Source: Bacilli bacterium (GTDB lineage: Bacteria > Bacillota_I > Bacilli_A > ML615J-28 > CAG-313). Taken from it: 64,000 nucleotides of DNA. A program made the translations under genes and the position numbers. The notes under the pieces are model-generated. The model had not been told where the DNA came from, searched no databases, and was given only the letters and a program-made list of their open reading frames with translations. Below are positions 1-64,000 of this stretch, in pieces. The stretch covers positions 69,633-133,632 of the forward strand of contig JAZOLG010000020.1 in the NCBI GenBank assembly GCA_045652765.1. The letters run 5' to 3'. The stretch's first letter is position 1. Each line of letters begins with the position of its first letter.

Positions 1-1215
1 AGTCAGGCGTTAACTGGTGTTGGTGTATGCTTGCCTTTAATATTAATTGTATCAGCTTTTGCGGCATTAGTTTCATCTGGTGGAGCTCCACGCGCTTCAA
101 TTAAACTAGGAGAAAAAGACTATCAAGGTGCTGAAGAAATTCTTGGTAATTGTTTTTCATTACAAATTATCATTTCAATAATATTAACAGCACTTTTGTT
201 GATTTTTGGTAGACCATTACTACTTGCTTTTGGTGGAAGTAGTAACACGATTGAATATGCAACAAGTTATATGAATATATATGCTATAGGTACAATATTT
301 GTTCAACTTACGCTTGGGATGAATGGATTTATTTCATGTCAAGGTTTTACTAAATATAGTATGATCAGTGTTGCAATCGGTGCAGTAACAAATATTATTC
401 TAGATCCCATTTTTATATATGGATTAAATATGGGGGTTTCAGGAGCGGCACTTGCGACTATTATCGCACAAGCTATATCTACAGTTTGGGTATTAAGTTT
501 TTTAAGAAGCAAAAAAACATTTATTAAACTAAAAACAAGTTATATGAAACTACATGCAAATGTTATTGTTCCTTGTGTATTACTTGGACTTGCGACATTT
601 ATTATGCAAGCTAGTGAAAGTGCGATTGCAATTTGTTTTAACTCATCACTTCAAAAATATGGAGGAGATTTGGAAGTAGGCACAATGACTATTCTTACTA
701 GTGTAATGCAATTTGCAATGATGCCAATGCAAGGTGTAGCTCAAGGCGCACAACCAATAATTAGTTACAATTTTGGCGCGAAAAATAAATCAAGAGTCAT
801 CTCAATCTTTAAGTTGTTATTAACTGTTTGTTTGACTTATTCTTTAGTTTTGTTTACAAGCATCATGTTATTTCCAAAAGGATTTGCAGGAATCTTTACT
901 GACAACCAAGAACTTGTAAATTTTGCGTCTAGGATGCTTAGAGTATATTGTGCAGGTATTGGAATATTTGGAATACAAATCGCATGTCAAATGACATTTG
1001 TTTCTATAGGCAATTCTTTGAGTTCAATATTAGTTGCAGTATTTAGAAAAATAATTGTATTGATTCCGTTAATATATATCATACCATTATTAATAGATAA
1101 TAAAATACTTGGTGTATATTTAGCAGAACCGATTGCAGATGTATCTGCTGTCATTTTTACAATTATTTTGTTTAGTTTCAAATTTAAAAAATCGATAAAG
1201 TTAATAACTGAATAA
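1..1215 (+). CDS. MATE family efflux transporter (5' end cut by window edge)
   Basis: Frame 1 is open from nt 1, so the tracked TTG at 31 is probably a window-edge artefact. Many hydrophobic helices and MATE-like stretches (GVSGAALATIIAQAIS, PMQGVAQGAQPIISYNFGA). Confidence 0.8.
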   Translation, partial: SQALTGVGVCLPLILIVSAFAALVSSGGAPRASIKLGEKDYQGAEEILGNCFSLQIIISIILTALLLIFGRPLLLAFGGSSNTIEYATSYMNIYAIGTIFVQLTLGMNGFISCQGFTKYSMISVAIGAVTNIILDPIFIYGLNMGVSGAALATIIAQAISTVWVLSFLRSKKTFIKLKTSYMKLHANVIVPCVLLGLATFIMQASESAIAICFNSSLQKYGGDLEVGTMTILTSVMQFAMMPMQGVAQGAQPIISYNFGAKNKSRVISIFKLLLTVCLTYSLVLFTSIMLFPKGFAGIFTDNQELVNFASRMLRVYCAGIGIFGIQIACQMTFVSIGNSLSSILVAVFRKIIVLIPLIYIIPLLIDNKILGVYLAEPIADVSAVIFTIILFSFKFKKSIKLITE

Positions 1216-1229
1216 AATGGAGGAATAAA

Positions 1230-1535
1230 ATGGAAAAACAAAAAAATATAATGGATCAAATTTTAGATGAAAATAACAATGATAATATAATCTTGTATAA
1301 TGAAAACGGTGAAGAAGTGGAATTTGAACAAATAGCCATCATTCCATTAAATGATAATGTATATCTTATTTTAAAACCAGTTGTTTTATTTGAAGGAATG
1401 CAAGAAAACGAAGGATTAGTATTCCTTATCGAAGAATATGAAGATGATACAAAATTCAAATTATGTGTTGAAGAAGATATAATTGATGAAGTGTTTAAAA
1501 TATATGATTCATTATGTATGAATAATGAAAAATAA
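1230..1535 (+). CDS. DUF1292 family small acidic protein
   Basis: 101 aa, acidic. Core NGEEVEFEQIAIIPLNDNVYLILKPV resembles DUF1292. GGAGGA lies 5 nt before the ATG. Confidence 0.65.
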   Translation: MEKQKNIMDQILDENNNDNIILYNENGEEVEFEQIAIIPLNDNVYLILKPVVLFEGMQENEGLVFLIEEYEDDTKFKLCVEEDIIDEVFKIYDSLCMNNEK

Positions 1536-1541
1536 AACTAT

Positions 1542-1568
1542 CACTTACTATTAAAGTAAGTGGTTTTT
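1542..1568 (+). terminator. Rho-independent terminator after the DUF1292 gene
   Basis: CACTTACT / AGTAAGTG stem, 5-nt loop, followed by GTTTTT. Confidence 0.75.
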
Positions 1569-1653
1569 ACTTATAGATAAAATAATAACATCAATTATTA
1601 ACTTTAGTTAGGGTGTATATGCTATCTATGTTTGTGTATATAAAAATAATTTA

Positions 1654-1662
1654 TGATATAAT
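1654..1662 (+). promoter_or_regulatory. Extended -10 element (TGATATAAT) of a possible murC leader promoter
   Basis: TGnTATAAT at 1654-1662. Only a weak -35 (TTTGTG/TGTGTA region) lies upstream. Confidence 0.35.
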
Positions 1663-1789
1663 GTTTTTAATAAATCAATTAAAACTACAAAAAATATTTT
1701 TAAGATTTTTTTAAAAGATATCATTGAATAGTTGGTTCAAATAAAACTGGATATTAGAAAGTATAAATTTTATTTAATTAAATATAAAA

Positions 1790-1826
1790 ATCATCATTTG
1801 CATATAATGCAAGTGGTGATTTTTTT
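1790..1826 (+). terminator. Terminator-like hairpin abutting the murC start codon (candidate attenuator)
   Basis: 14-bp stem (1790-1803 with 1807-1820, two G-U pairs), 3-nt loop, then T6 ending at 1826. The ATG is at 1827. The only SD-like GGTGAT (1815-1820) lies in the 3' arm. Confidence 0.6.
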
Positions 1827-3029
1827 ATGAAGTATTATTTAGTTGGTATTAAAGGTAGTGGTATGGCAGCACTGGCTTGCTTTTTAAAATCTATTGGGCA
1901 TGATGTTATAGGCAGTGACACAATAAATGATTATGGTTTTGAAAGTAAGTTGCAAACTATAGGGATTAATATTTTGCCATTTTCAAAAGATAATATTAAA
2001 AGTGATTATATATATATAATTAGTAATGCTTACCAAAAAGATTTTATTGAAGTAAAAGAAATTATTAAACAAAATTATTCTTATTTTTACTATCATGAAT
2101 TTATTAGTACTTTGAAAGGAATTCATATTGCAGTTAGTGGTACACATGGTAAAACAACTACAACTACCTTTTTAAAAGATTTGTTAATAGATCAGTCAAT
2201 TGCATATATTATTGGTGATGGGACTGGTGGAGGAAAGCCAAATTATAAATATTTGATCTATGAAGCATGTGAATATCAAGATCATTTTTTAGCTTATAAT
2301 CCTGATATTTTAGTAATAACAAATATTGACTTTGATCATCCGGATTACTTTAAAGATATATATGATGTTCAAAAGTCATTTGATAAATTAAAGACAAAAT
2401 CCAAATCTGTTATTGAACTAAACAAAAATGATTATGAAATACTTGAAACATCAAATCAAAAAACAATGTTTAAATATTTAGAAAATATATATATTACTAA
2501 TTTAGTTGGTAAACATTTAATCGAAGATTTGGTACTATGTTTAAAGGTCTTAACGATGCTTGGTTTTAATTTTGAATATATCCAAACACGCTTAGAAAAG
2601 TTACGTTTACCCAAAAGAAGAAGCGAGGAAACTAAAATTAAAAATACAATTATTATTGAAGATTATGGCCATCACCCAAACGAAATTAAGGCATTAGAAG
2701 AAATGATTAGAACAAAGTATCCTAGATATTTTATAACTTGTATTTTCCAACCACACACCTATTCCAGAACGTTAAAATTCTATAAAGAGTTTATAGAAAG
2801 TTTAGAAAAGTTTGATAAAGTATATATAGATGATGTTTTTTCATCTAAAAGAGAACCCTACGATTTAACTAAACAAAATCAAATAAATTATTTATTTAAT
2901 ATGTTCGAAAAATATGAAGATTTAAATGTTTATAATATCGACTTTCATGAAGAACAAATAATAGTTTTGTTAGGTGCAGGCAACGTGCACACTAGATTTA
3001 AAGAAAAACTTAAAAATGAAAAAGAATGA
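1827..3029 (+). CDS. murC: UDP-N-acetylmuramate--L-alanine ligase (Mur ligase family)
   Basis: N-terminal GIKGSGMAALA dinucleotide fold, P-loop GTHGKTTTT and DYGHHPNEI motif typical of MurC. 400 aa, slightly short for the family. Confidence 0.75.
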   Translation: MKYYLVGIKGSGMAALACFLKSIGHDVIGSDTINDYGFESKLQTIGINILPFSKDNIKSDYIYIISNAYQKDFIEVKEIIKQNYSYFYYHEFISTLKGIHIAVSGTHGKTTTTTFLKDLLIDQSIAYIIGDGTGGGKPNYKYLIYEACEYQDHFLAYNPDILVITNIDFDHPDYFKDIYDVQKSFDKLKTKSKSVIELNKNDYEILETSNQKTMFKYLENIYITNLVGKHLIEDLVLCLKVLTMLGFNFEYIQTRLEKLRLPKRRSEETKIKNTIIIEDYGHHPNEIKALEEMIRTKYPRYFITCIFQPHTYSRTLKFYKEFIESLEKFDKVYIDDVFSSKREPYDLTKQNQINYLFNMFEKYEDLNVYNIDFHEEQIIVLLGAGNVHTRFKEKLKNEKE

Positions 3030-3046
3030 AAATATTTTCATTTCTA

Positions 3047-3075
3047 TTGAAAAAATAATATATTAATAGTATAAT
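3047..3075 (+). promoter_or_regulatory. Sigma-A type promoter of the ccpA-like/tyrS unit
   Basis: TTGAAA (3047-3052), 17-bp spacer, TATAAT (3070-3075). AGGAGG RBS follows before the ATG at 3105. Confidence 0.6.
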
Positions 3076-3104
3076 AAGACGTAAAATAATTTAGGAGGTG
3101 CTCA

Positions 3105-4130
3105 ATGAACCAAATCAAGATTTATGATGTAGCAGGTGCAGCTGGTGTTTCTTTAGCAACAGTATCTAGAGTTTTAAATCATCCAGAAAAAGTTAAACCA
3201 GCAACAAGAGAAAAGATTGAACGTATTATTAAAGAATTGGGATACAAGCCTAACTTAAATGCAAAAGGACTAGCTAGTTCTAAATCAACTACAGTTGCGG
3301 TTGTTGTTCCTGAACTTACTAGAAGTAGTATTGCTGAAATGATTAATGGTATTGCCGATTGTGCAAGACGCCGTGGTTACTTATTAAGATTATTTGTAAA
3401 TAATAAAAATATTCGTGATAATGATGCATTAGAAAAAGAACATGAATTATGGCAAGATGTTGTAGCATCTGGTGTTGATGGCGTTTTATATATCAATGAT
3501 GAAATTACAGAAGAACATGAAAAAATGTTATTAAATATCCCAATGGATGTTGTATTAACAAATACAGTATGTTCTAATCCTCGTATTGCGATGGCTTCAC
3601 TTGATTATAAGAAAGCCGCATACGAAATTACTAAAGATATGATTAGACGTGGTAATACAAAAATTTGGATGATCACAACACTTCGTAAATATGTGATGAA
3701 TGATTTAAAGGTTGATGGTTATTTAGAAGCAATGAAAGAAGCTAACCTTGAACCACGCGTCATTTCTGTATCAGGTAAAACTGAGCTTAATGAAGTAGAT
3801 TATAATGAAATATTACAAAATGAACATCCTGAAGTTGCGATCGTTGTTCGTGATTCAATGGCTGTATCGTTTATAAATGTAGCAAGACTTTTACATATCC
3901 ATATTCCGGATGATATGCAAGTAATTGGATTCCAAAATACAAGATATGCTGAACTTTCAAGACCAAAGTTGACATGTGTTGAAACTCCAATTTATGATAT
4001 TGGTGAAAAAGCTATGGACTTACTTACAAATCTAATGGAAAGAGAAGAAGAAACAGAAGATATGCCAGACTTAAAACAATATGTAGATTATAGTGTAGTA
4101 TGGCGTGATAGTACGAAAAAGGAGAACTAG
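3105..4130 (+). CDS. ccpA: LacI family transcriptional regulator, CcpA-like
   Basis: N-terminal HTH IYDVAGAAGVSLATVSRVLN and C-terminal VIGFQNTRYAELSRPKLTCVETPIYDIGEKAMDLLTNLM closely parallel B. subtilis CcpA as I recall it. Lies next to tyrS, as ccpA does regionally in Bacillus. Confidence 0.6.
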   Translation: MNQIKIYDVAGAAGVSLATVSRVLNHPEKVKPATREKIERIIKELGYKPNLNAKGLASSKSTTVAVVVPELTRSSIAEMINGIADCARRRGYLLRLFVNNKNIRDNDALEKEHELWQDVVASGVDGVLYINDEITEEHEKMLLNIPMDVVLTNTVCSNPRIAMASLDYKKAAYEITKDMIRRGNTKIWMITTLRKYVMNDLKVDGYLEAMKEANLEPRVISVSGKTELNEVDYNEILQNEHPEVAIVVRDSMAVSFINVARLLHIHIPDDMQVIGFQNTRYAELSRPKLTCVETPIYDIGEKAMDLLTNLMEREEETEDMPDLKQYVDYSVVWRDSTKKEN

Positions 4131-4133
4131 AAA

Positions 4134-5363
4134 ATGAATTTGTTTGAAGAATTAAAATGGCGTGGACTAATCCACTCAGTTACAGATGAAGCAGTAATTG
4201 AAAAGATTAATAATGGAGAAGTTACATTCTATTTAGGCGCTGACCCAACTGGAGATAGTTTACATGTTGGACACTTACTTGTATATTTATTTGCAAAAAG
4301 ACTTGAATCTGTAGGTAATAAACCAATTTTCTTAATTGGTGGAGCAACAGCTTCAATTGGTGACCCAAAACCAGGTGCAGAACGTCAATTATTATCAAGA
4401 GAAACAATTGATCATAATGCAAATTGTTTATTTAATCAAGTATCTAATTTATTCCCAGCAGAAATGGTTAACAACTACAACTGGACAAAAGATTTAGATA
4501 TTTTAACATTCTTAAGAACATATGGTAAGTTCTTTAATGTAAACTATATGATTAATAAAGAAACAGTTAAAGCAAGACTTGATTCAGGAATTTCTTATGC
4601 TGAATTCTCATACCAAATTCTTCAAGCTTTAGACTTTGAACATTTATATAGAACTAAAGGATGTACATTACAAGTTGGTGGACAAGACCAATGGGGTAAC
4701 ATTACATCTGGACTAGAATTAATTAGAAAAATGAATGGTTCAGACGCAATAGCGTATGGTGTAACAGTTCCACTAGTATTAAAATCTGATGGTACTAAAT
4801 TTGGTAAATCAGAATCAGGTGCAGTTTGGGTAGATCCAAAGAAAACTAGCCCATATCACTTCTATCAATTCTGGATTAATACACCAGATAGTGATGTAGT
4901 AATGCGTTTAAAACAATTCACATTCTTATCTGTTGAAGAAATTATGGAACTTGAAGAATCACTAAAAAATGAAGCGCATTTAAGAAAAGCTCAAAAGGCA
5001 TTAGCAGCTGATATTACAAAATTAATTCATGGTGAAGAAGGCCTTGAAAGTGCATTAAAAATAACTAATGCATTATTTAGCGGCAAAGTTAATGAATTAA
5101 CTTCAGAAGAAATTGAAATGGCATTTGATGGTATGCCTCAAGTAGAAGTAGAAGATGGAACACTTTTAATTGATGCACTTGTTCAATGCAAAGCAGCAGG
5201 ATCTAAACGTGAAGCAAGAGAATTTATTAACAATGGTGCAGTACTAGTTAACGGTGAACAACAAAAGAACCTAGAATTTACTGTCTTAAAAGAAAATGCT
5301 ATAGGTAATAAATATACTGTCGTTAGACGTGGAAAGAAAAATTACTATTTATTAAAACACTAA
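4134..5363 (+). CDS. tyrS: Tyrosine--tRNA ligase
   Basis: HIGH-type motif (SLHVGHL), KMSKS-type motif (KFGKS), C-terminal S4-like domain, 409 aa. Confidence 0.95.
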   Translation: MNLFEELKWRGLIHSVTDEAVIEKINNGEVTFYLGADPTGDSLHVGHLLVYLFAKRLESVGNKPIFLIGGATASIGDPKPGAERQLLSRETIDHNANCLFNQVSNLFPAEMVNNYNWTKDLDILTFLRTYGKFFNVNYMINKETVKARLDSGISYAEFSYQILQALDFEHLYRTKGCTLQVGGQDQWGNITSGLELIRKMNGSDAIAYGVTVPLVLKSDGTKFGKSESGAVWVDPKKTSPYHFYQFWINTPDSDVVMRLKQFTFLSVEEIMELEESLKNEAHLRKAQKALAADITKLIHGEEGLESALKITNALFSGKVNELTSEEIEMAFDGMPQVEVEDGTLLIDALVQCKAAGSKREAREFINNGAVLVNGEQQKNLEFTVLKENAIGNKYTVVRRGKKNYYLLKH

Positions 5364-5386
5364 GGTACAAGTTTTGTACCTTTTTT
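5364..5386 (+). terminator. Rho-independent terminator after tyrS
   Basis: GGTACAA / TTGTACC stem, GTT loop, T6 run. Confidence 0.8.
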
Positions 5387-5435
5387 CTTTTGACATATTA
5401 ATACATTTTTTTCATATATTGTAATAGGTGATTAA

Positions 5436-6254
5436 ATGATATATGAAAACCCCTTAGAACTTATTGGTAATACACCAGTAGTAAAATATAAAAACATATA
5501 TATTAAGTTGGAGGGTTATAGCTTAACCAATTCATTAAAAGATAGATCTGCTTTATCAATTGTATTAAATAATCTAGATAGACAGAAAACACTAGTAACA
5601 TCAACTAGTGGTAACTTTGGTATATCTTTATCTTGTATTTGTGCATATCTTAAACAAAAATTAATTGTTATTATGCCAGAAGGGTTTCAAAACAAAAAAC
5701 AAATTATGGAATCTTTTGGAACTATGGTTATTGAAACAAATAAAAATGATGGAATGAATGGTACAATAAGGAAACTAAAAGAATTTAATACAAATGATTA
5801 TGTTGTAATTAATCAATTTACAAGTTTATATAATCCACTAGGATATATATCTTTAGTAAAAGAAATACAGAAAGATTTCAAAAAGTTAGATTATGTAGTA
5901 GTAGGCATTGGAAGTAGTGGCACATATTATACACTTTCTAGATGTTTAAAGAAAATATATCCTAATATTAAAATAGTTGGAGTTGAACCAGTAGATAATA
6001 ATAAAATTGACGGAATCGGTAGTAATACTAAGTGGGGCATAAAGCAAAGAATTAAAGATTTGAATATATATAAAGTAAGCGAAATAGATGCATTTAACAA
6101 AACAAAAGAGCTGTTAAGAAATGGTTATAATGTAGGTCTTTCAACAGGTGCGAATATATATGTTGGTGAGATGATTGAAAAAGAAAATCCTAGTTCTACA
6201 ATCCTTGTAATATCAGCTGATAATAGTTTTAAGTATAGTGATCGGCTTGTTTAG
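5436..6254 (+). CDS. Cysteine synthase family PLP enzyme (short CysK/CysM-like)
   Basis: IGNTPVV, SLKDRSA (PLP-lysine context) and GIGSSGT motifs. 272 aa is shorter than the canonical length of about 305 aa. Confidence 0.6.
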
Positions 6255-6747
6255 ATATCTGAAATACATTAAATCAATTGATCCTGCTATGAAATCATAT
6301 TTACAAATACTATTATTTAATGATGGATTTTGGGCATTTGTTTGGTATAAAGTTTCACACTGGTTATATACGCATCATTTAAAAATAATTGCGTTATTTA
6401 TCATGCATAGAGTAAAGATAAAAAGAGGGATTGAAATTCATCCTGCGTGTTTAATTGGTAAGAATCTACTTATAGATCACGGTGTAGGAGTTGTAATTGG
6501 CGAAACAACAATTATTGGTGATAACTGTTTAATCTATCAAGGTGTAACATTAGGTGGAACCGGAAAAGAAAATGGAAAACGTCATCCTACAATTGGTAAA
6601 AATGTAATGATAGGCGCAGGAGCAAAAGTTCTTGGAAATATATATATCGGTGATAATGTAAAAATAGGTGCGAATGCAACTGTTTTAGATAATATAGACT
6701 CATTAAATACTGTAGTTGGGTGTAAAGGAAAAATTGTTCAAAAGTAA
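6238..6747 (+). CDS. cysE: Serine O-acetyltransferase
   Basis: Left-handed beta-helix hexapeptide repeats: [46 protein letters not shown]...KRHPTIG. GTG start overlaps the upstream gene by 17 nt. Confidence 0.85.
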
Positions 6748-6778
6748 TTACTATGTATTATTTAAGTTAAAAAAGAAA

Positions 6779-6805
6779 GTGTCAGAAAAAAATCTGACAT
6801 TTTTT
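6779..6805 (+). terminator. Rho-independent terminator after cysE
   Basis: TGTCAGA / TCTGACA stem, A-rich loop, T-run. Confidence 0.8.
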
Positions 6806-6816
6806 AATATTATTTA

Positions 6817-6845
6817 TTGAAATCATATCATAAAAGTGATATAAT
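6817..6845 (+). promoter_or_regulatory. Promoter of operon A (serine hydrolase-GNAT-deacetylase-GHL10)
   Basis: TTGAAA (6817-6822), 17-bp spacer, TGaTATAAT (6837-6845). The -35 element coincides with the TTG used as start in the ORF track, which argues for a later start codon. Confidence 0.6.
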
Positions 6846-6864
6846 ATATAAAATGGAGAAAAAT

Positions 6865-7956
6865 ATGAAACTTAAAGAACTAGAAAAATTAATTCAAAGC
6901 GGGGTTGAAAATGGTGCATTTCCGGGTGCAACCTTCGCTATTGTTTTTAAAGACATGATATATACCAACTTTGTTGGTAATAAAGCACTTTATCCAAATG
7001 TTGAGCCAAATAGCCTTGATACCATTTATGATATGGCATCATGTTCTAAAGTTATTTCAACTGCAAGTGGTATATTAAAACTAATTGAAACAGGCAAAAT
7101 TAGACTTTTTACAAAAGTATCTGAAATTATACCTGAGTTTATTCATAAAGATTTAACTGTATGGAATTTAGTAACACACACATCAGGACTTGTTGAATGT
7201 GTTCCAAACCATGCTAATATTAAAGACAGCAATGAGATATGGGAAAAGGTAATGAATGCTGATAAACCATATCCATCTAATGAACATATAAAGTACTCTG
7301 ATTTAAACTTTATTTTATTAGGTGAAATCATAAAAAGAGTAAGTGGAAAACCACTTGATGAATTTGTTAAATGTGAAATTTTCGATAAACTAGAAATGTA
7401 TGATACTGGATATAATCCAGAAGATATCAACAGATGTGCACCAACTGAAGAAAGAAACGATTTGGTTGTGCAAGGAATAGTGCGTGGTAAAGTACACGAT
7501 GAAACAGCATACACATTGGGTGGTGTTGCAGGTCATGCCGGACTTTTCTCAACCGCTAATGATACAGCAAAATTTATTCAAATGATTTTAAACAATGGAA
7601 CATATAAAAACACTCAGGTATTTCCAAAGTGCATTGTTGATATGATGTATACTCCGCTTGTTAAAGAACAAGTTGGGTTATCAGTTTTACCACTTCAAAG
7701 AAGTGTTGGTTGGATTATTAAAGATTACAATCCAGCGAGTGGAGATTTAGTAAGCAACAATACAATTCAACATACTGGATTTACCGGAACTAATCTTTGG
7801 ATTGACCGTGATAATGAGGTTGGATTCTGTTTATTAACAAATAGAGTACATCCAACAAGAAGTAATCTTAAACATATGGAACTTAGACCTAAGGTCGCAA
7901 ATTATTTAATTGCCAATTTAAAAGAAATAAGGGAGGAAATAAAAAATGCAAATTAA
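6865..7956 (+). CDS. Class C beta-lactamase-fold serine hydrolase, cytoplasmic (AmiE/YbbE-like candidate)
   Basis: SxxK motif (ASCSKV) and HTGFTGT near the C-terminus. No signal peptide. Start moved to the ATG at 6865 (GGAG 6 nt upstream) because the promoter overlaps the tracked TTG at 6817. Confidence 0.7.
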   Translation: MKLKELEKLIQSGVENGAFPGATFAIVFKDMIYTNFVGNKALYPNVEPNSLDTIYDMASCSKVISTASGILKLIETGKIRLFTKVSEIIPEFIHKDLTVWNLVTHTSGLVECVPNHANIKDSNEIWEKVMNADKPYPSNEHIKYSDLNFILLGEIIKRVSGKPLDEFVKCEIFDKLEMYDTGYNPEDINRCAPTEERNDLVVQGIVRGKVHDETAYTLGGVAGHAGLFSTANDTAKFIQMILNNGTYKNTQVFPKCIVDMMYTPLVKEQVGLSVLPLQRSVGWIIKDYNPASGDLVSNNTIQHTGFTGTNLWIDRDNEVGFCLLTNRVHPTRSNLKHMELRPKVANYLIANLKEIREEIKNAN

Positions 7957-8932
7957 ACAATTTAAATTAGCTGAACATAGTGATGTAGTATTAAACTTAT
8001 GGAATGAAGTAGTTAGTGAAAAAGATTTTTATTATCAATTCGATAAAGCTGGATTTGAATCTATGCTTTATAAAAATCCACACTTCAAAGAAGAAGGTGC
8101 ATTTGTAGCCTATGAAGGGGAAACATTAATTGGTTTTGCGGTTGGATTTATTCGTAATGAAGATATTGACAATCCTAATGCACCAGGATATTTTAATACA
8201 ATTGTTGTAAAAAAAGAATTTAGAAGACAAGGAGTTGGAACAGCTCTTTTAAATAGTGTTGAAGGATATTTTAAAGCTATGGGAAAAACTGCTTCTCGTT
8301 CAGTATTCTTAAGCCCTGTAAATTGGCCATGGTATATTCCTGGAACTAATCATCATAATCATCCAGGTGCACCTGCAATTCCTGTAAATAAACCTGAGTA
8401 TTTCTTCTTACTTCATAATGGCTATCACATGCAAGGTCAAATTGATGCTTTCCATTTAGACTTAGCAAAATTTGAAATGCCAGAAAATGTTTTAGCAAAA
8501 ATGAAAGAAAATGAAGAAAAAGGTTTAACTATTGAAGTTTTTGATCCAAATAAACACTATGGTGTTGACGAATTCTGTGAAGCAATTCAAAACCCAGGTT
8601 TTGCAAGATCAATCAAATATAATTTACAAAGAGAAGAACCAAGACCATTCTTAATTGTATCTGACAATAATAGAATGGCAGGATGGACTGGTCCAATGTA
8701 TACTGAATCAACTGGTCGTGGACATTTAGATGGAATTGCCGTTGATCCAAATGTACGTGGTGGTGGACTTGGTAAAGCATTATTCTGTAAACTTTGTGAA
8801 TATTCTAAAAATCAAGGTTCAAGTTTCATGACTTTCTTTACAGGTTTAGAAAACAAAGCTAGATATATATATTTAGCAGCCGGATTTGATATTATTCAAA
8901 CATTCGGTATTCTTAGAAAGGAATTAAAATAA
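7946..8932 (+). CDS. Double-domain GNAT family N-acetyltransferase
   Basis: Two acetyl-CoA binding motifs (RRQGVGTALL and VRGGGLGKALF). 328 aa. Overlaps the upstream gene by 11 nt. Confidence 0.7.
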   Translation: MQIKQFKLAEHSDVVLNLWNEVVSEKDFYYQFDKAGFESMLYKNPHFKEEGAFVAYEGETLIGFAVGFIRNEDIDNPNAPGYFNTIVVKKEFRRQGVGTALLNSVEGYFKAMGKTASRSVFLSPVNWPWYIPGTNHHNHPGAPAIPVNKPEYFFLLHNGYHMQGQIDAFHLDLAKFEMPENVLAKMKENEEKGLTIEVFDPNKHYGVDEFCEAIQNPGFARSIKYNLQREEPRPFLIVSDNNRMAGWTGPMYTESTGRGHLDGIAVDPNVRGGGLGKALFCKLCEYSKNQGSSFMTFFTGLENKARYIYLAAGFDIIQTFGILRKELK

Positions 8933-8933
8933 T

Positions 8934-9626
8934 ATGGCAAAAACTATTCTTGCGATTGGTGGTCACATCGGTGATGCCGAACTTACTGCAGGAGGTGTAA
9001 TGGCCACAAATGCTGTCCAAGGTGGAAAGAATTATACTTTAGCTTTAACAGCAGGTGAACGTGGTAATCCTGCCCACTTAACAGTAGCGGAATACAGAGA
9101 ACAAAAAATCAAAGAAGCAAATGAATTTGCTGAAATGATGAATGGTAAAGCTTATGTATTAAGATATCAAGATGGTGAACTTCCTAATAATGAAGAAGTT
9201 AGATATGAAGTAGCTAATATAATTAGAGAAGTAAGACCAGATGTAATTATTACACACTGGAAATCTACAATGCATAAAGATCACAACAATACACACTTAA
9301 TTGTACCTGATGCACAATTTTTAGCAAGTGTAGTTGAATGTGACAAGATCAAAGGTAAACGCCATTATGCTCCTGTATACTTCGCAGAAAACTGGGAAGA
9401 TGATTTAGATTTTGATCCATATATATATGTAGATATTACTCCTGGATATGATCTTTGGTGTAAAGCATTAGAAAAACATTGGTTTGTTATGAATAGTAAA
9501 GATTTTAAATATTTTGACTATTATACTTCTTTAGCAAGATGTAGAGGTTGTTTAAATAAAACAATGTATGCTGAAACATTCAATATACAACAAAGACAAA
9601 AAGTTAAAAAAGGAGGAATACTATAA
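8934..9626 (+). CDS. PIG-L/LmbE family N-acetylglucosaminyl deacetylase
   Basis: N-terminal ILAIGGHIGDAELTAGG and HKDHNNTH metal-site pattern, 230 aa. Start is 1 nt after the upstream stop. Confidence 0.65.
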   Translation: MAKTILAIGGHIGDAELTAGGVMATNAVQGGKNYTLALTAGERGNPAHLTVAEYREQKIKEANEFAEMMNGKAYVLRYQDGELPNNEEVRYEVANIIREVRPDVIITHWKSTMHKDHNNTHLIVPDAQFLASVVECDKIKGKRHYAPVYFAENWEDDLDFDPYIYVDITPGYDLWCKALEKHWFVMNSKDFKYFDYYTSLARCRGCLNKTMYAETFNIQQRQKVKKGGIL

Positions 9627-11974
9627 TGAAAAAAGCAATATTTGCAATACTAATTACTTTAACTTTAGTGTTTACATTAGGTGTTAAAGGTACATCAGCT
9701 GGAGCAACAGAAGATGTAATTATTAATGGTAGTAAAGTATATTATAATTACACAGGCAATACTGTTAAGGTTCCAGTAGAATATGTTGTTGACTCTTCAG
9801 AAATGCGTGGTGCTTGGGTTGCTACTGTTTGGAATAACGACGTTCCAAAACAAAAAGGTACAACTGAAGCTGCAATTGCTGAATATAAAGCATTTTATTT
9901 AGATATATTAGATACTCTAGAAAGTTATAATATGAATACAATTTTCTTCCAAGTTCGTCCAAATAATGATGCATTCTATGAATCAGAATATAACGATTGG
10001 AGTGAATTTTTAGTTGCACGTGGAGTTAATCCTGGTTGGGATCCACTTGAATGGATGATTGAAGTAACTCATGAAAGAGACATGTATTTCCAATGTTGGA
10101 TGAATGCATTCCGTGTTACTGTTGAAGAACAATGCTCTAATGATGCAATTGCTTATTCAGATGATGAATTAATTGCTAAAAAAGCAGCAGCAATTCAAAA
10201 TTTAAGTGCAAAGAATTTCGCAAAACAACACCCTGAATATGTATTAATGGGTGACTATGATTCTAAATTAATTTTAAATCCAGCAGAACTTGCTGTACAT
10301 GATCACTTACTTAATACAATTGGTGAGTTAATCACAAAATATGATGTTGATGGATTCCATTTTGATGATTATTTCTATCTAGATGCAAGATCAGCAGATA
10401 GAATTGATCCACAAACACAAAACCTAGCATTTGCTGGTGGTATTGAATATAAAGAAAAATTAACTGGTGTTAATATTTTAAATGACTTACCAACTTATAA
10501 AGATTATCAAGAAAATCCAAGCAAATATAATTTACCTGAAGGTTTAACTCTTGGTGAATTTAGAAGAAAGAGCCTTAATAATTTAATGGCTAAAATTAGA
10601 GAACTTGTTGATTCAGTAAATGAAGAATATGGAAAAGATGTTGAATTCGGATCTAAACCAGCTGCTGTATGGCAATCAAATTCAGAAAACTGTGCAGACA
10701 GTAGTCAAAAAGGTGCAGTAGGCGGATCTAATACACATTGCGGTGCGTATAGCTCAAACTATGATTTATTTGCTGACACAAAATATTGGGTTGAAGCAGG
10801 ATATGTAGACTGGATTAGTCCACAAGTTTATTACGATTTAGCTAACCGTATTGTACCATATGCTGACATTGTTTCATGGTGGGCTGATGTCGTTGTTAAG
10901 ACTAATGAAAAAAGAGCACAAGAAGGTTTAGAACCTATTAAGATGTATGTTGCACATGGTATTTATAAATATCACGCATCAAGTAGTGAATATAATGATG
11001 TAAATGAAGTAACTTATCAAATGCGATATAACCAACAATTTGATGTAATTAAAGGTTCTGCAATTTATGCATATAGTGATTTATACAAATTCCAAAATGA
11101 CATTCAAAAATTTGGTGTTGGTACGCACTTTAGATCATTATGGGTAACACATCCAGTATTACCACTTCCAAAAGGAGAAGTTGATTTTACAGATTTAATG
11201 ATTGATACATATAATGTCAAAGATACTGCAACTAAAAATAAATTTGATGTAAGTTTCCCTAAAATTGAAAATGCTAGTATGTATGCAATTTATCGTATTA
11301 ACAAGGGTGAAACATTAGATTTAAATGACACTAGAAATCGTATTTTAATTGTAAAAGATTATAAGTTCGATCAAAATATTGAATTTACAGTTTTATGCAA
11401 TGAAAATCAAGAAGTATATGTTCAAGCTGTTTCTGACAACTATATTCCACAATCATCTGCTGTAAAAATCGATTTTGAAAAAGCAAGCATTAACCAAGCT
11501 CCAAATCCGGTTGAGATTGTAATTAACAATGGCGAAGATGTTTTGGACGCAAGTGGCGTTTATACATTTACTTTCCCATACGCATTTGATGTTGATGGAG
11601 ATGAACTTAAATATAGTGTTAAAGTTGGATTTGAAGGTAAAAACGGACCAATTAGAACTCCTGCCAACAGCATTGAATATTTAGATGATAAAATTGTTGT
11701 AACATTTGAAGCATTTGGTATTGAAACTGAAAACTTTGTTGTTCAATTAACAATTGATGATGGAAGAGAACAAACAATTGTTTATAGTAAAGAAGTAAAA
11801 CTTGTCGATGACGGTGGTAAGGATCCAGTTGAACCAGATACTCCAGAACAACCTGAAACTCCGGAAAACCCATCTAAACCAGGTAACTCTGGTGGCGGTT
11901 GTCCAATGGGTGTTATGTATTTAACACCACTTCTTGGAGCTTTCACAATTTTGGTTGTTAAAAGACGTAAATAA
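9626..11974 (+). CDS. Surface-exposed GHL10 (glycosyl hydrolase-like 10, DigH/YngK family) protein with C-terminal Cys-tail
   Basis: Signal peptide MKKAIFAILITLTLVFTLGVKGTSAGA. GHL10 core RGAWVATVWNND...IFFQVRPNNDAFYESEYNDWSEF...NPGWDPLEW...WMNAFRV...DGFHFDDYFY. Beta-sandwich C-terminal domains. Tail GGGCPMGVMYLTPLLGAFTILVVKRRK. TAATG stop/start overlap with the upstream gene. Confidence 0.8.
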   Translation: MKKAIFAILITLTLVFTLGVKGTSAGATEDVIINGSKVYYNYTGNTVKVPVEYVVDSSEMRGAWVATVWNNDVPKQKGTTEAAIAEYKAFYLDILDTLESYNMNTIFFQVRPNNDAFYESEYNDWSEFLVARGVNPGWDPLEWMIEVTHERDMYFQCWMNAFRVTVEEQCSNDAIAYSDDELIAKKAAAIQNLSAKNFAKQHPEYVLMGDYDSKLILNPAELAVHDHLLNTIGELITKYDVDGFHFDDYFYLDARSADRIDPQTQNLAFAGGIEYKEKLTGVNILNDLPTYKDYQENPSKYNLPEGLTLGEFRRKSLNNLMAKIRELVDSVNEEYGKDVEFGSKPAAVWQSNSENCADSSQKGAVGGSNTHCGAYSSNYDLFADTKYWVEAGYVDWISPQVYYDLANRIVPYADIVSWWADVVVKTNEKRAQEGLEPIKMYVAHGIYKYHASSSEYNDVNEVTYQMRYNQQFDVIKGSAIYAYSDLYKFQNDIQKFGVGTHFRSLWVTHPVLPLPKGEVDFTDLMIDTYNVKDTATKNKFDVSFPKIENASMYAIYRINKGETLDLNDTRNRILIVKDYKFDQNIEFTVLCNENQEVYVQAVSDNYIPQSSAVKIDFEKASINQAPNPVEIVINNGEDVLDASGVYTFTFPYAFDVDGDELKYSVKVGFEGKNGPIRTPANSIEYLDDKIVVTFEAFGIETENFVVQLTIDDGREQTIVYSKEVKLVDDGGKDPVEPDTPEQPETPENPSKPGNSGGGCPMGVMYLTPLLGAFTILVVKRRK

Positions 11975-11984
11975 TAATAATATA

Positions 11985-12022
11985 AGCTTTTAAAGAATAA
12001 AATGTCTTTAAAGGCTTTTTTT
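11985..12022 (+). terminator. Rho-independent terminator ending operon A
   Basis: AGCTTTTAAAGA / TCTTTAAAGGCT stem (one G-U pair) followed by T7. Confidence 0.75.
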
Positions 12023-12038
12023 ATTTTGTATTTTATTC

Positions 12039-12067
12039 TTGAAAAAAACCTAAACTTATGCTATACT
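12039..12067 (+). promoter_or_regulatory. Promoter of operon B (dipeptidase-GHL10-GHL10)
   Basis: TTGAAA (12039-12044), 17-bp spacer, TGcTATACT (12059-12067). Confidence 0.55.
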
Positions 12068-12089
12068 AATATGAAGAAAGGAAGATAAT

Positions 12090-12959
12090 ATGCCTATATA
12101 CGATACACATAGTGATATATTTTACAATTTAGCATTTAAAAATGTAGAAGACCCATTTAAACAATACCATTTAGATGACTTGACTAAAGGAAATGTCAAA
12201 GGTGGAATATGGGTAGTTTATTCTGATGAAGATTTTGATGTTGTCAAAGCTTATGAAATTGCCATTGATAAATTTAAAAACTACGAAAAAGATTTTGATG
12301 TTATCAAAGGATTAGAAGGTCTAAGAAATGTACCTGATTTAAAAACATTAGAACTTTTATATCAAATGGGAATTCGTCATGCTAGTTTAACATGGAACGA
12401 AGAAAATCATCTTGCAACTGGTGTCAGAGGAAATCCTGAAAGAGGACTAACTGAACTTGGAAAAGAATTTATCAAATACATGAATGAACATGATATGATT
12501 GTTGACGTTTCACATTTAAATGAAAAAAGTTTTTATGACGTTTTAAAAGAACAACCAAAGATCCTAATTGCGTCTCATTCCAATGCTTATGCATTATCTG
12601 ATCATATACGTAATTTAAAAGATGAACAACTAGTTGCTCTTCGTGAAGCTGGTGGAATGGTTGGCTGTGTTGCAGCAAGAAATTTTGTTTCTAAAAAGAA
12701 AGAAGATCAAAATATAAATGGTTTAGTAAAACAAATTAAATATTTAGTAGAAATTATGGGAATTGATAAAGTAATGTTAGGATTAGATATGATGAACTAT
12801 TTATCGGATTTTCCAAATTCGAACTTAGATGATTTACAAACACATGCTGATTGTTCAAAGTTAGAAGAGGCTTTACTAAAAAATGGTTTTAACAAAGAAG
12901 ATGTTGAAAAAATAACTTACAAAAATTATGAAAATTTAAAAAGAAAGGTAAAAATGTAA
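12090..12959 (+). CDS. Peptidase M19 family dipeptidase, cytoplasmic
   Basis: M19 signature pieces: IYDTHSDI, HASLTWNEENHLATG, VDVSHLNEKSF, ASHSNAYALSDHIRNLKDEQL. No signal peptide. Confidence 0.75.
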   Translation: MPIYDTHSDIFYNLAFKNVEDPFKQYHLDDLTKGNVKGGIWVVYSDEDFDVVKAYEIAIDKFKNYEKDFDVIKGLEGLRNVPDLKTLELLYQMGIRHASLTWNEENHLATGVRGNPERGLTELGKEFIKYMNEHDMIVDVSHLNEKSFYDVLKEQPKILIASHSNAYALSDHIRNLKDEQLVALREAGGMVGCVAARNFVSKKKEDQNINGLVKQIKYLVEIMGIDKVMLGLDMMNYLSDFPNSNLDDLQTHADCSKLEEALLKNGFNKEDVEKITYKNYENLKRKVKM

Positions 12960-12960
12960 A

Positions 12961-15114
12961 ATGAAAAGAATAGTAACTGTATTGTTATTAGTTTTTACGA
13001 TTATGTTTTTCGTAAAAAAACCAAGTGTCAATGCTTTAGTAATTAATGATAGCTTGGAAGAATTAAGGGGAGTATGGGTATCTACTGTATCTAACATTGA
13101 TATTAGTAGACAAAATGGTGTTACAGAAAAAGCAATTAATGATTATAAAAATCAATTATTAGATATATTAAGTAAGGCAGAACATTATGGAATTAATGCA
13201 ATCTTTTTCCAAGTTCGTCCTTCAAATGATGCATTCTATGAATCAGAATATAATCCATGGAGTCAATATTTTTTCCAACATGGTGTGAATCCGGGATGGG
13301 ATATGCTTTCATGGTTAGCTGATGAATGCCATTCGAGAGGTATTGAACTACACGCTTGGTTAAACCCATATCGTGTAACTGCATCTCGTGTTGCAAGTTT
13401 TAGTGATGGCGAAGAAAAAATTAATCAAATTAAATTTAGTTTAAGAGCTCAAGCTCAAAGCTTATACCCAAATATTAATAATCCATTAAATATTCAAGAT
13501 GATGAAGAGTTTTTATCAACTGTTGTTTTAGGTGCTGAAGGACAAATGGTATTAAATCCTGCAAAGCAAGCAACAATTGATCATGTAACAAATACTATTG
13601 TTGAATTAATTGAAAATTATAATATTGATGGTGTTCACTTTGATGACTATTTCTATCCATCAGGTGGTATTGAATCAAAATACGATTCAGCTGACTATCA
13701 AGCGTATAAACAAAATGGTGGTAACTTAGGCGTTGAAGATTGGCGTCGTAATAATGTTGATAGAATGGTAAAAGCGGTAAGTGATGCAGTTCAAGCTTAC
13801 AACCAAAAGAATCCAGATCAATATACTGCATTTGGTATTTCTCCGGCTCCTGTTTGGGCGCCATCTGCAGAAAGATGTCCAGATGGTCGTGGTCAAGAAG
13901 GCGGTATGGATGTAATTTGTGGAAGTTATAGTACATATAATACTTTATATGCCGATACAAAGAAATGGGTTGAAGAAGAATGGTTAGATTATATTCTTCC
14001 TCAATCATATTCATCACTTGCTGAAAACTACAAAGAAATTGTTAGATGGTGGTCAAAAATTTGTGCACCAACTAAAGTAAAATTATATATTGGAACAGGT
14101 TATTACAAATTAGCTGAATCAAATGCTGATACATTTGGTAGTGCTTACGAAGTTGATAATCAATTTAAATATGTTAAAGATAACAATTATACAGAAGTTG
14201 ATGGATTTGTATTATTCTCTTATAAGAATTTAGAAACATCAACTGGAAATTTAGGATCTGCTAATGTACTTTTAAAGAAAGCATGGAATAGTGGAGCATT
14301 ACTTCCATCATATGAAGAAGTAAAACCAATTACAGAACTTCCAACTGTTGAATTAATTAAACTTGGAAACAAATATTATATGAGTTTTAATGAAGTTGAA
14401 AATGCTAACGGATATGCATTATATGCTGTTCCAAAAGGACAAGATGCCAACTTTAAAGCAGAAGGCGTTGTTGTACAAAAAATCTTTAATAAACTAGGAA
14501 CTGGCGCTAAACAACAATATAATGCATTAACTGATTATAGTATTAGTAACTATGATTTCTATATCAGAATTTTTGATAATTCAAATAAACCTATTGAACA
14601 AAGTGTTAAAATTGATTTTAACACTGCAATAGTTAACGAAGGCGCACAAATTGAAATCTTAGATTTTGTTGAAAAAGATTATAAAGTTGGCGAAACTATT
14701 AAAGTTCGTGCTCAAATTACATCTGATTTAGATTTACCATTAACTGTTACTATTAAAGTTCGTTATAATGGTGCTAAATATTCTACAACATTTAATATGA
14801 CTGAGGTTGAAGATGGCATTTATGAATATGAATTCCAAACTTTGATCGAAGCAACAACTCAATTAAAAATTGTTGTAAACGACACTGATACTGAAAAAGA
14901 ATTAGAACTTCCTGCCGTTGAAGTTTTAGAAAAAGTAGTAGAACACGTTCATGAATTTATTGATGGTGTGTGTGATTGTGGTGAAAAAGATCCAAATAGA
15001 GAACCGGAAGATAAACCATCAAATGGTGGTGGATCAAATTGTCCAATGGGATTTGTTTCTGTTTTACCATTAATGGCTGCGGCTACATTATTATTAATAA
15101 GAAAGAAAAGATAG
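12961..15114 (+). CDS. Surface-exposed GHL10 family protein (paralog 2) with HxHEF..CxCGE module and C-terminal Cys-tail
   Basis: Signal peptide. Core RGVWVSTVSNID...IFFQVRPSNDAFYESEYNPWSQY...NPGWDMLSW...WLNPYRV...DGVHFDDYFYP. Ends EHVHEFIDGVCDCGEKDPN...GGGSNCPMGFVSVLPLMAAATLLLIRKKR. Confidence 0.8.
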   Translation: MKRIVTVLLLVFTIMFFVKKPSVNALVINDSLEELRGVWVSTVSNIDISRQNGVTEKAINDYKNQLLDILSKAEHYGINAIFFQVRPSNDAFYESEYNPWSQYFFQHGVNPGWDMLSWLADECHSRGIELHAWLNPYRVTASRVASFSDGEEKINQIKFSLRAQAQSLYPNINNPLNIQDDEEFLSTVVLGAEGQMVLNPAKQATIDHVTNTIVELIENYNIDGVHFDDYFYPSGGIESKYDSADYQAYKQNGGNLGVEDWRRNNVDRMVKAVSDAVQAYNQKNPDQYTAFGISPAPVWAPSAERCPDGRGQEGGMDVICGSYSTYNTLYADTKKWVEEEWLDYILPQSYSSLAENYKEIVRWWSKICAPTKVKLYIGTGYYKLAESNADTFGSAYEVDNQFKYVKDNNYTEVDGFVLFSYKNLETSTGNLGSANVLLKKAWNSGALLPSYEEVKPITELPTVELIKLGNKYYMSFNEVENANGYALYAVPKGQDANFKAEGVVVQKIFNKLGTGAKQQYNALTDYSISNYDFYIRIFDNSNKPIEQSVKIDFNTAIVNEGAQIEILDFVEKDYKVGETIKVRAQITSDLDLPLTVTIKVRYNGAKYSTTFNMTEVEDGIYEYEFQTLIEATTQLKIVVNDTDTEKELELPAVEVLEKVVEHVHEFIDGVCDCGEKDPNREPEDKPSNGGGSNCPMGFVSVLPLMAAATLLLIRKKR

Positions 15115-15117
15115 GAT

Positions 15118-16389
15118 ATGAAATTAAATAAATTTAATAGTGAAGAATTAGTTTGTTATTATAAATCTACTAAGCCTGTAGATTTACCGAATTATGAGTA
15201 TAATGAAAAATACGTTCGTGGTATTTGGGTTTCAAATGTTGTTAACATTGATACACCAATTATGAAAGATGTTGATAGTTATAAAGAATACTTAGTAAAA
15301 ATGATTGAAAACATTGCGTCATATAATATCAATTTAATGATCTTTCAAGTAAGACCAACAAGTGATGCATATTATGAATCTAAATTAAATCCATGGTCTA
15401 GATTTATTACTGGAACTGAAGGCAAAAATCCTGGATTTGACGTATTAAAATTTGTTATTGAAGAAGCTAAAAAACACAATATTGAAGTTCATGCATGGAT
15501 GAATCCATATCGTGTCTCAATGAAATCTGTTACTGATGGAACTATTACAAAAGAAGAATATCTTAATAATTTAGATGATTTAAACTTTGCGAAACGTTAT
15601 CCTGAAGATACAATTTTAGATGGAAATGGAAAGATAATTTTAAAACCTTCATCTGAAAGAGTTGTTAAATTTGTGACTGATACTATTATGGAAGTTATCG
15701 AAAATTATGATGTTACAGGTGTTCATATTGATGACTATTTCTATCCATATGCTAAAGTTCCAGAATCAGAAGAACTAGCTGATTATGAAGCAAGTGGGAA
15801 AGAAAAATCATTTGATGATTGGCGTAGAGAAAATGTTGATAAATTAATTGAAAGTGTTCACCATGCTATGAAAAAATCGCTTAGCAAAGAAAACCGCACA
15901 GTTCACTTTGGAATTAGTCCGTTTGCAATTTACAGAACAAATTCAAGCATTAAAGAAGGCGGATGGGAAAAAGGTTCATATCATTCAGCTGGTGTTACAG
16001 AATGCTATACTGACCTATACTCAGACATTTACAAATGGATGAAAGAAGGATGGATCGATTATGTTGTTCCTCAAATTTATTGGCCATTTGAAAGAAAAGA
16101 TGTTAACTACCATGACTTAACAAAATGGTGGAGTGAAATAGCACAAGAAACAAATACTATTCTTTACATTGGACATGGCCTATATCAAATGGGTGTAAAT
16201 GAAGTATGGGCAAATCCTTTAGAAATTGATAATCAATTAAGATTTAATCAACAATATCCTAAAGTAGCTGGTTCAATTTTCTTTACATACAAAGATTTAG
16301 TTCCTGGCCAAAATGCTACTAAAGATGCGGCGATTGCTCTTATGAAATGCCGTTTTAATCAAGAAAAAATCTTAAAATTTGAAAAATAA
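15118..16389 (+). CDS. Cytoplasmic GHL10 family protein (paralog 3)
   Basis: Same core (RGIWVSNVVNID, MIFQVRPTSDAYYESKLNPWSRF, NPGFDVLKF, WMNPYRV, TGVHIDDYFYPY). No signal peptide, no accessory domains, no tail. Confidence 0.8.
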   Translation: MKLNKFNSEELVCYYKSTKPVDLPNYEYNEKYVRGIWVSNVVNIDTPIMKDVDSYKEYLVKMIENIASYNINLMIFQVRPTSDAYYESKLNPWSRFITGTEGKNPGFDVLKFVIEEAKKHNIEVHAWMNPYRVSMKSVTDGTITKEEYLNNLDDLNFAKRYPEDTILDGNGKIILKPSSERVVKFVTDTIMEVIENYDVTGVHIDDYFYPYAKVPESEELADYEASGKEKSFDDWRRENVDKLIESVHHAMKKSLSKENRTVHFGISPFAIYRTNSSIKEGGWEKGSYHSAGVTECYTDLYSDIYKWMKEGWIDYVVPQIYWPFERKDVNYHDLTKWWSEIAQETNTILYIGHGLYQMGVNEVWANPLEIDNQLRFNQQYPKVAGSIFFTYKDLVPGQNATKDAAIALMKCRFNQEKILKFEK

Positions 16390-16399
16390 AGTAAAAAAT

Positions 16400-16426
16400 A
16401 AGTAGTCTTTTTAAGACTACTTTTTT
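16400..16426 (+). terminator. Rho-independent terminator ending operon B
   Basis: Perfect 10-bp stem AAGTAGTCTT / AAGACTACTT, 3-nt loop, T-run. Confidence 0.85.
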
Positions 16427-16441
16427 ATTTTATTGCCAAAA

Positions 16442-16456
16442 ATGAAAGCGCTTGAA
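16442..16456 (+). promoter_or_regulatory. cre-like / LacI-family operator upstream of operon C
   Basis: aTGAAAGCGCTTGAa fits WTGNAANCGNWNNCW with one mismatch. It is centred about 27 bp upstream of the -35 element. Confidence 0.5.
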
Positions 16457-16475
16457 AAATAATATTACATTCTAC

Positions 16476-16504
16476 TTGAAAAAAATATGCGTTTTTGGTA
16501 TAAT
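16476..16504 (+). promoter_or_regulatory. Promoter of the 23-kb operon C
   Basis: TTGAAA (16476-16481), 17-bp spacer, TGgTATAAT (16496-16504). AGGAGG RBS lies before the ATG at 16549. Confidence 0.65.
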
Positions 16505-16548
16505 AAGTCTATATAATCGGCTTATTATGTGAACAGGAGGAGCAAACT

Positions 16549-18414
16549 ATGGATTATTTAACACCAATGTTTAAAAAAATTAAATATTTTGAAAATTTAA
16601 ATAACAAATTTCTTAATGTTGGTTCGTTAAAAACAATCGATTTTCGCTCTTTTTTTGATGAACGATTAGATATGTTTGTAGAACAGTTAATTGAAAAATA
16701 TCCTACGGATCTAGAAAATGGGTTAATTACAATTAAAAATGGTAAAGTCCCATTTGAAGGATATAAATTACAAATATCTAATCGACGTGCTAATATTACT
16801 GCATCTTCTAAAGAAGGTTGTTATTATGCTCTTGTAACGCTAGAAGAATTAGCAAGAAAATACAATGGTATGATTCCTCCTTTAGAAATTGAAGATTATC
16901 CAGACCTTGCAGTTCGCGGCTTTATGCTTGATATTAGTAGATCAAAAGTAGCCAATGTTGAGACAATTTATAAATATATTGATATTTTAAGCAAATTAAA
17001 ATATAACCATTTTGAATTATATGTTGAAGGATTTTCTTTTGAATATAAGAGCATGCCTTTTGTAAACAAAGATGGTAATTTTATAAGTGTTGAAGAATAT
17101 CAAAAGGTTGAGAAGTATTGTTACGAACATTTTATTGATTTTGTGCCAAATCAAAATGGATTTGGACATATGACTGAATGGTTAAAGTTAGATGAGTTTA
17201 AACATTTATCAAACGTTGATGGACTATTTAATATTTGGGGAAGTAATAGAGTATCATCAACATTAGACCCAACAAATGATGAAAGTTATGAACTTGTTAA
17301 AAAGATGTATGGAGATATGTTGCCTTATAATAAGTCAAAATTCTTTAATATGAATTTTGATGAACCGTATGAACTTGGTTATGGTAGATCAAAAGAATTG
17401 TGTGATAAAACAAGTAGAGAAGATGTCTTTGCAGGATTTTTTAACAAGCTGGCAAGTGTTACAAAATCTTTTGGCAAAACACCGATGCTATGGGGCGATG
17501 TTATTATTCATAAACCAGATGCAATCAACAAAATTGATAAAGATGCGATTTTGATTGATTGGGGTTATAATGAAAATTACCCATTCTTGAAAAATGCACA
17601 AATGTTAAAAAAACTTAAACGACCATATATCTTAGCACCTGGCACATCAACTTGGGGAGTTGTGACATCTAAATACTATGAAATGTTATGGTCAATAAAA
17701 AATGCAGCTGAAGCTGCTTATCATAATGATGGTTTAGGAATAATTTTAACTGACTGGGGTGATTTTGGACATCTCCAATACCCACTCTATAGTTTACCAG
17801 GTATTGCGTATGCAGGATTACTTGCTTGGAACTATCAATCAGTTAGCCATAAACACATTAAAGAATATTTGGATTTACTAGTAAAAAATCATATTATTGT
17901 TGATTTAATTGTTGATGTTTCGATGTATCCTGAGTGTGAAGAATATTATCGTGGTTACTCAACAAAATTGTTTGCACCGATCGTGCAAGCAGAACTTTGT
18001 AAGACAGAAGAAAAAGAACTTGAAGTTTTTAAAACAAAACTTAAGTATCAATTATTGACTGATTATGAAGTACAAAATTATAAAACATATTTTAATTCAC
18101 TAAAGATTAAAATTTCTAGTGTGGACGCTATTAATGCAGAACAATCTTTATTAAAAGATGAAATTGCTAATAGTTTACTTTTACTAGAAACTTTAGTCGA
18201 TGTTAACATTTTTCTAAAAAATTATCTGAATGATTTGGTAGACGAACAACTACTAAATAAAATTGAAGATAATTTATGTAAATATCTTAATTCCCATTAC
18301 AACTTGTGGATATCTCGAAACAAAGAACAAGGATATTCATCAAGCGCTTGTCGTATAGAACGACTTTTATATTGTTTAAAAAATTTAAAGAAAGAGGCAA
18401 CAAATTATGAGTAA
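16549..18414 (+). CDS. Glycoside hydrolase family 20-like beta-N-acetylhexosaminidase, cytoplasmic
   Basis: DYPDLAVRGFMLDISRSKV, KYNHFELYVEG, NQNGFGHM and FNMNFDEPYELG (Asp-Glu pair) resemble the GH20 TIM barrel. No signal peptide. Confidence 0.6.
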   Translation: MDYLTPMFKKIKYFENLNNKFLNVGSLKTIDFRSFFDERLDMFVEQLIEKYPTDLENGLITIKNGKVPFEGYKLQISNRRANITASSKEGCYYALVTLEELARKYNGMIPPLEIEDYPDLAVRGFMLDISRSKVANVETIYKYIDILSKLKYNHFELYVEGFSFEYKSMPFVNKDGNFISVEEYQKVEKYCYEHFIDFVPNQNGFGHMTEWLKLDEFKHLSNVDGLFNIWGSNRVSSTLDPTNDESYELVKKMYGDMLPYNKSKFFNMNFDEPYELGYGRSKELCDKTSREDVFAGFFNKLASVTKSFGKTPMLWGDVIIHKPDAINKIDKDAILIDWGYNENYPFLKNAQMLKKLKRPYILAPGTSTWGVVTSKYYEMLWSIKNAAEAAYHNDGLGIILTDWGDFGHLQYPLYSLPGIAYAGLLAWNYQSVSHKHIKEYLDLLVKNHIIVDLIVDVSMYPECEEYYRGYSTKLFAPIVQAELCKTEEKELEVFKTKLKYQLLTDYEVQNYKTYFNSLKIKISSVDAINAEQSLLKDEIANSLLLLETLVDVNIFLKNYLNDLVDEQLLNKIEDNLCKYLNSHYNLWISRNKEQGYSSSACRIERLLYCLKNLKKEATNYE

Positions 18415-21400
18415 GAAGAAAAAACTCTTAATATTTTCAATTGCTGCACTTTTGGTAATTGCTGCAATCGTACTGATTGGACAACTAACAAAAGAAAAAC
18501 CACTTGAATATACTTACAATCATAGTGCTAACACAGTTGCAAGTATTGAAAATGGTGACTACGCAACATATTTAAGCCAATTGAAAAAACATTTAGGCTT
18601 AAAAGATACTGATGATATTGAGACTCCTCAAAACAAAGCAAAGATTAATGGTGTTGATTATTTCGAAAACGCAAGTGAAATAATTTCAACAACTGCTAAT
18701 CATGAGGCAAAAGTAATTACGGCTTATACTACTGCTGGAGATAGTTTTATTTATGAAGATGGCAAAAAAGTTTCATTGGAAAATATTAACACTCTTATGG
18801 TAGGTAATACAAATGACTTAGTTTACAAAGTAAATATTGATAAAGCTGGTAATTACAACATTGTTGTTAACTATGTAACAACAGATGGTTTAAACACAAT
18901 TTATAGTAGTTTCTCATCTTCTATTGAAAGAAAATTAACTTTAATTACTGGTGATGAAGCTATCAATAAAATCTTTGAAGAAAACATGGGTAATCAAAGT
19001 TATGTATTCTCAAGAGTTTGGAAAAGAGATCCAGGACAAGATAAAACTACAGATATTACAGTTTCTGAATTATCAAAATATGACACTAAACATTCATATT
19101 TAAGTTTAGCAGCAGATACTAAAGGTAATGATGTTAAACCATCTCAAAAAGAAGAAAATAACATTTATGTTTCAGCATATTTATCTGACTACATGGGATA
19201 TGTAACTGAACCATATCAATATTATTTTACTCAAGGTGAAAATACATTAGTGTTCTCAGCTATAAAAGAAAGTATTCAAATTGTAAGTGTAGAAATCCTA
19301 CCTGTTGAAGATACTCCTTCATACAAAGAATATTTAGATGAACATCAAAACGCTGTTAATTCTGCACCTAGCAATTATAGCTACCGTGTAGAAGGTGAAG
19401 CATCTAAATATACTTCATCTCCAACATTAAATCCTATTACAGATAGAACTAGCTCAAACACTTATCCATTCAGTATTAAAAATACTAAATTAAATTCAAT
19501 AGGTGGAGATAGCTGGAAAGTTCTTGGCGACTGGATTATTTGGGAATTTGAAGTTCCTGCTGATGGTTGGTATAATATTTCTTTAAGAGCACGTCAAAAT
19601 CTTGTTCGTGGTATGTACTCTCATAGAAAAGTTTATATTGACAATCAAATTCCATTTGAAGAATTAAAACAAACAGTTTTCCAATTCTCTTCTGATTGGC
19701 AAAATGTTACTTTAGGTTCAAATGATACTGGTGAACCTTTTAAATTCTATCTAAAAGCTGGTAAACACCAAGTTAAGATGGAAGTTACTCTTGGAGTTTA
19801 TGGTGAACTTGTTGAAGAACTTGAAAATATCACAGGTGATTTAAATAAATTATACTTAGATATTATCAAATATACAACAGCTTCTCCAGATACAAACCGT
19901 GACTACAACTTACACAACATGGAAAGCTTCGGAGATTTAAATCTTATGAAGAGACTTGAAGATGCGTCTTTAAGACTTCAAGTTGTTTCAAAAGAAATTG
20001 CAAGAATCTCAAGTAAGAATGCTGACAAAGAAGATACAGTTGGTGATGGTGAAATTTACGAAGATGGTAAGAGTGACAAAACAGGGGTTATCGATACTCT
20101 TGTTGAACAATTAAATTTATTCTTAGAAAATCCAAATAAATTAACAAAACAATTAAGTTCATTTAGTACAAACGTATCAAGCTTAGGTACATTACTTTCA
20201 ACTTTACAAGAGTTCCCATTAACTGTTGACTATCTTGCGGTATATGCGGCTGATGGAGACTACAAAATGCAAAAACCTAATGAAGGATTCTTCAAAAGAA
20301 TTTGGAATTCTATCGTTAGTTTCTTCTACTCATTCATTATTGACTATTCTGAAATCGGTTCATTAAGTGCTGATAAAATAGAAGGTGTTCAAGAAGTTGA
20401 AATTGAAGTTTGGATGACAATGGGTCGTGACCAAGCGAACGTAATTAGAAAATTAATTGACACACAATTCTTAAAAAATGAAGAAGATTTACCAATTATT
20501 AATGGTAAGAAAACTCACATCTCTGTTAATTTAAAATTAACTGGTGCTGACGTATTATTAAGAGCATCACTTGCTGGAGTTGGTCCTGAAGTAGCAATCA
20601 ACGTAGATTCTAGTTTACCTGTTAACTACGGTCTTCGTGGAGCAGCTTTAGACTTACAAGAAGCATTCGGTGATGACTTTACACAACATGTAAATGCTAA
20701 CTTTAAACCAAGTTCTATCAGACAATTTACATTTAATGGTGGAACTTATGCATTGCCAGAAAAACAATTATTTATGATGATGTTCGTAAGAACAGACATT
20801 ATGGAAGAATTATATGGTGAGTCTTGGGAAAGTCATATTCCACAAACTTGGGATGAAGTACTTTCTATGATGACAGACTTACAAACTGATGCATTACAAT
20901 TCTATCTACCAGTTAACGAAGCGGGTGCTTCAGCTCTTAACCCAGCATTTGTAAGTATGTTATATCAACGTGGTGGTAGACTTTATTCAACAGATGCAAA
21001 AGAAAGTGGATTATTAAGTAATGAAAAAATTGACGAAAATGGTCAAACATTAAGTCAAATTGGTATGGATACATTTGAGTATTGGACAGACTTCTATACT
21101 AAATATTCATTCCCACTATCTGCTTCATTCCTTAACCGTTTCCGTTCAGGGGAAATGCCTATCGGTATTTCATACTATGAAATGTACAATACTTTAGCGG
21201 TATTCGCTCCAGAAATTCGTGGTGACTGGGCATTCTATCCAGTTCCTGGAACATTAACTCAAGTAACTGATGATGAAGGTAACATTCATGAAGTTATCAA
21301 TCATACATCTGTAGCATCTGGTTCAGGTGCAATCATTACAGCTAAAAATGCTGAAAGAGATGAACTTAAAAAATATGCTGCATGGGAGTTCTTAAAATGG

Positions 21401-21829
21401 TGGACATCAACAGATATTCAAAGTAACTTCGGTAAAGAAATGGAAGGTATCTTAGGTATCTCTGCTCGTCATGCTACTGCTAACTTTAATGCGTTCCGTA
21501 AATTAGCTTGGCCTCAAGCTGATATGGAAATCTTATTAAAACAATGGGGTGTTGTTACTGATCGTAATAATCAATTAACAATGACTATTGATGGTGAAGA
21601 ATACTTATATGAAATTATTGACGGTGTTAAACATTTATATGGTGTTCGTGAAATTCCACAAATCGCCGGAAGTTATATCACTGGTCGTGAAATCGAAAAT
21701 GCTTATCGTACTGTAATTAACAAAAACGTTAATGCTAAAGAAACATTATATAAATTTGCACAAAATATTAATAACGAAATTGACCGTAAACGTGAAGAAT
21801 TCGGTTTACCACTAAAAGACGATAAATAG
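18407..21829 (+). CDS. Giant (1140 aa) membrane-anchored ABC substrate-binding protein with CBM-like beta-sandwich inserts
   Basis: N-terminal TM LLIFSIAALLVIAAIVLIGQL. Two CBM6/35-like modules (KAGNYNIVVNYV...; YRVEGEASKY...DGWYNISLRARQ...KAGKHQVKMEV). The C-terminal 500 aa or so resemble a family-1 solute-binding protein. Overlaps the GH20 gene by 8 nt. Confidence 0.6.
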   Translation: MSKKKKLLIFSIAALLVIAAIVLIGQLTKEKPLEYTYNHSANTVASIENGDYATYLSQLKKHLGLKDTDDIETPQNKAKINGVDYFENASEIISTTANHEAKVITAYTTAGDSFIYEDGKKVSLENINTLMVGNTNDLVYKVNIDKAGNYNIVVNYVTTDGLNTIYSSFSSSIERKLTLITGDEAINKIFEENMGNQSYVFSRVWKRDPGQDKTTDITVSELSKYDTKHSYLSLAADTKGNDVKPSQKEENNIYVSAYLSDYMGYVTEPYQYYFTQGENTLVFSAIKESIQIVSVEILPVEDTPSYKEYLDEHQNAVNSAPSNYSYRVEGEASKYTSSPTLNPITDRTSSNTYPFSIKNTKLNSIGGDSWKVLGDWIIWEFEVPADGWYNISLRARQNLVRGMYSHRKVYIDNQIPFEELKQTVFQFSSDWQNVTLGSNDTGEPFKFYLKAGKHQVKMEVTLGVYGELVEELENITGDLNKLYLDIIKYTTASPDTNRDYNLHNMESFGDLNLMKRLEDASLRLQVVSKEIARISSKNADKEDTVGDGEIYEDGKSDKTGVIDTLVEQLNLFLENPNKLTKQLSSFSTNVSSLGTLLSTLQEFPLTVDYLAVYAADGDYKMQKPNEGFFKRIWNSIVSFFYSFIIDYSEIGSLSADKIEGVQEVEIEVWMTMGRDQANVIRKLIDTQFLKNEEDLPIINGKKTHISVNLKLTGADVLLRASLAGVGPEVAINVDSSLPVNYGLRGAALDLQEAFGDDFTQHVNANFKPSSIRQFTFNGGTYALPEKQLFMMMFVRTDIMEELYGESWESHIPQTWDEVLSMMTDLQTDALQFYLPVNEAGASALNPAFVSMLYQRGGRLYSTDAKESGLLSNEKIDENGQTLSQIGMDTFEYWTDFYTKYSFPLSASFLNRFRSGEMPIGISYYEMYNTLAVFAPEIRGDWAFYPVPGTLTQVTDDEGNIHEVINHTSVASGSGAIITAKNAERDELKKYAAWEFLKWWTSTDIQSNFGKEMEGILGISARHATANFNAFRKLAWPQADMEILLKQWGVVTDRNNQLTMTIDGEEYLYEIIDGVKHLYGVREIPQIAGSYITGREIENAYRTVINKNVNAKETLYKFAQNINNEIDRKREEFGLPLKDDK

Positions 21830-21847
21830 AAATAGGAGGAAATAAAT

Positions 21848-23200
21848 ATGAAAATCTTTTTATATGTTGCATTCTCATTAATATTTGCTCTTATTACTTA
21901 TAAATTCGTAAAAGTTATTCTAAAGAATCAAAAATTGAACAAAAATAAAGTTCAATTAACTCGTGCAGAAAAACAAAAAATTGCGATTGAAAAGAAAGAA
22001 AATCGTTCTGAAGAAAAACGTTTATTACGTGAAGCAATGGCACAAAAGAAAGCTGAATGGAAAGCTGAAGATGCCGCTGCTGATGCTGAAGCAAAGCAAA
22101 ATATTATTGATTTGAAACAACAAATTGAAGAAGCAAAACCAATCTGGGAAGAGTATCATAAACGCTATAAAGAAAACCCAGAAGATGAAAAAGCTGTTGA
22201 AGAATATTTCGAATATAATAAGTTCTACAACCGCTTATTACAAAAATTACGTATTGAAAAAGAACGTGTATCTCTAACTCGTAAAATGGAACGTTGGAGT
22301 AAACGTGGAGGTAGATTACGTAGGGAAATTTTCATTAAGAGACAATACTACTATTTAGTAGCTCCTTATGTAATTTTATTCTTTGTATTTACAGTTTTAC
22401 CTGTAGTAATCTCATTAGTATTGAGTTTTACAAACTTTAACCTATTAGAGTTCCCAGACTTTGTAGGTTGGACAAACTACATGCGTTTGTTCGTAGATGA
22501 TGAAAACTTTATGACAGCTATTAAAAATACATTAATCTTAGCTGTTGTAACAGGTCCATTAAGTTATTTAATGGCTTTCGTATTTGCGTGGTTAATTAAT
22601 GAACTTCGTCCAAGACTTCGTTCATTCATGACATTAATTTTCTATGCACCATCTATTTCAGGTTCTGCATACTTAGTATGGAAATTAATCTTCTCAAGTG
22701 ATAGTTATGGTTACGCAAATGCATACTTAATTAAATTTGGTATTTTAAATGAACCAGTTCAATGGTTACAAAATGAAACGTACATAATTTGGATCATCAT
22801 GATCGTACAATTATGGTTAAGTTTAGGTGTAAGTTTCTTATCATTCATTGCCGGTTTACAAGGTGTTGATAAAACATTATACGAAGCAGGTGCAATTGAT
22901 GGTATTAGAAACCGTTGGCAAGAGTTATGGTTTATAACTTTACCACAAATGAAATCACAATTAATGTTCGGGGCCGTAATGCAAATTACATCAAGTTTAT
23001 CTATTGCTGATGTATCAGTTCAGATGGCAGGTTTCCCATCAGTCAACTACGCCGGACATACAATTATCACTCACTTGATGGACTATGGTAACATCCGTAT
23101 GGAAATGGGTTACGCATCAGCCATCGCAACAGTACTATTCCTAATCATGATACTTGCAAATATGTTAGTACGTAAAATTTTAAGAAGGGTAGGTAGCTAA
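21848..23200 (+). CDS. CUT1-type sugar ABC transporter permease (MalF-like) with about 170-aa charged N-terminal extension
   Basis: C-terminal 280 aa or so show the typical six-TM permease and EAA-type loop (YEAGAIDGIRNRWQELWFITLPQM). The N-terminus has one TM followed by a Lys/Glu-rich helical region. Confidence 0.8.
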   Translation: MKIFLYVAFSLIFALITYKFVKVILKNQKLNKNKVQLTRAEKQKIAIEKKENRSEEKRLLREAMAQKKAEWKAEDAAADAEAKQNIIDLKQQIEEAKPIWEEYHKRYKENPEDEKAVEEYFEYNKFYNRLLQKLRIEKERVSLTRKMERWSKRGGRLRREIFIKRQYYYLVAPYVILFFVFTVLPVVISLVLSFTNFNLLEFPDFVGWTNYMRLFVDDENFMTAIKNTLILAVVTGPLSYLMAFVFAWLINELRPRLRSFMTLIFYAPSISGSAYLVWKLIFSSDSYGYANAYLIKFGILNEPVQWLQNETYIIWIIMIVQLWLSLGVSFLSFIAGLQGVDKTLYEAGAIDGIRNRWQELWFITLPQMKSQLMFGAVMQITSSLSIADVSVQMAGFPSVNYAGHTIITHLMDYGNIRMEMGYASAIATVLFLIMILANMLVRKILRRVGS

Positions 23201-23202
23201 TA

Positions 23203-24216
23203 ATGGCAGATAAATTTGATGATGCAATTGGCGGTGCGGAGTTATCCAAAGCCGAGTTAAAAAGTATTAAACGTCAACAAAAATTAGCCAAAAAATATGG
23301 TATTCGTGATGAAGCTACCATGGGCAAAGTTGAACGATTCTTCTATTTACGTGCTAAGAAAAGAAGAATTAAGAAAAAGAAAAGAATGAGCAGAAGTTTA
23401 GGTGGAGACATTGCTTTATTCATGATGTTGTTATTCTTTGGTTTATTTAGTGCTTACCCACTAGTTTACTCAATCAATGCTGCATTTAAACCTTTAAATG
23501 AATTATTCATTTTCCCACCAAGATTATTCGTACAAAACCCTACAACAGATAACTTTACAGACCTTGCAATGTTGATGCAAGACTCTTGGGTTCCTTTCTC
23601 AAGATATTTCTTTAATACAATCTTCATTACATTAATGGGTACAATTGGTCACGTAATCATTGCTTCAATGGCTGCGTATCCTCTTGCAAAACATAGATTC
23701 CCAGGTAGTAAAGTAATTTTCGGTTTAGTAGTTTATTCTTTAATGTTCGCTGCACAAGTTACAGCAACACCTAAATACATTATCTTTAGTGTTTTAGGAC
23801 TTGTAGATACTCAATGGGCTATTATTATTCCAGCCTTTGCTTATTCATTAGGTCTATACTTGATGAAACAGTTTATGGATGATATTCCAATGGAATTAAT
23901 TGAATCAGCAAAAATTGATGGTGCAAACGAATTCCAAATTTACTGGCGTATAGTTATGCCACTAGTAAAACCAGCATGGTTAACACTTATTATTCTATTA
24001 TTCCAACAATTATGGAATAACGATGGTGGAACATTCATTTATAGTGAACAATTAAAACCATTAAGTTACTCACTACACCAAATCGTTGCCGGTGGTGTTG
24101 CGAGAACAGGTAGTGCCTCTGCCGTTATCTTAATTATGATGATTGTGCCAATTACTGTCTTTGTATTATCACAAAGTCAAATCATTGAAACAATGGCGCA
24201 TTCAGGTATGAAGTAG
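23203..24216 (+). CDS. CUT1-type carbohydrate ABC transporter permease (MalG-like) with basic N-terminal extension
   Basis: EAA loop ESAKIDGANEFQIYWRIVMPLVKP. About 65-aa N-terminal extension containing KKRRIKKKKR. Confidence 0.8.
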   Translation: MADKFDDAIGGAELSKAELKSIKRQQKLAKKYGIRDEATMGKVERFFYLRAKKRRIKKKKRMSRSLGGDIALFMMLLFFGLFSAYPLVYSINAAFKPLNELFIFPPRLFVQNPTTDNFTDLAMLMQDSWVPFSRYFFNTIFITLMGTIGHVIIASMAAYPLAKHRFPGSKVIFGLVVYSLMFAAQVTATPKYIIFSVLGLVDTQWAIIIPAFAYSLGLYLMKQFMDDIPMELIESAKIDGANEFQIYWRIVMPLVKPAWLTLIILLFQQLWNNDGGTFIYSEQLKPLSYSLHQIVAGGVARTGSASAVILIMMIVPITVFVLSQSQIIETMAHSGMK

Positions 24217-24228
24217 GAGGTACAAAAA

Positions 24229-26112
24229 ATGAAAAAGAAAATATTATTTTTAACAATTTTATTAACATTCTTACTTGTACCAACATTCGTAATTGGTGCA
24301 TACTCTTACAACTATGATTTCTTTAAAAATCCAATTTATTCAAGTGAAGGTTTAACTTTCAAAGATGCAATTGACTTTAATGAAATCTTTAAAAATGGTG
24401 ATTCATTTACAGATTCTGAAAACTTTATCGGTGGTACAGTAATTGATCACTTCATTGATTTATCTGACTTAGCTGTTTACGAAGATGAAATATATGTACT
24501 TGATGGTGCATCTACAGCATCTAAAAAAGATGTAATTGAGTTTACAGTTAATGCAAGAAAACAAGAAGATGTAGATAAAAATCCTGAAGCTTCTGCAAGT
24601 GAACAAAAAGTTCAAGTTTACAAAAATAGTGGAATCTATTTATTAAATCCAGATTACACAATTAAAGACAGAATGAACGTATTTGAAATTACAGATGAAG
24701 CTGCAAAAGCATTAGCAGAATCTTATTACTATGAACTAAAAGATGGTAAGAGAGAATACTTATTTGATTCAGAACATCCTGAAAAGGTTACAATTGAACA
24801 AATTCAAGCAGCTACAATTTTAATTGACAAAAACAATAAAGTTATTCGTGCTCCATTCTTTGCATATGATATTAATCCTAGTGAAGACGGATACGAAACA
24901 TGTGTAATGTTAAACTCTGCAAATGGTTTATACGTTACAAAAGATTATATTTATGTAGCAGATTCTGGTAATGCAAGAATTCTTGGTATTCGTAAGTCTG
25001 ACTACGTTGTAGATAAAGTGTACACTACACCTAATGATGAAGGTACATTCTACATGTTCGATTATGCTGATGAAGCAACAACAAAAATTTTATATCAACC
25101 TTCAAAAATTGTTGTAGACGATTCTGGTCGTTTATATACAATCGCAACTAATACATACCAAGGTATTATTGAATACAATCAAGATTCTGAATTCAATCGT
25201 TTCTTAGGTAAAAACTTAGTTACAAAACGTTCTTGGTGGTCATTCTTATTAAGTGAAGAACAATATGCTAAACTATCACTTAACTTACCATCAGAATTTA
25301 CAAATTTAACACTTGACGATCGTCAATTAATTTATGCTACTGCTCAACCAGACCCATCTGCAACAACAGCAGCAGAAATGATTAAACTTATTAATACATC
25401 TGGTAAAGACGTATTAAAACGTAATGGATATGTTACACCTGATGGTGATATTAAATATGCATCATACGTTAAACCAGCCGTTGAAGGATCTTCTAAGTTT
25501 ACAGCAATCGATGTAAATAAAGACCGTATCTATTCAGTAGCTGATAGAACAAGAGGTCGTATTTTCACATATGATGAAGAAGGTAACTTACTTTATGTAT
25601 CTGGTGAAAAAGGTGATCTAGAAAGTAATATTAAAAATCCAGTAGCTTTAAGATATTTCAATGTATCTGATTCAACTGGTGAAAACACTTTAGAATATGT
25701 ATTGTTACTTGACCAAGGCGCAGGTACAGTTATGGTTTACGAAACTACTCAGTTTGGTAAATTAGTAAATGAAGCTACAAGCTTATATTTAAGAAATGAT
25801 ATTCATGGTGCCAAAGCTAAGTGGGAAGAAGTTTCTAAGATGAATAGTAACTATGAACTTGCTTATGTTGGTATCGGTAAGAGCTTATTAAGAAATGGCG
25901 ATTACAAAGAAGCTATGGTAAACTTTGAATTAGGTCACAATGCTGAATATTATTCAGACGCATTCAAACTTTATCGTAATGATTTAATTAAAGAACACTT
26001 TGGAATTCTTATGACAGGAATTGTTATTATTTGTGTAGCAGGTGTTGCATTAACAGTTTCTAAAAAGATTTACAAAAGAAATCTAGAAAGATCACAAAGG
26101 GAGGAAGCGTAA
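24229..26112 (+). CDS. Exported NHL-like beta-propeller / TPR protein with C-terminal TM anchor
   Basis: Signal/anchor at the N-terminus. Repeats of NHL type (YIYVADSGNARILGI, VVDDSGRLYTIA, IYSVADRTRGRIFTYDEEGNLLYVSG). TPR-like helices follow, then TM GILMTGIVIICVAGVALTV and a charged tail. Confidence 0.5.
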   Translation: MKKKILFLTILLTFLLVPTFVIGAYSYNYDFFKNPIYSSEGLTFKDAIDFNEIFKNGDSFTDSENFIGGTVIDHFIDLSDLAVYEDEIYVLDGASTASKKDVIEFTVNARKQEDVDKNPEASASEQKVQVYKNSGIYLLNPDYTIKDRMNVFEITDEAAKALAESYYYELKDGKREYLFDSEHPEKVTIEQIQAATILIDKNNKVIRAPFFAYDINPSEDGYETCVMLNSANGLYVTKDYIYVADSGNARILGIRKSDYVVDKVYTTPNDEGTFYMFDYADEATTKILYQPSKIVVDDSGRLYTIATNTYQGIIEYNQDSEFNRFLGKNLVTKRSWWSFLLSEEQYAKLSLNLPSEFTNLTLDDRQLIYATAQPDPSATTAAEMIKLINTSGKDVLKRNGYVTPDGDIKYASYVKPAVEGSSKFTAIDVNKDRIYSVADRTRGRIFTYDEEGNLLYVSGEKGDLESNIKNPVALRYFNVSDSTGENTLEYVLLLDQGAGTVMVYETTQFGKLVNEATSLYLRNDIHGAKAKWEEVSKMNSNYELAYVGIGKSLLRNGDYKEAMVNFELGHNAEYYSDAFKLYRNDLIKEHFGILMTGIVIICVAGVALTVSKKIYKRNLERSQREEA

Positions 26113-26775
26113 ATGAAAGTATTAAATTACATTAAAAAGTTATTAAGTGCTTTTTATGAAAACTTCGTTAAAGTTCCTCTAAGATTATTATCACATCCAG
26201 TACTTGGATATACAGAATTTAAAGAAGATAAAAAAGGCAAATTAAGTGTTGGTATCGGAATGGTATTAATTTATGCATTACTAACAATTATTCGTTATAA
26301 TACTGATGGTATCATTATCAACAAAAACGACCCTACAAAATTTAATAGTATTCTATTAATAGTTTATGCAGTAATGCCACTTGTAATTTTATCAGTTGCT
26401 AACTGGAGTATTTCAACTCTTATGGATGGTAAAGCAACTATGAAACAAATCTTTACAATGGGTGGTTATTCTTATTTTCCATTAATTATTTTTGGAATTA
26501 TCAACTTAGTATTAAGTAATGTATTAACTGTTGATGAAGCAGACATGATCGTTTTATTTACAGTTTTAGGTTTTGCGTTAACTGTTTATATGATTTTTAT
26601 GGGACTAGTAGTATTACAAGAATATGGTGTTGCGAAAGCTGTTTGGACTGTAATCCTTACAATTGTTGCAACTGCTGTTATTCTATTTATTGCACTTCTT
26701 GTCTTCGACTTATCACAACAAATATACGGTTTCTTCTACTCATTGTATAAAGAAATTGTATCGAGATTCTTATAG
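26113..26775 (+). CDS. Yip1-domain-like polytopic membrane protein
   Basis: 220 aa with five predicted TMs after a short N-terminal segment (LLSHPVLGYTEFKEDKKGK). Start is adjacent to the upstream stop. Family call is from memory of Firmicute Yip1 proteins. Confidence 0.5.
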   Translation: MKVLNYIKKLLSAFYENFVKVPLRLLSHPVLGYTEFKEDKKGKLSVGIGMVLIYALLTIIRYNTDGIIINKNDPTKFNSILLIVYAVMPLVILSVANWSISTLMDGKATMKQIFTMGGYSYFPLIIFGIINLVLSNVLTVDEADMIVLFTVLGFALTVYMIFMGLVVLQEYGVAKAVWTVILTIVATAVILFIALLVFDLSQQIYGFFYSLYKEIVSRFL

Positions 26776-26787
26776 GAGGTAGTCGAG

Positions 26788-29700
26788 ATGAAATTAAGAT
26801 GGCCTAAATTTTTAACAGTTAAAAGAACAATTTTATTTGCATTGTTATTATTTGTAATAATCTTTGCATTAGTTTATTTCTTCGGTGGTTATAAAGCTTC
26901 TGCTTTAAGTAGTGATTTGATGGAATTTAATCCTGATGGATTTAAGCACATTGATCAATATATCAAAGATGAAGAAGCAGATAATCAAGCAGAATTTGAT
27001 AAATTATTAAATGAGTTAACTGTAGCAAATTATGATGAAAAAATTGATGCTGTTATTGCAGCATGTACTACAGTAACTTATTTAAACCAATTAAATGCTA
27101 AACTTTCTGAATTGCAAAAAGCTGATGATGATAATGATGATAAATATCAACACAATCTTGATTCTAATTCATTAATCACAACAGAAGAGTTTGCAAAACA
27201 AACAATGAATGAATTCCGTCCATGTTTAGAAAAATTAGATGCAAATGGAACAGGTTATAAATTAGAATTGAATTACTTTACAACTCAATTTAAAATTATT
27301 CGTTTTGAAAAAGGCGAAAAAGTAAATGAATGGTATTCAAACCCTCAAAATACTGATTACACTGCTAGTGTTGGTTCAACACTTGCTAACCAAAAAAGTC
27401 CATTGATTCTTTATTACTACACACCAAATGGAGCTACTCTTCCATATAGTGCTTTTGAATATTCAATCAATGATAACCAAGGATCAGCGGAGGCTCCTAC
27501 ATACGTTGATCAAACATTTAGTTATGACATAGATCCAACAAATGGAACTCTACAAGTATATTATGAGTTACAATCTAAAGGACATAAGTATTATGACTAT
27601 CCAAAATATTTAACTCCTGAACGTGTTAATGAATTAATTCAACGTAACAAGGATTATGTTGCAGCTGAACTTGCTGCTTTTGATACAAAAAATATGAGTG
27701 AATTACAAGAATATTTTAATGATCATTACGCAGTAAGATATATTAAAAGACCAAATGAAATTGGTTCAAAACGTCAAGGACTTATTGGACCTGAATCATA
27801 TAAATATTTTGTAGAAAAATTTAAATACAATGATTCTGATTACAAAAATGTAAACATTGATAACATTGTTTCACGTTTTAAAAGTATGGTAGATGCTAAT
27901 AAAATTGAAGATGTCAGAAATTTATGTAAAATTATGTTTAGATTAGAATATGAATATACAGATTCTAAACATGAATTTGTTAAAGATGGAAATATCTTAA
28001 AGACTTCAGATGCTTCTGAATTCTTAAAAAACCAATATAAATTGGATGATACATTAAGTGACTCTGCTCATCCATTCCCATTCTATGAAATCGTAGATAA
28101 TTATGATGAAACTATGGGTTACAGATCTAGCCAATTTATTTCTCAAACATTAAAGAAATTCCAATATTCTGAAGAAGATTTAAAAGCTGATCAAGAATTA
28201 TTTGGAGTTGAAATTGTTTCAAATAAACCTTCATTTAAAGTTGGTGTACAATATTCATTAACAGATAAAGGATTTGAAGCAAAAGTTATTAACAACTCAC
28301 TTTCTGAGTCATTACCTGAAAAGTATCCAATCTATAAGATTGAAATACTTCCATATTTCTCAGCAATTAGTGCTGATTATGCTCCTTATCAATATGCCGA
28401 TGGTAAAAAACAAATTGATAAAATTAACACATTAGAATCTAATGGGTATATGGTTATTCCTGATGGTAGCGGTGGTATCATTAATTTAAATAATGGTAAA
28501 TTTGCTTATCAAAAACGTGTATATTCAACTGATTTAGCGTTTGTTGATGAAGTTAAAAAGACTGCTTCTGAAGATGTATTATTACCAATGTTTGGTTTAA
28601 CTTATGACTCTGTAGACTTCTCAAGTGTTGCTCCTGGAAAAGAAGGAGGCTTTAGAGGAAGCAGCGTTATCGCAAGAGCTACTCAAGGTGCTTCTCAAAT
28701 GATTCTAACAGCTGGTGTTAGTGCAGCAAGTGATGCTTATAACAGAATTTGCTTCGCTGCAACATATAGAGAATCACAAACAGTAACAATTGGTACTGGT
28801 TACTATGCTAACCCAGTTACTCAAGTTACTCCAACAAATGTAAAAACTGACTTTACTGTTGAGTATTCACTAATTAATGAACAAGGTTTAACATATTCTG
28901 ATATCGCAAAACGTTATCAAGAAATGTTATATGGTGATGTTTTAGAACAAAATGCTCAAGACAAAACTAATACTCCAGTTCTTAATGCTGAATATTTAGG
29001 TTTATATGACTATAAAACAAACTTCTTAGGTATTGTATATAATGGTCATGATAGTTTAACAACTTATTCACAAGCTATTGACGTAACTAAAAAATTACAA
29101 GAATGGGGCGCTGAAAAGATTAACGTAATGTATCTTGGATGGCAAGATTCTGGTTTAGTTAACGAAACATTTAATGATATGAAGTTTACAAAAGACTTAG
29201 GTAATAAGAAAGAACTTCAATCAATGTTAAATTATTTCAAAGAAAATGATGTAACACTTTATCCAAATGTTAGCTTCCTTGAAGTAAACAAAATAAACGA
29301 ATCATTTGGTAAGATTAGATATGCATCTCGTGACATTTCTAATGAATTTACTGAAAAATATCCATATGATTTAGCAAGTGGTGTTTTTGATAAAAAACAA
29401 CGTGCAATCTATACTATTTCTCCAAAATTCTTCGATGTATTCTCAAGTAATTTAGTGGAAAATTTCAAAAAGAATAATCCTGAACTTGAAAGTATGGCAT
29501 TCGAAAAATTAGGATCAAAAATTGTAGGTGACTACAAGAAAAAGAATGAATTCTTTAGATTCAATTCTGTTGTTGAACAAATTAATGTATTTGAAAAATT
29601 AAATGCTAACAACATTAAAAATTTAACATTAACTGCTCCTTATGAATTTGCAGTTAAATATGCTAATAACATTGTTGAATTACCTTATGAATCAACATTA

Positions 29701-30249
29701 TTAGACATCTTTGATTATTCTATTCCTTTCTATCAATTAGTATTCTCTGGATACCGTGATTATAGTGGTATGAATATTAATGCTAATGACGAAAAAGGAT
29801 TAAATTATCATATTATGAAAATTCTTGAAACTGGTTCAAATATTGAGTTTACATTCAGTTATGACGATTCAAATGAATTAATTCAAACTGATTATAACTA
29901 TTATTACTATACTCATTATTTAGACTGGGCTAAAGAAGTAAGTTCATTATTAACAGTATTAAATAAATTAGAATTACACAAATATTACTTAGCTTCTCAC
30001 GAATGTGTAGCTGGTAATACTTCAGTATTTAAAGTTACTTATAAAGTTAAAGATGAATGCAAAGCACAAGTTAGTGATCCTGAATTCTCAATCTATTTGA
30101 ATTACTCAGATATGAATGTTAATTTAAGTGATACATTAACATACATTGACATCGAAAATAGTGATGCTCAATATAATCCGTTTAAAAATCAAACAACTGG
30201 TGGTATTTTAGATCCATGGAGTTGTGCAACAGATAAGGAGGTAGCTTAA
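26788..30249 (+). CDS. Large N-terminally anchored extracytoplasmic protein, DUF5696-like (possible TIM-barrel glycosidase)
   Basis: 1153 aa with a single N-terminal TM (ILFALLLFVIIFALVYFFGG). Segment KINVMYLGWQDSGLVNETFNDMKF...DVTLYPNVSF looks like a glycosidase barrel strand pattern. The DUF5696 assignment is from memory and unverified. Confidence 0.4.
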   Translation: MKLRWPKFLTVKRTILFALLLFVIIFALVYFFGGYKASALSSDLMEFNPDGFKHIDQYIKDEEADNQAEFDKLLNELTVANYDEKIDAVIAACTTVTYLNQLNAKLSELQKADDDNDDKYQHNLDSNSLITTEEFAKQTMNEFRPCLEKLDANGTGYKLELNYFTTQFKIIRFEKGEKVNEWYSNPQNTDYTASVGSTLANQKSPLILYYYTPNGATLPYSAFEYSINDNQGSAEAPTYVDQTFSYDIDPTNGTLQVYYELQSKGHKYYDYPKYLTPERVNELIQRNKDYVAAELAAFDTKNMSELQEYFNDHYAVRYIKRPNEIGSKRQGLIGPESYKYFVEKFKYNDSDYKNVNIDNIVSRFKSMVDANKIEDVRNLCKIMFRLEYEYTDSKHEFVKDGNILKTSDASEFLKNQYKLDDTLSDSAHPFPFYEIVDNYDETMGYRSSQFISQTLKKFQYSEEDLKADQELFGVEIVSNKPSFKVGVQYSLTDKGFEAKVINNSLSESLPEKYPIYKIEILPYFSAISADYAPYQYADGKKQIDKINTLESNGYMVIPDGSGGIINLNNGKFAYQKRVYSTDLAFVDEVKKTASEDVLLPMFGLTYDSVDFSSVAPGKEGGFRGSSVIARATQGASQMILTAGVSAASDAYNRICFAATYRESQTVTIGTGYYANPVTQVTPTNVKTDFTVEYSLINEQGLTYSDIAKRYQEMLYGDVLEQNAQDKTNTPVLNAEYLGLYDYKTNFLGIVYNGHDSLTTYSQAIDVTKKLQEWGAEKINVMYLGWQDSGLVNETFNDMKFTKDLGNKKELQSMLNYFKENDVTLYPNVSFLEVNKINESFGKIRYASRDISNEFTEKYPYDLASGVFDKKQRAIYTISPKFFDVFSSNLVENFKKNNPELESMAFEKLGSKIVGDYKKKNEFFRFNSVVEQINVFEKLNANNIKNLTLTAPYEFAVKYANNIVELPYESTLLDIFDYSIPFYQLVFSGYRDYSGMNINANDEKGLNYHIMKILETGSNIEFTFSYDDSNELIQTDYNYYYYTHYLDWAKEVSSLLTVLNKLELHKYYLASHECVAGNTSVFKVTYKVKDECKAQVSDPEFSIYLNYSDMNVNLSDTLTYIDIENSDAQYNPFKNQTTGGILDPWSCATDKEVA

Positions 30250-30250
30250 G

Positions 30251-31495
30251 ATGGAAGAAAAAGATCTACTAGAAGAAGTTCAAACAGCTGAATCTACTGA
30301 AAATGAATCTGTTCATAAATTAATGGATATTAACAAAGATGAAAAAGAAGTAAAAGGATTTGCGAAAATCAAAGAAAAAGTTTCTCGCGGTTTTAGAAAT
30401 TTATTAAATAAAATTTCAAGTTTCTTAAACAGTAATAAATTTGGACGTGGATTAAAGAAAGTGTTCAAATATATTGGTTTATTCTTCTACTACTTAGCTT
30501 ATCCATTCGTATTATTTAAACGTAAATGTTATGATAAATGGACTAGTAAAGGTCAAAAATTATTCGTAGCTATTTTATTCTTAACACCTGTAGTTCTTGG
30601 GTTCTTAATTTTCTATTTGTACCCAATGATAATGTCATTAATTTATTCATTTAGTGGAGTTGTTTCTGACAATGGTGTTCATGTTTCTTTTGGACAATTT
30701 ATTCATCCTGAAACAAAAATTGAAACAAAAGATTTCTTTGGAAATTATAAGTATGCATTTACTGAATTAATGTTCCCTACTCGTGGAGCTGACTTCGGTA
30801 GTGATGAAAAAATCAGTTTTATTCAAGCATTGACTGAAACTGGTTTCCAAACTATTTTAGATGCAATCGTTATTACAATCTTTAGTTTATTAATTGCTGT
30901 TATGTTAAATGGTAACTTTAAAGGAAGAGCAGTTGCTAGAGCAATTTTCTTCTTACCAGTTATCTTAAACTCTGAAGCTATCACAGCTGCAACAGATTCA
31001 ACAGCAGCTATTGACTCTGTACTTAACTCGATTGGTCAAAATGCCCTCAGTCAAATCTTTGACATGAAAGCATTCTTTACTCAAATTGGTATACCTGCTA
31101 AGATTGTTACATTTTTAAGTGATATTACTTCGACTATCTATAGTACAATTTCTTATGCCGGTGTTCAAATCTTAATCTTCTTAGCAGCCATTCAATCTGT
31201 TCCTGGTCATTTATATGAAGCAGCAAAAATTGAAGGTGCTACTAAGTATGAATCATTCTGGAAAATTACTTTACCAATGGTTTCTCCAATGATTTTAACA
31301 GTTGTAGTATATACAATCGTTGACTCATTCTTAAGAAGTGACTTAAGTTACTACTTGAAATCATTATGTCAAAACTACAAGTATGGTCTACATGCGGCTG
31401 TATCTTGGTGTTATATCTTATTATCATTATTGATTTTAGGTATCGCATTATTATTCTTGAAGAAGGTGGTGTTCTATCATGATGAACGAAAATAA
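30251..31495 (+). CDS. CUT1-type sugar ABC transporter permease (second pair) with about 100-aa N-terminal extension
   Basis: EAA loop YEAAKIEGATKYESFWKITLPMVSP. The acidic/basic N-terminal extension has an extra TM. Confidence 0.8.
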   Translation: MEEKDLLEEVQTAESTENESVHKLMDINKDEKEVKGFAKIKEKVSRGFRNLLNKISSFLNSNKFGRGLKKVFKYIGLFFYYLAYPFVLFKRKCYDKWTSKGQKLFVAILFLTPVVLGFLIFYLYPMIMSLIYSFSGVVSDNGVHVSFGQFIHPETKIETKDFFGNYKYAFTELMFPTRGADFGSDEKISFIQALTETGFQTILDAIVITIFSLLIAVMLNGNFKGRAVARAIFFLPVILNSEAITAATDSTAAIDSVLNSIGQNALSQIFDMKAFFTQIGIPAKIVTFLSDITSTIYSTISYAGVQILIFLAAIQSVPGHLYEAAKIEGATKYESFWKITLPMVSPMILTVVVYTIVDSFLRSDLSYYLKSLCQNYKYGLHAAVSWCYILLSLLILGIALLFLKKVVFYHDERK

Positions 31496-32528
31496 AGTAC
31501 CATCAAAAGCAAAGTTAAAATACGAACAAATTCTTAGGGATTTAAGAAATCCGGTTAAGAAAGCCGTAAGAACACAAAAAGTTGCTGATAAACTATCATC
31601 ATTATTCAGAGCAATAATTCTTCTTGGGTTATCATTCGTTATTATTTTCCCAATTTTCCAACAAATTTCATTAGCGTTTAGACACCCTGCGGATATTCAA
31701 AATAAACTTGTTATTTGGATTCCTGAAACATGGTCTGTTTTAAACTTTAAAATTGCTTATAGAATACTTGATTATTTGAACGCATTGTTCAATAATATTC
31801 GTGTATCATTAATCGTTATGATCGGACAAGTTGCATGTTCAGTACTTGCTGGTTATGCACTTGCAAGATTAAAATTTAAAGGAAGTAATGTAATTTTCTT
31901 AGTTTTACTTGCTACATTCATTATTCCACCTCAAGCCGTTTCTGTATCAAGAATGTTATATTTCTCTGACTTTGATATTCTTGGTATTATTGGTTTATTC
32001 AATGGTGGAAAAGGACTTGTTTTATCTGGTTCAAGATTTATTCTATATATTATGGCATTTACTGGACAAGGTATTAACAACGCAATCTTCATTTTCTTAT
32101 TCAGACAATTCTTTAGAGGCGTTCCAGTTGAACTTGAAGAATCTGCAGAAATTGATGGAGCTGGTGTATTTAGAACATTCTGGAGTATCATGCTTCCAAA
32201 TGCTCGTGGTGTAATGGTTACAGTTATGTTATTCTCATTCGTATGGCAATGGAATGATGTATACTATACAAGTTTATTAGAACTTTCTACTAATGATTTC
32301 CCATTACTTACAATGAAACTTTTAAATACAGCTGAAAGACTTCCTAACTTTATGAAGATCTATAAATTAGACCAATTAGTTGACCCGGAAATCCGTGGTA
32401 ACTCGATGTTTATTTCGCTTATTGCAAATACTGCTGGTTTCTTGATGATGCTTCCACTTTTAGTTGGTTATCTATTCGTACAAAAATTATTTGTTGAAGG
32501 TATTGAAAGAACTGGTATTGTAGGTTAA
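31479..32528 (+). CDS. CUT1-type carbohydrate ABC transporter permease (second pair)
   Basis: EAA loop ESAEIDGAGVFRTFWSIMLPNARG. Overlaps the upstream gene by 17 nt. Confidence 0.8.
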   Translation: MMNENKVPSKAKLKYEQILRDLRNPVKKAVRTQKVADKLSSLFRAIILLGLSFVIIFPIFQQISLAFRHPADIQNKLVIWIPETWSVLNFKIAYRILDYLNALFNNIRVSLIVMIGQVACSVLAGYALARLKFKGSNVIFLVLLATFIIPPQAVSVSRMLYFSDFDILGIIGLFNGGKGLVLSGSRFILYIMAFTGQGINNAIFIFLFRQFFRGVPVELEESAEIDGAGVFRTFWSIMLPNARGVMVTVMLFSFVWQWNDVYYTSLLELSTNDFPLLTMKLLNTAERLPNFMKIYKLDQLVDPEIRGNSMFISLIANTAGFLMMLPLLVGYLFVQKLFVEGIERTGIVG

Positions 32529-32557
32529 TCAATGCTAAAATAAATCGAGGATGAATT

Positions 32558-33247
32558 ATGAAAAGCAAAATATTGAATAGTAAAGCATATCAAGTATTTG
32601 ATTACATATGTCGTTTAGTTATTCTGAATTTATTGCTGGTCATAATATCATTCTCGATTTTTCTTATTATGATCAACATATTTCCGAATATGAAAAATAT
32701 TTATCGAATACTTTGTTTAATACCAACAGCACTAAATTTCTTGCCATGTGTTGTGGCTATTGCTGATGTTATTAAAGGATATGAAATAGAAAAAAATACA
32801 GGTATTTTTAAAGAATTTTTTACAGGTTTTAAAAAATATTTTTCTAAAGCATCATTACTAAGTGTGCTTTTAATTGGATGTATATTATTGATTACAAATA
32901 GTGTAACTTTCTTTAGTACAATGCAATCAACAGGTGTTATATACACGATTGGCTTTGGACTATCATTATCATTAATTGTTGTTTTGATAATAGGATTTAT
33001 TCATCTACCACTAGTAATGATTTATTTCGATGATTTGAAGTTGGTTCATTATATTAAACTAAGTTTAATATTCGGATTTAAAGATCTTGGATTAACTTTA
33101 TTATTAACATTATTTGTTATTGGGACTATTGTCCTTTGTTACTTAATGAGTTTTTATTTAGTAGTTTTAGCATTTAGCTTAGCAATATATTTAATAATTA
33201 AATTAACAAAAAATAAATATTTTAAAATTTCTGAAAGGAATAAATAA
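32558..33247 (+). CDS. YesL/DUF624 family membrane protein
   Basis: 229 aa. N-terminus YQVFDYICRLVILNLLLVIISFSIF and six TMs are typical of DUF624 proteins found beside sugar ABC systems. Confidence 0.65.
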   Translation: MKSKILNSKAYQVFDYICRLVILNLLLVIISFSIFLIMINIFPNMKNIYRILCLIPTALNFLPCVVAIADVIKGYEIEKNTGIFKEFFTGFKKYFSKASLLSVLLIGCILLITNSVTFFSTMQSTGVIYTIGFGLSLSLIVVLIIGFIHLPLVMIYFDDLKLVHYIKLSLIFGFKDLGLTLLLTLFVIGTIVLCYLMSFYLVVLAFSLAIYLIIKLTKNKYFKISERNK

Positions 33248-33248
33248 T

Positions 33249-35261
33249 ATGAAAAAGAGTTTATTATGTAAAAGACTAGTTGCGGTTATTATCGGACTAT
33301 TTCTAGTATGTACTCTAACTTTTAAAATTAACTCTGCAAATGTAACTGATAGTGTTGCACTTGTTGGCGATATTAAAACTGAAAGATTATGGGACGGCAT
33401 TGATATGGAAAGAATGCACGTTCAATCAAAACTTCATGGTGTTCCAACAAATGGTAATAGTTATGATTGGGATGCAGTAGCAATTTCTGCTGAAAACAAT
33501 CCAGCTATTAGAATTGTTACTTGGGGTTTAACTGCTGCTGATGGTGTTGGCTATAAAGCCGGAACAACTATGGATATCGCAAAAAATTATGAAAAAGAAA
33601 ATCCTGGATATACTGTTATTGCAGCTATCAACGGAGATTTCTTTGCTAACGCTCCATTTACTACTTCTGCAGGTGTTAGCAATAGTAAAGGAACTTTTGA
33701 ACCAATTAATACATGGGTTGCAGACGGTGGTAAAGTATATAAACCAGTTACAATTGCGCACCCTCATCATAACGTTATTGGTTTATTTGAAGACAGATCA
33801 TATCTATATCACTTAGGTACTTGGTATGATCAATTAGGAAATGTAAGTTTTGCAGATGGTGCATATGCTGGAACATCTGCTCAATATGGACAAAATTTAC
33901 CAACATTTACTGAACAAGCAGTTTTCTCAGTAGGAGATTATCAAACTACTGCATGGTCATATAAACAAAAAGCTTCTCTAAATGAAGAAGCGGTTAATAT
34001 TTTCTGGGAAGGTCAATACCTTAATATTGATGTTACAGGATATACAGTATGGAAAGCAAAAACTGACCGTTTAAGTATTCCAACAGATGGATTCCAAACA
34101 AAATATTTTGTTGAACAATCATTAGCTGGATGGCAATATAATTTAGAATATACTAAATATTATATGGAAGGTCGTTTTACTGAAGTTCAAAACTTAACAT
34201 CTATTAGTGAAGTTGAAGATGGTTGGTGTTATATTGTAACAAAAGATCAAGAAGTAATTAGCAGATTAGGTCGTGCTGTTGAATTTACAGCTCAATATGA
34301 AATGACAGGCGTTTGGGAAAATGTTAATTCAGCAATCGGTACAGTTTTACCTATTATTATTCAAGGTAAGAGAACTGCGTATGTTGGTGTTAACGAACAT
34401 TATTTAAATACTTTCAAACCTAAAACAGTTTTAGCATTTAAAGAAGACGGAACATGTTTATTCTTCTTTATGGGTCCTGGACCACTTGGTGGTTCTAGTG
34501 AAGGTGGACCTTCATCAATTGAACTTGCTGAATTATTAGAAAGACTAGGCGTAGTTGATGCCTTCTGTTTAGATGGCGGCGGATCTTCATCAATTATTTG
34601 TAGAAGAGGTGATGACTTCGTTGAATTAAATACTCCTACAGATGGTCAAACAAGATCTATTGGTAATGCCGTATTAATGGTTGTAGAAAACAGCAATCTT
34701 GAAGTATTAGAAGCACATGCTACAAAAGCTACATTTGGTCAATCAAAACCAATGGTAGAAAGTGAATTAAAAGAAGCTGTTCTTCACTTTAATGGTAAAG
34801 ATTATGTATATAATGGCGAAGAAATTTTAATTGAAGGGTTAAAACCTAATACAACTTATGAATATTATTTTGATTATTCATTTGAAAGAGATGGAAAATT
34901 ATTACATTCAAAAACAAATATTCAAACATTCACAACTGGAAACGATGATCCTATACATGTTCATGAATTTGTAGATGGTGTTTGTGAATGTGGAGAAAAA
35001 GATCCAAACTGGAAAGAACCAGTTCATGAACATGAATTTGTAGATGGTGTTTGCGAATGCGGAGAAAAAGATCCAAACTGGAAAGAACCAGTTCATGAAC
35101 ACGTATTTGTAGATGGCGTTTGTGAATGTGGAGAAAAAGAACAAAATGAAGATGAAAAACCATCAAATGGTGGTGGAGGAATGAACTGTGCTATGGGATT
35201 TGTTTCAGTTCTACCTTTAATTGGTGCAGGAGCCTTATTAATAATTAAAAAACGCAAATAA
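33249..35261 (+). CDS. Surface-exposed phosphodiester glycosidase (NAGPA/DUF2233) family protein with 3 HxHEF..CxCGE repeats and Cys-tail
   Basis: Signal peptide. VIAAINGDFFAN and AFCLDGGGSSSII...TRSIGNAVLMV match the NAGPA-domain hallmarks as I recall them. Tail GGGGMNCAMGFVSVLPLIGAGALLIIKKRK. Confidence 0.7.
   Translation: MKKSLLCKRLVAVIIGLFLVCTLTFKINSANVTDSVALVGDIKTERLWDGIDMERMHVQSKLHGVPTNGNSYDWDAVAISAENNPAIRIVTWGLTAADGVGYKAGTTMDIAKNYEKENPGYTVIAAINGDFFANAPFTTSAGVSNSKGTFEPINTWVADGGKVYKPVTIAHPHHNVIGLFEDRSYLYHLGTWYDQLGNVSFADGAYAGTSAQYGQNLPTFTEQAVFSVGDYQTTAWSYKQKASLNEEAVNIFWEGQYLNIDVTGYTVWKAKTDRLSIPTDGFQTKYFVEQSLAGWQYNLEYTKYYMEGRFTEVQNLTSISEVEDGWCYIVTKDQEVISRLGRAVEFTAQYEMTGVWENVNSAIGTVLPIIIQGKRTAYVGVNEHYLNTFKPKTVLAFKEDGTCLFFFMGPGPLGGSSEGGPSSIELAELLERLGVVDAFCLDGGGSSSIICRRGDDFVELNTPTDGQTRSIGNAVLMVVENSNLEVLEAHATKATFGQSKPMVESELKEAVLHFNGKDYVYNGEEILIEGLKPNTTYEYYFDYSFERDGKLLHSKTNIQTFTTGNDDPIHVHEFVDGVCECGEKDPNWKEPVHEHEFVDGVCECGEKDPNWKEPVHEHVFVDGVCECGEKEQNEDEKPSNGGGGMNCAMGFVSVLPLIGAGALLIIKKRK
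34956..35150 (+). repeat. In-frame tandem repeat, 3 x 69 bp (23 aa, H-x-H-E/V-F-V-D-G-V-C-E-C-G-E-K)
   Basis: Units start at 34956, 35025 and 35094. The first two are nearly identical at the nucleotide level and the third diverges after GEKE. Confidence 0.9.
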
Positions 35262-35276
35262 AAATAAGAGGTCAAC

Positions 35277-37256
35277 ATGAAAATAAAAGTTTTTAAAAAT
35301 TTGTTGATGCTTATTGTAAGCGTGAGCTTAGTTACTGTTTTATCAATAAACGTTAATGCTGCAAAACTAACTGAAAATGTAGAACTTGTTGGCGATATAC
35401 ATTCTCAACAAATATGGGATGGTGTAATGCTTGAGCGTATGCATATTAAAGCAAAAAGAGTTGGATCAACTAGTGCAGATCCAAGTATTTATGACTGGGA
35501 TACAGTAGCAATTAGTGCTGAGAATAATCCTGCTATTCGTATTGTAACTTGGGGTATGGATACCCAATTAAATGGTAAAGATTACAAAGCTGGTACAACT
35601 TTACAAATTGCACAAAACTATGAAGCAACTCATCCAGGATATACAGTTATTGCTGGAGTAAATGGAGACTTTTTTGCCAATCGTGGTTTTACAACGAGCG
35701 GAGGTAAGGTTTATTCATCGGCTACAAATGAACCTCTTAATACATGGATTGCTGATGGAGATGCGTTTAAATCTGTAGTAATGGCTAATCCTGACCATGT
35801 GGTTCTAGGCTTTAGTGAAGACCGTAGTTATCAATATCACATCGGTACAATCTATGGTAAAAATTATGAAATTATCTATAATGATAATATATATGATGGA
35901 ACTGGCGCAGTTAGAGGTGAAAATGTTCCAACATTTACAGATACACCAATTTTTAATATAAATGATACAAAAAAAGAAGCTAACGTTTATTTTCAAACGA
36001 AAGAAGTAAAAGACGATGCAGTTAATATCTTCTGGGAAGGTAACTATGATAATATAGATGTATCTGGTTATACTGTTTGGAAAGGTTATGTTGATAGATT
36101 TAGCATTCCACAAGATGGATTTAATAAAACATTTATTGGTAGACATCCAAGTGATTCTAGTCAACATGCAATGACTTATGGATATGATTATACGCATTAT
36201 TATTTGCGTGGTCGACTATTAGAAGAAGTTGAAATAGATACTATTTCAACTGTGGATGAAAACTATTTTTATGTTGTAACTAAGGATGATGCAGTAACTA
36301 GCCAATTTGTTAAAGCTGCAACAATTAAAGTACAATATGAATTAACAGGTAATTGGGCCGGTGTAACATCTACAATGGGCGTATTATTTCCATTCTTAAT
36401 TAATGGTAAGAGAACAGCTTATGTTTCAGTTAAAGGCGATCAACATAATAATAATTATTTAAATGACAATAAACCTAAACCTGCAATTGGATTCAAAGCA
36501 GATGGTACTTGTGTGTTCTTCTTTATGGGACCAGGACCACTTAGCAAATCTAGTCAAGGTGGACCTTCTTCAATTGAAATGGTTGAAGTAATGGAAAAAA
36601 TGGGAATTGTTGATGCATTCTGCTTAGATGGCGGCGGATCGGCTTCAATTGTTTATCGTAACGATAAAGGGAAACTTGAAGAATTAAATTCACCGACTGA
36701 TGGGCAAACAAGAAGTGTTGCAAATGCAATATTAATGGTAGTTGAAGATAGTAATTTAGAAATGATTGAAACTTTATCAACAAGTGCAACATTTGGACAA
36801 ACAAAACCTATGGTTGATAGTGAATTATTATCTGCTACTTTACATATTGATGGCAAAACATATGAATTAAAGAATGAAAATATAACTGTAACAGGACTAA
36901 AACCTAATACTGAATATGAATACTATTTTGAATATACTTATAAAGATAATCTTCTTGAAAGAACAACAAAAACTAATTTGATGAAGTTTGTAACAAGTTC
37001 CTTAGATGAGCATGAACATGAATTTATTGATGGAAAATGTGAATGTGGAGAACTTGATCCAAATTATGAACCTCCACTTGATGAACACGAACATGAATTT
37101 ATAAATGGTGAATGTTCATGCGGTGAAAAAGAATCTACTACTAATGAACCTGATAAAAACAATAATGGTACATCAGGATGTAATATCGGCAGTTTGGCAA
37201 CTATTCTGCCTATGATTGCAGCATTTAGTTTGATACTAATAAGAAAAAGAAAATAA
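35277..37256 (+). CDS. Surface-exposed phosphodiester glycosidase (NAGPA/DUF2233) family protein, paralog 2, with 2 repeats and Cys-tail
   Basis: Collinear with the upstream paralog (VIAGVNGDFFAN, AFCLDGGGSASIV, TRSVANAILMV). Signal peptide. Tail GTSGCNIGSLATILPMIAAFSLILIRKRK. Confidence 0.7.
   Translation: MKIKVFKNLLMLIVSVSLVTVLSINVNAAKLTENVELVGDIHSQQIWDGVMLERMHIKAKRVGSTSADPSIYDWDTVAISAENNPAIRIVTWGMDTQLNGKDYKAGTTLQIAQNYEATHPGYTVIAGVNGDFFANRGFTTSGGKVYSSATNEPLNTWIADGDAFKSVVMANPDHVVLGFSEDRSYQYHIGTIYGKNYEIIYNDNIYDGTGAVRGENVPTFTDTPIFNINDTKKEANVYFQTKEVKDDAVNIFWEGNYDNIDVSGYTVWKGYVDRFSIPQDGFNKTFIGRHPSDSSQHAMTYGYDYTHYYLRGRLLEEVEIDTISTVDENYFYVVTKDDAVTSQFVKAATIKVQYELTGNWAGVTSTMGVLFPFLINGKRTAYVSVKGDQHNNNYLNDNKPKPAIGFKADGTCVFFFMGPGPLSKSSQGGPSSIEMVEVMEKMGIVDAFCLDGGGSASIVYRNDKGKLEELNSPTDGQTRSVANAILMVVEDSNLEMIETLSTSATFGQTKPMVDSELLSATLHIDGKTYELKNENITVTGLKPNTEYEYYFEYTYKDNLLERTTKTNLMKFVTSSLDEHEHEFIDGKCECGELDPNYEPPLDEHEHEFINGECSCGEKESTTNEPDKNNNGTSGCNIGSLATILPMIAAFSLILIRKRK
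37005..37131 (+). repeat. In-frame tandem repeat, 2 x 75 bp (DEHEHEFIxGxCxCGE)
   Basis: Units start at 37005 and 37080 (DEHEHEFIDGKCECGELDPNYEPPL / DEHEHEFINGECSCGEKE). Confidence 0.85.
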
Positions 37257-37263
37257 CTAGAAA

Positions 37264-38838
37264 ATGAGTGATATAATGATTGACATTAATAAATTGACTT
37301 TAAAAGAAAAAATTGGACAAATGATAGGACTAGCATTTAGCGGTACAAGTTATAGTGAAGAACTTAGAATGCAAGTAGAAGAAATTGGTGCAGGTCTTAT
37401 TATTTACTTTAAAGATAATTGCAATAATCCAAAACAAATATTTGATCTAAACAAAACAATTTATAAGAATAGTAAAATTCCACCATTTATTGCATTAGAC
37501 CAAGAAGGTGGCATGGTCGCGCGTGTTACTGAAGGTGTCGTTCAGTCTCCTGGCGCAATGGCAATTAGTGCTTGTCAAAATCCTAAGTATGCTTATAATT
37601 TAGCATATAATATGGGTAAAGATTTAAGAAAGTTAGGTTTTAACTTTAATTTTGCACCTGTTGGTGATATAAATAACAATGCATTAAATCCAGTTATAAA
37701 TGTTAGAAGTTATTCAGAAAATCCAGAAGTAGTTTGCGAATATGTAAAAGAAGCTGTTCTTGGTTATCAAGATGCAGGTCTCATGACTTCAATTAAACAT
37801 TTTCCAGGACATGGTGATACCGCTGTAGATTCGCATTTAGGTTTACCAAAAGTTGATTTTGATAAAGAACGCCTATATAATATGGAACTTAAACCATTTA
37901 TTATGGCTAAAGAAGAAAACTTACCAGGTATTATGGCATCACATGTCATGTTTACTAAGTTTGACTCTGAATTTCCAACAACTTTGTCTAAGAAAATTAT
38001 TAATGGTTTATTAAGAGATGAAATCGGTTATAATGGACTTGTTGTTACAGATTCATTAACAATGAAAGCTGTTTTTAATAATTATAGTTTAGAAGAAATC
38101 GTATATAACTCAATGAATTCTGGTTGTGACATTTTATTGTTATGTGGAGCACGTGATATTAAAATGCAAAAAGAATTTGCGGATATCGCACTTCGTTTAG
38201 CAGAATGTGGCAAAATACCAATGGAAACAATCGATGCTGCTGTTACAAGAATTCTTATATATAAGGAAATGTTTACAGCAGGTCAAATGAATGACTGTTT
38301 TGAAGATGTAAAAGACGAAATTAACAACATTAAAGAAGTAGAATTTTCACAAAAAGTTAGTGAAGAAAGTATAACAGAAATTATAAATAGTAATCATTTA
38401 TATCCTGTTTGTAAGGATGAAAAAATTCTTGTTGTTTTCCCATTAATTAAAGTTGTCACTTTAGTTGAAGATGAAAACAATAACTTGATGTCACTTTGTG
38501 ATTTTATGGATATTCCAACTGATCGATTATATATGTCAATCGATCCAACAGAAGATGAACAAAACAAACTTTTAGAAATTGTAGATAATTATGATAAGAT
38601 AATTTATTGCAGTTATAATGCATGTTTCAATGAGACACAAAGTGAATTAATAAATAAAATTGATCAAAATAAATTAATTGTTTGTGCAATTAGAACTCCA
38701 TATGATTTAAGAGTTTTACCAAATGTACAAGCATATTTATGTAGCTATGAAGCAACACCACTTAGTCTTGCTTCTTTAGCAAAGGTATTAACTGGAAAGA
38801 TTAAACCAAGAGGTATTCTTCCGGTAACTATTAAATAG
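37264..38838 (+). CDS. nagZ: Glycoside hydrolase family 3 beta-N-acetylglucosaminidase, cytoplasmic
   Basis: IALDQEGGMVARV, KHFPGHGDTAVDSH and VVTDSLTMKA motifs of GH3 NagZ/YbbD-type enzymes. No signal peptide. 524 aa, two-domain form. Confidence 0.8.
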   Translation: MSDIMIDINKLTLKEKIGQMIGLAFSGTSYSEELRMQVEEIGAGLIIYFKDNCNNPKQIFDLNKTIYKNSKIPPFIALDQEGGMVARVTEGVVQSPGAMAISACQNPKYAYNLAYNMGKDLRKLGFNFNFAPVGDINNNALNPVINVRSYSENPEVVCEYVKEAVLGYQDAGLMTSIKHFPGHGDTAVDSHLGLPKVDFDKERLYNMELKPFIMAKEENLPGIMASHVMFTKFDSEFPTTLSKKIINGLLRDEIGYNGLVVTDSLTMKAVFNNYSLEEIVYNSMNSGCDILLLCGARDIKMQKEFADIALRLAECGKIPMETIDAAVTRILIYKEMFTAGQMNDCFEDVKDEINNIKEVEFSQKVSEESITEIINSNHLYPVCKDEKILVVFPLIKVVTLVEDENNNLMSLCDFMDIPTDRLYMSIDPTEDEQNKLLEIVDNYDKIIYCSYNACFNETQSELINKIDQNKLIVCAIRTPYDLRVLPNVQAYLCSYEATPLSLASLAKVLTGKIKPRGILPVTIK

Positions 38839-38848
38839 GAGGGAAAAT

Positions 38849-39574
38849 ATGAAAGTAATAGTTGTAAAAAACTACGATGAAATGAGTAAAAAAGCAGCTG
38901 AGATTTTTATTGAACAATTAAAAAATAAACCAAATTCAATCTTAGGGCTTGCTACTGGAGGTAGCCCAGTAGGTACTTACAAAGAACTAATTAAAGCATA
39001 TAATGATGGTCAAATTTCATTTAAAGATGTTCAAACTTACAACTTAGATGAATACTGTGGAATTGATATTAACCATCCACAAAGCTATTATTATTTCATG
39101 CATGATAATCTATTTAACCATGTAGATATCAAAGAAGAAAATGTACATATTCCAAGTGCAAGAGGGGAAAATATTGCTAAGCAATGTGATGATTATAACA
39201 AAGCATTACATAGCGTTGAAATTGATATTCAACTACTTGGTATTGGTTCAAATGGTCATATTGCATTCAATGAACCAGGAACATCATTTGAACAAGAAAC
39301 ATTCATTGTTGAGTTAACTGATAAAACTAGACAAGATAATAAACGTTTCTTCAATAGTATCGATGAAGTTCCAACACATGCTATGACAATGGGTATTAAA
39401 AACATTATGCAAGCTAAATCAATCGTTATGTTAATTAGTGGCGCAAGCAAAAAAGAAACTGTTGAAAAACTTTTAAAAGGTCCAATTACAGAAAGTTTCC
39501 CAGCTAGTATCTTACATAATCACCAAGATGTAACAGTAATTATTGATGAAGATGCTTATCAAAATATGAAATAA
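38849..39574 (+). CDS. nagB: Glucosamine-6-phosphate deaminase
   Basis: LGLATGGSPVGTYKEL, NLDEY and GIGSNGHIAFNEPG motifs. 241 aa. Confidence 0.92.
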   Translation: MKVIVVKNYDEMSKKAAEIFIEQLKNKPNSILGLATGGSPVGTYKELIKAYNDGQISFKDVQTYNLDEYCGIDINHPQSYYYFMHDNLFNHVDIKEENVHIPSARGENIAKQCDDYNKALHSVEIDIQLLGIGSNGHIAFNEPGTSFEQETFIVELTDKTRQDNKRFFNSIDEVPTHAMTMGIKNIMQAKSIVMLISGASKKETVEKLLKGPITESFPASILHNHQDVTVIIDEDAYQNMK

Positions 39575-39585
39575 TTACAATTTTT

Positions 39586-39630
39586 AAGGGTCTTTAGGCA
39601 TTAATTTGTATGCCAAAAAAGACCCTTTTT
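39586..39630 (+). terminator. Rho-independent terminator ending operon C
   Basis: AAGGGTCTTT / AAAGACCCTT outer stem enclosing a GGCAT/ATGCC inner hairpin, then T5. Confidence 0.8.
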
Positions 39631-39683
39631 ATTTACTTTTTAATGCCTTATAAACTAATTATTGGAAATGTATGTAAAAAAAG

Positions 39684-39698
39684 ATAAAAACGCTTGCA
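39684..39698 (+). promoter_or_regulatory. cre-like box overlapping the -35 of the operon D promoter
   Basis: ATAAAAACGCTTGCA fits WTGNAANCGNWNNCW with one mismatch. Confidence 0.4.
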
Positions 39699-39722
39699 AA
39701 AAAAAGAGTACAATGTTATAAT
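39694..39722 (+). promoter_or_regulatory. Near-consensus promoter of operon D
   Basis: TTGCAA (39694-39699), 17-bp spacer, TGtTATAAT (39714-39722). AGGAGG RBS lies before the ATG at 39769. Confidence 0.7.
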
Positions 39723-39726
39723 ATAA

Positions 39727-39741
39727 TCGCAAACGCTTTCA
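39727..39741 (+). promoter_or_regulatory. cre-like box just downstream of the -10 of operon D
   Basis: TCGCAAACGCTTTCA fits WTGNAANCGNWNNCW with one mismatch. The position suggests an operator or roadblock. Confidence 0.5.
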
Positions 39742-39768
39742 AAAATAATATATAGGAGGAAAAAATAT

Positions 39769-42700
39769 ATGAAAAAAGTTTTTGCTTGCTTAAGTGCTTT
39801 AACACTTATGTTAGTAGCGTTTGGTGTTGCAATGAAACCTGCTACTGTTTCAGCTGCTGGTGTTGCTGATGGTAAATTCATTGTTGACCCAACTCTTGAA
39901 GAGGGAGATATCCCAATGTATATAATGAATAGTATTTATACTACATTCCCTACTCTTTATGATAATGATGCTCAAGCTGACCCAGATCATTCAACTGGTC
40001 GTTTGTTCTACTGGAATGAAGTTAAATTAATTATTCCTCAATTTAGTGCTGAAGGTCCTACTGGACAAAGATATACTGTATACTCACAAGGTGCTTATGA
40101 TGAAACATTAGAATCTGCTGCAGGTACTAAAATTTATCTTTGGACATTAGATGAAAACGGTAACCCTGTTACTTCTACAAAAACTCGTAGTGGAAACCCT
40201 GACTACACAAGTTTATATGGTCCACAATTTGGTGACGTATCACTTTCTGGTATCCGTTACAATGTAACTGGTCAAGAAGTAATTATCAACGACCTTCATA
40301 ATGAAAAAGGTATTACTAATGGTGACGGTGGTACTGACCCATTCTTCATTATTTTCAATGGTGAAGGTAAAGCTGTTCGTGGTCATAACCATGGTAACTA
40401 TGTTGATGCTGCAAATATTGAAGCTTATGGATACACTCCATTATTAGGTTATAAAGATGGTCAAATCGTTGTAATCGAAGACGTAGCTGGTGCTGCTGAT
40501 GTTAATGGTAACTCTGCTGCTGAAGCTGATTTAGACGTTAAGAAAGTTACAGTTGATGATTTAGACAATCCATTATTAGACCCTGTTACTGGTGAACAAT
40601 TAACAGACGATGAAGGAAATCCTCTTTACAATCAAAAAGAAGAAGATGATCCAACTGGTGCTAAACAAATTTTAACTGGTAAACGTTATATTTGGCAATG
40701 GTATTCTGAAGAAGAATTTGCTAACGTTAAAGTTAACACTGTTCCTTACATGGCTGAAGGTTGGTTAGCTGATCGTTGGGATTATGCATACCCAGATCAA
40801 AATGGTGGTTATGTATGTATCGCTATTACTTCATCTTTAGGTAACAATGCTAAAATCTCTGCTGAAGAATCAGCAATCCACAATGCATCTGTAGACGCAT
40901 TAGTAGCTGCTGGTGAAGAAGCTCCTGCTAAGATTGAAGAAACTGAAACTCCAAATGAAGATGGTACTGTAACAGTTACTTATGCTGCTTACCGTCGTCC
41001 TATCGTTATCAGTGTTGTAATCCCTGTTGATGGTATTATGTATCGTTTCGGTTACTTAGATTACACTGGTAAACCAGCTGTTCCTCTATACATGGAAAAA
41101 TTCAACCCATTATGGGAACAAGCTATGTTATATGGTCGTAACCCTGAATATCAAGCTTACGCTCGTACATATAACTTCTCTGGTCAAGGTTTAGTTGAAA
41201 CTAATGCTGTTGTTAATGGTGAATCATTTATCGTTAGAAACGAAAATGGTAAATTAGTTGTTGAAGTTAAAGCTGGTGCTACTATCGATGTATCTGAATT
41301 AATCGAAATTTCTGGTATGTTAGGTGGTTACGCAACTGCTGGTAAACCTGCTAAAGAAGCTGGTTCTAACGTTGCTGCTGTTTTAACTTATAAAAATGCT
41401 GACGTTTCTGAATTAAGTTACGTTTTAGACATTGATGGACAACACATCATGTGGGCTGAAAAGTTCAAATATGAAAGTGCTGCTCAAGCTGCTGCTGAAT
41501 TCAAAGTTGCTATGGAAGCTGCATTCGGTGGTGCATTCTCTAACTGGTCTGGTAATGCTAACATCTTCAAACTATTCACAGAATCTGATGAATGGGATTG
41601 GGTATTAGATTATTGGACAGCTGTAAATGCTAATGAATATGAAGGCAAGAAAAATGCTGATATGTTCCAAGCATTAAAGAATGGCGATACATCTATCGAT
41701 CCATACTTTATCGCTGTTGAAGCTAACTCATTTGCTAAATTAACTGAATCTTCAGTTTATGCAAGTTCATTAAAATCTGCTAACTATGGTAACGCTGATG
41801 TTCAAGAAGCTATCTGGGACTTCATGCCTGCACCAGATCCATACAAATTTGAATCATTCGATTTATTCGTTGAAGAATTTATTAAAGATTATGGAACATG
41901 GGCTGCTGAATTCTGTGCTGCTAATGGTAAAACATTCGTTACATTAGTTGACGGTGTTCCTACATTCTCTGGTGATGGTAAACCTATCAACAAAACTACA
42001 TGGTCAGGTGCTATGGAAAACGTTGTAGGTAATGCTAACTGGAAATACACTACATTCTTCGAAGATGAAAGATTCGCTGAAAAATGGGGTTGGTTCATTG
42101 ATTTCTTCAATGAACAAATCACTTCTACTCCAAAAGCTGACGGTACTGCATATGCTTACACAATCGATAATAAATATGCATGGCGTCAAGCTTTACAAGC
42201 TTACTTCACAGCTGAATATTGGGGTTCATGGCCATATTCTCCAGACTTCTCTGGTAGATCAGAAACTCCTTACTGGGTTGGTATTAATGAAGTATGTCCA
42301 ACTTGGGCTGAAGCTCAATTCGTTTTAGGTGAAGCTTACGATGTTCATGACAGAATTCCTCTAGCTCTTGAAGTTACTAACAAAGCTACTGGATTTGTTG
42401 ATACATTAGCTATGGAATTTGTAATCGTTGAAGATTACACTCCATTATTAAAAGTTGACACTGCTGCTTTAGAAGCAATGCAAAGTGAAATCTATGGTGG
42501 TGCTACATCAATCGATTTATCAAAAGCTCTTCTTGCTTATGATGGATACTATGATGCAAGATTAGATAACGTTTATGGTCATAACATTTCTAGACACATT
42601 GAATGGGATTTACCAGAAGGATTTGATCCTGCTCAATTAACAGCTGGTCAATGGGTTATCAAAGCTCGTATCGAATCTCAAGTAAATGGTGCTAACAAAT

Positions 42701-43197
42701 CTGCTGAAGCTCAATTCACAGTTTATGTACCAGATAATACAGCTCCTGTATTTAAAACTTTAAATAACGGTGTTATTTATGTACCTGTTGGTACTCCTAT
42801 CACAGCTGAAATGGTATTACAATTTGCTTATGACAACGTTGATGGTGATTACTTAAATAACTGTCAAGTATACCATAACTGGTTCTCAGTTAAAACTGAT
42901 TATGATCCATTAATGGCTGCTGTATATGATGAATATGACGCTGAAATTACTGTTGCTGACTCTAACGGTATGAAATCAACTGAAAAAGTTACAATTATCG
43001 TAACTGGTACTTATGTTGATTTAGAAGGTATTGAATTCCCTGAATTCCCTACTCCAGAACAACCTGGTCAAAATAATGGAACTGATGGTGGTGAAAACAA
43101 CGGTGGTGAACAAGCTGGTTGTGTAAGCTTTGCTTATGTTTCAAGCTTCATTGCTGCTGCTGGTTTAGCATTATTAGTTTTCAAAAAAAGACACTAA
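39769..43197 (+). CDS. 1142-aa surface protein of unknown function with Ig-like C-terminal domains and Cys-tail
   Basis: Signal peptide (cleavage near VSAAG). No catalytic motif recognised. The C-terminal region has DUF5011/Ig-like pattern (VPDNTAPVF...DNVDGDY...ITVADSNGMKSTEKVTIIV). Tail GGEQAGCVSFAYVSSFIAAAGLALLVFKKRH. Strong bias to GCT/GGT/GTT/ACT codons. Confidence 0.6.
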   Translation: MKKVFACLSALTLMLVAFGVAMKPATVSAAGVADGKFIVDPTLEEGDIPMYIMNSIYTTFPTLYDNDAQADPDHSTGRLFYWNEVKLIIPQFSAEGPTGQRYTVYSQGAYDETLESAAGTKIYLWTLDENGNPVTSTKTRSGNPDYTSLYGPQFGDVSLSGIRYNVTGQEVIINDLHNEKGITNGDGGTDPFFIIFNGEGKAVRGHNHGNYVDAANIEAYGYTPLLGYKDGQIVVIEDVAGAADVNGNSAAEADLDVKKVTVDDLDNPLLDPVTGEQLTDDEGNPLYNQKEEDDPTGAKQILTGKRYIWQWYSEEEFANVKVNTVPYMAEGWLADRWDYAYPDQNGGYVCIAITSSLGNNAKISAEESAIHNASVDALVAAGEEAPAKIEETETPNEDGTVTVTYAAYRRPIVISVVIPVDGIMYRFGYLDYTGKPAVPLYMEKFNPLWEQAMLYGRNPEYQAYARTYNFSGQGLVETNAVVNGESFIVRNENGKLVVEVKAGATIDVSELIEISGMLGGYATAGKPAKEAGSNVAAVLTYKNADVSELSYVLDIDGQHIMWAEKFKYESAAQAAAEFKVAMEAAFGGAFSNWSGNANIFKLFTESDEWDWVLDYWTAVNANEYEGKKNADMFQALKNGDTSIDPYFIAVEANSFAKLTESSVYASSLKSANYGNADVQEAIWDFMPAPDPYKFESFDLFVEEFIKDYGTWAAEFCAANGKTFVTLVDGVPTFSGDGKPINKTTWSGAMENVVGNANWKYTTFFEDERFAEKWGWFIDFFNEQITSTPKADGTAYAYTIDNKYAWRQALQAYFTAEYWGSWPYSPDFSGRSETPYWVGINEVCPTWAEAQFVLGEAYDVHDRIPLALEVTNKATGFVDTLAMEFVIVEDYTPLLKVDTAALEAMQSEIYGGATSIDLSKALLAYDGYYDARLDNVYGHNISRHIEWDLPEGFDPAQLTAGQWVIKARIESQVNGANKSAEAQFTVYVPDNTAPVFKTLNNGVIYVPVGTPITAEMVLQFAYDNVDGDYLNNCQVYHNWFSVKTDYDPLMAAVYDEYDAEITVADSNGMKSTEKVTIIVTGTYVDLEGIEFPEFPTPEQPGQNNGTDGGENNGGEQAGCVSFAYVSSFIAAAGLALLVFKKRH

Positions 43198-43246
43198 TTA
43201 GTAGTTAAATAAGGGGGGCTTGCCTCCCTTATTGCAAGTATAATAT

Positions 43247-44230
43247 ATGACTAATAGTATCTACTACAAAACATTTAAAGATTATTCGAAAGAAAAATCT
43301 TTAATGTTATACAAATTATGGAATGATGAACTTGGTTTTATTTTTCCAATTAATGAAGAACTAATGCAAAGAAATACTTACGATACTAAAGGATTTCTTG
43401 AAGAATATTCATATGTTGCCATTGTTGATGATGAACCTGTTGGATTTGTTGTTAATAAAATATGGGCAAATGAGTATCAAATTGAAGCTTATTTAAATAC
43501 TGGTTGGATAAGTTTAATATATGTAAAAAAAGATTTTCGAAACCAAGGAATTGGTTCTGAACTTCTTAACAAAAGTTTAAGTGCTTTTAAATACTTTGAT
43601 TGTAACAAAGTTTTCCTTGGCAAAGATTATCAAAACTTCTTTCCAGGGCTACCAGTAGATCTAAAAGCACATGTTAAGTGGTTTACTAAACGAGGATTTA
43701 GTGGACTATATGACACTAATGATTTAGTAAACTACAATCTTAATTCCAAATACGAATTAAGAAATTATTTAGATAATCTAAATTATACAATTCGTTTAGG
43801 AAGTGAATTTGATTTACCGAAAATTGATGCATTTTTTCAAAAAAATTTTCCTGGCCGTTGGCATAAGGAATATTTAGATTATGTATCAAATGGAGGTAAT
43901 GGATCTGAATATTTAATATGTTTGGATTCACAAAACAATGTTTGTGGTTTTTGTAAAATACAAACATTTGACACACCAATTAATCTAATTGGATATAGTC
44001 TAACATGGCGTAATCGCTTTGATAGAATAGGAGGAGTAGGACCTCTTGGAGTTGATAGAGATTATCGACACAAAAATATTGCGTATAATTTGCTTGTTAG
44101 TGCTATCAATGAGCTAATTGATCAAAATTGTCAGAAAGCAATAATTGATTGGACTAATTTAATGGAGCTTTATCGCAAATTCGGATTTGAAATCTGGAAA
44201 TCCTACACTTATTTACAACTCAATTTATAA
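43247..44230 (+). CDS. Double-domain GNAT family N-acetyltransferase (paralog of 7946-8932)
   Basis: FRNQGIGSELL and YRHKNIAYNLL acetyl-CoA motifs. The N-terminus aligns with the other GNAT (LYKLWNDE vs VLNLWNEV). No obvious SD sequence. Confidence 0.65.
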   Translation: MTNSIYYKTFKDYSKEKSLMLYKLWNDELGFIFPINEELMQRNTYDTKGFLEEYSYVAIVDDEPVGFVVNKIWANEYQIEAYLNTGWISLIYVKKDFRNQGIGSELLNKSLSAFKYFDCNKVFLGKDYQNFFPGLPVDLKAHVKWFTKRGFSGLYDTNDLVNYNLNSKYELRNYLDNLNYTIRLGSEFDLPKIDAFFQKNFPGRWHKEYLDYVSNGGNGSEYLICLDSQNNVCGFCKIQTFDTPINLIGYSLTWRNRFDRIGGVGPLGVDRDYRHKNIAYNLLVSAINELIDQNCQKAIIDWTNLMELYRKFGFEIWKSYTYLQLNL

Positions 44231-44247
44231 AAAGGAGAACACAAAAA

Positions 44248-45861
44248 ATGAAAAAATTTTGGCAATTAATATTAGTTGTTATGTTCGCATTTGTTCTTGT
44301 AGGTTGCAAGGGCGGCGGTGATGAAACAGACCCTGAACCAACTCCAACTCCTACACCTACACCAGGACCAGGAGTATCTGGCGATGATTTTGAACCATTC
44401 CCAGAAGGAATGTCTTGTGCTGAAATGCCAGAACTTGAAAGATGCGGATATATTGAAGGTTGGGCTTGGAATTACAACCGTTTAGGTTTTGATGGTAAAG
44501 GTATGGAAATTGTACTTTTAAGTGGTGCTTCTGAAGAAGTTGACCCATACAATGACAACTTTACTGGTGAAAGAAAAGCTGACAAACAAAAACAACTTAT
44601 TCAAATCGAACAAGCTTATAACATTGACTTAGTTATTAAAAACTATCCAGACTCAGCTGCATGGGGTCCAAGCCGTGTTCAATGGTTAAATGACAATGCT
44701 GCTAGTGGAACATTATTACAACAAGGTCATATCTATACAATTTCTTCTGACTGGGTTCCAACATTAAAACAAGGTAACTCAATCGCTGAACTTGAAAACA
44801 CAGTTAAAAAAGCTGGTATTTTCACTGATTTAAATTATGAACAATCAAAAGAAAAGAATCAACAATACTCAGTTGGTACTAAAGTTTATGGATATTCAGC
44901 TGGTGAAGCTCATGCTGACTACTTCTTATACTACAACCAACAATTAGTTAAAGACTATGGTCTAGAAGATCCTGCAACACTTTGGAACCAAGGTCGTTGG
45001 GATTGGTCTGATTTCTATTCTTACATCACTGCTGCTCAAGCTGCTTTCGATGCTAAATCAGAAGAAAAGATTTATGCATTCGGTGGATTCATCAATGATA
45101 TCGCACGTGGTATGTTAGCTGCTCGTGGTCACAAATTAATCGACAACGAATCTGGTACAGTATTATTTACTAACCCTAATACAGTTCAACTTTACAACGA
45201 TTTAAGAGAAATCCACGCTGCTGGTATGTGGGCTATCGATTCTTATTCAGCTGACGTTTCTCAAAGCTTCGTTAAAGGATTACAATTATTCGCTCATGGA
45301 CAATTATGGTTCTTATCAAGTGAAATGAGATTTAAAGATCAAACTGGATTTAACATTGGTTTAGTTCCTTATCCAACTGCTGAAGGTGCTGCAAAAGCTA
45401 ATGGTGAAGTTGTTCCTGGTTACTTAGTACCAATGGGTGCTGACTCTGGTTATGCATTCCCTAACGTAACTAATGGTGAAAATGGTTTATCAACAGCTGT
45501 TCTTGTTAACATCGCTGATGACTTTACTCGTGGTTTAGTTCCTGAATTCGATTCAACTGAAATGGATGCACGTGACCAATACATTGCATTCTTAAGTAAG
45601 AGAATCAAAGGTGAAGAAGCTGTAGTTGAAGAAATCTTAGCTGCTGTTATGAGTGTTGAAGATAACGTTAAAGTTTACGGTTACACTGATTACATGGACA
45701 TCGTTTCTAAATCAGTAGGTGGTGGTTCTGACTGGAACTTAGAAGGATTCGCTACTTGGGGTATGTCACTTGTTACAAAACAAGATGTTAACCCATCTGC
45801 AACATTACAATCTAAGAAAGACATCTATCAAAAAGCATTAGATGAAATCTTAAATAGCTAA
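44248..45861 (+). CDS. ABC transporter substrate-binding lipoprotein (family 1)
   Basis: Lipobox FVLVGC followed by a PEPTPTPTPTPGPG linker. 537 aa with solute-binding-protein-like composition. Biased codon usage like the upstream surface protein gene. Confidence 0.7.
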   Translation: MKKFWQLILVVMFAFVLVGCKGGGDETDPEPTPTPTPTPGPGVSGDDFEPFPEGMSCAEMPELERCGYIEGWAWNYNRLGFDGKGMEIVLLSGASEEVDPYNDNFTGERKADKQKQLIQIEQAYNIDLVIKNYPDSAAWGPSRVQWLNDNAASGTLLQQGHIYTISSDWVPTLKQGNSIAELENTVKKAGIFTDLNYEQSKEKNQQYSVGTKVYGYSAGEAHADYFLYYNQQLVKDYGLEDPATLWNQGRWDWSDFYSYITAAQAAFDAKSEEKIYAFGGFINDIARGMLAARGHKLIDNESGTVLFTNPNTVQLYNDLREIHAAGMWAIDSYSADVSQSFVKGLQLFAHGQLWFLSSEMRFKDQTGFNIGLVPYPTAEGAAKANGEVVPGYLVPMGADSGYAFPNVTNGENGLSTAVLVNIADDFTRGLVPEFDSTEMDARDQYIAFLSKRIKGEEAVVEEILAAVMSVEDNVKVYGYTDYMDIVSKSVGGGSDWNLEGFATWGMSLVTKQDVNPSATLQSKKDIYQKALDEILNS

Positions 45862-45877
45862 TTTGCTTTTTAAAAAG

Positions 45878-45910
45878 AAACACTATGTGAGAAATCACAT
45901 AGTGTTTTTT
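45878..45910 (+). terminator. Rho-independent terminator ending operon D
   Basis: 13-bp stem AAACACTATGTGA / TCACATAGTGTTT, GAAA loop, T-run. Confidence 0.85.
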
Positions 45911-45981
45911 ATTTTAAATAAAATACCTAAATACTTTAAAAATTCATAAAAATTTGGTAAAATATATAATGAGGTGATATT

Positions 45982-46659
45982 ATGAGTTTAGATAAAAAAT
46001 TAAATTCTAAAACATATCGTTTTTTTGATTATTTATTTGGACTAGTAGTTGTAAATTTATTTACAATTATATTATCAATTTTTATTATTACATTATTGCC
46101 TGCACTTACTGCTGCATACCAAACTGTTGCGGATTTTAAGGAAGTTGGCCCTAGCAAAGTACTTAGAATGTATTTTAGTAATTTTAAAAAGCATTTGGAA
46201 AAGTCATTTGTTATAGGATTATTTATAATAATAATAATAGTCTTAGCAAGTTTTTCAATGTATTTTTATAGTCATAGATTTGAAGCTGATAATTTTGTTG
46301 GTCAAGCAGGATATTGGGCAATGCTTGTTGTAATGTTGCTACTGCTTTTGTTTAGTTTGCATTTACCGCTTGTTATGATAAATTTTCAGACACTTGGAAT
46401 ACTTGATACAATAAGAATATCGATATTTATTTGTTTTAGATACTTTATATCAAGTTTAATCATTTTAGGTATGAATATTGTTATGTTAATAGGTGTACTT
46501 GCACTGCCAATATGGGTAGTAATTGGTATTAGTTTACCAGTGTTTTTAAGTATTAAGTTTACAGATGCAACTTATTACTATTTAAGAAAAATCGATTTAG
46601 AAAAAATAATACAAAGAGCAAAGGAGATTGAAGATGAAGAAGACGATTTTGGGAATTGA
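45982..46659 (+). CDS. YesL/DUF624 family membrane protein (paralog 2)
   Basis: N-terminus YRFFDYLFGLVVVNLFTIILSIFIITLLPALTAAY and multi-TM layout parallel ORF 32558-33247. GAGGTGA RBS. Confidence 0.65.
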   Translation: MSLDKKLNSKTYRFFDYLFGLVVVNLFTIILSIFIITLLPALTAAYQTVADFKEVGPSKVLRMYFSNFKKHLEKSFVIGLFIIIIIVLASFSMYFYSHRFEADNFVGQAGYWAMLVVMLLLLLFSLHLPLVMINFQTLGILDTIRISIFICFRYFISSLIILGMNIVMLIGVLALPIWVVIGISLPVFLSIKFTDATYYYLRKIDLEKIIQRAKEIEDEEDDFGN

Positions 46660-47782
46660 GAGAGTAGATGAATTTAAGGAATTTTTTGGAAACAAAAGAG
46701 TGGGATTAATTACTAATCCAACAGGAATTGATTCTAATTTTAAATCAAGTATTGATATCTTACTTGAAAAAACAAATTTAGTAGCATTATTTTCACCAGA
46801 ACATGGTGTGCGTGCAAGTATTCAAGCAGGTATGCATTTACCAACATATATTGATGAAGAAACTGGTTTAACAGTTTATAGTTTATATGGTAAATCTAAA
46901 AAACCAACTGAAGAAATGATGAATGCTATTGATGTAATGACAATCGATGTACAAGATTGTGGTTCAAGATATTATACTTTTATTTATACAATGGCATATT
47001 GCATGATGGCTTGTGCAGATTATAAAAAACCATTTGTTGTATTTGATCGTCCAAATCCAATTGGACTTGAAAAAGTAGAAGGTAATATTTTAGATATTAA
47101 ATATCGTTCATTTGTTGGATATTATCCAATTCCTCAACGTCATGGTATGACAATGGGTGAACTTGCTAAATTATTCAATGAGGAATTTGGTATCGGCTGC
47201 GAACTACATGTAATTGAAATGAAAAATTACGAAGCTTGGATGAGCTTTGAAGATACAAAATTACCTTGGGTAATCCCAACACCAAATATGCCAACTATTA
47301 ATACATGTTATGCATATAATACAACTTGTGTTTTCGAAGGAACTAATGTTGCAGAAGGACGTGGTACTACAACACCATTCGAAATTGTTGGTGCGCCATG
47401 GATTAAGAGTGAAGAATTCGCTAGACAACTTAATGCCTATAATTTAGAAGGTGTATACTTTAGACCACAATATTTTACACCAACATTCTCTAAATATCAA
47501 GGCGAACTTTGTGGTGGTGTTTATGTACATATAACTGATCGTGAAAAATTTAACACAATGAAAGCAAGTTGGGTTATGTTACATGTTATTAGAACTGAAT
47601 ATGCTGAACATTTCAAAGTAAATAAACCTTATGTTGAAGGACGTCCATCTTTATTTGAATTTGAAGTTGGTTGTGATTATATGATTGAAAATAGTTATTC
47701 ACTAGAAAAACAACTTGAAATCTTAGATCAAGATGCGGAAACATTTAAGAAAATAAGAAAACCTTACATGATTTATAAATAG
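46634..47782 (+). CDS. namZ: DUF1343 family exo-beta-N-acetylmuramidase (NamZ/YbbC-like), cytoplasmic
   Basis: RVGLITNPTGIDSNFKSSIDILL...LFSPEHGVRASIQAG is the DUF1343 N-terminal signature. No signal peptide. I prefer the ATG at 46634 (AAGGAG 7 nt upstream) over the tracked TTG at 46628. Confidence 0.75.
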   Translation: MKKTILGIERVDEFKEFFGNKRVGLITNPTGIDSNFKSSIDILLEKTNLVALFSPEHGVRASIQAGMHLPTYIDEETGLTVYSLYGKSKKPTEEMMNAIDVMTIDVQDCGSRYYTFIYTMAYCMMACADYKKPFVVFDRPNPIGLEKVEGNILDIKYRSFVGYYPIPQRHGMTMGELAKLFNEEFGIGCELHVIEMKNYEAWMSFEDTKLPWVIPTPNMPTINTCYAYNTTCVFEGTNVAEGRGTTTPFEIVGAPWIKSEEFARQLNAYNLEGVYFRPQYFTPTFSKYQGELCGGVYVHITDREKFNTMKASWVMLHVIRTEYAEHFKVNKPYVEGRPSLFEFEVGCDYMIENSYSLEKQLEILDQDAETFKKIRKPYMIYK

Positions 47783-47790
47783 GAGTTTTT

Positions 47791-48837
47791 ATGGAAAAAC
47801 TAAAAGGCATTTCGGTATACGTAGGTCTTGATGACTACCCTATCGAAGAAACGCTTAAATATTTAGAACTAGCAAAAGAATTTGGGGTTGATTTTGTTTT
47901 TACATCAGCTCATATTCCTGAGGCTGATATCGAAACTTCATTTCAAAAATTACTAGATAAAGCAGATGAATTAGAATTACCTTTAGTAGTTGATGTTTCA
48001 AAAAAAGTAATGGATAAATTCAAACTACCTAAATCAATTGGTGCTTTAAGATTAGATTATGGTTTTACTATTGAAGAAGTTGTTGAATATTCAAATACTT
48101 TACCATACTTAATTGAACTAAATGCTAGTAATTTAACTAGAAATTATTTAGAAAGATTGAAAGCTTTAAATGCTAATTTTAATAATATTCGTTTAAGTTA
48201 TAACTTCTATCCTAAACGTTATACAGGAATGGATATATTAAATGTTAAAAGACTTAATGAGTTATATAGAGAATATGGTTTAAAAGTATTAGCATATATT
48301 CCATCTAATAGTAGTAAGAGACCTCCGTTATACGATGGTCTCCCAAGTGTTGAAACGCATCGTGATTTAGATATATGTAAAGCGTCTTACGAGTTATTTG
48401 CTGTTGGATGTGATGGTGTTTGTATAGGGGATGCATATATTAATCAAAGTGATTTTGAAAAATTAAATTCACTTAGTGATATATATGAAATACCAATCAA
48501 AATATATAATAATTTATCCCATGAAGAATTGGAAATTTTAAATGTGGTACACACATTTAGAATTGATGAAAGCAGTTATTTAAAACGTTCATCAAAATCA
48601 AGAGGAGTAAAAATTACTCCAAATAATACAACTTGTATTAAACCATATATGGTAACTATTGATAATGAATTATATAAGCGTTATACAGGTGAAGTTAGTA
48701 TAGCGCTAAAAGAAATGAATAATAAAGGGTTTGTAAATGTCGTTGGTGTTGTGTGTGATGATGTACATACATTGATTGATTTGATTAAACCAGGTAGTAA
48801 ATTTAAATTTAAAATTTGTGGATTTATAGGAGAATAA
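47791..48837 (+). CDS. mupG: DUF871 family 6-phospho-N-acetylmuramidase (MupG-like)
   Basis: GISVYVGLD...YLELAKEFGVDFVFTSAHIPEA resembles the DUF871/MupG N-terminal barrel. Length 348 aa matches. Confidence 0.7.
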   Translation: MEKLKGISVYVGLDDYPIEETLKYLELAKEFGVDFVFTSAHIPEADIETSFQKLLDKADELELPLVVDVSKKVMDKFKLPKSIGALRLDYGFTIEEVVEYSNTLPYLIELNASNLTRNYLERLKALNANFNNIRLSYNFYPKRYTGMDILNVKRLNELYREYGLKVLAYIPSNSSKRPPLYDGLPSVETHRDLDICKASYELFAVGCDGVCIGDAYINQSDFEKLNSLSDIYEIPIKIYNNLSHEELEILNVVHTFRIDESSYLKRSSKSRGVKITPNNTTCIKPYMVTIDNELYKRYTGEVSIALKEMNNKGFVNVVGVVCDDVHTLIDLIKPGSKFKFKICGFIGE

Positions 48838-48838
48838 T

Positions 48839-49774
48839 ATGAAACCATATTTTTTGTGTATGGAATCAGGTGGAACAAAAACGTTAACTTGTGGTATTGA
48901 TTTAGATGGTAATATTATTTATGAATATCATAATGGTGTTGGAAGTCCTGCTGTTGATTATGATTTAGCTCTTAAAAATATTTTTGAAGGTATTGAAAAT
49001 GTTTATAATACTTTAAAAAACCAATATGAACTTGTTTTTATTGAACTTGGCATTTCAGGGCTTGGTAGAGTTGATAACGTTGAATCTTTAAAAAATGACA
49101 TACACAATAAATATGGTGTTTCGGTTGATATTGTGACTGATGCTGAGATGAGTCTTCATTCAATATTAAAAAATGAAATTGATTATGGTATTTTAGTTGT
49201 CAGTGGGACGGGTAATGCGACTTGTGCAATCAACAATAATAAATTTATGATTGTTGGTGGTGGTGGCCAGTTACTAGATGAAGAAGGATCAGGATATTCA
49301 TTAATTCATAAATCCGTTTTAGAAATTAAAAGAAAATATGAACATGGTATAGAATATGATGAATATGATTTAGCCTTATTAAATTGGACTAAGTGTGTTG
49401 ATTTCCCGAATCTGAAAACATACTTTTATGCTCATACTAAATCAGAAATGGCATCTTTAGTATACAATGTTATGGATATTGTAAATAATCAAGATAACAA
49501 TACAAAACTTTACAAAATAGCCAAAAGCAATGTTCAAAAACAAGGCTTTTATTTAGCTACCCAAGTAACTACAATAACTAATACTCTAAAAATCCCTAAT
49601 GGCGCGATTTTGGGCCTTGTTGGCGGTTTTTGGCGTAATAATTCGGTTTTACTGGAAAGTTTTGAAATTAACTTAAAAAATAATAATAAAGATTTTAAAA
49701 TCGTAAATGTTGATTCTAATGCAGTAATGGGTTGTTATTATCTTGCAATTAGAAATTGGAGAAAAACATGTTAA
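48839..49774 (+). CDS. BadF/BadG/BcrA/BcrD-type ATPase family sugar kinase (GlcNAc/MurNAc kinase candidate)
   Basis: N-terminal ESGGTKT phosphate-1 motif and VVSGTGNA motif, 311 aa. Sits between the mupG-like and anmK genes. Confidence 0.6.
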   Translation: MKPYFLCMESGGTKTLTCGIDLDGNIIYEYHNGVGSPAVDYDLALKNIFEGIENVYNTLKNQYELVFIELGISGLGRVDNVESLKNDIHNKYGVSVDIVTDAEMSLHSILKNEIDYGILVVSGTGNATCAINNNKFMIVGGGGQLLDEEGSGYSLIHKSVLEIKRKYEHGIEYDEYDLALLNWTKCVDFPNLKTYFYAHTKSEMASLVYNVMDIVNNQDNNTKLYKIAKSNVQKQGFYLATQVTTITNTLKIPNGAILGLVGGFWRNNSVLLESFEINLKNNNKDFKIVNVDSNAVMGCYYLAIRNWRKTC

Positions 49775-50919
49775 TTAATGTACAAGATAAAGTATATAGT
49801 ATTGGTTTAATGAGTGGAACATCACTTGATGGTATTGATGTTTGTCTTGCGAGTCATCAAAACAATCATCATGAATTAATCGAATTCAGAAGTTATTCTT
49901 ATAGTGAGTCGCTAAAAGAAAAGATCTTAAAAGCTTCAAAGTTAGATACATCAAATGTTAGACTTATTTGTTCTTTAAATAAAGAACTCGGAATGGCATA
50001 TGTTGATGCTATTAACAAATTTTTAAAAGATACAAATACTAACATCGATGATATATCATTTATTGCGAATCATGGACAAACTATTTGGCATAATCCAGAT
50101 ATGTTGGATGGAACATTTCCATCAACACTCCAAATTGGTGATGCATCATATATAAGTTATACTTTTAATAAAACAGTGGTTTTTGATTTTAGAAGTCTTG
50201 ATATATCTGCAGGAGGCTGCGGAGCACCACTCGTACCAGTTATTGATTATTTGTTATTTAAAGATAAAGCACCAGCTATACTTTTAAATATTGGTGGTAT
50301 TAGTAATATTACATATATACCAAAATCAAAAAAACAAGAAGATGTTGTGGCTTTTGACACAGGACCTGGTAATATGTTAATTGATGGCTTAATGATGAGA
50401 CTTTACAATATTCCATATGATGAAGATGGCCGAGTTGCGTTAAAAGGAAAAGTGTCACAAGAGTTACTTAATATTTTAATGCAAGATGAATATTACGATT
50501 TAGACTATCCAAAGTCAACTGGAAGAGAAAAGTATAATGAAGCATATATAGACAATATTATAAATTTATCCAATGAATTAAAACTAAAAAAAGAAGATAT
50601 TATTAGAACTGTTACTATGTTGACAGCGTCTGCTATTAAATATCAAATAAAGAAATTTTTCAAAGATTTTGATGGAGTTTTAATCCCAGCTGGTGGTGGA
50701 TGTAATAATCCAGTTATAATGAAAGATTTAGAATCAAATGATTATCAATTACAAAAGATCGATGATTATAATATATCTGCTGATGGAAAAGAAGCATATG
50801 CTTTTTCGATATTAGGATATCTTCGACTTACTAATCAAGCTAGTAACTTAAGAAGTGTTACTGGAAGTAAAGATAACTTATCACTTGGTAGTATAATTTT
50901 ACCGCCAGTTATTAAATAG
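49768..50919 (+). CDS. anmK: Anhydro-N-acetylmuramic acid kinase
   Basis: IGLMSGTSLDGIDV signature near the N-terminus, FDTGPGNMLID, and about 380 aa. I prefer the ATG at 49768 (GGAG 6 nt upstream) over the tracked TTG at 49756. Confidence 0.9.
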   Translation: MLINVQDKVYSIGLMSGTSLDGIDVCLASHQNNHHELIEFRSYSYSESLKEKILKASKLDTSNVRLICSLNKELGMAYVDAINKFLKDTNTNIDDISFIANHGQTIWHNPDMLDGTFPSTLQIGDASYISYTFNKTVVFDFRSLDISAGGCGAPLVPVIDYLLFKDKAPAILLNIGGISNITYIPKSKKQEDVVAFDTGPGNMLIDGLMMRLYNIPYDEDGRVALKGKVSQELLNILMQDEYYDLDYPKSTGREKYNEAYIDNIINLSNELKLKKEDIIRTVTMLTASAIKYQIKKFFKDFDGVLIPAGGGCNNPVIMKDLESNDYQLQKIDDYNISADGKEAYAFSILGYLRLTNQASNLRSVTGSKDNLSLGSIILPPVIK

Positions 50920-50928
50920 GAGAATAAA

Positions 50929-51834
50929 ATGAGTATTAATATAAAAAATATTACAACAGAAGGAAGAAACGAACTAACAAGAGGAATTGATCAATTAAAT
51001 TCTTTAGAAATTGTTCGTTTGATTAATAATGAAGATAAAACAGTACCACTAAGTGTAGAATGTGCACTTGAACAAATTGCGGCTTTAGTAGATGCAATTG
51101 TGGAAAAATTAAGAGTTGGTGGAAGACTTATTTATATGGGTGCTGGAACAAGCGGAAGAATTGGTCTTTTAGATGCTGTTGAGTGCCCTCCAACTTATGG
51201 TGTATCGGATGAGCAAGTAATGTGTTTACTAGCAGGAGGACGCGATGCATTCTCAAAAGCAGTAGAAGGTGCCGAAGATAGTAAAACATTAGCAGTTGAA
51301 GATTTAGATTTTGTTAATGTTAACGAAAAAGACGTGATTGTTGGTATTGCAGCTAGCGGAAGAACACCATATGTTATTTCTGGTATTGAATATGCTAAAA
51401 GTAAAGGTTGTATAACTGGCTGTATTGTTAATGCAAAAAACAGCGTTATGGCAACACTTGTTGATTTTCCAGTAGAGGCTGTAACAGGCTCTGAAGTAAT
51501 AAGTGGATCTACGCGTATGAAATCAGGAACTGCCCAAAAGCTTATTTGTAATATGATTTCAACAGCAACAATGGTTAGACTTGGACACGTATATAAAAAT
51601 TTAATGATTGATTTAAAAGCAACAAATGAAAAATTAGTTGCTCGTCAACTTGGAATAATTGCTGAAGTATGTGAATGTGAAACAGATAAAGCTAATGAAC
51701 TATTACAAAAATATGGAACTGTTAAAAAAGCAATTTTTGCATATCTTGCAAATATTGATTGTCCAAAACAAGCTGAAGAAATTTTAGCAAGAAATGATAA
51801 TCACATTCAAAAAGCATTAAAGGAGATTAAATAA
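50929..51834 (+). CDS. murQ: N-acetylmuramic acid 6-phosphate etherase
   Basis: TEGRNELTRGIDQL, SIS-domain GRLIYMGAGTSGRIGLLDAVECPPTYG and GSTRMKSGTAQK motifs. 301 aa. Confidence 0.92.
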   Translation: MSINIKNITTEGRNELTRGIDQLNSLEIVRLINNEDKTVPLSVECALEQIAALVDAIVEKLRVGGRLIYMGAGTSGRIGLLDAVECPPTYGVSDEQVMCLLAGGRDAFSKAVEGAEDSKTLAVEDLDFVNVNEKDVIVGIAASGRTPYVISGIEYAKSKGCITGCIVNAKNSVMATLVDFPVEAVTGSEVISGSTRMKSGTAQKLICNMISTATMVRLGHVYKNLMIDLKATNEKLVARQLGIIAEVCECETDKANELLQKYGTVKKAIFAYLANIDCPKQAEEILARNDNHIQKALKEIK

Positions 51835-52568
51835 TGATTAAACTTGTTGAACTTAAAAAAGAATATACATTACGTGGTATCTATAATGAAGTAGATAATT
51901 CAAGAGGTTTAGTAGTAATGTTCCATGGTTTTACTGGACATTTAAATGAAAATGGATATTTATTTAAAGTATTATCAGATGAACTTGCAAAAAATGGTTT
52001 TAGTTCACTTCGCTTTGACTTTATGGGAAGTGGAATGAGTGATGGATACTTCAAAGATATGACATTTAGAACAGAACTAACTGATGCAATTAATATTATA
52101 GAATATGCAATAGAAATTAAAAAAGATCAACCATTAATCGTACTAGGATTCTCAATGGGTGGCGCAGTAGCTGGATGTATGAGTAGTCATTTCCAAAATA
52201 GAATTGACAAACTAATTCTTTGTGCACCAGCAGGATGTATGGATGAACATGCAAGAGCATATTTTGAAAGATCTACAAGATGGGTAGATGACAGAAATAT
52301 TGATATGGGTGGATATTTAATGTGCTTAGATTTCGCCGATTCATTTAATGGATTAGATTTATTTGGTGGCATTGAAAACTTTACAAATCCGGTATGTATT
52401 ATTCATGGTGAAGCAGACCAATCCGTTCCAATTGAATATGGTAGAAAATATGCATCAATCTATAAGAATGCTGAATTCCATCAAATTGATGGTGCATCAC
52501 ACTGTTATACAGATGTAAAACATAGAAAACAATTTAATGAACATGTTATTAATTTCTTAAACAAATAG
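51834..52568 (+). CDS. Alpha/beta hydrolase (esterase/lipase fold)
   Basis: Nucleophile elbow GFSMGG, HG oxyanion motif (MFHGFTG), C-terminal His (GASHCY). TAATG overlap with the murQ stop. Confidence 0.7.
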   Translation: MIKLVELKKEYTLRGIYNEVDNSRGLVVMFHGFTGHLNENGYLFKVLSDELAKNGFSSLRFDFMGSGMSDGYFKDMTFRTELTDAINIIEYAIEIKKDQPLIVLGFSMGGAVAGCMSSHFQNRIDKLILCAPAGCMDEHARAYFERSTRWVDDRNIDMGGYLMCLDFADSFNGLDLFGGIENFTNPVCIIHGEADQSVPIEYGRKYASIYKNAEFHQIDGASHCYTDVKHRKQFNEHVINFLNK

Positions 52569-52606
52569 AGTACAGCACATTAATAATAATAAAGTTCTGG
52601 TGAAAA

Positions 52607-53674
52607 ATGAAAAAATTATTTCTTATTATTATCATTTTATTATTTAGTTTTACTCTAATTGCATGTGATACTAACAAGTCAATAGAACAAGCAGACATCG
52701 ATAATAGTGATTTAGGTTTGGTTATCGAAAAGGAAATTGAATTAGGTGAAGAACGAGAATCAGTTATTTTAAATATCGATGGTACAGAAGTTTTAGTTGA
52801 TGATAATTATTCATTTAGAGAACTATATCGTATTATACCTGAATTTAATAACAATAATTCTGGATTATATTCATATGATATTGAATATAGAATAGATGAT
52901 GAAATTCCTAATTACACCAATGTAAATGTCTATAATTATAATGAATATCAAGATAATTATCAAATAGAAAGAACATATGAAGTAGCAAGATCAAAAGATC
53001 AAAATTCAAAACACATTTATAAAGCTGAAACTTATTATTTTAATCAAGTTGACACTGCCAATCTTTATCAATTTATCAAACACACTTTTGAAAAAAGACT
53101 TTACAAAAATGAAATGTCTTTTTGTGGAACTGTGGTTAATACATTTAAATCAAATCCACATACTCTTTATTCTAATAAAAATATTCCTACAAGTCCAGAA
53201 AGGGAAACTGATTTGTTGTCTATGACACTAAAGTCTCAAAGAGCTCAAAAGTTAAAAATATTGATGCTATTTGAACAGTTTGATTCGTTTGAATTCGAAG
53301 GAAATACATATGAATTCAATAGTTATATTACATCAAATTTTAAAATATACGATAATTATATTGTTTTCAAAGAAATAACACCATTTTACAAAGGTGAGTG
53401 GATCGCAAAATCTGAGTGGTACTATTGGTACCAAAGTTGTTTGAATAATGATTTATTGGTTACGCAAGAAGCATATTACAATATTTCGACTGGAAAAATT
53501 GATCATGTCAGAGTATATGGTAAAATAGTTGATTTTTTCCATTATTCTAGATTCGAGCCTTCTACGATTGAAATTGATATAAAATTATACATTCATAATT
53601 TTAAAATAGATGAATACGATAAGAAAGTTTCTCGTTTAGTTAGATACATTAAATTGAAGTCAAATAATTTATAA
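52607..53674 (+). CDS. Lipoprotein of unknown function
   Basis: Lipobox FTLIAC. Asn/Tyr-rich 355-aa protein with no recognised domain. No terminator separates it from the upstream gene. Confidence 0.5.
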   Translation: MKKLFLIIIILLFSFTLIACDTNKSIEQADIDNSDLGLVIEKEIELGEERESVILNIDGTEVLVDDNYSFRELYRIIPEFNNNNSGLYSYDIEYRIDDEIPNYTNVNVYNYNEYQDNYQIERTYEVARSKDQNSKHIYKAETYYFNQVDTANLYQFIKHTFEKRLYKNEMSFCGTVVNTFKSNPHTLYSNKNIPTSPERETDLLSMTLKSQRAQKLKILMLFEQFDSFEFEGNTYEFNSYITSNFKIYDNYIVFKEITPFYKGEWIAKSEWYYWYQSCLNNDLLVTQEAYYNISTGKIDHVRVYGKIVDFFHYSRFEPSTIEIDIKLYIHNFKIDEYDKKVSRLVRYIKLKSNNL

Positions 53675-53676
53675 TA

Positions 53677-53708
53677 AAAACAACCTCATTCATTTGAATG
53701 AGGTTTTT
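53677..53708. terminator. Bidirectional terminator between convergent genes
   Basis: AACCTCATTC / GAATGAGGTT stem flanked by an A-run and a T-run. Confidence 0.8.
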
Positions 53709-53711
53709 GTT

Positions 53712-54668
53712 TTAAGATTCAATTGATATTTTAATATCACCAGTATCAGTAGTAATTGTGCATAATCCACCACTCATAACATCAGGTAAATCAACATCAC
53801 CAGTATCAGTATCATACTTAAATAATTTATCACTAAGAAGCGTACCACATACATCGCCAGTATCAGTTTTAATATATAGTTCTTGTGCATCTGATTTATT
53901 AAATAAAATATCACCAGTTGAGCGTTCTATTACAAATTTTGAACCGATTACATTATTAAGAACAATATCGCCAGTTGATGCATTTGATATTAATTCACTT
54001 GTTAAAACATTAGTTAAAGTAGTTTTTCCTGTAGATGAATTTAATTTAATGTTTGAACTTATAATGTCATTTAAAGTAACATTACCAGTTGATGTATTAA
54101 GTTCAATAATATTACTGTTAATACCAGTTAATTGAATATTACCAGTTGATAAATCAATTTTAGTATATTCGCATCCACTAGCATGACAGCTAATATCTCC
54201 AGTAGAAGCAGAAATGTTAATAGTTTTAAAACTAAATTCTTTTGGTAATTTTATGTCTCCCGTATCTTCGTTAATAATGATTGAATCATATGTATTTTTA
54301 TTAAGATATACTTTAATTATTGGTGTTTTAAAATTAAAACCAATATAATCAAACCATTTACGTTCATTTGTAACATCAATAGTTAATTTGCCATTCAATA
54401 CTTTTACTTCGTGAATTTCCTTTGTTGATTCAAAACATTCTACTTTATTTAATTCATCACTAAATATAAATTCAATGTCCGCAGTATTTGTATTAATTAC
54501 TATTTCATTAAATGAGTCATTTAATTGATGAGTATTAGTTGTATATGAAGAATTATCTAATTTTGAAAAATCGAATTTATTATTGATTAGGACAATTAGA
54601 GCTAAAATTAAACCTATTAGAATTAATATTCCACCAACAATAAATAAACAATTTCTTTTCTTTGTCAT
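53712..54668 (-). CDS. DUF4097 family beta-helix protein with N-terminal TM
   Basis: Repeated S/TTGD-I/V units (TGDIKLP, STGDISC, STGNIQL, STGNVTL, STGKTTL, STGDIVL, STGDILF, DTGDVCG, DTGDVDL, DTGDIKI). TM near the N-terminus. Confidence 0.7.
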   Translation of the reverse strand: MTKKRNCLFIVGGILILIGLILALIVLINNKFDFSKLDNSSYTTNTHQLNDSFNEIVINTNTADIEFIFSDELNKVECFESTKEIHEVKVLNGKLTIDVTNERKWFDYIGFNFKTPIIKVYLNKNTYDSIIINEDTGDIKLPKEFSFKTINISASTGDISCHASGCEYTKIDLSTGNIQLTGINSNIIELNTSTGNVTLNDIISSNIKLNSSTGKTTLTNVLTSELISNASTGDIVLNNVIGSKFVIERSTGDILFNKSDAQELYIKTDTGDVCGTLLSDKLFKYDTDTGDVDLPDVMSGGLCTITTDTGDIKISIES

Positions 54669-55273
54669 TATTCCTTCTCCTTTCTAATAAATATTTTTTT
54701 GATTGATAATATTACATATTTACCAAACTTTAAAAGAAGTTTTGTTAATGAAAGAATGCCATAATAACAGAATATAGCTAGACCACTACAAACTAAACTT
54801 AGTGCTATTAGAAAAAGTCCAGCAGCATTATTTGGTGTAAATAAAGATATAATTCCCAATATCGTACCAGCAAATCCACAACAAATTAAAGTACCAAAGA
54901 TTGCCCATAACGAGATGACAACAGACCAAAAACTGATATATAATGAAAATATCACAGATAATAGAGAAACTAACAGTGTAAACCAAATTGGAAAACCTAA
55001 TATGATTAAAATATATACCCATGGTTTAAATTTATTTTTTGGTTTAAATTTTATTTTCGCAAGCTTAATAAGAGATGTATCTTTTAGTATTTCATTAACT
55101 ACATTATCAATGCTGCCGAGTTTAGATACAGCATCTTCCTCAGGTAAACCATCTTCAATGTAGTCATCAATAATTTCACTATAAAAATTTATTCTATCAC
55201 TTAATTCTTGGGCCGGAAGAAGTGAAAGCTTTTGTTTTAAAGATTCTATAAATTCATTCTTATTCATTGTCAC
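54668..55273 (-). CDS. DUF1700 (HAAS-type) membrane protein
   Basis: N-terminus MNKNEFIESLKQKLSLLPAQELSDRINFYSEIIDDYIEDGLPEEDAVSKLGS, then three or four TMs. Overlaps both neighbours. Confidence 0.75.
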   Translation of the reverse strand: MTMNKNEFIESLKQKLSLLPAQELSDRINFYSEIIDDYIEDGLPEEDAVSKLGSIDNVVNEILKDTSLIKLAKIKFKPKNKFKPWVYILIILGFPIWFTLLVSLLSVIFSLYISFWSVVISLWAIFGTLICCGFAGTILGIISLFTPNNAAGLFLIALSLVCSGLAIFCYYGILSLTKLLLKFGKYVILSIKKIFIRKEKE

Positions 55274-55580
55274 TATCTCCTTTTGTAATAAATTTATATA
55301 TTGACATTACTTCATGCCATTCTTTTTTAAATTCATCAATTTTTACTAAACCAGCACTAGTAATACGGTAATACTTTCTAAGCCTTCCATTGTGTTCTAC
55401 GTTATATACAGTTAACATCTTAGCACTTTCTAATCTTTTTAAAATGGTATATAATGTTGATTCGGTCATTTCAATATATGGTTTGACATCTTTAATTATT
55501 TGATAACCATATGAATCATGATCTTTGATAGAAGCTAACACACAAACATCTAAAATACCACGTTTTAATTGAGTATCCAT
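55260..55580 (-). CDS. PadR family transcriptional regulator
   Basis: Winged-helix core GILDVCVLASIKDHDSYGYQIIKDV...STLYTILKRLE...GRLRKYYRITSAG. 106 aa. Confidence 0.9.
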   Translation of the reverse strand: MDTQLKRGILDVCVLASIKDHDSYGYQIIKDVKPYIEMTESTLYTILKRLESAKMLTVYNVEHNGRLRKYYRITSAGLVKIDEFKKEWHEVMSIYKFITKGDSDNE

Positions 55581-55725
55581 ATATACTCCTCCTTACATAA
55601 TACATCATATCACGAAGTATTAATAAACGTCAAATCAAAAGATAAGATTAAATACTTTAAAGATTAGTTGAATTAATCAAGAAAATAGTGTATAATAAAT
55701 AAGTAAAGAATCTAAGGAGTACCTT

Positions 55726-56781
55726 ATGTTAGATGTAATTAAAGAAATTTTAACAGACAATAATTTCATAGGTGCAATTTTTTCTGCACTAGCATTTATC
55801 TTTATTGGCTTTATTTTAAGACATAAAAATATTATTACTAAAGATACAAAAAAAGCCTTAACTTTCATATTATTAAATATTACTTTACCAGCAATGGCAT
55901 TTTGTGCTTTTATGACTGATTTTAGTAAAGAATCATTTAAAGAGAATATTTTGGTCTTTTTGTTATCTTTTGTATTTTATGTTTTATTAGTATTTATTGG
56001 TAAAATAATATATATTAAAAAACCAAAAGAAGATCGTAATATATATGCTTTATTTGTTTCGATTGGTCAAATTACTTTCTTTACGATACCAATTCTACAT
56101 GCAATTTATAACGGTATTTCAGAATTTTTAATTCCAGCTAATATGATGACTTTATCATTCAGAATAATGTTATATATATATTGTTACATGAAAATGGCTA
56201 GACTTAAACTAAATAAAGAGAGCTTAAAAGAGTCTTTAAAAAAGATTGCATTAAATCCAATTATGATTTGTATGATAGTTGGTTTGATTATATGGGTAAC
56301 TCAAGGTATAATGCCGAAAGTTACAATTAATTTAAAAGAATATTCAATCTTTAGAATTGATCAAACACTGTCTAGTATATATATGTTTATTAAAATGGCA
56401 TCTAATCTAACAACACCACTTGCGATGATCGTAATTGGATCTATTTTAGGAGATGCTCAAATCAAAGATGCATTACTTGATAAAAATGCTTGGATTAGTG
56501 CGGTATTAAAAACTTTAGTTTTACCACTATTAGTTTTACTAATTATAACAGGGTTACAAGCATTAAAATTAATTCATTTTAATGAATATAGTTTAGCTGT
56601 ATTAGTGTTAGGGTATAGCGCACCTGTATCGGCAGTACTTAGTACATACGCAACAAGATTTAAAAATCATGATCAAATGGCAGGAAGAGTTTGCCTATTA
56701 TCGATTATTTTAAGTGTAATAGCCTTCCCACTATTATTTATCTTAGTTAAATATTTTTCAACGTTTAGTATATTTATGTAA
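55726..56781 (+). CDS. AEC (auxin efflux carrier) family transporter
   Basis: 351 aa with about 10 TMs. The N-terminal pattern (FIFIGFILRHKNIITKDTKKALTFILLNITLPAMAF) is typical of AEC permeases. Confidence 0.6.
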   Translation: MLDVIKEILTDNNFIGAIFSALAFIFIGFILRHKNIITKDTKKALTFILLNITLPAMAFCAFMTDFSKESFKENILVFLLSFVFYVLLVFIGKIIYIKKPKEDRNIYALFVSIGQITFFTIPILHAIYNGISEFLIPANMMTLSFRIMLYIYCYMKMARLKLNKESLKESLKKIALNPIMICMIVGLIIWVTQGIMPKVTINLKEYSIFRIDQTLSSIYMFIKMASNLTTPLAMIVIGSILGDAQIKDALLDKNAWISAVLKTLVLPLLVLLIITGLQALKLIHFNEYSLAVLVLGYSAPVSAVLSTYATRFKNHDQMAGRVCLLSIILSVIAFPLLFILVKYFSTFSIFM

Positions 56782-56784
56782 AAA

Positions 56785-56820
56785 AAGAACGCTGACAGTT
56801 ATTCTGTCGACGTTCTTTTT
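56785..56820. terminator. Bidirectional terminator between convergent genes
   Basis: AAGAACGCTGACAG / CTGTCGACGTTCTT imperfect stem flanked by an A-run and a T-run. Confidence 0.7.
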
Positions 56821-56866
56821 ATTTTATAAAAGTTAGGTAAAATAATTATAAAATTTACTTTAATAT

Positions 56867-57475
56867 TTACTTCTTCAATACTTTCTTACACCAAGATCGT
56901 TTATTGCATTTAGGGCACTTCAAATATCTTGTAGTTCCTCTGTGCATTGCGTTAAGCACTTGTTTATATGTTGGCACTATTTCGTAACCACAGTGTTTAC
57001 ATTTATAGGCGCCTACACTAACTTCAAGTTTTAATGCATAAAAACATGGTATTAAAAAAACTACACAAAGCGAAAGTATTGCGACAAGCATCCAAGGACC
57101 TTCTTCCATAAAACATGCAATAAGTGCTAAACCTCCAATTAATCCAACAATACTAACGCTCATGATTATCCACATTGCATTCCAGATAATTTTATTTTTC
57201 TTTTCTATTTCTTTGGCCATATCAAGTAATAGTAATTCATTATTTGTTTCGTTGTTTTCCATATTGTTTTTCTCTCCTGTTAATAATTCATTTACGGTGA
57301 TTCCAAGAATATCACAAAGTTCTAGCATAATCGATGTATCAGGCATAGCAATCCCACGTTCCCATTTTGATATTGCTTTATCAGTGATACCAAGTTTTTC
57401 TGAAAGTTGTAGTTGTGTTATATTTATTTTTTTTCTTCTTTCAGCAATAAATTTTCCAATCTTAATTTGATCCAT
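56867..57475 (-). CDS. XRE family HTH regulator fused to two TMs and a C-terminal CxxC...CxxC zinc ribbon
   Basis: HTH IGKFIAERRKKINITQLQLSEKLGITDKAISKWERG. Two hydrophobic helices. CKHCGYE...CPKCNKRSWC at the C-terminus. Confidence 0.75.
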   Translation of the reverse strand: MDQIKIGKFIAERRKKINITQLQLSEKLGITDKAISKWERGIAMPDTSIMLELCDILGITVNELLTGEKNNMENNETNNELLLLDMAKEIEKKNKIIWNAMWIIMSVSIVGLIGGLALIACFMEEGPWMLVAILSLCVVFLIPCFYALKLEVSVGAYKCKHCGYEIVPTYKQVLNAMHRGTTRYLKCPKCNKRSWCKKVLKK

Positions 57476-57614
57476 AGTTACCCTCCTTCGTATATATTAT
57501 AGCCTGTTTATTTAAAAATGTACACCTACCGGTGGTTTAGTAGTGAAAAATTTTTCATTAATTGTCTGTGTAGTTAGATATATTTTCTGATATTATGTTC
57601 CTCACATTAATTAT

Positions 57615-57650
57615 AACATAAAATGGCAGAGATATACTTTACTCTGCCAT
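57615..57650 (-). terminator. Rho-independent terminator after trpS
   Basis: On the minus strand: ATGGCAGAG / CTCTGCCAT stem followed by TTTTATGTT. Confidence 0.7.
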
Positions 57651-57700
57651 TCATATAAACCAATTTTTATATTTCATTGATACCATTAGAAGGAAGTTTA

Positions 57701-58708
<1,008 letters not shown>

Positions 58709-58713
58709 CTAAT

Positions 58714-58928
58714 AAAAAAAGTCCTTAGGTCAAAAAAACCTAAGGACGAATATCTCGTGGTGCCACCTTAATTTAGCTTAAAAAATTTAAGCCCTCAATC
58801 TGTTAACGCCAGAGTACGGAATTACTTCACATCATAAGTCCCATTCATTAAAGACGCCTTATAGCATTCCCACTATCTGCTACTCACTTTTAATTAAATC
58901 TTTAATTACTATTCTTAATCTTTTGCTT
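58714..58928 (-). promoter_or_regulatory. T-box leader (Trp specifier) controlling trpS
   Basis: Minus strand: T-box sequence AAGGTGGCACCACGAG (58754-58769). Terminator GTCCTTAGG/CCTAAGGAC plus T7 (58714-58747). Candidate specifier UGG in GAAUGGGAC (58841-58843). Stem I-like AGTGAGTAGCAGATAGTGGGAATGC. Confidence 0.85.
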
Positions 58929-58934
58929 TAGTAT

Positions 58935-58963
58935 ATTATATATTTAATTTTATAAAAAGTCAA
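58935..58963 (-). promoter_or_regulatory. Promoter of the trpS T-box leader
   Basis: Minus strand: TTGACT (58958-58963), 17-bp spacer, TATAAT (58935-58940). Confidence 0.7.
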
Positions 58964-58966
58964 GAT

Positions 58967-60343
58967 TTACGCTAAACCAGATTTTTGTCGATACCAATTT
59001 TTTAAATAGATTCCCCATTCTCTTAAATTATCATCTGATACATCATCCATAATAGAGCTATATTTCTTAAATATTGAAGAAGAACATGCACTATTTGATA
59101 TGTTCCAAGCTACATAACTTATGTTTCTAGAATCTAAAACTGTTTTCCAAGCATCACCATTAGTTGTACTTATTGGACCATCACCATCAGAATTCATAAA
59201 GCCAAATTCACTAATAAACACTGGAAAACCAGCATCATAGGCGTTTTCTACTTGGGTAGTACGTCGATGATCTCTTGCGTAAAAATGATATGTGTACATA
59301 ATATTATCATATCCTACAAGTGGATCTTTCATAACAGAATTTAAATCGGCAGTCCAACGTGGATTTCCGACTAATATTATTCCATCTGAATTCGAACGAA
59401 TACATGGAATGATTTCATTTGCATATTTTTTACAGTCTGCCCAAGTTGTTGATCCGTTTGGTTCATTCATAATTTCAAATAAAATATTATCTTGATCTTT
59501 GTAATAGTTAGATATATAACTAAAAAACTCTTTTGATTCTTCTAAATATGTTAATGGGTTTTTATCTAATGGATCGATTGCTCCAACCATATGCCAGTCA
59601 ACAATAACATATAAACCGAGTTTTGTTGCGGCATCGATTCCTTCATGTAAATCTTCAAGCATTTGTTTTTTCACAATTTCTCCACCAGTACAATAACCAG
59701 CCTCAGACGTAGTTAAAGCAAAACGCACTATATTAATACCAAATTCACTTGTGATAGCCGCAAGCGTATTAAGATTACAATATTGTCCAAACCATTGTAT
59801 ACCATGGGTACTTAATCCATACAATTGAAACTTTTCGCCATATTGATTAACAAGATCAGGTCCAACAACACTTAATTTGCCATTATAATGATAATTATTA
59901 GAAAGGTATGTATAACTTTTAATAACTTCATCACATCTGCCACAGTGTAAATCTCTTGATCCAATTGTTGATGCGCTAGGTAAAGCAGTTATATTTAGTT
60001 TACCATTGATGTGACCGAGTGAATTAGTAGTTGTCTCATAACTATAAGCACACTTTTTACAAGTATGTTTTTCTAAACCATTTTCAGTACAAGTTGGCTC
60101 AGATAAAACTTGAATATCATATTCATGGTAATTCATATAAGTTTCTTCAGTCAAAATTGAATTACAAATTAAACACATTTGAACGCGCTTATTTCTCCCA
60201 CAAACAATTGGTTCTACATCTTGCCAATCAGAAACATTTTGTTCACAAATATGTTTGCTATCATCTGGAACATTTGGTTCATTACAACCAATTAACAAAC
60301 ATCCAAAATAAAATAAAAAACAAATAATAAAAAATTTTTTCAA
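58967..60343 (-). CDS. Glycoside hydrolase family 5 lipoprotein with N-terminal Cys-rich modules
   Basis: Lipobox CLLIGC. GH5 acid/base FEIMNEPNG and nucleophile VFISEFG. The first 130 mature residues or so carry three H...C...CxxC modules. Confidence 0.8.
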   Translation of the reverse strand: MKKFFIICFLFYFGCLLIGCNEPNVPDDSKHICEQNVSDWQDVEPIVCGRNKRVQMCLICNSILTEETYMNYHEYDIQVLSEPTCTENGLEKHTCKKCAYSYETTTNSLGHINGKLNITALPSASTIGSRDLHCGRCDEVIKSYTYLSNNYHYNGKLSVVGPDLVNQYGEKFQLYGLSTHGIQWFGQYCNLNTLAAITSEFGINIVRFALTTSEAGYCTGGEIVKKQMLEDLHEGIDAATKLGLYVIVDWHMVGAIDPLDKNPLTYLEESKEFFSYISNYYKDQDNILFEIMNEPNGSTTWADCKKYANEIIPCIRSNSDGIILVGNPRWTADLNSVMKDPLVGYDNIMYTYHFYARDHRRTTQVENAYDAGFPVFISEFGFMNSDGDGPISTTNGDAWKTVLDSRNISYVAWNISNSACSSSIFKKYSSIMDDVSDDNLREWGIYLKNWYRQKSGLA

Positions 60344-60475
60344 TTTAGTTTATATCCTTTCCAGAATTTTCCCTCATATATATAATTAGTATAACAAATA
60401 AAAGAAACATTGTCAAAATATTTTTTTTAAAAAATAAAAAAAATTACTAAAGTTTAGTAAATTTCAAAAAAACTC

Positions 60476-60504
60476 TTGCTATTTGTTGAAAAATATGATA
60501 AAAT
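60476..60504 (+). promoter_or_regulatory. Promoter of spx
   Basis: TTGCTA (60476-60481), 17-bp spacer, TGaTAAAAT (60496-60504). Confidence 0.5.
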
Positions 60505-60545
60505 AGAAAAGTAAGAAGATATATATAGTATTGGAGGCGAATTCA

Positions 60546-60953
60546 GTGATTCAAATATACACAACACCAAGCTGCGCATCATGTAGAAAAGCCAAAAAAT
60601 GGTTTGATCAATATAAAATACCATATTCAGAAAAAAATATATTTAGCATCAAACTTAGTAAAGAAGATATTTTTAAAATGTTAGCTAATAGTGAAAATGG
60701 CTTTGAAGATATTATTTCTACAAGATCTAAAGTTTTTAAAGAAAAACATTTAGAACCAGATAATATGTCTATTCATGAGTTAGTAAACTTCATTATTGAA
60801 AATCCTAGTGTTTTAAAAAGACCAATCATAATTAATGAAAATGAATTACAAGTAGGCTATAACAATGAAGATATCACAATATTCTTACCAAAAGAATTAA
60901 GAAATCGTGAATGCTTCAGTGGATTTGATAATAACTCATTAGAAGATGAATAA
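60546..60953 (+). CDS. spx: Spx/ArsC family redox-sensing transcriptional regulator
   Basis: IQIYTTPSCASCRKAKKWFDQYKIPYSEKNI with the CxxC redox motif. I prefer the GTG at 60546 (GGAGG 8 nt upstream) over the tracked TTG at 60531. Confidence 0.85.
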   Translation: MIQIYTTPSCASCRKAKKWFDQYKIPYSEKNIFSIKLSKEDIFKMLANSENGFEDIISTRSKVFKEKHLEPDNMSIHELVNFIIENPSVLKRPIIINENELQVGYNNEDITIFLPKELRNRECFSGFDNNSLEDE

Positions 60954-60966
60954 AAAAGAAAAGAGC

Positions 60967-61545
60967 TTATTGACGCTTTAAAGCGTTGTAAGCTCTTTTA
61001 ATTTTAGTTTCACCTTTTTTATAAATAATACCAAGTTCTTTAACTGTTTCAACAAAATCTTTTTTACCAAGATCTCTTGTTGATGCTTGGAATTCAAGTT
61101 CATAATCTGTTTCTCCAAGGTATTCGCATTTATCAATCGCAAGAACACCATGCTTGTGCGGGAAGAAAATTCTAAATGTTGATAAACTCATATAGTTAAC
61201 AATTTTCTGTCCTTTTATAAGTTCACCAATTTCTGCTTGAATTTCAAGAGATGGAATAACACCTTCAGTAACAAATTTATTAAATTCTTCTTCAGTAATA
61301 AAATTTGTAAGTTCTACTTTTGTATATCCTTTTTTTCTTCTTAAAGTAATTTCATAACGTTCACGTTTTCTAACACGAAGAACAACTTCAGCTGCTTTTA
61401 ATGTAAAACGTGAAGTATCAAAGTAGTAATTAATTTGTAAGTTTGAAGGTTTATCATTATACATTTCTGCAAGTTTATTATATTCATTTTTTGACAATAA
61501 TGTTCTAAATGAAACTTCTAATTCTTTCGCCATAAGTGCCTCCAT
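60967..61545 (-). CDS. CYTH domain protein (YjbK-like triphosphatase fold)
   Basis: ELEVSFRTLLSKNEYNKL start, alternating charged beta-strands (EVVLRVRKR, YEITLRRKK, YELEFQ). About 190 aa. The start may be the ATG at 61533. Confidence 0.65.
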   Translation of the reverse strand: MEALMAKELEVSFRTLLSKNEYNKLAEMYNDKPSNLQINYYFDTSRFTLKAAEVVLRVRKRERYEITLRRKKGYTKVELTNFITEEEFNKFVTEGVIPSLEIQAEIGELIKGQKIVNYMSLSTFRIFFPHKHGVLAIDKCEYLGETDYELEFQASTRDLGKKDFVETVKELGIIYKKGETKIKRAYNALKRQ

Positions 61546-61646
61546 TTTTAACTACTTGTATTATACACGAAAACTTTTAAAAATCAAGTATATGTATAAA
61601 AAAACCAAAAAATGTCAAAAAGTGATATAATATTAGTGGTGATAGA

Positions 61647-62486
61647 ATGATATTAAAATATAACATAGAAAACGATATAACAATTAAAGAATATTTAGAT
61701 AAAAGAATAACTCAAAGGCTTTTTAAAGTTTTAAGCAATAATCCCAATAGTTTTATTGTTAATAATCAAATTGTAAAAAACTATTACTTATTAAAAGCGG
61801 GTGATACTTTAGAAATAGTTATACCTGTTATTGATTCTTCCCATATTATACCTACTAATAAAAAATTCGAAATACTTTATGAAGATGAATATTTATTAAT
61901 AATTGATAAAGAAAAGGATATTGCAAGTATTCCTACTAGAAATCATTATACTAATTCACTTGCTAATTATGTACGTAGTTATTATTTACAAAAAGGAATT
62001 TCATCAGGAATTCATTTTGTTAATAGACTAGATATGGCAACATCTGGTATTATTGTGGTTGCGAAAAACATATATATAGCAGAGATAATGAAAGAAGCTA
62101 TCTTAACTAAAAAATATATATTACTAGTTCATGGAAATATTCAAGAAAATGGTAAGATTATAACTGGTATTGAAAAAGAAGAAGGAAGTATTATTAAAAG
62201 AACTATAAGTAGTAAAAATAATGCCATTACAACATATGAAGTTATTCAAGAATTTAGTGATAAAACATTAATTAACGCAACACTTGTAACTGGCAAGACT
62301 CATCAACTAAGAGTACATTTTTCATCTATTGATCATCCTATTGTTGGTGATAAATTATATGGAAACGATGATGAAAGTTTTTTACATCTTCATAGTGCAT
62401 TTTTGGAATTTATCCATCCAATAACAAAAAAAAGAGTAGAAATTACTTCTACTCCTTCATGGAACTTTTTAGAATCTGATCGATAA
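61647..62486 (+). CDS. RluA family pseudouridine synthase
   Basis: Catalytic [17 protein letters not shown] motif and GKTHQLRVH motif. N-terminal S4-like region. Confidence 0.85.
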
Positions 62487-63030
62487 TTCCATATGATTTT
62501 GCTTCCGAGGCTGTCATATAGAAATCGCGTTCAGAATCAGCTTCAATTTTGTCTATAGATTGTTTTGTCTTAAAGGCTAATATTTCATTTAGCCTTTTTT
62601 TCGTTTTAATAATTTCTTCAGCAACAATCATAATATCACTTGCCTGACCTTCACTTTTGCCAAGTGGTTGATGAATCATTATTTTAGTATTTTCAAGAGC
62701 ATAACGTTTATTACCAGTAGCAAGTAAAAAAGCACCTAGGCTTGCGCATAAACCCATGCCAATAGTAATAACTTCACATTTAATATAATTGATGACATCA
62801 TAAATTGCAAGGCCTGCAGTAACTGAACCACCTGGTGAGTTAATGTAAATATAGATAGCATCAGTCGATGTACTTTCTAAATATAGCATTTGTGCAATCA
62901 CACTAGCAGATGTTAAATCATTGATTTCACCAAAAATTAAAATAATTCGATCTTGTAAAAGTCTAGAATAAATATCATAGCTTCTTTCACCACGCGATGT
63001 TTTTTCAATAACATAAGGTGTTAAGTTCAT
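62449..63030 (-). CDS. clpP: ATP-dependent Clp protease proteolytic subunit
   Basis: [27 protein letters not shown], active-site context [11 protein letters not shown] and IMIHQPLG. 193 aa. The 3' end overlaps the convergent rluA-family gene by 38 nt. Confidence 0.95.
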
Positions 63031-63143
63031 ATATATACCTCCACATAAATTATATATATATTAAGTGTAAAAAAATATCATAATTTGGTAATAACACAAA
63101 CAAATTATAAATACAAGAATAGATTAATATAGGAGGTGAAAAA

Positions 63144-63425
63144 ATGAATAATCAATTTGGCTTTCCAAATTTCATGAACAATCAAAATAACAACAACAAT
63201 CAATGTTGTAAACCAGAATGTCCTACAATCTATAAAGAATGTCCACCAATTATGACATGTTCTAAACAAGTAATTGATCAATATCATGTTACAAAACAAC
63301 CATATATTCATACATATCATACTGAAGTTGTACATCATCATGTTGTAGAAAATGAATTTATTCCTAAATTCACATGTAGTGAAGTTCATGTTAATGAACC
63401 AACTGTTTGTCGTAATCAAGGGTAA
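63144..63425 (+). CDS. Small Cys/His-rich protein, tentatively CotD-like (inner spore coat protein D family)
   Basis: AGGAGGTG RBS. 93 aa. The pattern HVTKQPYIHTYHTEVVHHHVVENEFIP resembles the His/Thr/Val-rich CotD repeats as I recall them. The N-terminus is Asn-rich and CC-containing. Confidence 0.4.
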   Translation: MNNQFGFPNFMNNQNNNNNQCCKPECPTIYKECPPIMTCSKQVIDQYHVTKQPYIHTYHTEVVHHHVVENEFIPKFTCSEVHVNEPTVCRNQG

Positions 63426-63429
63426 TAGA

Positions 63430-63454
63430 AAAGGTCCAGAAAATGGACCTTTTT
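63430..63454 (+). terminator. Rho-independent terminator
   Basis: AAGGTCCA / TGGACCTT stem, 5-nt loop, T6. Confidence 0.85.
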
Positions 63455-63518
63455 TCTACAATTATAAAGCTACGGTTTAATTTCTAGACATATAACTACG
63501 GCTTTTTTACACTATTAG

Positions 63519-63547
63519 TTGTAAAACTTATAAAAAAATAGTATAAT
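63519..63547 (+). promoter_or_regulatory. Promoter of the terminal lipoprotein gene
   Basis: TTGTAA (63519-63524), 17-bp spacer, TATAAT (63542-63547). Confidence 0.5.
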
Positions 63548-63605
63548 AAGTAAGAAAAGAGATGTAAAAAAAGGTATACCTTTTTATACTAAATTGGAGG
63601 AAAAT

Positions 63606-64000
63606 ATGAAAAGAATTAAACTAGTTGTCTTTTTTATTCTTGGTTTATTCATGCTAACATCATGTGGCAGTTTAAATCATGAAAGCTTCCCAAGTGGACC
63701 TCAAATTGAGGAGCCAGGAAATCCTGAAAATCCAGGTGGGGAAGTATCTAGTTATTTAATTACTTATTATGAAAACGGCTTAAAAGTACATCAAGAAAAA
63801 CTTGAAAGTGGTAAGGCGCTTCCACAAGTGAACGCAACAAAAATGCCACTTGGTCAAGAATTCAAAGGGTGGTCTTTATCTAAAGAAGAATATATACCTG
63901 TTGATTTTGATGTAATGCCAGATGCTGATGTAGATCTATATGCATTTTACCAAAATGTAAAATATACAATTACATTTAATGCAAATATTGATTTACCAGA
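63606..64000 (+). CDS. Lipoprotein with Listeria-Bacteroides (Flg_new-type) repeat, 3' end cut by window edge
   Basis: Absent from the ORF track because no stop is reached. GGAGG RBS and ATG at 63606. My translation is MKRIKLVVFFILGLFMLTSCGS... (lipobox LTSC), then YLITYYENG...LPQVNATKMPLGQEFKGWSL...YAFYQNVKYTITFNAN, typical of that repeat. Confidence 0.65.
   Translation, partial: MKRIKLVVFFILGLFMLTSCGSLNHESFPSGPQIEEPGNPENPGGEVSSYLITYYENGLKVHQEKLESGKALPQVNATKMPLGQEFKGWSLSKEEYIPVDFDVMPDADVDLYAFYQNVKYTITFNANIDLP

Follow-up and report, generated by a model that had tools for sequence, protein, structure and literature searches.

The window, the whole 64,000-nucleotide stretch that was analysed, comes from a low-GC lineage of uncultured Bacilli that is related to both Acholeplasmataceae and Erysipelotrichaceae, and all of its genes described below lie on the + strand. 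Two paralogous ORFs stand in tandem at 33249..35261 (paralogue 1, 670 aa) and 35277..37256 (paralogue 2, 659 aa), exactly where the sequence-only reading had placed them, and their products share one layout and 50% identity over the full length (649 bits, BLASTP). That reading had assigned both to the phosphodiester glycosidase (NAGPA/DUF2233) family, and rightly so: the Pfam HMM PF09992 scores 63.5 bits (E 3.7e-17) for paralogue 1 and 69.8 bits (E 4.1e-19) for paralogue 2, both above its gathering cut-off of 25 bits. The motifs it had quoted need a correction, as CLDGGGS occurs in both proteins (aa 440-446 and 449-455, respectively), but INGDFF is found in paralogue 1 (aa 127-132, nt 33627-33644) and is VNGDFF in paralogue 2 (aa 128-133). 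Both also contain DGQTRS (aa 465-470 and 475-480).

In paralogue 1, a signal segment (1-30) precedes the N-terminal half of the NAGPA domain (~31-190), a beta-rich insertion of ~150 aa (~191-344), the C-terminal half (~345-480), an FN3-like domain (~484-562), three Cys/His repeats (~570-640), and a transmembrane (TM) anchor (648-666) followed by KKRK; paralogue 2 has two Cys/His repeats and a TM anchor followed by RKRK. The stalk repeats of paralogue 1, HEHEFVDGVCECGEKDPNWKEPV, are encoded by a 69-bp tandem DNA repeat at 34962..35140 (+; 2.6 copies, 93% matches, Tandem Repeats Finder score 323). The proposed export agrees with the signal-like hydrophobic segment at both N-termini, after which comes an Ala-X-Ala-like site (INSA/N; VNA/A). 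Given this segment and the C-terminal helices found by topology prediction, the proteins are predicted to face outward and to be surface-anchored rather than freely secreted.

Gene order around the NAGPA pair

The pair belongs to a run of genes, from 16549 to 39574, in which no gap exceeds 29 nt. The run starts with a block (16549..26775) encoding a cytoplasmic GH20, a 1140-aa solute-binding protein, two ABC permeases, a surface NHL-repeat protein, and a Yip1 membrane protein. A DUF5696 protein (1153 aa, N-terminally anchored; PF18952, E 4e-117) and two further ABC permeases (BPD_transp_1) follow at 26788..32528 and form, by synteny, the conserved upstream portion of the NAGPA module. Directly 5' of paralogue 1 lies the gene of a DUF624 (YesL-like) membrane protein with six TM segments (32558..33247), the constant neighbour of NAGPA in all syntenic loci. 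Downstream of paralogue 2 are a cytoplasmic GH3 beta-N-acetylhexosaminidase (NagZ-like; 37264..38838; PF00933 E 1.5e-77, NF003740 188 bits) and the glucosamine-6-phosphate deaminase NagB (38849..39574; TIGR00502 298 bits against a cut-off of 236.9), whose gene is the last of the predicted operon. The gaps from DUF624 through both NAGPA genes and GH3 to NagB are 1, 15, 7, and 10 nt. No MurNAc-specific enzyme is encoded in this operon, and no teichoic-acid backbone enzyme of the GlpQ or PhoD type in the window.

Upstream of the run, three DigH-like GHL10 hydrolases (PF02638, E 1.7e-38 to 1.9e-59), of which two are surface-anchored (9626-11974 and 12961-15114) and one is cytoplasmic (15118-16389), are accompanied by an M19 dipeptidase (12090-12959). 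The GHL10 proteins share 32% identity with E. coli DigH over ~400 residues (E 4e-73 and 3e-60), and the two surface enzymes share with the NAGPAs a signal peptide and a C-terminal anchor. No signal peptide is predicted in GH3, GH20, NamZ, MupG, the kinases, MurQ, or NagB.

Downstream of the run, a conserved unit (39769..45861) encodes a 1142-aa protein that is surface-anchored and lacks any known domain, a double-GNAT protein, and a lipoprotein of 537 aa, and ends at a terminator-like hairpin (45875..45910, 16-bp stem and T run, called by consensus scan only). This hairpin divides the upstream units from a MurNAc catabolic operon (45982..53674), the enzymes of which all lack signal peptides. 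It comprises DUF624 (45982-46659), NamZ (46628-47782), a MupG-like protein (47791-48837; PF19200 and PF05913), a MurK-like kinase of the BadF type (48839-49774), AnmK (49756-50919; NF007148, 416 bits against a cut-off of 387), MurQ (50929-51834; TIGR00274 equivalog, 350.6 bits against 302), an alpha/beta hydrolase (51834-52568), and a lipoprotein (52607-53674). The nearest solved structure to the MurK-like kinase is 8zo3, a MurNAc/GlcNAc kinase matched over the full length (E 2.5e-12). Overall, the NAGPA pair is surrounded by a ~50-kb region for the scavenging of amino sugars and peptidoglycan, which includes three DigH-like GHL10 enzymes, the GH20 and GH3 hexosaminidases, NagB, two ABC importers, NamZ, MupG, and MurQ.

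MupG and MurQ had been described as part of the NAGPA locus. They do lie in the same region, but in a separate predicted operon: they start 10.5 kb 3' of the second NAGPA gene, beyond the hairpin and two larger intergenic gaps, and the two sets of genes are probably on different transcripts. The reported lack of a phosphotransferase system (PTS) holds for the window, where a search of the 47 ORFs of ≥150 aa yielded no PTS domain. The premise built on it, that the locus cannot make the 6-phosphate, fails, as the genes of AnmK and the MurK-like kinase, both overlooked earlier, separate MupG from MurQ. The two kinases would already supply MurNAc-6-phosphate, which makes the puzzle of the missing phosphate much weaker, and their arrangement is the known PTS-independent transporter-plus-kinase logic of MurNAc salvage (PMC10465942).

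Fold and catalytic residues of the paralogues

The AF2 model of paralogue 1 (pLDDT 74.8) was compared with the PDB by Foldseek, and all top 15 matches are DUF2233/NAGPA structures, including 5h3k, 6ozd, 3ohg, and 6pku. Alignment of 17 diverse subfamily members reveals that DGGGS, NGDF, Asn461, Asp465, Arg469, and Asn473 are invariant, and Arg469 aligns to the conserved Arg in the bacterial structures 3ohg and 6ozd. In human NAGPA, activity needs the Asp of DGGGS and Arg316 (PMC13474241). DGGGS, the Arg, and NGDFF are strictly kept in both window paralogues and in the subfamily although identity drops to 21-25%, a pattern that indicates purifying selection on the catalytic site. The two paralogues are likely to be catalytically competent members of the NAGPA/DUF2233 family.

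The same retention argues against a very unlikely alternative, namely that the domain serves in practice as a binding module or has another hydrolytic specificity, and that the insertion and the FN3-like domain provide the real function, e.g., adhesion to prey or wall fragments. Such a role could be suggested by the alignment of only about half of the PF09992 profile, by the splitting of the domain by the insertion, and by several "a" copies in other loci that lack the exact NGDF motif. In addition, BACOVA_00430, reportedly the one bacterial member to have been assayed, is said to have no uncovering activity.

The earlier reading had proposed a comparison of the catalytic site with that of animal NAGPA. 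The fold agrees (6pku). E226/T227, with which the human enzyme recognises the N-acetyl group of GlcNAc, correspond to non-conserved positions, and the loop that holds them differs by a 5-residue indel between paralogues 1 and 2. Sugar specificity therefore cannot be assumed from the human enzyme. The literature searched yielded no NAGPA-family protein from bacteria whose substrate had been defined by experiment, and the cleavage chemistry is extrapolated from the animal enzyme.

Related loci and the proposed substrate

This NAGPA subfamily is genuinely tied to peptidoglycan catabolism, and more strongly than the sequence-only reading could know. The tie recurs among Acholeplasmataceae-like Bacilli in at least three different gene orders. 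The module DUF5696-permeases-DUF624-NAGPA-GH3-NagB keeps its synteny even in lineages whose NAGPA protein is down to 25-30% identity. It is present in six loci (L001, L004, L010, L011, L012, and L030), in which NAGPA identity is just 25-46% as against 64-80% for GH3; within the module, NAGPA evolves fastest and is duplicated most often. Two rearranged loci add to the synteny. The order in L026 is NamZ-GH3-kinase-MurQ-217 aa ORF-NAGPA, then EtfAB and an FAD oxidase, and MupG is absent from this cluster. In L067, it is AnmK-GHL10-GHL10-PBP4B-like-NAGPA-Big_2-NAGPA-[Big_2 + Amidase_2], which places two NAGPA genes between DigH-like hydrolases and a MurNAc-L-Ala amidase. GHL10 is also near NAGPA in Paludibacter (L068). 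The association is not universal: about 13 of ~20 full-length matches in species-representative genomes have no module gene within 10 kb.

Taken together, these data favour, with a probability of about 0.5, the view that the paralogues are surface-tethered phosphodiester glycosidases that make up the outward-facing side of a conserved system for scavenging amino sugars and cell walls. In the glycopolymers of foreign walls, they would cut HexNAc-alpha-1-phosphate diesters at the C1-O glycosidic bond; the candidates are bonds of the linkage units joining teichoic acids or other secondary polymers to MurNAc O6 and/or sugar-1-phosphate bonds inside such polymers. Freed GlcNAc-bearing products may enter through the adjacent ABC importer and pass to cytoplasmic GH3, GH20, and NagB, bared glycan strands may pass to the DigH-like hydrolases, and the MurNAc-6-phosphate for MurQ would be made chiefly by AnmK and the MurK-like kinase from imported sugars. 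That the substrate is exogenous is made likelier by the relatives, which are labelled Acholeplasmataceae and include the cultured Acholeplasma granularum, since Acholeplasma is a genus without a cell wall. The placement of the NAGPA pair in a large cluster for eating the cell walls of other bacteria suggests a putative enzymatic step in which polymers linked through phosphate are stripped from peptidoglycan.

The full route of the sequence-only reading is more specific: the NAGPAs cut GlcNAc-1-P-6-MurNAc, and the MurNAc-6-phosphate stubs left are imported in fragments and processed by MupG, then MurQ. The bond type fits NAGPA chemistry, i.e., C1-O cleavage of a GlcNAc-alpha-1-phosphate diester; in L026, a single short ORF separates NAGPA from MurQ upstream of it, and in L067, NAGPA lies between the amidase and DigH-like hydrolases. 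Moreover, cytoplasmic NamZ (exo-muramidase) and the MupG-like protein (6-phospho-muramidase) are both encoded without a PTS in the window, and the two look redundant unless some imported fragments end in a 6-phosphorylated MurNAc or disaccharides are substrates of a kinase. However, the kinases already explain how MurNAc-6-phosphate is formed, the predicted operons of NAGPA and MupG differ, and L026 links NAGPA to MurQ without MupG. The linkage GlcNAc is also non-terminal, bearing the polymer on O3 or O4, and animal NAGPA acts on terminal GlcNAc, which counts against linkage-unit cleavage. The route would require a CUT1-type ABC system to import phosphorylated muropeptides, for which we know of no precedent, and the fast evolution and frequent duplication of NAGPA fit variable substrates better than one universal linkage. 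Finally, the DUF871 family has paralogues with other presumed specificities (PMC6262408), and the window protein is MupG-like by its domains rather than an established orthologue of S. aureus MupG. The route is plausible but unlikely.

Somewhat less probable still is GlcNAc harvest from non-wall phosphoglycans of host, protozoal, fungal, or dietary origin, by the uncovering of terminal GlcNAc-1-phosphate caps or other sugar-1-phosphate decorations. The products would feed GH3, GH20, and NagB, and the closeness of MurNAc genes would reflect a general amino-sugar regulon. The canonical enzyme is indeed exo-acting on terminal GlcNAc, GlcNAc-pathway genes and the ABC importer are the only constant partners across all arrangements, and the NAGPA operon of the window holds no MurNAc-specific enzyme. 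Nor is any MurNAc gene near NAGPA in A. granularum, where the order is GntR/UTRA regulator-NAGPA-GH20-Ig lipoprotein (weak GH85_C match)-DUF624-SBP-permease. This reading leaves the repeated, rearranged linkage to MurQ, NamZ, AnmK, GHL10, and the MurNAc-L-Ala amidase unexplained; host-glycan enzymes such as a sialidase, fucosidase, or mannosidase are absent from the window, and GlcNAc-1-P caps are rare and transient.

The membrane tether, which keeps the proteins near their own cell surface, might point to trimming or remodelling of surface glycoconjugates that the organism itself builds on sugar-1-phosphate intermediates, be they lipoglycans, capsule, or exopolysaccharide. In L006-L009, more distant members of the subfamily stand in arrays of 3-4 paralogues next to genes for cardiolipin synthase and tRNA methyltransferase and lack wall-catabolic neighbours, and L090 likewise has an array beside cardiolipin synthase and housekeeping genes. 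Nevertheless, in the window and its syntenic relatives the neighbours are all catabolic or importers, and no glycosyltransferase, flippase, or polymerase is nearby, which renders a self-directed role highly improbable.

Comparison with known systems

Animal NAGPA (uncovering enzyme, EC 3.1.4.45; 6pku, 6pki, 6u11) shares the fold (Foldseek E 1e-6, TM on target 0.53-0.61), the invariant DGGGS loop with a conserved Arg about 27-30 residues downstream, and a type-I membrane layout of catalytic domain, Cys-rich stalk, and TM helix (PMC13474241). It differs in sequence (<15% identity), in the catalytic domain, which the ~150-aa insertion splits in the window proteins, in the N-acetyl-reading residues, which are not demonstrably conserved in the window proteins, in a furin-activated propeptide that is not evident here, in an EGF-like stalk where the window proteins have the FN3-like domain and 23-aa Cys/His repeats, and in its role in glycoprotein sorting as against a catabolic context. 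The best sequence and structure matches are the bacterial DUF2233 proteins BACOVA_00430 (3ohg, profile E 2.7e-21), BPSS2145 (6ozd, Foldseek E 4e-12), and Slr0280 (5h3k, Foldseek E 4e-14). All are exported and have no assigned substrate; none is known from a peptidoglycan-catabolic locus, and none shows the additional parts of the window proteins (insertion, FN3-like domain, Cys/His repeats, and C-terminal anchor).

The outcome proposed for the window NAGPAs, teichoic acid release, is that of membrane-anchored WhyD, which frees wall teichoic acid from purified sacculi (PMC9208761), and GlpQ scavenges foreign teichoic acid as a nutrient. These GDPD phosphodiesterases, however, have an unrelated fold, are Ca2+-dependent, cut P-O rather than glycosidic C1-O bonds, and serve autolysin control or phosphate scavenging with no link to MurNAc catabolism.

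The known MurNAc salvage routes are S. aureus MurP-MupG-MurQ, B. subtilis NamZ/NagZ/AmiE-MurP-MurQ, the transporter with MurK and MurQ of Tannerella/Clostridium, and the Gram-negative AnmK route. The window operon combines NamZ, the MupG-like protein, the MurK-like kinase, AnmK, and MurQ, but its MupG has no PTS partner and its salvage glycosidases are all cytoplasmic, so that whole oligosaccharides must enter via ABC systems; an NAGPA-type enzyme occurs in no known route. Lastly, the GHL10 proteins resemble E. coli DigH (YddW), a periplasmic cell-division enzyme, whereas the window copies, two surface-anchored on a monoderm and one cytoplasmic, stand in a nutritional context. DigH is specific for peptide-free glycan strands (PMC12288456), which provides a rationale for stripping enzymes acting upstream of it.

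Two NAGPA-family paralogues and their active site

Two complete open reading frames, 33249-35261 (paralogue 1, 670 aa) and 35277-37256 (paralogue 2, 659 aa), encode proteins that are 50% identical over their entire length and belong to the NAGPA/DUF2233 family on the evidence of HMM, fold, and motif. The animal enzyme of this family hydrolyzes GlcNAc-alpha-1-phosphate diesters by C1-O cleavage with retention. The sequence-only reading had placed such a tandem here and assigned it to PF09992, and both points hold: the Pfam HMM matches the paralogues with 63.5 and 69.8 bits (gathering cut-off 25), the alignment spanning only profile positions 44/59-167, i.e., the C-terminal two-thirds, with the N-terminal part located upstream of an insertion. 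The NGDFF strand lies ~215 residues upstream of the Pfam-matched part; therefore, the NAGPA domain is split by this beta-rich insertion of ~150 residues. The CLDGGGS motif is present in both proteins, as had been read, and INGDFF, also attributed to both, occurs only in paralogue 1, with VNGDFF in its place in paralogue 2. The NCBIfam scan gave no matching model for either protein. Comparison of the predicted structure with NAGPA agreed with the family assignment: for the AlphaFold2 model of paralogue 1, built from 17 homologues (mean pLDDT 74.8), the best 15 Foldseek matches in the PDB are all DUF2233/NAGPA proteins (E 4e-14 to 2e-5; TM on target <=0.65), including 5h3k, 6ozd, and 3ohg as well as vertebrate 6pku, 6pki, and 6u11.

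FN3-type domains rank next in the Foldseek list and match residues ~484-562. The FN3-like domain is followed by a Cys/His unit of 23 residues, HEHEFVDGVCECGEKDPNWKEPV, present in three copies in paralogue 1 (34956-35168), where a 69-bp tandem DNA repeat is its coding basis, and in two copies in paralogue 2 (37011-37127). A single copy occurs at ~14950-15010 in a surface GHL10 protein (GHL10b, 12961-15114). In each protein the unit, HEHEF[VI]DGxCxCGExDPN, stands directly before the membrane anchor, and it has no match in Pfam. By analogy to the EGF-like stalk of human NAGPA, the repeats may form a metal- or disulfide-stabilized stalk. In the paralogues they lead into a Gly-rich stretch, a Cys, a transmembrane helix, and KKRK (paralogue 1) or RKRK (paralogue 2); because of the N-terminal signal sequence and this C-terminal transmembrane tail, both proteins are predicted to be type-I surface-tethered enzymes. 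The tail is common to five surface proteins, at 11855-11974 in GHL10a (9626-11974), 14995-15114 in GHL10b, 35142-35261 and 37137-37256 in the paralogues, and 43078-43197 in a 1142-aa protein. It consists of a Gly run, Cys, (P/A/N)-M/I-G, a hydrophobic helix of ~20 residues, and then KKRK, RKKR, or KKRH; the same GGGC...KRRK tail is found in the related loci L010-L012. Comparison with the NCBIfam sorting-domain models gave nothing significant (best E 0.04-0.11), and the tail has the look of a C-terminal signal devoted to sorting or anchoring.

In human NAGPA, according to a study from 2026, the D286-GGGS-290 loop holds the sugar phosphate and R316 stabilizes the leaving phosphate, activity being lost on substitution at D286 or R316; the N-acetyl group is recognized by E226/T227, and T260 contacts the phosphate (PMC13474241). 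The DGGGS loop (paralogue 1, D442-S446; paralogue 2, D451-S455) is unchanged in all 17 aligned members of the subfamily formed by their long-architecture relatives, and in 19 further proteins from the comparison loci. In the 17-member alignment (identity down to 21%), N128-G-D-F131, D442-G-G-G-S446, N461, D465, R469, and N473 do not vary. Profile alignment pairs R469 with an arginine conserved in the bacterial proteins of 3ohg and 6ozd; it is spaced 27 residues from the DGGGS Asp, the equivalent spacing to human R316 being 30, and we only infer that the two arginines correspond, because the HMM alignment to the vertebrate chains ends before that position. Owing to the invariance of DGGGS, NGDF, R469, and the other site positions, catalysis on sugar-1-phosphate diesters is likely retained, and a non-catalytic or shifted function of the NAGPA proteins is very unlikely. 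Substrate-reading positions were compared by profile alignment to 6pku, which is unreliable at <15% identity: Tyr-Val falls at E226/T227, in a variable loop with a 5-residue indel between the paralogues, and Ser of a conserved GPGPLxxSS segment falls at T260. Neither the sugar nor the group across the phosphate can be read from the sequence.

A probable scavenging region for wall material

The window has a G+C content of ~30% and carries one long run of plus-strand genes (1827-53674), whose order was built from Pfam, NCBIfam, and topology scans. The run starts with a MurC-like ligase, a LacI regulator, tyrosyl-tRNA synthetase, a PLP-dependent enzyme, and a hexapeptide-repeat transferase, and continues with a cytoplasmic PBP4B-like protein, a double GNAT protein, a PIG-L deacetylase, surface GHL10a, an M19 dipeptidase, surface GHL10b, and a third, cytoplasmic GHL10 (15118-16389). 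A packed stretch with gaps of <=29 nt follows, encoding GH20, a 1140-aa solute-binding protein, two permeases, a surface NHL protein, Yip1, a DUF5696 protein, two further permeases, DUF624, the two NAGPA paralogues, a cytoplasmic GH3 (NagZ-like), and NagB, which scores above its equivalog HMM cut-off. After a 194-nt gap come the 1142-aa surface protein, a double GNAT protein, and a lipoprotein, a unit closed by a terminator-like hairpin with a 16-bp stem (45875-45910). The MurNAc unit, consisting of DUF624, NamZ, a MupG-like protein, a BadF-type kinase, AnmK, MurQ, an alpha/beta hydrolase, and a lipoprotein, is closed by a second hairpin (53682-53705).

Only the NAGPA paralogues, the two surface GHL10 proteins, the NHL protein, the 1142-aa protein, the DUF5696 protein, the binding protein, and two lipoproteins are predicted to be extracellular, and GH3, GH20, NamZ, MupG, both kinases, MurQ, and NagB lack a signal peptide. 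The picture is that of a scavenging system with cutting of wall material at the surface, ABC import of oligosaccharides, and final degradation in the cytoplasm. The GHL10 proteins resemble E. coli DigH (32% identity; E 4e-73 for 15118-16389 and 3e-60 for 12961-15114) and also match PF02638; DigH itself hydrolyzes only glycan strands devoid of peptides (PMC12288456). PDB sequence searches with the 1142-aa protein and a 537-aa lipoprotein gave no match.

We give roughly even odds (about 0.5) to the reading that the paralogues are surface phosphodiester glycosidases attacking HexNAc-1-phosphate diesters in foreign Gram-positive wall polymers. The targets would be the linkage units and/or the sugar-phosphate backbones of these polymers; cleavage would free GlcNAc-bearing material for uptake and lay glycan strands open to the DigH-like hydrolases. 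A wall-polymer function is plausible. Phage homologues were sought as a hint of a wall-polymer depolymerase role, and none of 50,697 phage records was matched by the catalytic region in tblastn.

Several other genes deserve mention. The MurC-like ligase (1827-3029), which adjoins the LacI regulator, is 400 aa long, shorter than typical MurC, and scores 244 bits with TIGR01082 (cut-off 335); it could be a ligase that serves the recycling of muropeptides or peptides, not biosynthetic MurC. The protein encoded at 6817-7956 has a beta-lactamase fold closest to E. coli PBP4B (146 bits, under the cut-off) and no signal peptide, and a homologue is placed between GHL10 and NAGPA genes in the Acholeplasmataceae locus L067, which suggests a cytoplasmic peptidase for imported stem peptides. 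The solute-binding protein at 18407-21829 (1140 aa) and that of Acholeplasma granularum (L027 16628-19498, 956 aa) are oversized, with an N-terminal extension of ~650 residues ahead of the SBP_bac_1 domain and, in the latter, a weak CBM35 match; a possible role of both is to bind polymeric substrate at the cell surface. Outside the scavenging region, at 58739-58931 and 58967-60343 (both minus strand), are a T-box leader (106 bits) that precedes the gene of tryptophanyl-tRNA synthetase and, adjoining it, a gene of the GH5 cellulase family.

The source of 6-phosphate for MupG and MurQ

The MupG-like protein matches PF19200 (E 4.7e-57) and PF05913 (E 2e-26), its nearest solved relative is 2p0o (E 2.6e-38), and no NCBIfam model matched it. 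It belongs to the DUF871 family, in which paralogues of presumed different specificity were noted in the founding paper (PMC6262408). MurQ (TIGR00274, 350.6 bits, cut-off 302) and AnmK (NF007148, 416.3 bits, cut-off 387) both score above their equivalog cut-offs. The BadF-type kinase (BadF/BcrAD ATPase fold) has its best PDB match in 8zo3 over residues 4-303 (E 2.5e-12); the title of this entry is "N-acetylmuramic acid/N-acetylglucosamine kinase," and the sugar specificity of the window protein is not readable from the match. The known partner of MupG is the MurP PTS, which produces MurNAc-6P-GlcNAc; the Pfam scan of window ORFs found no PTS domain within the 64 kb, as the sequence-only reading had stated. 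Its premise that the 6-phosphate is left unexplained fails, and the candidate explanation that the missing PTS deprives MurQ of substrate was rejected, because AnmK and the putative MurK-like kinase are encoded between MupG and MurQ. With both in the same locus, MurQ needs no exotic phosphate source; a kinase-based alternative to MurP is already known, e.g., Tannerella MurK (PMC10465942).

The complete route proposed earlier holds that NAGPA leaves MurNAc-6-phosphate stubs which MupG consumes. In the most far-reaching version of this route, the paralogues would hydrolyze the GlcNAc-1-phosphate glycosidic bond through which LCP ligases attach secondary wall polymers to MurNAc O6, the stubs would be imported inside glycan fragments, freed by PTS-independent MupG, and used by MurQ, and the whole NAGPA subfamily would constitute the missing "de-polymerising" step of peptidoglycan scavenging. 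This route fits all observations and gives an elegant account of the NamZ and MupG pair. However, two kinases are present, and MupG/MurQ, which do share the region with the NAGPA genes as had been reported, fall in a separate predicted transcription unit. We consider the route unlikely. The observation from which it started is confirmed, and its interpretation is partly supported.

A separate point concerns cytoplasmic NamZ (46628-47782), which adjoins the MupG homologue (47791-48837) in a window devoid of PTS; known pathways leave the need for a 6-phospho-muramidase unexplained. Three explanations can be considered: phosphorylation of MurNAc-GlcNAc by a kinase, another specificity of the DUF871 member of the window, or, as the sequence-only reading proposes, the presence of MurNAc-6-phosphate on some fragments at the time of import.

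Conserved context and comparison with known systems

A word-index search returned 47 relatives; those with the highest identity (72-85%) come from metagenome assemblies, and one 43% match is labelled "Bacilli bacterium." Relatives with NAGPA at 43-47% identity keep the gene order of the window (NHL, Yip1, DUF5696, two permeases, DUF624, NAGPA, GH3, NagB, 1100-aa protein, GNAT, lipoprotein, DUF624, NamZ). In the one-genome-per-species scan nothing was nearer than 30% identity to the window NAGPA, and the module from DUF5696 through the permeases, DUF624, and NAGPA to GH3 and NagB was recovered in four more records, i.e., "Bacillales bacterium UBA1427" (L010) and MAGs of Acholeplasmataceae (L011), uncultured Bacilli (L012), and Erysipelotrichaceae (L030). 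There, identities are 25-30% for NAGPA, 64-74% for GH3, and 63-73% for NagB, NAGPA being the fastest-evolving member of the module. L010, L011, and L012 each have two NAGPA genes between DUF624 and GH3. In the neighbour-joining tree these pairs, the window pair, and the arrays of L067 and L006 arise from separate duplications; thus, the window tandem is a lineage-specific case of a recurrent habit. The idea that a tandem pair is unique to this genome was rejected, independent pairs or arrays being found in L010/L011, L012, L067, L006, L008, and L091. That NAGPA diverges rapidly and has been duplicated repeatedly accords better with a substrate that varies, on the polymer side of the bond, than with a single invariant structure.

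Rearranged relatives were also found. In the Acholeplasmataceae locus L026 the order is DUF5696, two permeases, DUF624, NamZ, GH3, BadF kinase, MurQ, a 217-aa ORF, and NAGPA; the locus is without MupG, which further argues against the stub route. EtfB, EtfA, and an FAD-linked oxidase lie right after MurQ/NAGPA (L026 11315-14723) and could be an electron-bifurcating-type D-lactate dehydrogenase set using MurQ-derived D-lactate. Locus L067 encodes AnmK, GHL10, a 1369-aa GHL10, the PBP4B-like protein, NAGPA, a Big_2 protein, a second NAGPA, and lastly a 1244-aa protein with Big_2 and Amidase_2 (MurNAc-L-Ala amidase). This gene order is suggestive of a division of labor in which the amidase strips peptides, NAGPA-type enzymes would strip phosphodiester-linked polymers, and DigH-like enzymes cut the bare glycan. 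A GHL10 gene also stands near NAGPA in Paludibacter (L068).

The context is broader than MurNAc. In A. granularum (L027), NAGPA is accompanied by a GntR/UTRA regulator, a 309-aa protein, GH20, an Ig-like lipoprotein, DUF624, a binding protein, and a permease, with no MurNAc genes nearby. All NAGPA-linked loci share GlcNAc catabolism and an ABC importer, and most of them, not all, have MurNAc or peptidoglycan genes. Harvesting of GlcNAc from non-wall phosphoglycans is improbable. Module genes lie within 10 kb of roughly a third of the ~20 full-length genome-scan matches. Distant long-architecture arrays of 2-4 paralogues (L006 7968-16068, L008 1035-6758, L091 95-4743; three or four in L006-L009) adjoin genes for cardiolipin synthase and tRNA (U5) methyltransferase, with no wall-catabolic genes nearby, and NAGPA of L090 adjoins the gene of DNA polymerase III alpha. 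Remodelling of the cell's own surface glycans is a reading to be weighed beside such arrays, and we regard it as very improbable. The host lineage is probably near the Acholeplasmataceae, which are wall-less. The exhaustive profile search returned 16,771 NAGPA-domain representatives at E<=1e-3, of which 394 at E<=1e-30 have the long architecture, a subfamily of ~400 clusters at 50% identity.

The most constant gene partner of NAGPA is the DUF5696 protein (26788-30249; 1153 aa, N-terminal anchor), for which a PDB sequence search gave no match and no literature was found. Its AlphaFold2 model is poor (pLDDT 57.9 overall, 30-50 in the DUF region), with alternating beta/alpha elements at ~730-950; the best Foldseek matches are GH129, GH101, and GH13 alpha-glycosidases at TM <=0.24, a weak lead from a low-confidence model. 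DUF5696 is possibly an unrecognized glycoside hydrolase family.

The locus and its rearranged relatives provide the first consistent functional context for bacterial DUF2233/NAGPA proteins, foreign wall degradation and amino-sugar uptake, and the 50-kb region is a rare polysaccharide-utilization-like system for peptidoglycan in a monoderm. If polymer stripping is true, it would account for the digestion of decorated Gram-positive walls by gut and rumen scavengers, add a step to peptidoglycan recycling maps, and offer reagents with which teichoic acids, rhamnans, or arabinogalactan could be detached gently and at one defined bond. If the stub route is also true, it would be the first case in which an enzyme reverses the attachment of wall polymers and yields a catabolizable phosphosugar, and a bacterial DUF2233 protein would for the first time have a physiological substrate. 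The literature search found no paper assigning a substrate to a bacterial NAGPA member, no teichoic-acid linkage hydrolase of this family, and none on this type of locus. A comparative-genomics study described Bacillota proteins in which NAGPA is fused with TelC, NlpC/P60, or cell-wall-binding domains, and suggested conflict roles (PMC12419801); these fusions independently support an activity of the family directed at the wall. For polymer release from peptidoglycan, the closest functional parallel is S. pneumoniae WhyD, a GlpQ-type phosphodiesterase anchored in the membrane, which liberates teichoic acid from sacculi (PMC9208761); it differs from the NAGPA paralogues in its unrelated fold and in the bond chemistry. 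What is new here is a known kind of enzyme in a newly recognized, conserved context.
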